A stretch of DNA of 32,000 bases from positions 5,100,001 to 5,132,000 of the forward strand of contig OZ245049.1 of NCBI GenBank assembly GCA_965224465.1, read 5' to 3'. Positions 1 through 32,000 of the stretch are shown here, one piece after another (the stretch's first letter is position 1; each line of letters begins with the position of its first letter). A program made the position numbers and the translations under genes. A model generated the notes under the pieces. The model was given only the letters and a program-made list of their open reading frames with translations. It did no database searches and had not been told where the DNA came from. This DNA comes from Flavobacteriaceae bacterium. Its GTDB lineage: Bacteria; Bacteroidota; Bacteroidia; Flavobacteriales; Flavobacteriaceae.

Positions 1-1181
1 CCTACAAATAAAACATTCGGATATTTCTGTTTAAAATAGGCAAGTCGTTTTGCTAAATATTCGGGACTCATAAAATCCGTTGACCAAAAGTACAATACAG
101 TAGATTTGTTTTTGATGATCGAAGCAATTGCAATCGTATCGTTATTGCTGTTTATTAAATCAAAAGACCGTAAGGATTTATTGTTTTGGATTAATTTACT
201 TTCTTTTGCTAAAGTTGTTATTTCGTTCTTAAATGCTTGGTTATTACAGTTTTCATAGAATAATTTGAGATTTTTTTCTGAGAAAGAACAGGTGCTATTT
301 CCTTTTAAAAAGTCACGGATTAAGACACTTTTAAGTAGTTTATCTTTAAAATCACTTCCATTTATGTGCTCAGAAATAACCTCTAGCATGTTAGTAGCTA
401 GTACTTTGCATTCTTTGTTGTTTGCTGTTTTTGTGTATCCTGCATTGTATATATAATTAGTTACGTAGTTGGTGTAGGGGTAAAAAGATACGAGTGCACT
501 GTCGTTTAAATTTACTGTAGGTCTATAGTCGTAAAAATGAGCGCTTACTTTTGGGAATTCTTTTAACTTATGCGCTAATTTATAAAAATAAGTATAGGCT
601 TCTTTTCTGCGTAAAAAGGGATAGTAGACAGAGGCTTCTGCCAAATGCATAAACCCAGGGCTTATTAGTTCAACTGAATGTTTAAATTGATTCAGCGACA
701 TTATTTTTAATAATTGTAAAGAATCCAGTTTCGATAAAAAACCAACTTCTTTAAGAGCGTAGTAACTTTCAATAATTTTTTCGGTATGTTCTATATTCAG
801 TAAAGAGTTTACTAAAAATTCGTTTTTTTCGCTTCCACGACCACTAAAGACAAGGTTTTCATCAAAATCCCATGTATTCAAATGTACTAGAATACTGTCG
901 TTTGGTTCCAAATACACGTATTGGAATTCAAATCCATGTTTAAAACTGTAAAGTCCCTCTTTTAAATTTTTAAATCTTTTTAGAAAAGTGTTTTTTTTAT
1001 CAAGTGGTATGGTGTCAATTGGTTTACCATCTTTTAGTAAGATGATAATATCGCCTTTAGGATTTGTAATGTTTCCTCCAAAATAAGTAAAAGTATCTTT
1101 ATTCTCACTAGAAGAACAGCTATATAACAGTGGGATTATAAGCATTGTAATGAGTATCGTATGATATTTCTGTGGGACCAA
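1..1181 (-). CDS. Secreted lipoprotein, partial (C-terminus lies beyond the window start). The visible C-terminal part resembles TlpA/thioredoxin-fold proteins but shows no CxxC.
   Basis: Hand translation of the minus strand gives an uninterrupted protein-like frame from 1181 (TTG; first ATG at 1145) down to position 1, with an in-frame stop upstream at 1200-1202. The N-terminus ...TMLIIPLLYSCSSSE is a signal peptide with a lipobox Cys. It is absent from the ORF track because no stop codon falls inside the window. Confidence 0.55.
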   Translation of the reverse strand, partial: MVPQKYHTILITMLIIPLLYSCSSSENKDTFTYFGGNITNPKGDIIILLKDGKPIDTIPLDKKNTFLKRFKNLKEGLYSFKHGFEFQYVYLEPNDSILVHLNTWDFDENLVFSGRGSEKNEFLVNSLLNIEHTEKIIESYYALKEVGFLSKLDSLQLLKIMSLNQFKHSVELISPGFMHLAEASVYYPFLRRKEAYTYFYKLAHKLKEFPKVSAHFYDYRPTVNLNDSALVSFYPYTNYVTNYIYNAGYTKTANNKECKVLATNMLEVISEHINGSDFKDKLLKSVLIRDFLKGNSTCSFSEKNLKLFYENCNNQAFKNEITTLAKESKLIQNNKSLRSFDLINSNNDTIAIASIIKNKSTVLYFWSTDFMSPEYLAKRLAYFKQKYPNVLFV

Positions 1182-1250
1182 TTGTTTGCTGTTTTGTGTT
1201 CATACAAAAATACTTTGTTTTAGAGTGGATTGTTGTTAATGTGATGTTAA

Positions 1251-2954
<1,704 letters not shown>

Positions 2955-2979
2955 GTGCAATCCAAAATTAAATATATAA

Positions 2980-3009
2980 AAAGAGGAGCTTATAAAGCTC
3001 CTCTTTTTT
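2980..3009 (+). terminator. Rho-independent terminator after the ABC-F gene
   Basis: Stem agaggagct / agctcctct with a 5-nt loop, followed by a T6 run. Confidence 0.75.
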
Positions 3010-3093
3010 GTTATGTTGGGTATGGTAACCTAATAGTAGCCATTAAACGTTCTAATGACTGGATTAGAAATTAATGTCCAATTGGCTTGATTA

Positions 3094-3304
3094 ATAACAA
3101 TTACAATCCAAAACGACCGATATAAATTGTTTACTTTACGTTCTAGCGTTGTTAAATAAAAGGTAACTAATCAGTCTTAAATTTGAGTTTTAAATTTAGC
3201 GATAACAGCTAGGCTGTCCAATATATTCATCCATTCATCTTTCACCTAACTACAACAAAAAATAATTCCATTTCTAAACCGTCACTTGAAAATGTATTTG
3301 GTAT
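3094..3304 (-). repeat. MITE-like repeat, copy D (reverse orientation, longer than the other copies)
   Basis: Its reverse complement aligns by eye with copies at 11168-11326, 26221-26379 and 27428-27588. Shared strings include acggtttagaaatggaatt, tttaacaacgctagaacgtaaa and tatatcggtc.ttttggattgta. Confidence 0.7.
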
Positions 3305-3678
3305 TATAATACGCTGTAAAGTAATATTGCCCAACCAGCTATCAAACACAAACCTCCAATAGGTGTAATAGGTCCCAGTATTTTTAGTTTTTTACCTTTC
3401 ATATCACTTAAAACCAATCCGTAGATACTAAAAGAGAACAAGAGTACTCCAATGGTGGTTATTGTTGAGATTAGACGAATATTTTCTCCAATGATGGTTC
3501 CGTTAAACCCAATAATCAATAAAAATAAGGCATGATAAAATTGATATTTTACACCCGTTTCAAAGCTTTGTAAGGCTTGGGAAGTTAGTTTTGATTTTAA
3601 GTAATGTGCACCAAATGCGCCAAAAACAACAGCGAGTAAGCCGAAACTAACAGCTATAATTAAAGTAAATTTATCCAT
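3304..3678 (-). CDS. DUF423 family small membrane protein
   Basis: MDKFTLIIAVSFGLLAVVFGAFGAHYLK... with four hydrophobic helices and the GAFGAH motif typical of DUF423/YgdD-like proteins. The start is set at internal Met74 (3678), because the longer track ORF would overlap the divergent S9 peptidase start. Confidence 0.75.
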   Translation of the reverse strand: MDKFTLIIAVSFGLLAVVFGAFGAHYLKSKLTSQALQSFETGVKYQFYHALFLLIIGFNGTIIGENIRLISTITTIGVLLFSFSIYGLVLSDMKGKKLKILGPITPIGGLCLIAGWAILLYSVL

Positions 3679-3772
3679 AAAGTTTTTTTTGGAGGTAAAA
3701 ATAAACTTATTTTCTTTTTTTAAGCACATACTGTGTATTTTTCTCTTAAATTTGAGTCTTAAAATTAAATAA

Positions 3773-5677
3773 ATGAAAACAACCATTGTATCCATATTTT
3801 TATTATTTGCCATGACTATATCTGCACAGACCAATATGACTCCCGAACGTTTGATTGAATTAGGTAGAGTCAGTGCTTTGGGATTAAGTACAGACAATAC
3901 CCATGTTATTTATAGTGTTAAAACATATAATGTACGCGCAAACAAAGGGAAAAAAGAATTTTTTAAAATACCTGTCTCGGGTGGTGAGGCAATTAAAATT
4001 GAGGATGCGAAAAAATATCTTCTAAATGATAAAATTTCTATTGACGGACAGTATAAAATTAGTTCAAAAGAAGTGAAATTATTGAAGGTAAGTGGAAGTG
4101 ATTTCTATCCGGATTTAAAAGAATCTCAAGCCATGATTTATGATGATTTAAATTACCGCCATTGGGATACGTGGGAAGACGGGAAATTTGACCATGTTTT
4201 TTTACACAGACTTACAAGTAGTGGTTTTGATGACGGGATAGATCTATTAAAAGGAGAAAAGTATGAGTCTCCAACCAAACCTTTTGGAGGTTCTGAAGAT
4301 TATATTTGGAATCCAAACGGTAAAGAAGTGTTATATGTTTGCAAGAAGAAATTTGGAAGTGCTTATGCAAAAAGTACAAATACGGATATTTTTGCTTATA
4401 ATATTGCAGATAAAACTACCAAAAACATTACAGAAGGAATGATGGGCTATGATTTAAGTCCAGCATTTTCGTCTAAAGGTATCTTGGCCTGGTTAAGCAT
4501 GGCTACTGATGGTTTTGAATCGGATAAAATTGATCTTATTGTAAATAATGGATATCATACGATAAACCTCACAAAAAGATGGGATGGTGTGGTGCAAAGT
4601 TTTGTGTGGGCAAAAGATGGAAAGTCACTTTATTTTATTGCACCAATAGATGGAACAAAACAAGTGTTTACGGTAGATTATATTGGGAAAACAAAAAAAG
4701 CACCAGTGGTAAGACAACTGACAAAAGGTCAATTTGATGTGACTAGCATTGTTGGTGAATTGGACAATGCTCTTATCGTAACTAGAACGGATATGAATCA
4801 TGCTACGGAGCTATTTTCGGTAGCCAAGTCTGACTTTAGTTTTACACAATTGACCAAGGTAAATGATGCCGTTTATGCAACAACTAATTTGGGTAAAGTG
4901 GAGAAAAGATACGTTACTACTACCGATGGTAAGCAAATGTTGGTATGGGTGATTTTTCCTCCAAATTTTGATAAAAACAAAAAATATCCAACCTTATTAT
5001 ATTGTCAAGGAGGGCCGCAGTCAGCATTGTCTCAATTCTATTCATTCCGTTGGAATTTCCAAATGATGGCATCTCAAGGGTATATTATTGTAGCACCAAA
5101 TCGCAGAGGGATGCCAGGGCATGGTGTGGAATGGAACAGTGCTATAAGTAAAGATTACGGAGGACAACCAATGCGTGATTATTTTTCTGCAATTGATCAG
5201 ATTTCTAAAGAATCTTATGTTGATAGTGATCGGATCGGTGCTATTGGAGCGAGTTTTGGAGGGTATTCTGTATTTCAATTGGCAGGGACGCATCAAAAGA
5301 GGTTTAAAACATTTATTTCTCACGATGGTATTTTTAACTGGAGATCAATGTATGGAACTACAGAGGAGATGTGGTTTGTAAATTGGGATTTAGGGGGTGC
5401 TTATTGGGATAAAAATAAAACTACAGAAAAATCTTATGGAGAATTTAATCCTGTGAGTCATGTTGCTAAATGGGATACTCCTATCATGGTAATCCAAGGA
5501 GGGAAAGATTATAGAGTGCCAATCGGACAAGGCTTAGAAGCGTTCCAAGTCGCACAATTAAAAGGAATCAAAAGTAGACTTCTGTATTTTCCAAACGAAA
5601 ACCACTGGGTATTGCAAACGCAAAATGCAATGGTGTGGCAACGCGAGTTTTTTAGATGGTTAAAAGAGACGTTGTAA
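3773..5677 (+). CDS. S9 family serine peptidase (prolyl oligopeptidase / acylaminoacyl-peptidase type), secreted
   Basis: N-terminal signal peptide (MKTTIVSIFLLFAMTISAQ), beta-propeller-like N-terminal half, nucleophile motif GASFGGY, then GGKDYRVP (Asp) and NENHW (His). Confidence 0.85.
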   Translation: MKTTIVSIFLLFAMTISAQTNMTPERLIELGRVSALGLSTDNTHVIYSVKTYNVRANKGKKEFFKIPVSGGEAIKIEDAKKYLLNDKISIDGQYKISSKEVKLLKVSGSDFYPDLKESQAMIYDDLNYRHWDTWEDGKFDHVFLHRLTSSGFDDGIDLLKGEKYESPTKPFGGSEDYIWNPNGKEVLYVCKKKFGSAYAKSTNTDIFAYNIADKTTKNITEGMMGYDLSPAFSSKGILAWLSMATDGFESDKIDLIVNNGYHTINLTKRWDGVVQSFVWAKDGKSLYFIAPIDGTKQVFTVDYIGKTKKAPVVRQLTKGQFDVTSIVGELDNALIVTRTDMNHATELFSVAKSDFSFTQLTKVNDAVYATTNLGKVEKRYVTTTDGKQMLVWVIFPPNFDKNKKYPTLLYCQGGPQSALSQFYSFRWNFQMMASQGYIIVAPNRRGMPGHGVEWNSAISKDYGGQPMRDYFSAIDQISKESYVDSDRIGAIGASFGGYSVFQLAGTHQKRFKTFISHDGIFNWRSMYGTTEEMWFVNWDLGGAYWDKNKTTEKSYGEFNPVSHVAKWDTPIMVIQGGKDYRVPIGQGLEAFQVAQLKGIKSRLLYFPNENHWVLQTQNAMVWQREFFRWLKETL

Positions 5678-5755
5678 TTTTAGAAGTGAGTAGACTTGTG
5701 CAGTAAGGATGTATGAGGTATTAGTAGTGCCCAAGTTGGTTCAAAAAAAATAAAA

Positions 5756-5790
5756 AAACGCACTCGATTGTAGTATTGAGTGCGTTTTAT
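5756..5790. terminator. Bidirectional hairpin terminator between convergent genes
   Basis: Stem acgcactc / gagtgcgt flanked by an A-run upstream and a T-run downstream. It lies between the S9 peptidase stop (5677) and the M23 peptidase stop (5803). Confidence 0.7.
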
Positions 5791-5802
5791 TGTTTTTGCC
5801 AA

Positions 5803-7509
5803 TTAGATTACTTTCCTATAAAAATAGCCTGTTTTTATCGATGTATTACCTGCATTGTCTATTAAGGTAACTCTTAGTTTATGTTTAGTGGTTTTGAATT
5901 TTTTATCTTTAAAATTATAGGTCAAGATCTTTGTTTTAGGATTGTATTCCATTAAAATCCATTGGCCGTTAATTTCTGCTCTGTATTTTTTTATCCCAGA
6001 GAAATTGTCTGTTATTTTAACTTTCAGGGTTTGTTTGCTACTGATCCATTGATTGTTTTTAAAACTCAAAAACTTAATTTTTGGAGGGATAGAATCATTA
6101 AGCAGACAGTATTTTCCTAGATTTTTAGTTGTTGTATAAAAAAGATGTCCTTTTTTGATTGTTTTTACATAAAAGGGTTGGTCTTTACTTGAGAATTTAG
6201 CAATAAATAAGTGCTTTTTTTCTTTCTCAGAATAGGTGCTTACATCAAAAGTCAAGGTGTATTTTCTCTGTAAAGGAATGGTAGTTTTATGGATATACGC
6301 AATCTTATTGATAATTTTAAAATCTATATAGGTGTCTTCATAAAATGTATTTTTAGGAAAGGCTATTGTAACATCATCTAGAATAAACTTATTAAATGCT
6401 GCAGCAATAATTGGATATGCTGTTGTCGTGTCTTTTTTAGGAACTGTTATCTTTTGTTTTTCGCCTACTATAGGGATTTGAAGGGTTGTTTTGTTTCCTT
6501 GGATATCGGAAGCAATAATTTTCACCGTATAAGTAAAACCTTCTTCTATAAATAATTTTCCTTGATGAACACAATTTTTATAAATACTTAAATTGTTATT
6601 AGGAACGATAAAACAACGTTGGATCCGTTGGTTTAATGTTTTGAAGCGTTTGTAATCTATTAATAAATTGAGTTGTCGAGATTCTGAAAAGGAAAAAGAG
6701 CCAACTTCGTGTTCATAAACCAATGCGTCATTTACCAACATTTTTAAGTTGTAAATTCCGTTTTTATTCCATGCGGCATCTTGCCTGTCAAATGCATTAA
6801 CTCCAAAACCAATAAGGCCGCTTGCCTTAATTTTATTTGCCAATAATACGCCTTTGGATATGGGTTTGAAAGTCAGTTTTACAGGTGTGTTATATTGATT
6901 TATTTGAGAAAAATCATCTAAAGGGTAACCCATCAAAACATTGATTTTTGGAGGTCTACTGTCTTTAATTTTAATACCGAATAGTTGAGGATTGATGGGT
7001 TTTTCCGTTTTAGTATCTCTAATTTCGAAATGTAAATGAGGGCCTACATAGCCTCCGGTCGCGCCAGAAAAGGCAATAACTTCTCCTTTTTTTATAGGTA
7101 ATTCTTGAGATGTAGGGAATACTTGAATTTCAAAACTTTCTTTTCTGTATTGTTTGGATTTAATATAGGCCTCTAGGGTTTTATTAAATTTTTTTAAATG
7201 TGCATAAACGGTTGTATATCCATTAGGGTGAGTGACGTAAATAGCCTTTCCATAACCCCAATGTGAGATTTTTATACGAGAGACATAGCCATCTGCTGAA
7301 GCCAAAACATCAAAACCTTCTTTTTGTTGCGTTTTAAAATCTAAACCTGCGTGAAAATGATTGGATCTTAGTTCTCCAAATGTTCCAGAAAGGATTAACG
7401 GTATATTCAAAGGTTTTTGAAAATAATGAGTAGGGTATTTCTCCTGACAGGTTACATAAAACACTGAAAGAGAGAGCCAAATAAGAGCTGCTGTTTTTTT
7501 AAAATTCAT
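5803..7509 (-). CDS. M23 family metallopeptidase (LytM/lysostaphin-type) with a long C-terminal beta-rich extension
   Basis: HFHAGLDF (HxxxD) and GPHLHFEI (HxH) zinc motifs. Signal peptide MNFKKTAALIWLSLSVFYVTC. Start set at Met26 of the track ORF (7509). Confidence 0.85.
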   Translation of the reverse strand: MNFKKTAALIWLSLSVFYVTCQEKYPTHYFQKPLNIPLILSGTFGELRSNHFHAGLDFKTQQKEGFDVLASADGYVSRIKISHWGYGKAIYVTHPNGYTTVYAHLKKFNKTLEAYIKSKQYRKESFEIQVFPTSQELPIKKGEVIAFSGATGGYVGPHLHFEIRDTKTEKPINPQLFGIKIKDSRPPKINVLMGYPLDDFSQINQYNTPVKLTFKPISKGVLLANKIKASGLIGFGVNAFDRQDAAWNKNGIYNLKMLVNDALVYEHEVGSFSFSESRQLNLLIDYKRFKTLNQRIQRCFIVPNNNLSIYKNCVHQGKLFIEEGFTYTVKIIASDIQGNKTTLQIPIVGEKQKITVPKKDTTTAYPIIAAAFNKFILDDVTIAFPKNTFYEDTYIDFKIINKIAYIHKTTIPLQRKYTLTFDVSTYSEKEKKHLFIAKFSSKDQPFYVKTIKKGHLFYTTTKNLGKYCLLNDSIPPKIKFLSFKNNQWISSKQTLKVKITDNFSGIKKYRAEINGQWILMEYNPKTKILTYNFKDKKFKTTKHKLRVTLIDNAGNTSIKTGYFYRKVI

Positions 7510-7625
7510 AGATGTATTGCGTTTTTTTCTTAGATATGGATGTCTTAATGCAAATCTAAGACCATTTTGGATCAAAAATATCAAAATTTTGAATAAAATG
7601 ATAGAAAAGAGTTGTTATATTCAAC

Positions 7626-7656
7626 TTGGAATGTTAACTTTGTATTTATAGTTTTG
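7626..7656 (+). promoter_or_regulatory. Candidate Bacteroidota promoter (TTG-N20-TAgtTTTG) for the coiled-coil/zapA/rny cluster
   Basis: TTG at 7626-7628 and TAGTTTTG at 7649-7656, with spacing matching the -33/-7 architecture described for Bacteroidota sigma-A promoters. It lies 15 nt upstream of the ATG at 7671. Confidence 0.4.
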
Positions 7657-7670
7657 ATTCTTATAAATTG

Positions 7671-7961
7671 ATGCATAACCTAATAAAAGCTGTGAACGAA
7701 GTTGAGGATAAACTCAAACGACTTTTGGAAACGTTTACATTCCTAAAAGAGGAAAATGAGTTTCTACAACAGAAAATCGCATCTTTGGAGCATCAATTTG
7801 CACAAGAAAAACAATCGCATATTCGTTTGGAAGAAAAATTTCAATCGCTAAAAATTGCCAAAACTATTCAAGGCAGTAAACAAGACAGAAAGGAAACGAA
7901 GCTGAAAATAAATACATTGATTCGTGATATTGATAAATGTATCATTCAATTAAACGAATAA
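7671..7961 (+). CDS. Small coiled-coil protein (hypothetical, possibly a cell-division accessory)
   Basis: 96 aa rich in heptad-like E/K/L/Q repeats, immediately upstream of zapA on the same strand with a 10-nt gap. Confidence 0.6.
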   Translation: MHNLIKAVNEVEDKLKRLLETFTFLKEENEFLQQKIASLEHQFAQEKQSHIRLEEKFQSLKIAKTIQGSKQDRKETKLKINTLIRDIDKCIIQLNE

Positions 7962-7971
7962 GATCTTTTAA

Positions 7972-8274
7972 ATGGCTGAGAAATTAAAAATAAAGATAAC
8001 CATTGCAGATCGGGTTTATCCTTTGAGTATTCAAAATGCGAATGAAGAGGAAGGAATGCGAAAAGCAGCAAAGAAAATTAGCGAATTGGTGACAAAATTC
8101 GAGAAGAATTATGCGGTTAGCGATAAACAAGATGTATTGGCAATGTGTGCCTTACAATTTGCCTCTTTATTGGAAATTAAAGCGATTGAAGAAAATGATG
8201 AGAATGTACATGTCTCAGAAAAGATAAAAAAAATGAATGCACTTTTAGACGAACATCTAAAAGACGATCTTTAA
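7972..8274 (+). CDS. zapA: Cell division protein ZapA-like
   Basis: 100 aa. The N-terminal KIKITIADRVYPLSI...EEE..RKAAKKI pattern followed by a helical tail matches ZapA family architecture. The position upstream of rny is common in Bacteroidota. Confidence 0.6.
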   Translation: MAEKLKIKITIADRVYPLSIQNANEEEGMRKAAKKISELVTKFEKNYAVSDKQDVLAMCALQFASLLEIKAIEENDENVHVSEKIKKMNALLDEHLKDDL

Positions 8275-8295
8275 AATAAATAACACAAAATTACT

Positions 8296-8458
8296 GCCTA
8301 CATTAGTTATTGTTTGTTAAACTCAACACTATTAGTTTAAAAAGGATGAGTCGTAATTGTAAAAGCAAGCCAGCTTAGATTGGATCCTTGATCAGTTAGT
8401 TAGTCCTAAACCTGTTTATAAGGAGTTTACATAAAACCGAATTAATGTAGGCTTTTTT
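8296..8458 (+). ncRNA. Candidate 6S-like (6S-Flavo type) structured RNA
   Basis: A 10-bp closing stem (gcctacatta at 8296-8305 with taatgtaggc at 8443-8452) is followed by T7. Internal pairings are taaactc/gagttta and aaggat/atcctt, around unpaired central segments. It is non-coding and sits directly downstream of zapA. Confidence 0.5.
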
Positions 8459-8476
8459 TATATATAAATAAATGAT

Positions 8477-9997
8477 ATGGGAGAATATATTGTACCTATA
8501 ATTATAGGTATTGTCATCGGATTAGCAATAGGCTATATTATTGCTAAAATGCTAGATAAGAGCAATGCGAATAGATTGATTAGCAATACTAAGAAGGAAG
8601 CTTCTACGATTATAAAAGAAGCTAACATTGATGCTGTAGCGATCAAAAAAGACAAGATTTTACAAGCCAAAGAGCGTTTTATCGAATTGAAATCAGAACA
8701 TGAAAAAGTGATTTTAGGGAGAGATAAAAAAATGGCGGATGCAGAAAAACGAATTAGAGATAAAGAGTCTCATGTATCGCAATTACTAGATAAAAATAAA
8801 AAAACGACCTCTGCTTTAGAACATAAAGAACAAGATTTTGATACGAAAATCGAATACATGGAGCGTCGTAATGAGGAGATTGATAAACTGCATAAAAAAC
8901 AAGTAGAGAATCTAGAAGTAATTTCTGGATTGTCTGCAGAAGATGCAAAGCAAGATTTAGTAGAATCCTTAAAGGAAGAAGCGAAAACAGATGCGATGGT
9001 GTTTATTCAAGAGAAGCAAGAAGAAGCCAAATTAACTGCCGATCAGGAAGCTCGAAAAATAATTTTAAATACGATTCAACGAGTAGGAGTAGAGCAAACT
9101 GTAGAAAACTGTGTGTCTGTTTTTAATATTGAATCAGATGATGTTAAAGGTCGTATTATAGGTCGTGAAGGAAGAAATATTAGGGCTTTAGAAGCTGCAA
9201 CAGGTGTAGAAATTATTGTTGATGATACGCCAGAAGCAATTATTTTATCTTGTTTTGACCCTGTAAGAAGAGAGATCGCAAGATTGGCTTTGCATAAATT
9301 AGTGACAGATGGTCGTATACATCCTGCACGGATTGAGGAAATTGTTAAAAAGACAGAGAAACAAATAAATCAAGAAATTATAGAAGTTGGTAAACGTACT
9401 GTGATTGATCTTGGTGTTCACGGTTTAAGACCAGAGTTGATTAAAGTAATAGGGAGAATGAAATACCGTTCTTCTTATGGACAAAACTTGTTACAGCACT
9501 CTCGTGAAGTCGCAAACTTATGTGGTGTGATGGCTGCAGAATTAGGATTGGATGCAAAGGCTGCTAAACGTGCTGGATTGTTACATGATATTGGTAAAGT
9601 TCCAGATACAGAAAGTGAATTGCCTCACGCTTTATTAGGAATGCAATGGGCAGAGAAATATGGTGAGAAACCACATATATGTAATGCTATTGGAGCCCAT
9701 CATGATGAGATTGAAATGAAAACATTAATTGCACCTATTGTGCAAGTATGTGATGCCATTTCTGGTGCACGTCCTGGTGCACGTCGTCAAGTATTGGATT
9801 CGTATATTCAACGTCTAAAAGATTTGGAAGATGTAGCATTTGGATTTACGGGTGTACAAAAAGCGTATGCGATTCAAGCAGGTAGAGAATTGCGTGTAAT
9901 TGTTGATTGTGAAAAAGTGTCTGACGCAAAAGCATCAGAATTATCTTTCAATATTACAAATAAAATTCAGACAGAAATGACCTATCCTGTCAGGTAA
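8477..9997 (+). CDS. rny: Ribonuclease Y (N-terminal TM anchor, coiled coil, KH and HD domains). The C-terminal tail is displaced by a 1-nt frameshift, and the conserved end continues to 10044 in another frame.
   Basis: TM anchor [21 protein letters not shown] motif [17 protein letters not shown] motif LLHDIGK...GAHHDE. The ORF ends ...TEMTYPVR*, while the next frame reads [17 protein letters not shown] (9991-10044), the canonical RNase Y C-terminus. Confidence 0.9.
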
Positions 9998-10066
9998 GAG
10001 TTACTGTGATTCGAGAGACACGTGCAGTAAATATTGCAAAGTAAAATTAAATAGAAATATAAAAAA

Positions 10067-10093
10067 AACCTCGCCTTTTGGTGGGGTTTTTTT
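10067..10093. terminator. Hairpin terminator between convergent rny and xerD
   Basis: aacctcgcc tttt ggtggggtt (with G-U pairs), flanked by A8 upstream and T7 downstream. Confidence 0.65.
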
Positions 10094-10137
10094 ATGTAAA
10101 AACTTTATTCTGTTTTATTTCCCTTCTTGTTGAGGGG

Positions 10138-11055
10138 TCAGTTTTTTGATTTTTTATGCGCTTTCCTTGGGTGGTATTTATTGATTACCTCACACAGTTT
10201 TGTAGTGTCTAGATGCATATAAATTTCTGTAGTTGTAATGCTTTCGTGACCAAGCATTTCTTGAATCATTCGTAAATCAGCACCGTTTTCAAGCAGATGT
10301 GAAGCAAAAGAATGCCTAAAAGTATGTGGACTGATGTTCTTTTTAATCCCGTTAATGTCAGCGAGTTTTTTAACAATTAGAAAAATCATATTTCTTGTTA
10401 GTGGTTTTCCGCGTCTATTTAGAAATATGACTTCTGTTGTGTATTTATTGTTGCAATAGTTAGGTCTAATAAAATTGTAATAGTGTTGGATTAAATGTTG
10501 GGTTTCTTTATAAATTGGAACAAATCGTTCTTTATTTCCCTTTCCAATAATTCTAATAAACCCTTCGTCAAAAAACAAGTCAGAATGTTTTAAATTGATA
10601 AGCTCAGAGACACGTAAACCACAGCTGTACAAACATTCGATAATTACTTTATTACGTTGTTCAAGGGGCTTGCTATCGTCGTAGGAAGCAACTAAAGTAT
10701 CAATTTCTTCAACAGAAAGTGTGTCAGGAAGTTTTCTTCCGATTTTTGGGTTTTCCAGTAAATCTGTAGGATTTGTTTTTCTATACTCTTCAAAAATTAG
10801 ATAATCAAAGAAATTTCTGAGTCCAGAAATTAATCTAGATTGAGAACCAGGACTTAGTTTTTGAGAAGATGTATAGATGAAATCTTTTATCGTTTCTTTT
10901 GAAATGGAAGGAGGTGTAATTTGTATCTCATAGGTTTCTAAGTAGTTTTTTAGCTTTTCAACATCTTTTGAATAACTTATAATAGTGTTCTTGCTTAGCC
11001 CTCTCTCTATTTGTAAATAGAGTTTGTAATCTGTAATATGTGCTGTCCAGTTCAT
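10138..11055 (-). CDS. xerD: Site-specific tyrosine recombinase XerD-like
   Basis: N-terminal SAM-like core-binding domain (YLQIERGLSKNTIISYSKDVEKL). Catalytic residues in GLRVSEL, HTFRHSFASHLL and LGHESITTTEIYMH. Confidence 0.8.
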   Translation of the reverse strand: MNWTAHITDYKLYLQIERGLSKNTIISYSKDVEKLKNYLETYEIQITPPSISKETIKDFIYTSSQKLSPGSQSRLISGLRNFFDYLIFEEYRKTNPTDLLENPKIGRKLPDTLSVEEIDTLVASYDDSKPLEQRNKVIIECLYSCGLRVSELINLKHSDLFFDEGFIRIIGKGNKERFVPIYKETQHLIQHYYNFIRPNYCNNKYTTEVIFLNRRGKPLTRNMIFLIVKKLADINGIKKNISPHTFRHSFASHLLENGADLRMIQEMLGHESITTTEIYMHLDTTKLCEVINKYHPRKAHKKSKN

Positions 11056-11167
11056 GGTTCTAAAGTACTAAAATAGAATTATTAGCCGCGTGTTTTATAG
11101 GAATCATTACAAATAGTTTGTAGTTCAGGAATAAACATTCTTTTTTTTAATCCCGCTAGTGGGTTTA

Positions 11168-11326
11168 ATCCCAAATATATTTTCAATTGACGGTTTAGAA
11201 ATGGAATTGTTTTTTGTTTTAGCTAGGCGAAAAATGGATGGATAGCCATAGCTATCGTTCTGTTTTTTAACAACGCCAGCACGTAAAATAAATTATTTAT
11301 ATCGGTTATTTTGGATTGTAGTTGGT
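11168..11326 (+). repeat. MITE-like repeat, copy A (its right end abuts the IS21 left terminus)
   Basis: Aligns by eye with copies B, C and D. It ends ...tatatcggttattttggattgtagttggt, directly followed by the IS21 end tgtatatgttaacc. Confidence 0.7.
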
Positions 11327-11416
11327 GTGTATATGTTAACCGAAAACCATACCACCTATTAACCGAAAAGTATACCACTTAACCATATCAATATAAGTTT
11401 CTTATATTGATTAAAT

Positions 11417-12961
11417 ATGATTAGCATGTATACAAAACAAGAAATAATACTTCAATATTATCGTGAAGGTAAAAGTCAGCGATTTATTTCCAAAGATTTA
11501 AGAATTAGCAGAACTACGGTCAAAAAATACATTGATCAATACGTTGCTTCCGAAAACAAGGAAAACACACAGGTAGACACTACTAAGTTGTCTGCTCCAA
11601 TGTACCATGTAGGAATGCGTCCTAAAATTTGTTTAACACCTGAAATACAATCTGCTATTGATTTACTTTTAGAAAAAAACAAAGAAAACAAATCACAAGG
11701 TCTACGGAAACAGTTATTAAAAAAGATAGATATTTATCAGCGTCTTAAACAGCAGGGTTTTTCTATTGGATACACTACTGTTTGCAACTACATTAGGGAG
11801 AAAACAAAGGGACTAAGTAAAAAAGAAGCCTTTATTCGTCAGTCGTACACTCCAGGAGGTAGTTGTGAATTTGACTGGGGAGAACTTAAACTCCATATAG
11901 GGAACGAGTTGGTAAGGCTTCAATTGGCAGTATTTACAGCAACTTACAGTAATTATCGCTATGCGGTACTTTATCATCGCCAAGACACCTTAGCATTTAT
12001 GGAGTCTCATATTGACTTTCACAGTCATGTAGAGGGTGTTTATCAAGAAATGATTTATGATAATATGCGTGTAGCTGTAGCTAAATTTATCGGAAGAACG
12101 GAAAAAGAACCTACACAAGCATTGTTAGATTTAAAGGGGCATTATAATTTTAGACATCGTTTTTGCAACGTTCGTAAAGGAAATGAAAAAGGACATGTGG
12201 AGAGAAGTGTCGAATACATAAGGCGAAAAGCTTTTAGTTTTGATACTAAATTTGATTCCATAGAGTCTGCACAGTCTCATTTATTAGAAACATTAAACAC
12301 CTTAAATAACACGAAACAACAGCTTACGGAAAAAACAGCGATGGAGCTTTTCTCTTTAGAGAAGCCTTTTTTACACAAACAACCGTATCCACTTAAGTGC
12401 TGTTATACAAAGGAATATCGAGTAGATAAATACGCTACGATTGGTTTTTTACAAAATCGATATTCAGTACCCGACAGCTTAGTAGGAGAATTTGTTTCTG
12501 TAAAAATATACAGTTTAAAATTAGAAATATACCATGTAAACAAACATGTAGCTGATCATCTTCGTAGTTATGAAGTGCATAAATGGCTTGTTAATATTGA
12601 GCATTATCTCGATACTTTTAAGCGAAAACCAGGAGCACTCCGTGACAGTGTTGCTTTATTAAATAGTAACTATTTAAAAGAAATATTTGTGCAATTTTTC
12701 ACAGAAAAACCAAAAGAATTTATTGAGTTACTTATCTTTTGCAAGAAATATCAAATAGATAATGAGCATTTAGAAACCACTGTAGAGCGCCTATCTAAAG
12801 GCAGCTCAGGAGCTCTTACTTTGGAAAAAATAAAAGCATTACTAGGGAATAAAACCGAAGATGAAAAAGTGATCGCGTTTACAAAAAACCAAACCTACAA
12901 TTTTGCAAAAAGTCATTTATATGAACTAACCAGTTTAATGAATCAAAACCTATCATCATGA
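11417..12961 (+). CDS. istA: IS21 family transposase IstA
   Basis: N-terminal HTH (GKSQRFISKDLRISRTTVKKYI), DDE-type core, 514 aa. The stop overlaps the istB start (ATGA at 12958-12961). Confidence 0.9.
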   Translation: MISMYTKQEIILQYYREGKSQRFISKDLRISRTTVKKYIDQYVASENKENTQVDTTKLSAPMYHVGMRPKICLTPEIQSAIDLLLEKNKENKSQGLRKQLLKKIDIYQRLKQQGFSIGYTTVCNYIREKTKGLSKKEAFIRQSYTPGGSCEFDWGELKLHIGNELVRLQLAVFTATYSNYRYAVLYHRQDTLAFMESHIDFHSHVEGVYQEMIYDNMRVAVAKFIGRTEKEPTQALLDLKGHYNFRHRFCNVRKGNEKGHVERSVEYIRRKAFSFDTKFDSIESAQSHLLETLNTLNNTKQQLTEKTAMELFSLEKPFLHKQPYPLKCCYTKEYRVDKYATIGFLQNRYSVPDSLVGEFVSVKIYSLKLEIYHVNKHVADHLRSYEVHKWLVNIEHYLDTFKRKPGALRDSVALLNSNYLKEIFVQFFTEKPKEFIELLIFCKKYQIDNEHLETTVERLSKGSSGALTLEKIKALLGNKTEDEKVIAFTKNQTYNFAKSHLYELTSLMNQNLSS

Positions 12962-13734
12962 TAACGACAAGCAACACACATATACAAATAGCACAATACA
13001 GTAAAAATCTTCGTTTACCAATATTTGGAAGAGACTTTGAACAACTCGCCATTGAGTCTACTGAAACAGGAGCTTCTTATGAAGATTTTTTACTACAATT
13101 AATGGAAAGAGAATATGAAAGAAGGTTAGAAAACAGGAAAAAAAGCCAGATACGACAGGCTGGTTTTCCTTCAAAAATGTATTTAGATGAGTTGAATTTA
13201 GAACAACTTCCCATAGATGCAAAAGACAAACTTCCTATATTAGAACGCCTCGATTTTATAAAATCAGGTCAAAACATAATACTAGCAGGGAATCCAGGAA
13301 CAGGAAAAACACACATAGCAACAGGACTTGGATTAAAAGCTTGTATGCAAGGATATAAGGTGCTTTTTATAACAGTACACCGTTTGTTAACCTTACTGAG
13401 AGAGTCACACTCAAACAGAACATTAAGGCAAGTAGAGCTCCGTTTTGAAAAGTACGATTTGGTGATATGTGACGAATTTGGCTACGTTTCTTTTGACAGA
13501 AGTGGCGCAGAACTACTCTTTAATCACCTTTCATTAAGAACAGGTCGAAAATCAACGATTATAACCACTAACTTAGGCTTTGATCATTGGGAAGAAATAT
13601 TTGGTGACCCTATATTAACTGCCGCTTTAGTAGATCGTCTCACACACAAGGCTCATTTAATAAATATGAATGGAGCCTCTTATCGCCTAAAAGAAACCAA
13701 AGAAATGAATGCCCTAAAAACAAACGAAAAATGA
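12958..13734 (+). CDS. istB: IS21 helper ATPase IstB (AAA+)
   Basis: Walker A GNPGTGKTH and Walker B LVICDEFGY, 258 aa, translationally coupled to istA. Confidence 0.9.
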   Translation: MITTSNTHIQIAQYSKNLRLPIFGRDFEQLAIESTETGASYEDFLLQLMEREYERRLENRKKSQIRQAGFPSKMYLDELNLEQLPIDAKDKLPILERLDFIKSGQNIILAGNPGTGKTHIATGLGLKACMQGYKVLFITVHRLLTLLRESHSNRTLRQVELRFEKYDLVICDEFGYVSFDRSGAELLFNHLSLRTGRKSTIITTNLGFDHWEEIFGDPILTAALVDRLTHKAHLINMNGASYRLKETKEMNALKTNEK

Positions 13735-13758
13735 AAAAAAACATCCAAAACCCAACTT

Positions 13759-13802
13759 CACAAGACATTAAAAAAAGGGTACCCTTTTTTTAATGTCTTG
13801 TG
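13759..13802 (+). terminator. Long perfect hairpin inside the IS21 right arm (likely istB terminator)
   Basis: cacaagacattaaaaaaagggt / accctttttttaatgtcttgtg, an essentially perfect 44-nt palindrome 25 nt after the istB stop. Confidence 0.6.
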
Positions 13803-13944
13803 AAACCAGTTTTTTTATTTAAATTTACTGGTATACTTTTCGACTGAAATAGTGGTATACTTTTGGGTTAATATAAACATATTACTCAGTATCCGTCCGA
13901 CGAAGTACGTATAGGAATTAAAAATACATAAAAAATCCTCGATT

Positions 13945-15630
13945 TTATTGATCGAGGTTTAAATTTTGTGGAAATAGCTCATTTAGCTTTCGAGCATTGT
14001 AATCAGGGATTATATCCAGTACTTTTTTCATCCATTTATAGGGGTTTACTTGGTGTTTTTTACAAGTCCCAAAAAAGGAGTAGAACATGGCAGCATTTTT
14101 TGCAGCATCATGGCTACCTGCAAATAAATAATTTTTACGTCCAATAGCTAATGTTCTGATAGATCCTTCTACCAGGTTATTATCTAGTTCTAAAGTACCG
14201 TCATACAGGTAGGCTTTTAAGTAGTCCCATCGTTTTAATGTATAAGTGATTGCTTTTCCTAAGGAACTTTTAGGTAAGCTTCCTTGGGTGTTATGGATCA
14301 ACCATTTTATAAATGTATCCATTATTGGTTGTGCTTTATCTAGGCGATAAGCATGCCGTTGCTCAGGAGTAAATTCCTGTTTTTTACAATGTCGCTCAAT
14401 GGCATATAATTGTTGAATGAGTACCATCGCATGACTCGCTTTTACTTTGTCATAGTCTAGTGCTTTCTCAAAATAACGACGTGCATGTGCCATTCACCCT
14501 ACTAAAGTGACATCTTTTTTATGTGCAAATTCATCATATACAGCGTAGCCATCTGTTTGTAAATACCCTTTAAAGTTTTTAAGCATTTCTCTAGGTCCAT
14601 GTTTAGATCTAGAGGGACGATAATCAAACAATACCATTTTTTGTATGGGTGAATAGTACACCCAATGATATCCAGTATGAGTTTTTCCTTTTTTCTGTTT
14701 GTCTAGCACTGGAATAGTTGATTCATCGGCCTGTACATATCCTTGTGACAGCACCGTGTTTTTCATAGCCTGATACAGCGGCTTAAGTAAGTGTCCTAAG
14801 CTGTTTTGCCATCCATTTATTGTAGATGAACTTATAGAGATTCCTTCTCGTTTAAAACGTTCTATCTGTCGATAATACGGTAAGTGATCTAAGAATTTAT
14901 CAATCAATAGCTGTGCTAGCAGGCTGTTTGATGCTACAGATTTTTCAATAGCAAAACTTGGTAAATCAGCCATAATAACGGTCTTAATACCTAAAGGGTT
15001 TCCATTGTCAATCAATGTGTCTTGTACTTTCTTTTTTAAGGCGTATTTTGGTCTGACATATCGTTTTATGTATAGCTTTGTGGGTACAAGTTCTAATTTA
15101 TCTGTAATTTCTTCACCTATTTTTATTCGGTTCTCTATAGTCTCTTTAGGCTCTAAATTAATAATTTCAACAGGTAAATGACTGGGGAGATTTAAACTTC
15201 CAATCGTTCTTTTTTTAGCCTTTTTACGTTGATATGTAATGTTTACAGGAGCTTCTTCTTCCTGGGGCATCTCTTTTAAAACTTCGAAAGGGAGTTGCAT
15301 TTGAAAAGGGTTATTAGCCATTATAAAACGCTCACGTTTTGTCCCAAAAATCATACGACGTAATTGCTCTAATTGAAATTGTCCATATCCGTATTTTGTC
15401 TCTAATTCTTTATATTGAGCTTCTAGGATAGCCTTTTGTAAAGTAACGTCTTTTGTCTTTATAGTAAGTAACTCATTCTTTGCGCTAAGAGAACTTGTCT
15501 TTGTATTAAGTAACTCATTCTTTGAGCTAAGAGAATTTGTCTTTTTGATAAGTAAATCTGACTTAGAATTAGCCTCCTGTAATAGGGCTATAAGTGCTTT
15601 TTTTGATAGCTGTTCTAAGTCTTTTTCCAT
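13945..15630 (-). pseudogene. IS66 family transposase (TnpC) interrupted by one in-frame TGA
   Basis: Track ORFs 14494-15630 and 13945-14493 are contiguous in the same frame. The junction reads ...DVTLVG-TGA-MAHARRYFEKAL, so the stop sits where IS66 transposases carry the Cys of the C(W/M)AHARR motif. Confidence 0.8.
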
Positions 15631-15698
15631 ACATTAAATATACGAAAAATATACATGAACAGCCTGGTTTTATTAGGTTTTTTACCTGTAAAAAGACA

Positions 15699-16040
15699 TT
15701 AATAACGTTTCCTTTGTTGGATGTTTTTGATAGACAGTCCATCAAGAAGCATCACCATTTGGCTGTATTTCATTTGTATACTTCCTTTCAGATTATCATA
15801 CACCGGAAGTTCAAAAGTACCTCGTTCCAATCGTTTATAATACAGTACAAATCCACCTGCTTGCCAATGCAATAGTTTTATTTTGTTTCGAGGTTTATTT
15901 ATGAAGATAAAAACAGCTCCATTACTAGGATCCTCTTCTAAATTATTACGGATAACACCTGACAAACCATTAAATCCTTTACGCATATCTGTGGGTTCTA
16001 GGTGCAGATGAAAATCAAGTTCACTTGAAAGATTTAGCAT
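15699..16040 (-). CDS. tnpB: IS66 Orf2-like accessory protein TnpB
   Basis: 113 aa with TDMRKGFNGLSGVI and LLHWQAGGFVLYYKRLERG, hallmark strings of IS66 Orf2. It lies 1 nt downstream of tnpA. Confidence 0.85.
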   Translation of the reverse strand: MLNLSSELDFHLHLEPTDMRKGFNGLSGVIRNNLEEDPSNGAVFIFINKPRNKIKLLHWQAGGFVLYYKRLERGTFELPVYDNLKGSIQMKYSQMVMLLDGLSIKNIQQRKRY

Positions 16041-16041
16041 A

Positions 16042-16350
16042 TTACAAATGAATTAAATTTTGTAAATCGACAAGTGTAATCTCTTTGTTAATGACCAAAT
16101 TTACACCTGTTGGATACTCGATTTTAAAACTATCTAAAATAGAATTTCTGCTGTTTTCAATAGGAGCATCAATAAGTTCAACCTTTGAAAATCCACTGGC
16201 ATTTTTGGAGGTCAATTTCTTATTCCAGTACCTAAATTTACAAAGTGTAATTTTATGACTTTTACAATAATCTTCCAAGGTTAAATCACTCAACTTCCAA
16301 TCGGAAACAACAGCTGCCATATAGGCTCGTTTTTCTTCGTTTTTTCTCAT
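16042..16350 (-). CDS. tnpA: IS66 accessory protein TnpA (HTH)
   Basis: 102-aa first ORF of the IS66 three-gene set, in the expected position and size. Confidence 0.7.
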   Translation of the reverse strand: MRKNEEKRAYMAAVVSDWKLSDLTLEDYCKSHKITLCKFRYWNKKLTSKNASGFSKVELIDAPIENSRNSILDSFKIEYPTGVNLVINKEITLVDLQNLIHL

Positions 16351-16407
16351 GCGTCAAAAATAGAAGCTATTTTTCTACTAAAAAATATGGGGATGGTCGG
16401 ACGGATA

Positions 16408-17201
16408 CATTACTCACACTACCATTTGATTGTTTTTTGTGAAAAATTTAATCAGTGAGTCGTTGTAGTTCAGTATTTCAATAATATCACAGGATCTTAT
16501 AATCAAACAAAAATATGTAACCACTGGAGTGGTGAGGGCGAGGTCTTCCTGTTATTTAGTTGGAGTCATCTACTTGATTGGACGTACACCTTATTTATAA
16601 TTAGATTTTGTTAGATATTTTCCGTTAATATATGTAACAACATCCTTTTTGTTTTTAATAAATTCAATATTATTAGTATCGATTATCTCTTCACTATTTA
16701 TTCTAATTGTAAGCGAATTTTTTTTGAGTGAAAACGAAAACTTTATAGGGTTTTTAAGATTGTTCTTTATTTTTAAATCTTTAAAACCATAGACAACAGT
16801 AGCGTCAGAACCTAATGGCGTAAACCTTGTTTCATTTGTATATATGTCTGTTGAATGATTATATCTTTCTATAATATCAAGATTTGCATATAAACTCGCA
16901 TAATATATAATTCCTGATAATTGGCATAAACCACCACCATAAGTTGGTGTTATTTTTCCATTCACTATTGACCGACTTTCTACAAATCCATTTTTTTTCG
17001 AAGGAGCACCAACTACTTTCCAAAATGAAAATATTTCATTTGGATTTAGTTGATTTTTTTCGATTTTATTAATAGCAATTTTAAAATTTTCAAGTTTTGC
17101 AGTTGATGATGCAGTTTGTTTTATTTTTTGAACAATTTCTATATTTCCAATATAATTGATTTGTTTGTCCGTGGTTTTAGCATATTTAAAAGTATTACCA
17201 T
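16408..17201 (+). repeat. 794-bp direct repeat, copy 1 (duplicate of 24397-25190)
   Basis: Collinear, near-identical by eye to 24397-25190, with scattered substitutions and single-base differences in A/T runs. It starts exactly at the IS66 target duplication and ends at ...aaaagtattaccat. Confidence 0.9.
16591..17201 (-). pseudogene. 5'-truncated VanW-like gene copy
   Basis: The track ORF 16591-16965 is identical over 124 aa to the C-terminus of 24580-25266. Homology continues in frame to 17201, but the first ~25 codons and the start codon are replaced by unrelated sequence. Confidence 0.8.
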
Positions 17202-17293
17202 TTGGGTCACCGATTATTTTGAAAGGGAATTATGAATTTGATTGGAGTGAACCAACTGAAGATATTTACTTTACAAAGATAGAAATTTAACTT

Positions 17294-17731
17294 ATGGATG
17301 AACTAATAAAGCAAGCCTTAAATGAATACTTTGCAGATTTTAAAAAGTATCATTTAATTATTCTCATTTGTTTCGTTATAATAATTGGTCTTATCCAACT
17401 TTTCCAATCAATATGGGTTTCGAATAAAATTGAAAGGTTTAAAACTGACTTGAAAAAGTCTGAAATTAAATTCTCAAGATATAATGAACTTCAAATAAAC
17501 TCATTGAGAGAGATTTATCATAAACTTGTTGCTTTTCAACTTGCAAACAACCTAATTTTTAAGTCTAAACCTAAAAGTGTTGGACATTCTAAATATAAAA
17601 ACAGAATTAACGAGTGGATTAAAAGTTATATTGAATGTGCAAACGAATTTGCTCGTGAAAAAATACTGTTAACAGACAAATTAAAATCATTATTTACAAG
17701 AACTCTCACTAGCATCCGAAAGTTTTCATAA
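17294..17731 (+). CDS. Hypothetical single-pass membrane protein
   Basis: 145 aa with one hydrophobic helix (HLIILICFVIIIGLIQLFQSIWV) followed by a helical K/E-rich region. No family recognised. It ends a few nt before the presumed IS4 end. Confidence 0.45.
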   Translation: MDELIKQALNEYFADFKKYHLIILICFVIIIGLIQLFQSIWVSNKIERFKTDLKKSEIKFSRYNELQINSLREIYHKLVAFQLANNLIFKSKPKSVGHSKYKNRINEWIKSYIECANEFAREKILLTDKLKSLFTRTLTSIRKFS

Positions 17732-17734
17732 ATT

Positions 17735-19170
17735 GTAATTTTTCACTCTGTAAGCCAATGAAACTAAGAGGTCCCTCTATTTTAGATGGAAAATAAGTCA
17801 GGCTGAAGCTTTAAATTACCTTGAGGATTTTCTCTTATTCTCTTAGCTCCTTCGCCTACTTGGTTACAGACGTAGTCTAGTGTGAGATAAAATGTGAGGC
17901 AAATTCTTATTTTTTCTACAAAATTAGAAAAAGCATGTTTTTTATTGGCTACTGTTCTTACTATTAATTGAAGTAGTAGATAATTGATTAGGGCAATATA
18001 AATTTGTGACTTTACTGCATTTTCATTTGTTCCTACAAATGTTTTAATTTGTAAATTTTGTTTAATTGCCTTAAAAAACAACTCTATATCCCAACGTTTT
18101 TTATACAGGTCTGCAATTGTTCTTGCTTTCCAATCTAATTGATTTGTGATGATTTCTATAACCTTATTTTCGTCAGGTTTGTAGACATGTACTAACCGTA
18201 ATTCTACTTGATTAATTCCTGTTTTTATAGCTTTCGGACTTGTTAATATAATGATTTCGTCTTTCAAAATATCTTGATCTACTTCTTCTGGAAGGCCTAA
18301 TTCTCGTACCGTTTTAAAGACTGTATTTGTCTTTATCCTAGTGACAAAAACGTTTTCGGCTATTACACGCTGCATCATTAAATCAAAATCAAAATACGCT
18401 CTATCCTCAACGAAAATAGTGTTTTTAACGAAAATCAACTGCTTTAATCCATACCTGTCATGAAGTTTTGCAGGAGTAATATTAACAACATCTGGTATCA
18501 TCATGGTGTCATCCCAACAAGTGTGTATTTTAATACCTCCTTTAGCTGTCCGAAACTTTGCCCAATCAAACATCGACAGACATAGACTGATTACTGAGCT
18601 ATCGATCAGTTTAATATTACGGTCTCTAATTTCTTCAATAATATGAGATTTATGGCGCTTTGAAAGTATATGTTTGTAATGTGTTAAAAGCCTACTGTAT
18701 AAAGTCTCAAAGACTTTATAGCTACGTTTTTTATTACCATCACTCATCGTTGAACGGGCAGGGCTTTGAACCAGGCCTAATTTGGCTATAAATCCTTCGG
18801 ACACTCCAATACCAGTAGAAATATCACTTAAAGTAAGGCATTTATTCAGCTGTCCGAAAGTTAAGGCGACAAACTGGTCATAAGTCTTGTACTTACTGCA
18901 GCCTTTGTCACTTTTATGTTCTGCGGTACAACGATTCAACATCCAACGAGGTACTAAATCTATTATTTGGCGGATTAAAGGAGTATTTGTATTTTTGATT
19001 CGCTTGAAGAGTCCCATAAAATTATTTTTATTTTTACTTAACAAAAATAAGGGATTCTCAGGCTTTTTAAAAATCAGACTTTCGGATAGTTGTGTAATTT
19101 TATGTTTTAAAATTGAAACTATAAGGTAGTGATTTTTACTTTTATGTAGAATATGAGTGTAAAAGCTACC
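17735..19170 (-). mobile_element. IS4-family insertion sequence (boundaries approximate)
   Basis: A single DDE transposase gene flanked by weak inverted repeats: taatttttcactc near 17736, against the reverse complement of gagtgtaaaagcta near 19155. No target duplication identified. Confidence 0.45.
17782..19017 (-). CDS. IS4 family DDE transposase (DUF4372-type N-terminus)
   Basis: MGLFKRI...IIDLVPRW...FDQFVALTFGQL N-terminal region. DDE core strings LIDSSVISL, VEDRAYFDFD and YKKRWDIELFFKAIKQNL (Y-2-R-3-E-6-K signature). ATG at 19017 preferred over the TTG at 19044. Confidence 0.85.
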   Translation of the reverse strand: MGLFKRIKNTNTPLIRQIIDLVPRWMLNRCTAEHKSDKGCSKYKTYDQFVALTFGQLNKCLTLSDISTGIGVSEGFIAKLGLVQSPARSTMSDGNKKRSYKVFETLYSRLLTHYKHILSKRHKSHIIEEIRDRNIKLIDSSVISLCLSMFDWAKFRTAKGGIKIHTCWDDTMMIPDVVNITPAKLHDRYGLKQLIFVKNTIFVEDRAYFDFDLMMQRVIAENVFVTRIKTNTVFKTVRELGLPEEVDQDILKDEIIILTSPKAIKTGINQVELRLVHVYKPDENKVIEIITNQLDWKARTIADLYKKRWDIELFFKAIKQNLQIKTFVGTNENAVKSQIYIALINYLLLQLIVRTVANKKHAFSNFVEKIRICLTFYLTLDYVCNQVGEGAKRIRENPQGNLKLQPDLFSI

Positions 19171-19369
19171 TTTAGGTTTGGTTCAACACCATGTATAATT
19201 AATTACTTGGTCACTGCCGACTTACTAACATTTCTGCGGAATATTTTATATGTGATTTAGTTGCTAAATTAGATGCTTAACTACGCAACAAACCATACAC
19301 ATAAACGTTCTAAGCAATTGCTCACTCAAACGGAAAAGTATAGCGTAATCTAAAAAAAGAAAAAGAATT

Positions 19370-19948
19370 ATGGCAGGAAAACCAATAGCAACGTTAGGCA
19401 GTATGTGTACTTGCGTTGGGTCACAAGATATGATTGCACAACGGAATCCAACTGTATTAATCAATGGAAAAGCTATAGCTTGTGTTGGAGATTTGACTGC
19501 TAATGGAGGTGTGATTGTTTCTGGTTTTTCAAATATTATTATTGGTAGTAAAACGCCTGAACCTCCTACAGTAATACAACCTATCAAAAAAACACCTTTT
19601 CCTAAAATTACTTTTACAAACAGAGTTTTGGGTAATGCTAAAAAAGCTATAGCTAATCAAAAAGCTTTACGTAATGAATCTGAAAAAACAGACGGAGAAC
19701 CCAAAATATATAACTATCAATGGCGTAAAGTAGAAACGGTGATACGTAACCGTAAAGTTTTAAAAATTGTTACTTTAACTGCTGATGTACTAAATATTCT
19801 TGACGGACAAACCGCTACCATCAAAGTAATGAATCCGTCAGACAATGAAAATGAAGAAGAAAAAATAATAGAATTGACAAGAACTGTTCAATACAAAAAA
19901 GTAACTGTAGAATGGGTGTTAGAAGAATCACAACAAGAAAATAAATAG
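19370..19948 (+). CDS. PAAR-like domain protein (contractile-injection spike tip) with a ~125-aa C-terminal extension
   Basis: The N-terminal 60 aa, MAGKPIATLGSMCTCVG...VLINGKAIACVGDLTANGGVIVSGFSNIIIGS, reproduce the G-x-P-A-A-R/G-D and V-x-I-N-G repeats of PAAR proteins. A Pro-rich linker (TPEPPTVIQPIKKTPFP) and a beta-rich extension follow. Confidence 0.6.
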   Translation: MAGKPIATLGSMCTCVGSQDMIAQRNPTVLINGKAIACVGDLTANGGVIVSGFSNIIIGSKTPEPPTVIQPIKKTPFPKITFTNRVLGNAKKAIANQKALRNESEKTDGEPKIYNYQWRKVETVIRNRKVLKIVTLTADVLNILDGQTATIKVMNPSDNENEEEKIIELTRTVQYKKVTVEWVLEESQQENK

Positions 19949-19985
19949 CATTAAAAACAACACAAACCACTAAAAGTAGATTGCT

Positions 19986-22457
19986 TTGAAAGAAAACCTA
20001 ACCTTAGAAGAAAATCAGAAAAAAGAATTTAAACAAGTAATTGCACAGTACACGTTTAGTGTAGAAGTTGATGGTGTTACTAGCAACGAAAGATCAATTC
20101 TAAACGTAGAAAAAAAAGGAATAGCATTACATTTTTTGCGTTACGGATTATTTGATATCGTAAGTGATTATTCAGCGCCTACTACAAGTTACACTTCTCC
20201 TGATAGTGCGGAATTTTATAGGTCTATCTTTGTAGACGAACAAGAAAAAGCTACCATAGCTAAGGTAAGAAACGAACCAGCTAATAAATCCAATCAGCAG
20301 CAAGCTATTATAGAACCTTCTATCCTTTTAGAAGAAGTCATCATAAATCATAGCATACCCGATAACGAAAACTTCAATACCGCAAGAACACCATTACGAG
20401 CAGGATATGTGTATATGATTAATGATGCAACTCCTCTTGATGATTTTAAAGAGTTTAGGGTAGATGATTATGGGATGATTTATGAAATTGATTGGAGTAA
20501 AAACAAAAAAGACGGAAAATACTTAGACCAGCGCAAAGCTAATGGCAAAAGTATGATGTACAAAATTCTCGACAGAGACGACCAAACCTATTGTTTTGCA
20601 TACTCTCCTGTGCAATGGAGCGCTGCTTATGTAAACGAACTACTAACAAACCAACAAAAAAGAGACGAACGTTGTAAAACCAAAGTGCTTTGCAAAGGAA
20701 TATCTAAAAACGAAGGATCAAACGATATTGAGGTAACCCATTATAAACAAACACATATTGTAGTAGAGGGCAACAACCCCATGGCATATAAATACAACAA
20801 AATCTTAGATAGAATTGCTAGCGAGGAACAAAAAGAAGACGAAGAAGGAGGAAACACGCTTTTAGAAAATATGTTTATCACCTTAGACGACCCAATGGGA
20901 TGTGCAGATATAATGTGCGTAGGTATCGATACAGAAATTAATCGATTAAAAGCTCTTATGATTAGCCTTCAAACAGGTCAAAGTGCTGAAGAAGTTTTTC
21001 CTTATTTACAGAAAAAGGAACAAGTACCTATTAAAGACTCAGAAAAAAGCAAACAAATACAATACTTACATCGTTTAGCTCAACTAACCTATGACTTTGT
21101 ATATAATAATCGTGAAAATGCAGAGAAATATGAATCTGACCTTATAGAATCTACCACTGCTAACATTGCATTAGATTTAACAGTTGGTGGCTTATTAAGA
21201 CCTTTTATTGAGCAAAACGGTGTTAAAAAAAGCAAGTTAGAAAAACTATTAGGCGTACAAGAAAGAGCAGACCAACGTTGTGTTATAAATAGTTACAGAG
21301 ACGACTTGGGTAATTTAATGAAATCTGAGTATTACCAAAATGCTACAGACGATTATATAAACAGTATAGCTGATAGTATTGAGGATGCCAAAGGTATTAT
21401 GGCAGAACACCTTATCGCATTAGGCCAATACCCCAATATGCACGATAAACATTTAGATTTAAAAACCGTATATCAACCCAAACAAGACACTTGGTACAAA
21501 CCTATTAATAACACCTTGTACAACGAAAACCCCGAACTGTTTATAAAATCTACAAAACTATTAGATTACAAAATAGATTTTCAAGATATTATTACCTTGA
21601 GTCTTGCCGGGAAAACAGTAAGCAATATGCGTAAAATTTTAAAAGCCTACGCCAACCATTCTGATTTTAAAGGAGGCTATGCCACACTTGCGCTACACCG
21701 TAAAGTATCTTATTTTAGAAACAAAAACACTAAAGTAGCGACCTTTAAATTTAGAGCTTTAGAAAATTTTGATCAATATCTTTTAGAAAATAAAAAACAA
21801 TTACGTTTAGAATTAGACGGTAAGGGCATTTCCTTAAAAAAGTTTAAAAAATATTGGCATATTGAGTATGAAAAAATGACAGCCAAAGCCGCACAACAAT
21901 TTATTGATGAAGGTAAGGTAACCCTAAACATGCAAAATAGTCCTAAGCGTTTTGAACAAGAAATAAAAAAGTTTTACCAATCGGGGGCTTTGGCTAGTGT
22001 GTTATTAGTTATAGAAGGCGTGTTTTGGGCAGAAGCTGTTCATAAATTTAATAAAGATAAAAATGTATCAAATTTTTTAGTATTAAGTGGAGCAAGTATA
22101 AAGCTAGGGGCTGCCATTACCCGATTGGCAGAAGAAACCAAAACCTATGAAAAGTTATTTGCAAAAGAAACAGCTAAAGAGTTTAAAAAATATGGTAAAG
22201 TCTTAGGTATTGCCAGTTCTGCTATTAGTGTATACAGCTTAGGTAATTCGGCATTAACCAGTTTTTCATACCGTGATACCGATGCAGCACTAGCCTATGG
22301 CGTAGCAACAGGTTTAAGTGGCGTGTTTTTGGCTGTCGATGTCTCGGCACTTATTGCTTCTTTTGGGGGAGCGAGTTTTTTAGTACTTGGTTTTTGGCCT
22401 GCTGCGTTAGTAGGTGGGCTATTGTGGTTACACTGTATCTTATTAATAAATATTTAA
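19986..22457 (+). CDS. Putative membrane-targeting toxin/effector: VasX-N-like N-terminal region plus a C-terminal hydrophobic helix bundle
   Basis: Strings LHFLRYGL, LRAGYVYMI, EFRVDDYGMIYEIDW, FAYSPVQWS and LDDPMGCADIM resemble conserved blocks I recall from the VasX N-terminal / BTH_I2691-type T6SS effector family. The last 157 aa (21984-22454) hold at least four hydrophobic helices. The only available start is a TTG two codons after an in-frame stop. Confidence 0.5.
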   Translation: MKENLTLEENQKKEFKQVIAQYTFSVEVDGVTSNERSILNVEKKGIALHFLRYGLFDIVSDYSAPTTSYTSPDSAEFYRSIFVDEQEKATIAKVRNEPANKSNQQQAIIEPSILLEEVIINHSIPDNENFNTARTPLRAGYVYMINDATPLDDFKEFRVDDYGMIYEIDWSKNKKDGKYLDQRKANGKSMMYKILDRDDQTYCFAYSPVQWSAAYVNELLTNQQKRDERCKTKVLCKGISKNEGSNDIEVTHYKQTHIVVEGNNPMAYKYNKILDRIASEEQKEDEEGGNTLLENMFITLDDPMGCADIMCVGIDTEINRLKALMISLQTGQSAEEVFPYLQKKEQVPIKDSEKSKQIQYLHRLAQLTYDFVYNNRENAEKYESDLIESTTANIALDLTVGGLLRPFIEQNGVKKSKLEKLLGVQERADQRCVINSYRDDLGNLMKSEYYQNATDDYINSIADSIEDAKGIMAEHLIALGQYPNMHDKHLDLKTVYQPKQDTWYKPINNTLYNENPELFIKSTKLLDYKIDFQDIITLSLAGKTVSNMRKILKAYANHSDFKGGYATLALHRKVSYFRNKNTKVATFKFRALENFDQYLLENKKQLRLELDGKGISLKKFKKYWHIEYEKMTAKAAQQFIDEGKVTLNMQNSPKRFEQEIKKFYQSGALASVLLVIEGVFWAEAVHKFNKDKNVSNFLVLSGASIKLGAAITRLAEETKTYEKLFAKETAKEFKKYGKVLGIASSAISVYSLGNSALTSFSYRDTDAALAYGVATGLSGVFLAVDVSALIASFGGASFLVLGFWPAALVGGLLWLHCILLINI

Positions 22458-23326
22458 AAGATACGGAGTTACAATCCTATTTTAAAAACTTTCCGTTAAG
22501 TGACTATACCTTGCAACCCAATACTGGAGAGCTACCTTATCAATATGCAAATCGTTTATTAACAAACATAGAAGATAGCATAAGTGGTTCAGGTAAATAT
22601 CAAGGATTTAAAGATTTAGAAGTTGCCTTTGTAGAACTTACCGATATGCTTACACCTAACTATACCCAAGTAGAAGTGCTATTGCCCGAAAGTCAATTAA
22701 AACGAGCTAGTAATAAAACCTATCACACCTCGTTGCATTATGCAGAAACATATAATATCTATGCACATCGTTTTAAAGTACATTTATATACCGCATGCCC
22801 ATGTGCTGATATAGATGATTTAGATATTAAAGCTTGGTTTTACCCTAATGGCATACAACCTAATGCTAAACGAACAGAAATCACCACCTTTATATACCAT
22901 TTCCCAAAACCTGACCCTTACAGTTTTAATCAAAAACAAGTACCTAGCTGTAGTATCGATTTTGCGATACCCAACGATGCTAAGTATTATTACGAACCCG
23001 CTCAATTTGGTTATGAGTTTATACATGCAGAAGTACTCTTTTTAATTCGAGTAATCAATAATGCAGCAACTTGTGAATACACCCCACAAACCTTACATAA
23101 TAAAGATAGGTACACGCATGTATATATGTCAGTAAAACAAACCTATACAGGACAAACAGCAGCAATACAAAACTTGTATAATCCACAAACGCATTATGCA
23201 TCTCCAATGAACACAAAAAGCATTAAACCCAAACAACTAACACAAGAGCAGGCGTTGCATAAACGTACTATTTTTGATATAGACCAAGTAAACCATTTAC
23301 AATCATACAAATTAGAAAATGAGTAA
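22394..23326 (+). CDS. Unknown ~300-aa ORF, probably the frameshifted C-terminal part of the preceding effector
   Basis: It overlaps the upstream ORF by 64 nt in the -1 frame, and no independent start lies outside the overlap until about 22511. The sequence is protein-like, rich in Y/H/C/P. No family recognised. Confidence 0.5.
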   Translation: MACCVSRWAIVVTLYLINKYLKDTELQSYFKNFPLSDYTLQPNTGELPYQYANRLLTNIEDSISGSGKYQGFKDLEVAFVELTDMLTPNYTQVEVLLPESQLKRASNKTYHTSLHYAETYNIYAHRFKVHLYTACPCADIDDLDIKAWFYPNGIQPNAKRTEITTFIYHFPKPDPYSFNQKQVPSCSIDFAIPNDAKYYYEPAQFGYEFIHAEVLFLIRVINNAATCEYTPQTLHNKDRYTHVYMSVKQTYTGQTAAIQNLYNPQTHYASPMNTKSIKPKQLTQEQALHKRTIFDIDQVNHLQSYKLENE

Positions 23327-24041
23327 ACAAAGAAAAAGCTATCATCAACCCTTTACGATATTAACTACTCCTACTTTAGTGAATAATGAAGATGTATACC
23401 CTAATAAGGGTATATTGATTTTAGAAGCGAATGATGGATTTTATAAAGTTGAAGGTAAAACAACACTTAAAGTAAGCAGAAACTTAGGCGCTATAGCTGT
23501 TGCTTTTGGGGTATATGGATCTCAACTGGGGGGGGGGGAGTTATACCAATATGTTTTTATTTATTGTGTTATTGCAATAGGTCTTTTCTTTTTTATCTAT
23601 GGCTTAACCGCTAAAAAAGAAAAAAAGATGTTTGTGTTAGATAGGCTCAATGGCATGGTAACCTACCCCGATTTGTTTTATTTACCTCAATTAAAAGGGA
23701 AATTTACAGATTTAAAAGCAGTAATCTCGGTGAGTGGTGATATAGATGGTGGTGCAGGTAGAGAATATTTGAAATTTGTAAATACCTTTAAACCCCGTAA
23801 ATTAGATGTACTAAGAACCATTACTTATGACGACCCTTATGAAGAATGGAGTTTGTATGTATGGTATATGGATAAAAACAGACCTTTACCTCCTGGTACC
23901 GCTTTTGACCCTTATCGAAAGAAAGATTTTGAACGTAGAAAAAAAGAAGGATTTCCTAAACCTTTATTTGAAAGTCACATTGCTACTCCCGAGGCTACCA
24001 AAGAACAACAAGCTAGACGTAGGCTAATTGGTGGATGGTAA
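23319..24041 (+). CDS. Two-TM membrane protein, candidate immunity protein
   Basis: An 8-nt overlap with the upstream ORF (ATGAGTAA). Hydrophobic helices LGAIAVAFGVYGSQLGGG and YVFIYCVIAIGLFFFIYGLTA. Last gene of the operon, after a putative membrane toxin. Confidence 0.5.
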   Translation: MSKQRKSYHQPFTILTTPTLVNNEDVYPNKGILILEANDGFYKVEGKTTLKVSRNLGAIAVAFGVYGSQLGGGELYQYVFIYCVIAIGLFFFIYGLTAKKEKKMFVLDRLNGMVTYPDLFYLPQLKGKFTDLKAVISVSGDIDGGAGREYLKFVNTFKPRKLDVLRTITYDDPYEEWSLYVWYMDKNRPLPPGTAFDPYRKKDFERRKKEGFPKPLFESHIATPEATKEQQARRRLIGGW

Positions 24042-24276
24042 TAAAAACTACCTCTAATAACTAAGTGTACGTGCGGTGCGTAGCGCCCAGCATGAACATC
24101 CTGTTGACTATACCAGCTAAAAAGATGATGCTATGGGGATTGCGTGTTTTAATTAAGAGGCTATCGACAAAGACCTTAATAGATAACTGCCTGTTTTAGG
24201 TCATTTGCTCTCAAGCTCTTTTAGGGGATTTTTGTTTTGTGCGGTTGGATATTTTTCAGGTTGCATCTAACACCCA

Positions 24277-24524
24277 TATATCCATAATAACACCCTAAAG
24301 TTGAAGGTGTATCCGTTATACCTAAACATACAGCGATGTGTTTATCTATTTAATTATGCATTGTACAGTGCCCTTCAAATATATATATATAAGCCTATTA
24401 CTCACACTACCATTTGATTGATTTTTGTGAAATATTTAATCAGTGAGTCGCTGTAGTTCAGTATTTCAATAATATCACAGGATCTTATAATCAAACAAAA
24501 AAAATGTAACCACGGGAATGGTGA
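24277..24524 (+). repeat. Intergenic repeat family 2 ('module 1'), copy a
   Basis: Shares ccctaaagttgaagg.(a/g)tatccgtta, gtgtgtttatctatttaatt, gcattgtacag.g..cttcaaatata, cacactaccatttgattg and aaaaatgtaac with 27171-27427 and 29806-30010. Its 3' part is also present at 16408-16535. Confidence 0.7.
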
Positions 24525-25190
24525 GGGCGAGGTCTTCCTGTTATTTAGTTGGAGTCATCTACTTGATTGGACGTACATCTTATTTATAATTAGATTTTGT
24601 TAGATATTTTCCGTTAATATATGTAACAACATCCTTTTTGTTTTTAATAAATTCAATATTATTAGTATCGATTATCTCTTCACTATTTATTCTAATTGTA
24701 AGCGAATTTCTTTTGAGTGAAAACGAAAATTTTATGGGGTTTTTAAGATTGTTCTTTATTTTTAAATCTTTAAAACCATAGACAACAGTAGCGTCAGAAC
24801 CTAATGGCGTAAACCTTGTTTCATTTGTATATATGTCTGTTGAATGATTATATCTTTCTATAATATCAAGATTTGCATATAAACTCGCATAATATATAAT
24901 CCCTGATAATTGGCATAAACCACCTCCATAAGTTGGTGTTATTTTTCCATTCACTATTGACCGACTTTCTACAAATCCATTTTTTTTCGAAGGAGCACCA
25001 ACTACTTTCCAAAATGAAAATATTTCATTTGGGTTTAGTTGAATTTTTTCAATTTTATTAATAGCAATTTTAAAATTTTCAAGTTTTGCAGTTGATGATG
25101 CAGTTTGTTTTATTTTTTGAACAATTTCTATATTTCCAATATAATTGATTTGTTTGTCCGAGGTTTTAGCATATTTAAAAGTATTACCAT
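24397..25190 (+). repeat. 794-bp direct repeat, copy 2 (duplicate of 16408-17201)
   Basis: See copy 1. Here ATTACTCA (24397-24404) is uninterrupted, which shows the empty IS66 target site. Confidence 0.9.
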
Positions 25191-25266
25191 CAAAAAAATC
25201 TTCAATTTTATTTTTCAAGATATTTAGACGAACTTTTAGATAATAGGGGACTATTTTCTTTATCAT
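24580..25266 (-). CDS. VanW family protein (intact copy)
   Basis: FSFWKVVG...GGGLCQLSGIIYYASLYANLDIIERYNHS...GSDATVVYGFKDLKIKN matches the VanW domain core (GGG-x-CQ, ER-x-x-HS, DATV). Confidence 0.8.
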   Translation of the reverse strand: MIKKIVPYYLKVRLNILKNKIEDFFDGNTFKYAKTSDKQINYIGNIEIVQKIKQTASSTAKLENFKIAINKIEKIQLNPNEIFSFWKVVGAPSKKNGFVESRSIVNGKITPTYGGGLCQLSGIIYYASLYANLDIIERYNHSTDIYTNETRFTPLGSDATVVYGFKDLKIKNNLKNPIKFSFSLKRNSLTIRINSEEIIDTNNIEFIKNKKDVVTYINGKYLTKSNYK

Positions 25267-25937
25267 TTTCTTTTTAAAATGTAGATAATATGAGAACTCA
25301 TTTCTTTAAATATTGAGTTACTTAAGATGTTATCCAATAAAATTATATATTTTCTAATTCTTTTCGGAATTAAATGAATAGGAAAAAAACCAATTCCGTG
25401 AAAAGCAACTAAATCCCAATGTTCTGATGTAAGTTCTTTTAATTCGTTTAAATTTACTTGATTTCCACCGTGCCAGGAACTTGCCTTGTATCTAGTGAAT
25501 GTTCTCCTTTTTTTTGATGGAATATCAAATATAAACAATCCGTTTTCTTCAACTACTTTACTTACTCCTTTAAATATGTTTTTTAGTTGTTGATATTCCA
25601 AATGCATAAATAAGTGAAAGGAAAATGCATTCTTAAAAAAGGCTTTTTCGTAGGGTAAACATTCGATGTCTCCAATTGAAATGTTTTTAGTTGGAAACTT
25701 CTTTTTTGATACAGAAACCATTTCTTGGCTAATATCAATTCCATAGTCAGCATATTTTAAAAACCTTCCAGTTCCACAAGCAATATCTAATTTTTTTGCG
25801 GTATCATTCTTATTTAAGTATTTCTTTAGGATGCTGTTTTCTTGGTTGTTTATATAGTTTCCATACGAATTAGCAAACCTATCAGCATCATACTTTAGGG
25901 CTAATTTATCATAATATTGGATAATTTCGGTCTTCAT
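25263..25937 (-). CDS. Class I SAM-dependent methyltransferase
   Basis: Motif I LDIACGTGRF. Post-I acidic residue in YGIDIS. 224 aa. Its stop overlaps the vanW start by 4 nt (ATGA). Confidence 0.8.
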   Translation of the reverse strand: MKTEIIQYYDKLALKYDADRFANSYGNYINNQENSILKKYLNKNDTAKKLDIACGTGRFLKYADYGIDISQEMVSVSKKKFPTKNISIGDIECLPYEKAFFKNAFSFHLFMHLEYQQLKNIFKGVSKVVEENGLFIFDIPSKKRRTFTRYKASSWHGGNQVNLNELKELTSEHWDLVAFHGIGFFPIHLIPKRIRKYIILLDNILSNSIFKEMSSHIIYILKRK

Positions 25938-26220
25938 TTTCGGTTATGCCTAACAGTCTATGTATGATAGGTGCGTATAAAAAAACAAAAACTTTTGGAA
26001 TTACCAAGATTCGTTTTTTTAATCCCACCAGTGGGTTTTATTTTCCGATGCTTACATCGAAATGATTAAGTTTTTTTTCTTTTTTATGCCTCGCGTGCTT
26101 GGCCCGAGATTATTGAATTTTCCTTTCTTTACGTTTTTTATACAAGATTTAAAAAAAGGAGGTTTATTGAGTAATAAATGGTTATTATGATCAAACAGTG
26201 CCGCCTATATAAAGGGAGTA

Positions 26221-26379
26221 ATACCAAATACATTTCCAAGTGTCGGTTTATAAATGTAATTATTTTTTGTTTTAGGTAGGTAAAAAATAATAATGATGCT
26301 TAGCTATCGTTCTATTTTTTAATAACTATAGAACGTAAATTAAACTATTTATATCGGTCATTTTGGATTGTAGTTGGTA
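26221..26379 (+). repeat. MITE-like repeat, copy B
   Basis: Starts ataccaaatacatttcc and ends ttttggattgtagttggta. Collinear with copies A, C and D. Confidence 0.7.
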
Positions 26380-26474
26380 GATGTGAGGCGTCTTCCAGCT
26401 ATTATATCTGGACCCAACTACCTCACAAACTTAGTTACTCTTAATTATTTGGCACTACCAGCTCCAATGTACAT

Positions 26475-27122
26475 CTATTTATTATTTTTAAGCCACTCTT
26501 TGCGTCTCAAGTCAGGTAAATGTTTGATTGAAAATTCTTCAAATAAAGCATTAAAACCATCTCCATCAGGACTGGCAGCCATCATTCCAACCATTACAGG
26601 TTTATTGTCAGGTAGATATGCTACGTTAGACATCTTATATGTAATGCCATCTAAGGAATAAAAAATTTCAACAGCATCTATTTTTCTTATTGCCTTAATC
26701 CAAATTGATTTAGGTTTCCCGTCTAACTTAACTACACTCCAACTGCTATGAACATCTGTAACTACAGTACTGAAATTATAGACACCATCAACGTATTCTA
26801 TTCCTGTTTTAATCCAATGTTCCTCGTTAATTCTCAGCATCAAACCCATTTGGTCAAATCGAGTTTTATAATTCCCGGATATTTTCATCGAAACTTCAAA
26901 CTCTCCGCCTCTAGTGGTATAATAAAATGGTCCATCATCTACTGTGAAACCATAATGCGTTTTTCGCCAATAATCAGATTCAGGTGTTACATCCATTTTT
27001 AGATTTCCGTCTTCGACTTTCCAAGACGATGGTTCGTTGAGCCAATTCATTTTTTCTATATTTTGACCAATTGACAAATTTGTAGCGAAAAAAGTCGCAA
27101 TTAATAATACTTGTATTTTCAT
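26475..27122 (-). CDS. DUF1349 family (concanavalin-like) secreted protein
   Basis: Signal peptide MKIQVLLIATFFATNLSIGQ, then WLNEPSSWKV...DYWRKTHYGF..DDGPFYY...FDQMGLML...WIKTGIEY, strings characteristic of DUF1349. Confidence 0.7.
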   Translation of the reverse strand: MKIQVLLIATFFATNLSIGQNIEKMNWLNEPSSWKVEDGNLKMDVTPESDYWRKTHYGFTVDDGPFYYTTRGGEFEVSMKISGNYKTRFDQMGLMLRINEEHWIKTGIEYVDGVYNFSTVVTDVHSSWSVVKLDGKPKSIWIKAIRKIDAVEIFYSLDGITYKMSNVAYLPDNKPVMVGMMAASPDGDGFNALFEEFSIKHLPDLRRKEWLKNNK

Positions 27123-27170
27123 ATTTTTTATTATGTAAAGTTCTTTAAATTACACACAACCTCTCCTCAT

Positions 27171-27427
27171 ATTATTCACAATAACAGCCTAAAGTTGAAG
27201 GGATATCCGTTACGTCAATAATACAGTGGTGTGTTTATCTATTTAATTCTCAATTTAATTATGCATTGTACAGCGCGCTTCAAATATACAAAACAAGTCT
27301 ATTTCGCACACTACCATTTGATTGTTTTTTTTCGTGAAAGTTTTAAACAGTAAATATCTGTTTTTCAGAGTGTTAATATTGTAGGGCAATCTCGTAATCA
27401 AATAAAAAATGTAACATGGGAGTGGTT
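27171..27427 (+). repeat. Intergenic repeat family 2 ('module 1'), copy b, fused to MITE copy C
   Basis: Collinear with 24277-24524, and runs directly into the MITE start at 27428. Confidence 0.7.
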
Positions 27428-27588
27428 ATACCAAATACATTTCCAAATAACGGTTTAGAAATAAAATTATTTTTTGTTTTAGCTAGGTTGAAAATGGATG
27501 TATAGCCACAGCTATAGTTCTGATTTTTAACAACGCTAGAACGTAAATTAAACTGTTTATATCGGTCATTTTGGATTGTAGTTGGTAT
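27428..27588 (+). repeat. MITE-like repeat, copy C (best-preserved terminal inverted repeats)
   Basis: The left end ataccaaatacatttccaaataacgg aligns with the reverse complement of the right end, ataccaactacaatccaaaatgaccg: 20 of 26 positions match by hand alignment. Confidence 0.7.
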
Positions 27589-27603
27589 AACCGTTATGCC
27601 TAT

Positions 27604-27710
27604 TATTGAAGTATTATTTCTTGTTTTGTACACATGCTAATCATATTTAATCAATATAAGTAACTTATATTGATATGGTTAAGTGGTATACTTTTCGGTT
27701 AACATATACA
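27604..27710 (-). mobile_element. Solo IS21 left-end fragment (terminus plus the first ~45 nt of istA), inverted relative to the complete copy
   Basis: Its reverse complement reads tgtatatgttaaccgaaaagtataccacttaaccatatcaatataagt.acttatattgattaaatatgattagcatgtgtacaaaacaagaaataatacttcaata, which matches 11328-11460 minus one 24-nt terminal direct repeat. Confidence 0.8.
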
Positions 27711-27734
27711 TAGCTTTCGTTCTATTTTTTAACA

Positions 27735-28352
27735 TTAAGTTTTGTTAGTTGGCTTTTCCTCATATTCAGGACAGTCCAATCGAATATCAGAAGTTAACAA
27801 TTCTTTTTCCATTAGGTTACAATAATTTCTATTTTCAGATTTGTCATAAAATTTACAACCAAAACAAGTTCGTTGAACAGTCAAAATTCCATTATTATTT
27901 AATTGATAAATTAACGTACTCAATGTTTTAAAAAGATTTTCTAAATCTGATTTTTTAATGTTTTTTAATTGTTTTTCTATTGGATTTGCAAAATTTTCAG
28001 TTTCTGCAACTGTTTTTTTTCCTAAAGCAGATAATAAAATTGAATAACTCCGATTATCTGATGACGAATAATCTTTAATGATGTATTTCTTTTTGTCTAG
28101 CACTCGAATAGCGTCACTTACTGTTGGCTTGGTAATGTTAAACTCCTTTGCCAAATGACTAACATTACAAAGCTCTGATTTATGATAGGCAATGAAAATT
28201 AGTATTTGGATTTGAATTGGGCTTAAACCTATAACTTTTGCGTGTTCCCAAAGTAAAACTTTAAAAACTTCAGACACACGTTCCAGTCCAACAACAATTT
28301 TACTTGTGATGCTTTTCTGTTGAAAATCTATATTAAAAACACTTTTTTCCAT
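27735..28352 (-). CDS. MarR-family winged-helix regulator with a C-terminal Cys-rich extension
   Basis: wHTH region LSPIQIQILIFIAYHK...VSHLAKEFNITKPTVSDAIRVLDKKKYI. C-terminal tail CFGCKFY...YCNL...LDCPEYE with four Cys. Confidence 0.7.
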   Translation of the reverse strand: MEKSVFNIDFQQKSITSKIVVGLERVSEVFKVLLWEHAKVIGLSPIQIQILIFIAYHKSELCNVSHLAKEFNITKPTVSDAIRVLDKKKYIIKDYSSSDNRSYSILLSALGKKTVAETENFANPIEKQLKNIKKSDLENLFKTLSTLIYQLNNNGILTVQRTCFGCKFYDKSENRNYCNLMEKELLTSDIRLDCPEYEEKPTNKT

Positions 28353-28361
28353 AGATAAAAG

Positions 28362-28403
28362 ACCTGCTAAATATTTAATTCAGCAGGTAAAGTTAGTAAT
28401 CCT
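28362..28403. promoter_or_regulatory. Candidate operator region upstream of the MarR gene (palindrome plus AGGATTACTAACT box)
   Basis: acctgct-N13-agcaggt at 28362-28388. The box agttagtaatcct at 28391-28403 is the reverse complement of AGGATTACTAACT, one mismatch from the boxes at 29398 and 29710. Confidence 0.3.
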
Positions 28404-28625
28404 AATTATTCTATTCAAATAAATAACTACATTTTTTAAATAGCCTTTTGTTTCAATTTCTTTTATAACTATTTCTGAAGCATTTTCAATATGACAGAAT
28501 AACATTCTTTTGATGTTAATTCTACGCTAGTGAATGATTTACTTTTTTATATAATCCTTTCCGAAAATTGAATATTTAGGATTGATTAGTTATATTTCTG
28601 TTAACATGAATATTAAAGTTCACAA

Positions 28626-29357
28626 TTAATCTTTCCTTTTTACTGTATATGGAAGAGAAAGGTCGCCACTTGCTACACTATAAACTGTATAGACTCCTAA
28701 CATTGGTTTGTCTTTCATTTCTGTATTTACTTGCATATAAACTGTAACACCATCATATTTAAAATCAATTCGGTTATTCATACGATAATCAGGAACAACA
28801 ACAGTTATAGTAGTACCTTTTGTAGTAACTTGAAATCCTGGAGAATCCATATACATTGGCATTCCTGGATTCGTTGGAGGTAATATTACCGATTTATCGC
28901 CTTTTTTAAATTGTTTAACAGATAATCCTCCATTAACTCTTTTGTCTTCTGTTAAAATTACCCAATGTGGATGCCAAATGATTCCATCATTACCGTAATT
29001 CTTATCGTTGTTTTCATCCCAAAGTGGAGTGTCGTCAAAATCTGGATGAGATGTTAAAGCCAATGCCACAATTCCATCAGTTTGACTAAAGCCAACATCA
29101 GTTGGTTTTAACGATGTTGGAAAAACATAACCTAAAACTGGAGCGCCATTTAATTGACCAACTGGTTTTGGTGTTGTTTCTCCAGCGTTTCCAACAACTT
29201 CTATTTTCCAAATAGTGCTTGAAATTGATGCCTTATGGAAAACGGAAACTTTTGTGATTTTAAAATTATCGTTTTTGTAATTTTTACATTTATGACAAGC
29301 ATATTGTGTACTACTTATGAATAGAGTTGCTACTAATATTGATATTATATTTTTCAT
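28626..29357 (-). CDS. Hypothetical secreted protein
   Basis: Signal peptide MKNIISILVATLFISSTQYA. 243 aa, beta-rich, with HPDFDDTPLWDEN and WHPHWV strings. No family recognised. Confidence 0.6.
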   Translation of the reverse strand: MKNIISILVATLFISSTQYACHKCKNYKNDNFKITKVSVFHKASISSTIWKIEVVGNAGETTPKPVGQLNGAPVLGYVFPTSLKPTDVGFSQTDGIVALALTSHPDFDDTPLWDENNDKNYGNDGIIWHPHWVILTEDKRVNGGLSVKQFKKGDKSVILPPTNPGMPMYMDSPGFQVTTKGTTITVVVPDYRMNNRIDFKYDGVTVYMQVNTEMKDKPMLGVYTVYSVASGDLSLPYTVKRKD

Positions 29358-29397
29358 TTTTCTTGAATTTTTTATAATTAGGAATCTTATTGTAAGT

Positions 29398-29410
29398 AGG
29401 ATTCCTAACT
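29398..29410. promoter_or_regulatory. AGGATTCCTAACT box upstream of 28626-29357, part of an inverted repeat with 29378-29386
   Basis: An identical 13-mer recurs at 29710-29722. Here it pairs with ttaggaatc (29378-29386) across a 13-nt spacer. Confidence 0.3.
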
Positions 29411-29426
29411 ATTAATTATATTTTTT

Positions 29427-29660
29427 TTAACTTTTAAGATCTTCCATAGATGCTCCAAAATTAATGTGAAGTACATTTCCATTTGGAGTCACTAATGCTG
29501 GAACAGATTTTACTCCTGCTTTTTCCGCTTCATCTATTCGCGATTTGTCTTCTGAAAAATTAACAACTTCAACATCTGATGGATTGATAAGGTTTAATAT
29601 GTCTTGTTCTGCACTTATACATACAGAACATCCTGCGTGATAAAAAATTGATTTACTCAT
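29427..29660 (-). CDS. Small thioredoxin-fold protein (Thioredoxin_3 / glutaredoxin-like, CxxC)
   Basis: 77 aa with FYHAGCSVC redox motif and the GVKSVPALV cis-Pro loop typical of single-domain thioredoxin-like proteins. Confidence 0.7.
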   Translation of the reverse strand: MSKSIFYHAGCSVCISAEQDILNLINPSDVEVVNFSEDKSRIDEAEKAGVKSVPALVTPNGNVLHINFGASMEDLKS

Positions 29661-29681
29661 AATTATTTGTTTTAACTAATT

Positions 29682-29722
29682 CAGCAATATTGCTGTTGCA
29701 AATATAGTAAGGATTCCTAACT
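29682..29722. promoter_or_regulatory. Candidate operator region upstream of the thioredoxin-like gene
   Basis: Perfect 14-bp palindrome cagcaatattgctg (29682-29695) and the AGGATTCCTAACT box (29710-29722). The string taattcagca is shared with the MarR upstream region. Confidence 0.3.
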
Positions 29723-29805
29723 AATCAAAATTTTTCTTTGTTTTTTTTTTTTTTTGAGTATTTTTTGTTAATCTATATTGGTTTTGTGATGCTTGTGGGT
29801 AACAT

Positions 29806-30010
29806 CTATAATATCCACAATAAATATCCCTAAAGTTAAAGGTATATCCGTAATACATCGGTGTGTTTATCTATATTACTTTGTACAGCGTTCTTCAAAT
29901 ATACGAAACAAGCCTATTGCGCATACTTCCTTTTTATTGTTTTTCGTAAAAGTACAAATAGTTAAACGCTGTTTTTCAAAGACTCAATAATATCACATAA
30001 TCTTATAACC
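29806..30010 (+). repeat. Intergenic repeat family 2 ('module 1'), copy c (more diverged)
   Basis: ccctaaagttaaaggtatatccgtaata, ggtgtgtttatctat, ttgtacagcgttcttcaaatatac and caataatatcaca.aatcttataa are collinear with copies a and b. Confidence 0.6.
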
Positions 30011-30054
30011 GATTTTAAAACGCATGCCTAAATACTGCTATATAAAACAAATCA

Positions 30055-30161
30055 GTATCAAAAAACAGAACGATAGTTAAGTCTATCCACCCCTTTTTTC
30101 GCCTAGCTAAAATAAAAATTATGTCCATTTCTAAGCCGTCACTTCTAAATGTATTTAGTAT
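30055..30161 (-). repeat. MITE-like repeat, copy E (partial, reverse orientation)
   Basis: Its reverse complement reads atactaaatacatttagaagtgacggcttagaaatgg...ttagctaggcgaaaaa...ctatcgttctgttttt, which matches the left two-thirds of copies A-C. Confidence 0.6.
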
Positions 30162-30429
30162 TAGATTCGTACAAGGATATCAGTACGCTGCTTTATAGAG
30201 GGAATGTGAGGTTTTTAAAGCTGCTTTATCTAAAATAGTTGCAAGGCAGCTGTACAAACATCAAAGAATTTAAAATAAAAGCATAAAAAGTATTGAATGC
30301 ATTCATTGATTTATAGCGAGTATTGCACAAAAGAGTCCTTTAATAGGAATAGGATCCTTTATTTCACCCATCATCTTACATTTTTAACAAAAAAACACAC
30401 CTAATGCCACGATAATCAAAACAGTTTAT

Positions 30430-30437
30430 TATTTTTG
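30430..30437 (+). promoter_or_regulatory. Candidate -7 box TATTTTTG upstream of the transketolase subunit gene
   Basis: Matches TAnnTTTG, 19 nt upstream of the ATG at 30457. No clear -33 element. Confidence 0.3.
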
Positions 30438-30456
30438 CCAAAACAAATATTAAAAA

Positions 30457-31302
30457 ATGGCAACAACACAACAATTACAAGATTTTTCACAACAAGTTCG
30501 AAGAGATATTCTTAGAATGGTACACGCTGTACAATCAGGGCATCCAGGAGGGTCTTTAGGTTGTACTGAGTTTTTAACAGTTTTATTTCAAGAGGTAATG
30601 GATCACGATCCATCTTTTAATATGGATGCGAAAAACGAAGATGTATTTTTCTTGTCAAATGGTCATATTTCACCTGTTTTATACAGTGTGTTAGCACGTA
30701 GTGGATATTTCCCAGTAAGTGAATTGGCAACGTTTAGATTGTTAAACACCCGTTTACAAGGACACCCAACTACGCATGAAGGATTGCCTGGTGTGCGTAT
30801 TGCATCGGGATCTTTAGGACAGGGAATGAGTGTTGCTATTGGAGTAGCAGAGGCTAAAAAATTGGATGGAGATACTAAGACTGTGTATACATTGCACGGT
30901 GATGGTGAATTACAAGAAGGTCAAGTTTGGGAATCAGCAATGTATGCTGCAGGAAAAAACGTAGACAATTTAATTTGTACTATAGATTATAATAAAAAGC
31001 AAATTGATGGCCCTACAGATCTCGTAATGCCTATGGGTGATTTAAGAGCGAAATTTGAAGCTTTTGGTTGGATTGTTTTGGATGTTGATAAAGGAAACGA
31101 TATTGAGGCTATTAAAAAAGGATTGTCAGAAGCTAAATCTAAAACAGGAAACGGAAAACCTGTATGTATTTTATTACACTCAGAAATGGGGAATGGGGTA
31201 GATTTTATGATGGGAACACATGCTTGGCATGGAAAACCACCAAGTGATGATCAGTTGGCATCTGCTTTAGCTCAGAATCCTGAGACATTGGGAGACTATT
31301 AA
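30457..31302 (+). CDS. Transketolase, N-terminal (thiamine-diphosphate-binding) subunit of the split form
   Basis: GHPGGSLG, LSNGH, GSLGQG and HGDGELQEGQVWE motifs. 281 aa, as in split transketolases. Confidence 0.9.
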   Translation: MATTQQLQDFSQQVRRDILRMVHAVQSGHPGGSLGCTEFLTVLFQEVMDHDPSFNMDAKNEDVFFLSNGHISPVLYSVLARSGYFPVSELATFRLLNTRLQGHPTTHEGLPGVRIASGSLGQGMSVAIGVAEAKKLDGDTKTVYTLHGDGELQEGQVWESAMYAAGKNVDNLICTIDYNKKQIDGPTDLVMPMGDLRAKFEAFGWIVLDVDKGNDIEAIKKGLSEAKSKTGNGKPVCILLHSEMGNGVDFMMGTHAWHGKPPSDDQLASALAQNPETLGDY

Positions 31303-31326
31303 GAAATTAGAAAATAAACATATACG

Positions 31327-31357
31327 AAGCTCTCTGTCATTGATAGAGAGCTTTTTT
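31327..31357 (+). terminator. Rho-independent terminator after the transketolase subunit gene
   Basis: Stem aagctctct / agagagctt with a 9-nt loop, followed by a T-run. Confidence 0.75.
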
Positions 31358-31441
31358 AACGTATTTTTTTAAAGAAATACGCTGTATTTTGTAAGTAAAC
31401 CATTATTTTTACGAACAAAGAAAGATTAAATTTTAAAATAT

Positions 31442-32000
31442 ATGAAAATAGGTATTGTGTGTTATCCAACATTTGGAGGGAGTGGGGTAGTGGCAACAGA
31501 ATTAGGAATGGCTTTGGCAGAAAAAGGGCATCAGGTTCATTTTATCACTTATAAACAACCTGTACGTTTAGATTTTATTAGCGATAATATTCATTTTCAT
31601 GAAGTTTTTGTGGAGGAATATCCCCTGTTTCAGTTTCAGCCATACGAATTGGCTTTATCTAGTAAAATGGTGGAAGTTGTAGAAATGCATCACTTAGAAA
31701 TACTGCATGTACATTATGCAATTCCTCATGCATATGCGGCTTATATGGCCAAACAAATGCTCGCAGAAAAAGGGATTTCTGTAAAGGTAGTTACCACGCT
31801 ACACGGTACAGATATTACGTTGGTTGGAAGTCATCCTACCTATAAAACGGCGGTAGAATTTAGCATTAACAATTCGGATGTTGTAACCACGGTTTCTGAT
31901 AGTTTAAAAAGAGATACACTGCGCTTGTTTGATATTAAAAAAGAAATTAAAGTTATTTATAATTTTATAGACTTTGAAAAATACCCTAAAATTACAGATG
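31442..32000 (+). CDS. bshA: N-acetyl-alpha-D-glucosaminyl L-malate synthase BshA (GT4 glycosyltransferase), partial (runs off the window end)
   Basis: Hand translation gives MKIGIVCYPTFGGSGVVATELGMALAEKGHQVHFITY...HVHYAIPHAYAAYMAKQML...TTLHGTDITLVG, collinear with B. subtilis BshA as I recall it. Not in the track because there is no stop in the window. Confidence 0.8.
   Translation, partial: MKIGIVCYPTFGGSGVVATELGMALAEKGHQVHFITYKQPVRLDFISDNIHFHEVFVEEYPLFQFQPYELALSSKMVEVVEMHHLEILHVHYAIPHAYAAYMAKQMLAEKGISVKVVTTLHGTDITLVGSHPTYKTAVEFSINNSDVVTTVSDSLKRDTLRLFDIKKEIKVIYNFIDFEKYPKITD

Follow-up and report, generated by a model that had tools for sequence, protein, structure and literature searches.

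The cassette described here is an ordinary copy of a known weapon module, made up of a needle-tip protein, a VasX/Bte2-type pore toxin and a membrane immunity protein. It lies in a stretch of 32,000 nucleotides from a Flavobacteriaceae bacterium (contig OZ245049.1, positions 5,100,001 to 5,132,000; this whole stretch is called the window below), and is probably a stand-alone Bacteroidota T6SS spike-tip/effector/immunity triad, in which the PAAR protein and the toxin are damaged, delivery is lost or being lost, and the putative immunity gene, ORF4, is intact. The initial annotation, made from the letters of the sequence, had proposed a contractile-injection cassette of PAAR protein, VasX-N-like membrane toxin and immunity protein, and this reading, in its T6SS form, is borne out by profile matches, by a fold match to the toxin Tke5, and by the VgrG and TssD neighbours of related loci. 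Its further suggestion of a new effector family does not hold, as the toxin belongs to the VasX/Bte2 family, which has been described in Bacteroidota and has solved structures (PMC12718326, PMC13133200).

The spacing of the four open reading frames (Table 1) is as first reported, with a 37-nt gap between ORF1 and ORF2, a 64-nt overlap between ORF2 and ORF3, and an 8-nt overlap between ORF3 and ORF4. An overlap of 64 nt is what a 1-nt frameshift leaves behind here: ORF2 and ORF3 are counted as two halves of a single toxin gene, and the cassette has three genes, not four. The 8-nt overlap of the ORF4 start with the toxin stop is the same as in the related locus L001. Homology with intact stand-alone triads begins at position 19307, upstream of the PAAR gene, as judged from DNA identity to one such triad, L027.

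Table 1. Features of the cassette and its flanks (positions in the window; ".", no strand assigned)
Feature	Position	Strand	Basis
Left direct repeat copy, with the 3' part of a vanW-like gene in truncated and disrupted form	16409..17201	.	blastn; 124-aa ORF 16591-16965 matches Pfam VanW
IS4-type transposase gene, left flank	17782..19044	-	Pfam DDE_Tnp_1, E 1.6e-19, and DUF4372
Native 5' region, preceding the PAAR gene	19307..19369	+	~80% DNA identity to the sequence preceding the intact PAAR gene of L027
ORF1, predicted PAAR spike-tip protein with C-terminal extension and internal 111-nt in-frame deletion	19370..19948	+	ORF list (192 aa); Pfam, PDB, DNA alignment
VasX/BTH_I2691/Bte2-family toxin gene, predicted pore-forming (ORF2 and ORF3)	19986..23326	+	1113 aa after repair of the frame
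ORF2	19986..22457	+	ORF list (823 aa)
Toxin start codon TTG	19986..19988	+	TAG stop at 19977-19979, then ATT, GCT, TTG
VasX_N region with MIX motifs (TPLR, LRAGYVYMI, FAYSPVQWS)	20379..20672	+	PF20249, residues 132-229; motifs seen in translation
Hydrophobic (transmembrane) helix cluster, residues ~662-825	21969..22460	+	Hydropathy; BTH_I2691_fam at 631-813; orthologue model helical at 655-823
ORF3	22394..23326	+	ORF list (310 aa)
Frameshift site, one base gone from the second Gly codon (GGT GG- GCT)	22416..22418	+	Single-base gap against four intact orthologues (DNA alignment)
C-terminal beta-rich (Ig-like) domain of the toxin, ORF3 of the initial annotation	22418..23326	+	Alignment with the C-termini of all full-length homologues
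ORF4, putative immunity protein, intact, 2-TM hairpin and conserved C-terminal domain	23319..24041	+	ORF list (240 aa); AlphaFold, conserved position
Right direct repeat copy, inside and downstream of an intact vanW-like gene (24580-25266, -)	24397..25190	.	blastn, Pfam

Both profiles to which the initial annotation had pointed, PAAR and VasX_N, are matched significantly. In the toxin, the blocks read as VasX-N-type correspond to Pfam VasX_N (PF20249; E 4.2e-13, 50.1 bits against a cut-off of 27), and the MIX motifs fall in the same region; the MIX consensus is said to go back to Salomon et al. in 2014. A profile of the toxin family matches the Ptx2 toxin (PDB 9qpv) within the VasX_N region (E 9.8e-8). 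Further along, residues 631-813 of ORF2 match NCBIfam BTH_I2691_fam with 60 bits, under the curated cut-off of 150, and a hydropathy scan finds the bundle of hydrophobic helices with which ORF2 had been said to end. Homologues obtained by protein search are 1023-1167 aa long, intact relatives measure about 1080-1120 aa, and relatives in flavobacteria carry the NCBI name 'toxin VasX'. ORF2 aligns to residues 1-822 of one orthologue (P0002) with 66% identity, while residues 9-310 of ORF3 align to residues 813-1114 of the same protein with 63% identity; ORF3, which had been taken for an unrecognised protein, is thus the toxin's own C-terminal domain, detached by the frameshift.

The AlphaFold model of this orthologue is beta-rich at residues 1-300, helical at 300-890 and again beta-rich at 894-1109 (mean pLDDT 65, with low confidence in the transmembrane region). 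Foldseek matches the model to Tke5 (PDB 9r8g_A) over the whole length, with an E-value of 1.2e-12 and a Foldseek probability of 1.00. The hydropathy profile of the protein in the window is consistent with the model. The order of domains, namely a beta-rich N-terminal part, a helical part containing the hydrophobic helices and a beta-rich C-terminal part, agrees with the architecture of the VasX family, which ends in an Ig-like domain (PMC12718326). From these resemblances we infer a pore-forming toxin of the VasX/BTH_I2691/Bte2/Tke5 family, to which pore activity is attributed by homology; ion-selective pores and depolarisation are known for Tke5, Ptx2, VasX and Bte2 (PMC13133200, PMC12718326).

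Judged by sequence, ORF1 belongs with the PAAR spike-tip proteins whose representative was solved together with B. fragilis Bte2 (PDB 8GRA). The PAAR-like repeats noticed at first correspond to Pfam PAAR_motif (PF05488; E 5.8e-12, 46.1 bits against a cut-off of 27), and residues 3-185 align to 39-219 of the 222-aa chain 8GRA_J, a B. fragilis T6SS PAAR protein (E 2.6e-29), which serves Bte2 (PMC13402684). The match covers positions 21-70 of the 70 in the profile, whereas full-length homologues cover 2-69 and score 73 bits. All 8 homologues compared (228-242 aa) have 37 additional residues after MAGKP (…AATVGSNHxCPMCSGTxPHVGGP…) that are gone from ORF1, and in the DNA alignment this appears as a clean 111-nt (37-codon) in-frame gap directly after codon 5. 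The deletion, which the initial annotation overlooked, takes out the first PAAR repeat, or about one third of the PAAR domain, so that a complete domain with three PAAR repeats, or VgrG-contacting sheets, is not found in ORF1 when it is set against the profile, the eight homologues and 8GRA_J. The same deletion contains the H-x-C-P-M-C…P-H block with conserved His and Cys of the tip, and a further conserved His has become Asn (TAHGG to TANGG in the homologue alignment). His and Cys residues near the tip of PAAR proteins are reportedly metal ligands, an observation ascribed to Shneider et al. in 2013. Against decay counts the fact that changes at conserved positions of ORF1 are no more numerous than in its homologues. 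There exist PAAR-like proteins of the DUF4280 type with just two VgrG-contacting sheets (PMC13402684), and the shortened ORF1 might therefore still cap a spike.

ORF4, described at first as a small 2-TM protein in the immunity position, indeed has a predicted hairpin (helices at residues 47-69 and 75-97; AlphaFold, pLDDT 90.9), with a hydropathy peak at residues 70-101, and its homologues lie downstream of the toxin. The distribution of charges would place both termini in the cytoplasm. The hairpin is followed by a confidently predicted beta/alpha domain. There is no sequence match to ORF4 in Pfam, NCBIfam or PDB, and the best fold match is to EROS (8kei_D), with an E-value of only 0.017. The family is large: at least 370 representative clusters (50% identity) match ORF4 at E<=1e-3. 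Its near-invariant motif is W-x-x-x-V-W-Y-M-D-K-N-R-P-L-P-P-G…F-D-P-Y-R…D-F-E-R-R-K. Judged against Pfam, NCBIfam and PDB, these proteins could possibly constitute an undescribed family of immunity proteins for VasX-type pore toxins, although we hold this only tentatively; ORF4 may, alternatively, be simply a diverged Bti2.

Gene neighbourhoods were compared at 24 related loci in genomes of Bacteroidota. In 20 of them the toxin gene is immediately preceded by an ORF1 homologue, and in 21, every locus with enough downstream sequence, it is immediately followed by an ORF4 homologue or an array of such. Tandem copies of the ORF4 family reach six in L004, and ten ORFs of this family are present in L026. 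In the latter locus, displaced C-terminal fragments of the toxin form separate ORFs that alternate with immunity genes, which hints at cassette-style diversification of the toxin family. In locus L011 the toxin, like that of the window, appears split under ATG-only gene calling. The order VgrG–PAAR–toxin–immunity is seen at half of the loci (12/24); VgrG (Phage_base_V and Phage_GPD) immediately precedes the PAAR gene in 11 of these, a single small ORF lies between the two genes in the twelfth, and 7 of the 12 also have TssD (Hcp), identified by PF17642 (E 1.2e-41). Those recurrent flank clusters that were profiled, a part of the total, proved to be VgrG, TssD, a TonB-dependent receptor and other toxins fused to PAAR.

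The closest relatives of the PAAR gene lie in stand-alone triads like the one in the window. Three of them (L027-L029) encode intact PAAR proteins of 231-234 aa and, like the cassette, have no VgrG gene beside the PAAR gene. Complete toxins of 1077-1078 aa are found in L027 and L029, the toxin gene of L028 runs off the end of its contig, and L027 also has immunity genes. Stand-alone triads of PAAR, toxin and immunity protein without VgrG are thus a normal arrangement. The contig that carries the cassette (5,241,564 bp) also encodes an intact toxin paralogue (P0005, 1116 aa) and two full-length PAAR paralogues (P0319, 232 aa, and P0325, 242 aa). In a VgrG search none of the best 120 of 277 matches came from this contig, a result that is uninformative either way.

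The window itself, as the initial annotation had stated, contains no sheath, tube, baseplate or VgrG genes: Pfam searches of all ORFs of at least 100 aa found no VgrG, Hcp, sheath or baseplate protein, in agreement with tblastn searches for VgrG and TssD. The IS4 element and the 794-bp direct repeats are present where they had been noticed, and the two repeat copies are identical at 777 of 794 positions with one gap (blastn). A neighbouring IS66 transposase gene has an in-frame stop.

The deletion in the PAAR gene, the TTG start, the frameshift in the toxin gene and the intact state of ORF4, taken together, make this copy look degraded. Instead of an uninterrupted toxin frame of about 1000-1200 aa, a 1-nt deletion leaves ORFs of 823 and 310 aa. 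The start codon had been called unusual; its place after an in-frame stop is confirmed, but it is better described as an ATG-to-TTG change, since four orthologues have ATG at the same codon and begin with MKEN. TTG is a legitimate, even if weaker, start codon, which speaks against decay. These two lesions aside, the toxin is free of signs of decay, and its mutations are judged to be recent because 51 of the 52 family columns with at least 90% conservation are kept.

One could argue that the triad is fully functional, the frameshift being an error of sequencing or assembly, the TTG being used, the short PAAR protein working, and the toxin riding on a VgrG encoded elsewhere in the genome. The lesion in the toxin gene is a single base in a short run of G and could indeed be an assembly error; moreover, nearly all conserved toxin positions are retained, ORF1 has kept its native 5' region and start, the closest relatives include intact stand-alone triads, and the paralogues in the same genome suggest an active system. 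Yet the 111-nt in-frame deletion in ORF1, with its loss of an entire repeat and of His and Cys residues, and the further change of His to Asn, cannot be a base-calling error; a single short operon holds three independent lesions, none of them in its immunity gene; and real disruptions exist next door, in the IS66 transposase gene and in the truncated vanW copy. A working triad is therefore unlikely in our view, though it deserves consideration ahead of the other alternatives.

It is much less probable that the toxin is split by design, through a programmed -1 ribosomal frameshift or as two separate polypeptides, a pore module and a C-terminal domain. Measured against ORF2, ORF3 does lie in the -1 frame, with an overlap of 64 nt, and L026 has C-terminal domain fragments as ORFs of their own beside immunity genes. 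On the other hand, no slippery heptamer of the type X XXY YYZ was read in the overlap; by homology the frame has to shift precisely at GGT GG|G GCT, a site at which slipping by -1 would give poor re-pairing; the break is within the last hydrophobic helix of the toxin and not at a domain boundary; all 34 other relatives from the protein search align as single proteins; and the toxin is one ORF in all 19 related loci where the toxin–immunity pair is complete. Hardly credible is the proposal that the cassette is cargo of another contractile injection system (eCIS or a phage-tail-like particle), or a new non-T6SS effector family, which could appeal to the absence of T6SS genes from the window, given that the neighbours in related loci are T6SS-type VgrG and TssD, the best structural relative of ORF1 is a T6SS PAAR protein, the toxin carries the MIX/VasX_N marker and shares the fold of Tke5, and no eCIS sheath, tube, baseplate or AAA+ genes occur in the window or among the recurrent flank clusters of the 24 loci, a part of which were profiled.

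If the preferred reading of a damaged T6SS triad is right, the working of an intact module may be sketched from characterised members of the VasX/Bte2/Tke5 family. The PAAR protein would cap the VgrG spike, and the B. fragilis PAAR protein that serves Bte2 is the model for assuming that the C-terminal extension carries the toxin; the N-terminal MIX/VasX_N region of the toxin would mark it for T6SS delivery. In the periplasm of a neighbour, the buried hydrophobic helices would insert into the inner membrane and form small ion-selective pores, with collapse of the membrane potential. In sister cells the toxin would be neutralised by ORF4, a predicted 2-TM inner-membrane protein, probably binding within the membrane; membrane-embedded immunity is known for Tki5 (PMC13133200). 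At present the locus appears to survive in the role of an immunity gene, on a flavobacterial-type chromosome and within a stretch that is rearranged and rich in IS elements.

These observations extend the VasX/Bte2/Tke5 family of pore toxins, together with its dedicated PAAR protein, into marine Flavobacteriia and their relatives, and the cassette provides a worked example of an effector that decays while immunity stays. No new question arises from them, since the toxin family, the way it is delivered and the concept of immunity in the membrane are all in the literature. The practical lesson is to interpret ORF3-like 'unknown' ORFs beside VasX_N genes as C-terminal domains set apart by a frameshift. 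Should ORF4 indeed represent a new immunity family, the locus would capture a marine flavobacterium discarding a weapon and keeping the shield. Being large, without a profile in Pfam or NCBIfam or a match in PDB, and having a predicted fold of high confidence, the ORF4 family would reasonably merit a Pfam entry of its own and structural studies of the neutralisation of VasX-type pores.

Among known systems, the closest is the VgrG–PAAR(Pte2)–Bte2–Bti2 module of B. fragilis GA3 (PDB 8GRA; PMC12718326, PMC13402684), from the same phylum. The order of PAAR, VasX-family toxin and immunity protein matches that of the flavobacterial loci, and the B. fragilis PAAR protein is a sequence homologue of ORF1, C-terminal extension included. 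Like Bte2, the toxin in the window has an N-terminal MIX region, a helical TM region and a C-terminal beta domain, and no gene for a DUF4123 adaptor adjoins it. The differences are that the lineage is marine and flavobacterial, rather than gut Bacteroidales; that the toxin is highly diverged, with profile searches of PDB giving just Ptx2 and Tke5 and no Bte2-like chain; and that the copy in the window is stand-alone and mutated. Bte2 needs the Rnf complex in target cells, a requirement that has been argued to be specific to gut Bacteroidales (PMC12718326, PMC13402684).

The Tke5–Tki5 pair of P. putida (BTH_I2691 family; PDB 9r8g; PMC13133200) matches in fold over the whole length of the toxin at about 10% sequence identity, and the toxin of the window remains under the cut-off of the family profile. 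Tke5 is described as forming ion-selective pores that depolarise the membrane, and the immunity protein that neutralises it resides in the inner membrane and is encoded by the next gene downstream (PMC13133200). It is served by a DUF4123 adaptor (Tap3); loci of the cassette type, in contrast, have a dedicated PAAR protein and no adaptor. VasX–TsiV2 of V. cholerae and Ptx2–Pti2 of P. aeruginosa (PDB 9qpv) have the Pfam VasX_N/MIX region in common with the toxin of the window, and each of these toxins has a membrane immunity partner (PMC13133200); they are, however, adaptor-dependent effectors of the Proteobacterial T6SS-i, and their similarity to the toxin is limited to roughly 100 N-terminal residues.

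Finally, the orphan immunity genes and acquired interbacterial defence (AID) islands of gut Bacteroidales (PMC11901371) likewise combine an intact immunity gene, the lack of a working cognate toxin and a region shaped by mobile elements, and relatives of the cassette carry tandem arrays of the ORF4 family in a similar manner. Unlike the AID islands, which are recombinase-associated arrays of many unrelated immunity genes, the cassette has a single immunity gene that is still joined to its decaying toxin.

The candidate effector-immunity cassette comprises a PAAR gene (ORF1), a single VasX-family toxin gene read as two ORFs (ORF2 and ORF3), and a gene for a putative immunity protein (ORF4). The initial annotation had proposed four genes and a possibly new family; the cassette reading stands as regards this triad and its T6SS synteny in relatives, while the count of four genes and the novelty of the toxin do not. 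The arrangement of the ORFs is as described there, with a 37-nt gap followed by overlaps of 64 and 8 nt, and the last of these, between the toxin stop and the ORF4 start, is the same in L001, one of the closest toxin orthologue loci.

Features of the cassette, its surroundings and related loci (positions in the window unless a locus is named)
Feature	Position	Strand	Remarks
ORF1	19370-19948	+	192 aa
ORF2	19986-22457	+	823 aa, TTG start
ORF3	22394-23326	+	310 aa
ORF4	23319-24041	+	240 aa
IS4-type transposase gene	17782-19044	-	upstream of cassette
794-bp direct repeats	16409-17201; 24397-25190		98% identical; left copy truncated and disrupted
145-aa ORF	17294-17731	+	between left repeat and IS4 element; no Pfam match
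Weak inverted repeat	17696-17723; 19078-19105		IS4 end may overlap 3' end of 145-aa ORF
IS66-type element	13945-16350	-	large transposase in two ORFs, 14494-15630 and 13945-14493
IS21 istA	11417-12961		
IS21 istB	12958-13734		
IS21 left end	11328-11460		
Inverted solo copy of IS21 left end	27601-27710		~110 nt, 97% identical, 16 kb apart
Intergenic repeats, ~160 nt	3095-3306; 11166-11326; 26219-26379; 27428-27588; 30060-30163	both	65-90% identical
Second intergenic repeat	24279-24383; 27173-27329; 29814-29944		about 105-155 nt; first copy between ORF4 and vanW-like gene
6S-Flavo RNA (Rfam RF01685)	8321-8428	+	105 bits, gathering score 85
RNase Y gene	8477-9997		6S-Flavo RNA just 5'
Sequence 5' of PAAR gene	19307-19364		~58 nt; matches L027 13062-13119, 81% identity
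PAAR fusions in relatives	L012 7579-9192; L015 7586-9199; L013 7590-9212; L026 7443-9398; L024 17458-20637		further C-terminal domains
Toxin C-terminal ORFs	L026 14306-22624		residues 868-1109 and 928-1109

The blocks noted as VasX-type in ORF2 match Pfam VasX_N (E 4.2e-13), and the NCBIfam model BTH_I2691_fam scores 60 bits, below its cut-off of 150. A protein search with ORF2 returned 34 relatives (the window's own product excluded), nearly all 1023-1167 aa long and carrying VasX_N; several, from Tenacibaculum, Aquimarina and Cellulophaga, already bear the NCBI name 'toxin VasX'. ORF3 has no match in Pfam or NCBIfam. ORF2 and ORF3 are nevertheless one gene: in the intact orthologue P0002 (1114 aa), residues 1-822 align with ORF2 (66% identity) and residues 813-1114 with ORF3 residues 9-310 (63% identity). 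In DNA alignment with four intact orthologues, one base is absent at GGT GG- GCT (22416-22418), within the last hydrophobic helix; ORF3 is read in the -1 frame, and no slippery heptamer was read in the ORF2/ORF3 overlap. The unusual start was correctly spotted: TAG-ATT-GCT immediately precedes the TTG, and all four intact orthologues have ATG-MKEN where the window toxin has TTG-MKEN. The window copy keeps 51 of 52 toxin positions conserved at 90% or more; with one such position changed, no excess of substitutions pointing to relaxed selection is demonstrable. One of the toxin homologues, P0006 (1119 aa, 54% identical), is from the transcriptome assembly of a eukaryote (EukProt, TRINITY contig), where its most probable source is a bacterial associate or contamination.

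The AlphaFold model of P0002, based on a 30-sequence alignment, has a mean pLDDT of 65, with low confidence in the TM region. From N- to C-terminus it has a beta-rich part (1-300), a long helical part including the hydrophobic helices (300-890) and a second beta-rich part (894-1109). This is the domain order published for the VasX family, in which a MIX domain at the N-terminus is followed by a helical region containing buried TM segments and, at the C-terminus, by an Ig-like domain (PMC12718326), and thus ORF3, at first taken for a separate protein matching nothing recognised, is the C-terminal Ig-like domain of the toxin.

The PAAR-like repeats noticed in ORF1 are likewise borne out by Pfam PAAR_motif (E 5.8e-12). 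ORF1 residues 3-185 also align with residues 39-219 of PDB 8GRA chain J (222 aa, E 2.6e-29), titled 'Type VI secretion system spike protein Paar', which is the B. fragilis PAAR dedicated to the toxin Bte2 (PMC13402684); the extension at the C-terminus of ORF1 thus belongs to an already known, Bte2-type PAAR. The N-terminal part is incomplete. PAAR_motif is covered only at profile positions 21-70 in ORF1, against 2-69 in full-length homologues, and after MAGKP ORF1 lacks 37 residues, AATVGSNHxCPMCSGTxPHVGGPxxxGxxxVLFNGKP, carried by all eight homologues compared (228-242 aa, up to ~80% identical). At the DNA level, the window and L027, a locus with one of the closest PAAR relatives, have in common the 5' region and first five codons, and then there is a clean 111-nt gap with similar GKP-encoding stretches at both ends, a pattern that would fit deletion between short direct repeats. 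ORF1 has thereby lost its first PAAR repeat and conserved His/Cys block, and the remaining conserved His, of TAHGG, is Asn. The five substitutions in ORF1 are within the range of its homologues, and no excess suggestive of relaxed selection is demonstrable. Truncation of the PAAR gene by the IS4 element is rejected, since the loss is internal and neither the native 5' region nor the start codon of ORF1 is affected. The L027 match to the ~58 nt 5' of the window PAAR gene is at a site 5' of that locus' second immunity gene; this sequence may act as a promoter or regulatory element common to both.

ORF4 is intact. It has no match in Pfam or NCBIfam, and none of 50 family members has a meaningful Pfam hit. 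Exhaustive HMMER search found its homologues in 370 representative clusters at E <= 1e-3, with a near-invariant C-terminal motif. The AlphaFold model (pLDDT 90.9, pTM 0.86) consists of a TM hairpin (H47-69, H75-97) followed by a beta/alpha domain, and the charge distribution suggests that both termini are cytoplasmic. The family profile found nothing in PDB, nor did the fold search at E <= 0.001; the best match, EROS, is too weak for use (E 0.017). Position, conservation, tandem amplification and predicted membrane location all fit a role as immunity protein. In 20 toxin-immunity pairs, immunity identity correlates with identity of the helical, TM and C-terminal toxin regions (r 0.76-0.84) and less with that of the N-terminal 300 residues (r 0.55); partial correlations do not single out any one region.

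We surveyed related loci by a profile-guided scan, one genome per species, with a peptide pattern ED[ML]F…, outside which the window's own toxin (ENMF…) falls. The 24 loci come from Tenacibaculum, Aquimarina, Hyunsoonleella, other Flavobacteriaceae, Marinilabiliaceae, Saprospiraceae and Fulvivirga. The gene directly 5' of the toxin encodes an ORF1 homologue in 20 loci; ORF4 homologues lie directly 3' in 21, which are all the loci whose sequence extends far enough downstream. ORF4-type genes are often in tandem, with six copies in L004 and ten family ORFs in L026. VgrG (Phage_base_V + Phage_GPD) is found 5' of the PAAR gene in 12 loci, directly adjacent in eleven, and seven of the 12 also have TssD/Hcp (PF17642, E 1.2e-41). 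This VgrG-PAAR-toxin-immunity order is the standard layout of T6SS spike/effector islands. Among the genes that recur in the flanks of the 24 loci, none of eCIS type was found, and the suggestion of a cargo module for another contractile injection system is not upheld, the neighbours being VgrG and TssD/Hcp. In L027-L029, which carry the closest PAAR relatives, a stand-alone PAAR-toxin triad adjoins housekeeping genes and the PAAR gene is intact; a complete toxin gene is visible in L027 and L029, and immunity genes also in L027. In L001 and L003-L005, which carry the closest toxin orthologues, neither a PAAR nor a VgrG gene adjoins the toxin and immunity genes. The orphan state is thus normal for the subfamily and no defect in itself. 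In some relatives, the PAAR and its C-terminal extension are fused to further C-terminal domains (537-1059 aa), in one case with a Het-C domain; a small membrane protein follows the fusion in L012, L013 and L015, which points to a second effector on the same spike, 5' of the VasX-type toxin.

In the window, Pfam and tblastn searches found no sheath, tube, baseplate, VgrG or Hcp gene, as first reported in the main, and 5' of ORF1 there are no VgrG or Hcp remnants. Both flanks named at the outset, the IS4 element and the 794-bp direct repeats, are present. Each repeat consists of the 3' 611 nt of a vanW-like gene and 183 nt downstream of it, and the geometry would fit tandem duplication of a 7989-bp unit (17202-25190) with the cassette inside, the left copy being eroded later beside IS66. 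One IS66 and one IS21 element lie further out to the left of the IS4-type gene. The second IS66 transposase ORF begins straight after the stop of the first in the same frame, indicating a nonsense mutation rather than an indel. The two copies of the IS21 end flank the entire IS-rich stretch, cassette included, and suggest past IS21-mediated inversion or deletion. The ~160-nt repeats, two of them beside IS21 ends, could represent MITE- or REP-like elements, or else targets of an IS. A sigma-70 scan of the cassette gave fewer promoter-like sites than shuffles, with a promoter model ill-suited to Bacteroidota; terminator-like sites number 7 against 3.1 ± 1.6 in shuffles, none at a usable gene boundary. 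Window RNase Y, transketolase, ABC-F protein and VanW each form a singleton cluster at 90% identity. The 6S-Flavo RNA and the taxonomy of relatives support a Flavobacteriia-type origin of the window.

Three lesions are thus present in the cassette: the 111-nt deletion in ORF1, the TTG start and the 1-nt frameshift of the toxin. By analogy with characterised family members, the toxin would be delivered on a VgrG-PAAR spike, insert into the inner membrane from the periplasm and form depolarising pores, and ORF4 would neutralise it in the membrane. The lesion pattern suggests that the window copy is being lost as a weapon and its immunity gene kept, in a stretch probably reshaped by IS21, IS66 and IS4 elements and the approximately 8-kb duplication. 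The main alternative is a module that still works, with the frameshift an error of assembly; the deletion in ORF1 speaks against full function, although loading through a paralogous PAAR protein would be compatible with it. The window proteins come from a single 5,241,564-bp contig, which also encodes an intact toxin paralogue (P0005, 1116 aa, 56% identical) and two full-length PAAR paralogues (P0319, 232 aa; P0325, 242 aa). No protein of this contig is among the best 120 of 277 matches to a VgrG profile, which speaks neither for nor against a VgrG gene on it. Loss of the weapon with retention of immunity is the reading that we prefer.

Of the cassette's components, the ORF4 family alone is without description in the resources searched. 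The toxin family, a dedicated PAAR and membrane-embedded immunity are all published, Bacteroidota included, and the proposal of a new effector family is not upheld. In L026, from an uncultured Aquimarina sp., the separate ORFs that follow the main pair and match the toxin C-terminal domain only are interleaved with ORF4-family genes, which resembles the displaced toxin-tip and immunity cassettes of Rhs and CDI systems. Bte2 of B. fragilis is assigned to the VasX family (PMC12718326). Ptx2 (9qpv) is matched by the toxin-family sequence profile (E 9.8e-8), and the only significant PDB fold match of the P0002 model, over its whole length, is P. putida Tke5 (9r8g_A, E 1.2e-12), which depolarises cells via ion-selective pores and is neutralised by the inner-membrane protein Tki5 (PMC13133200).
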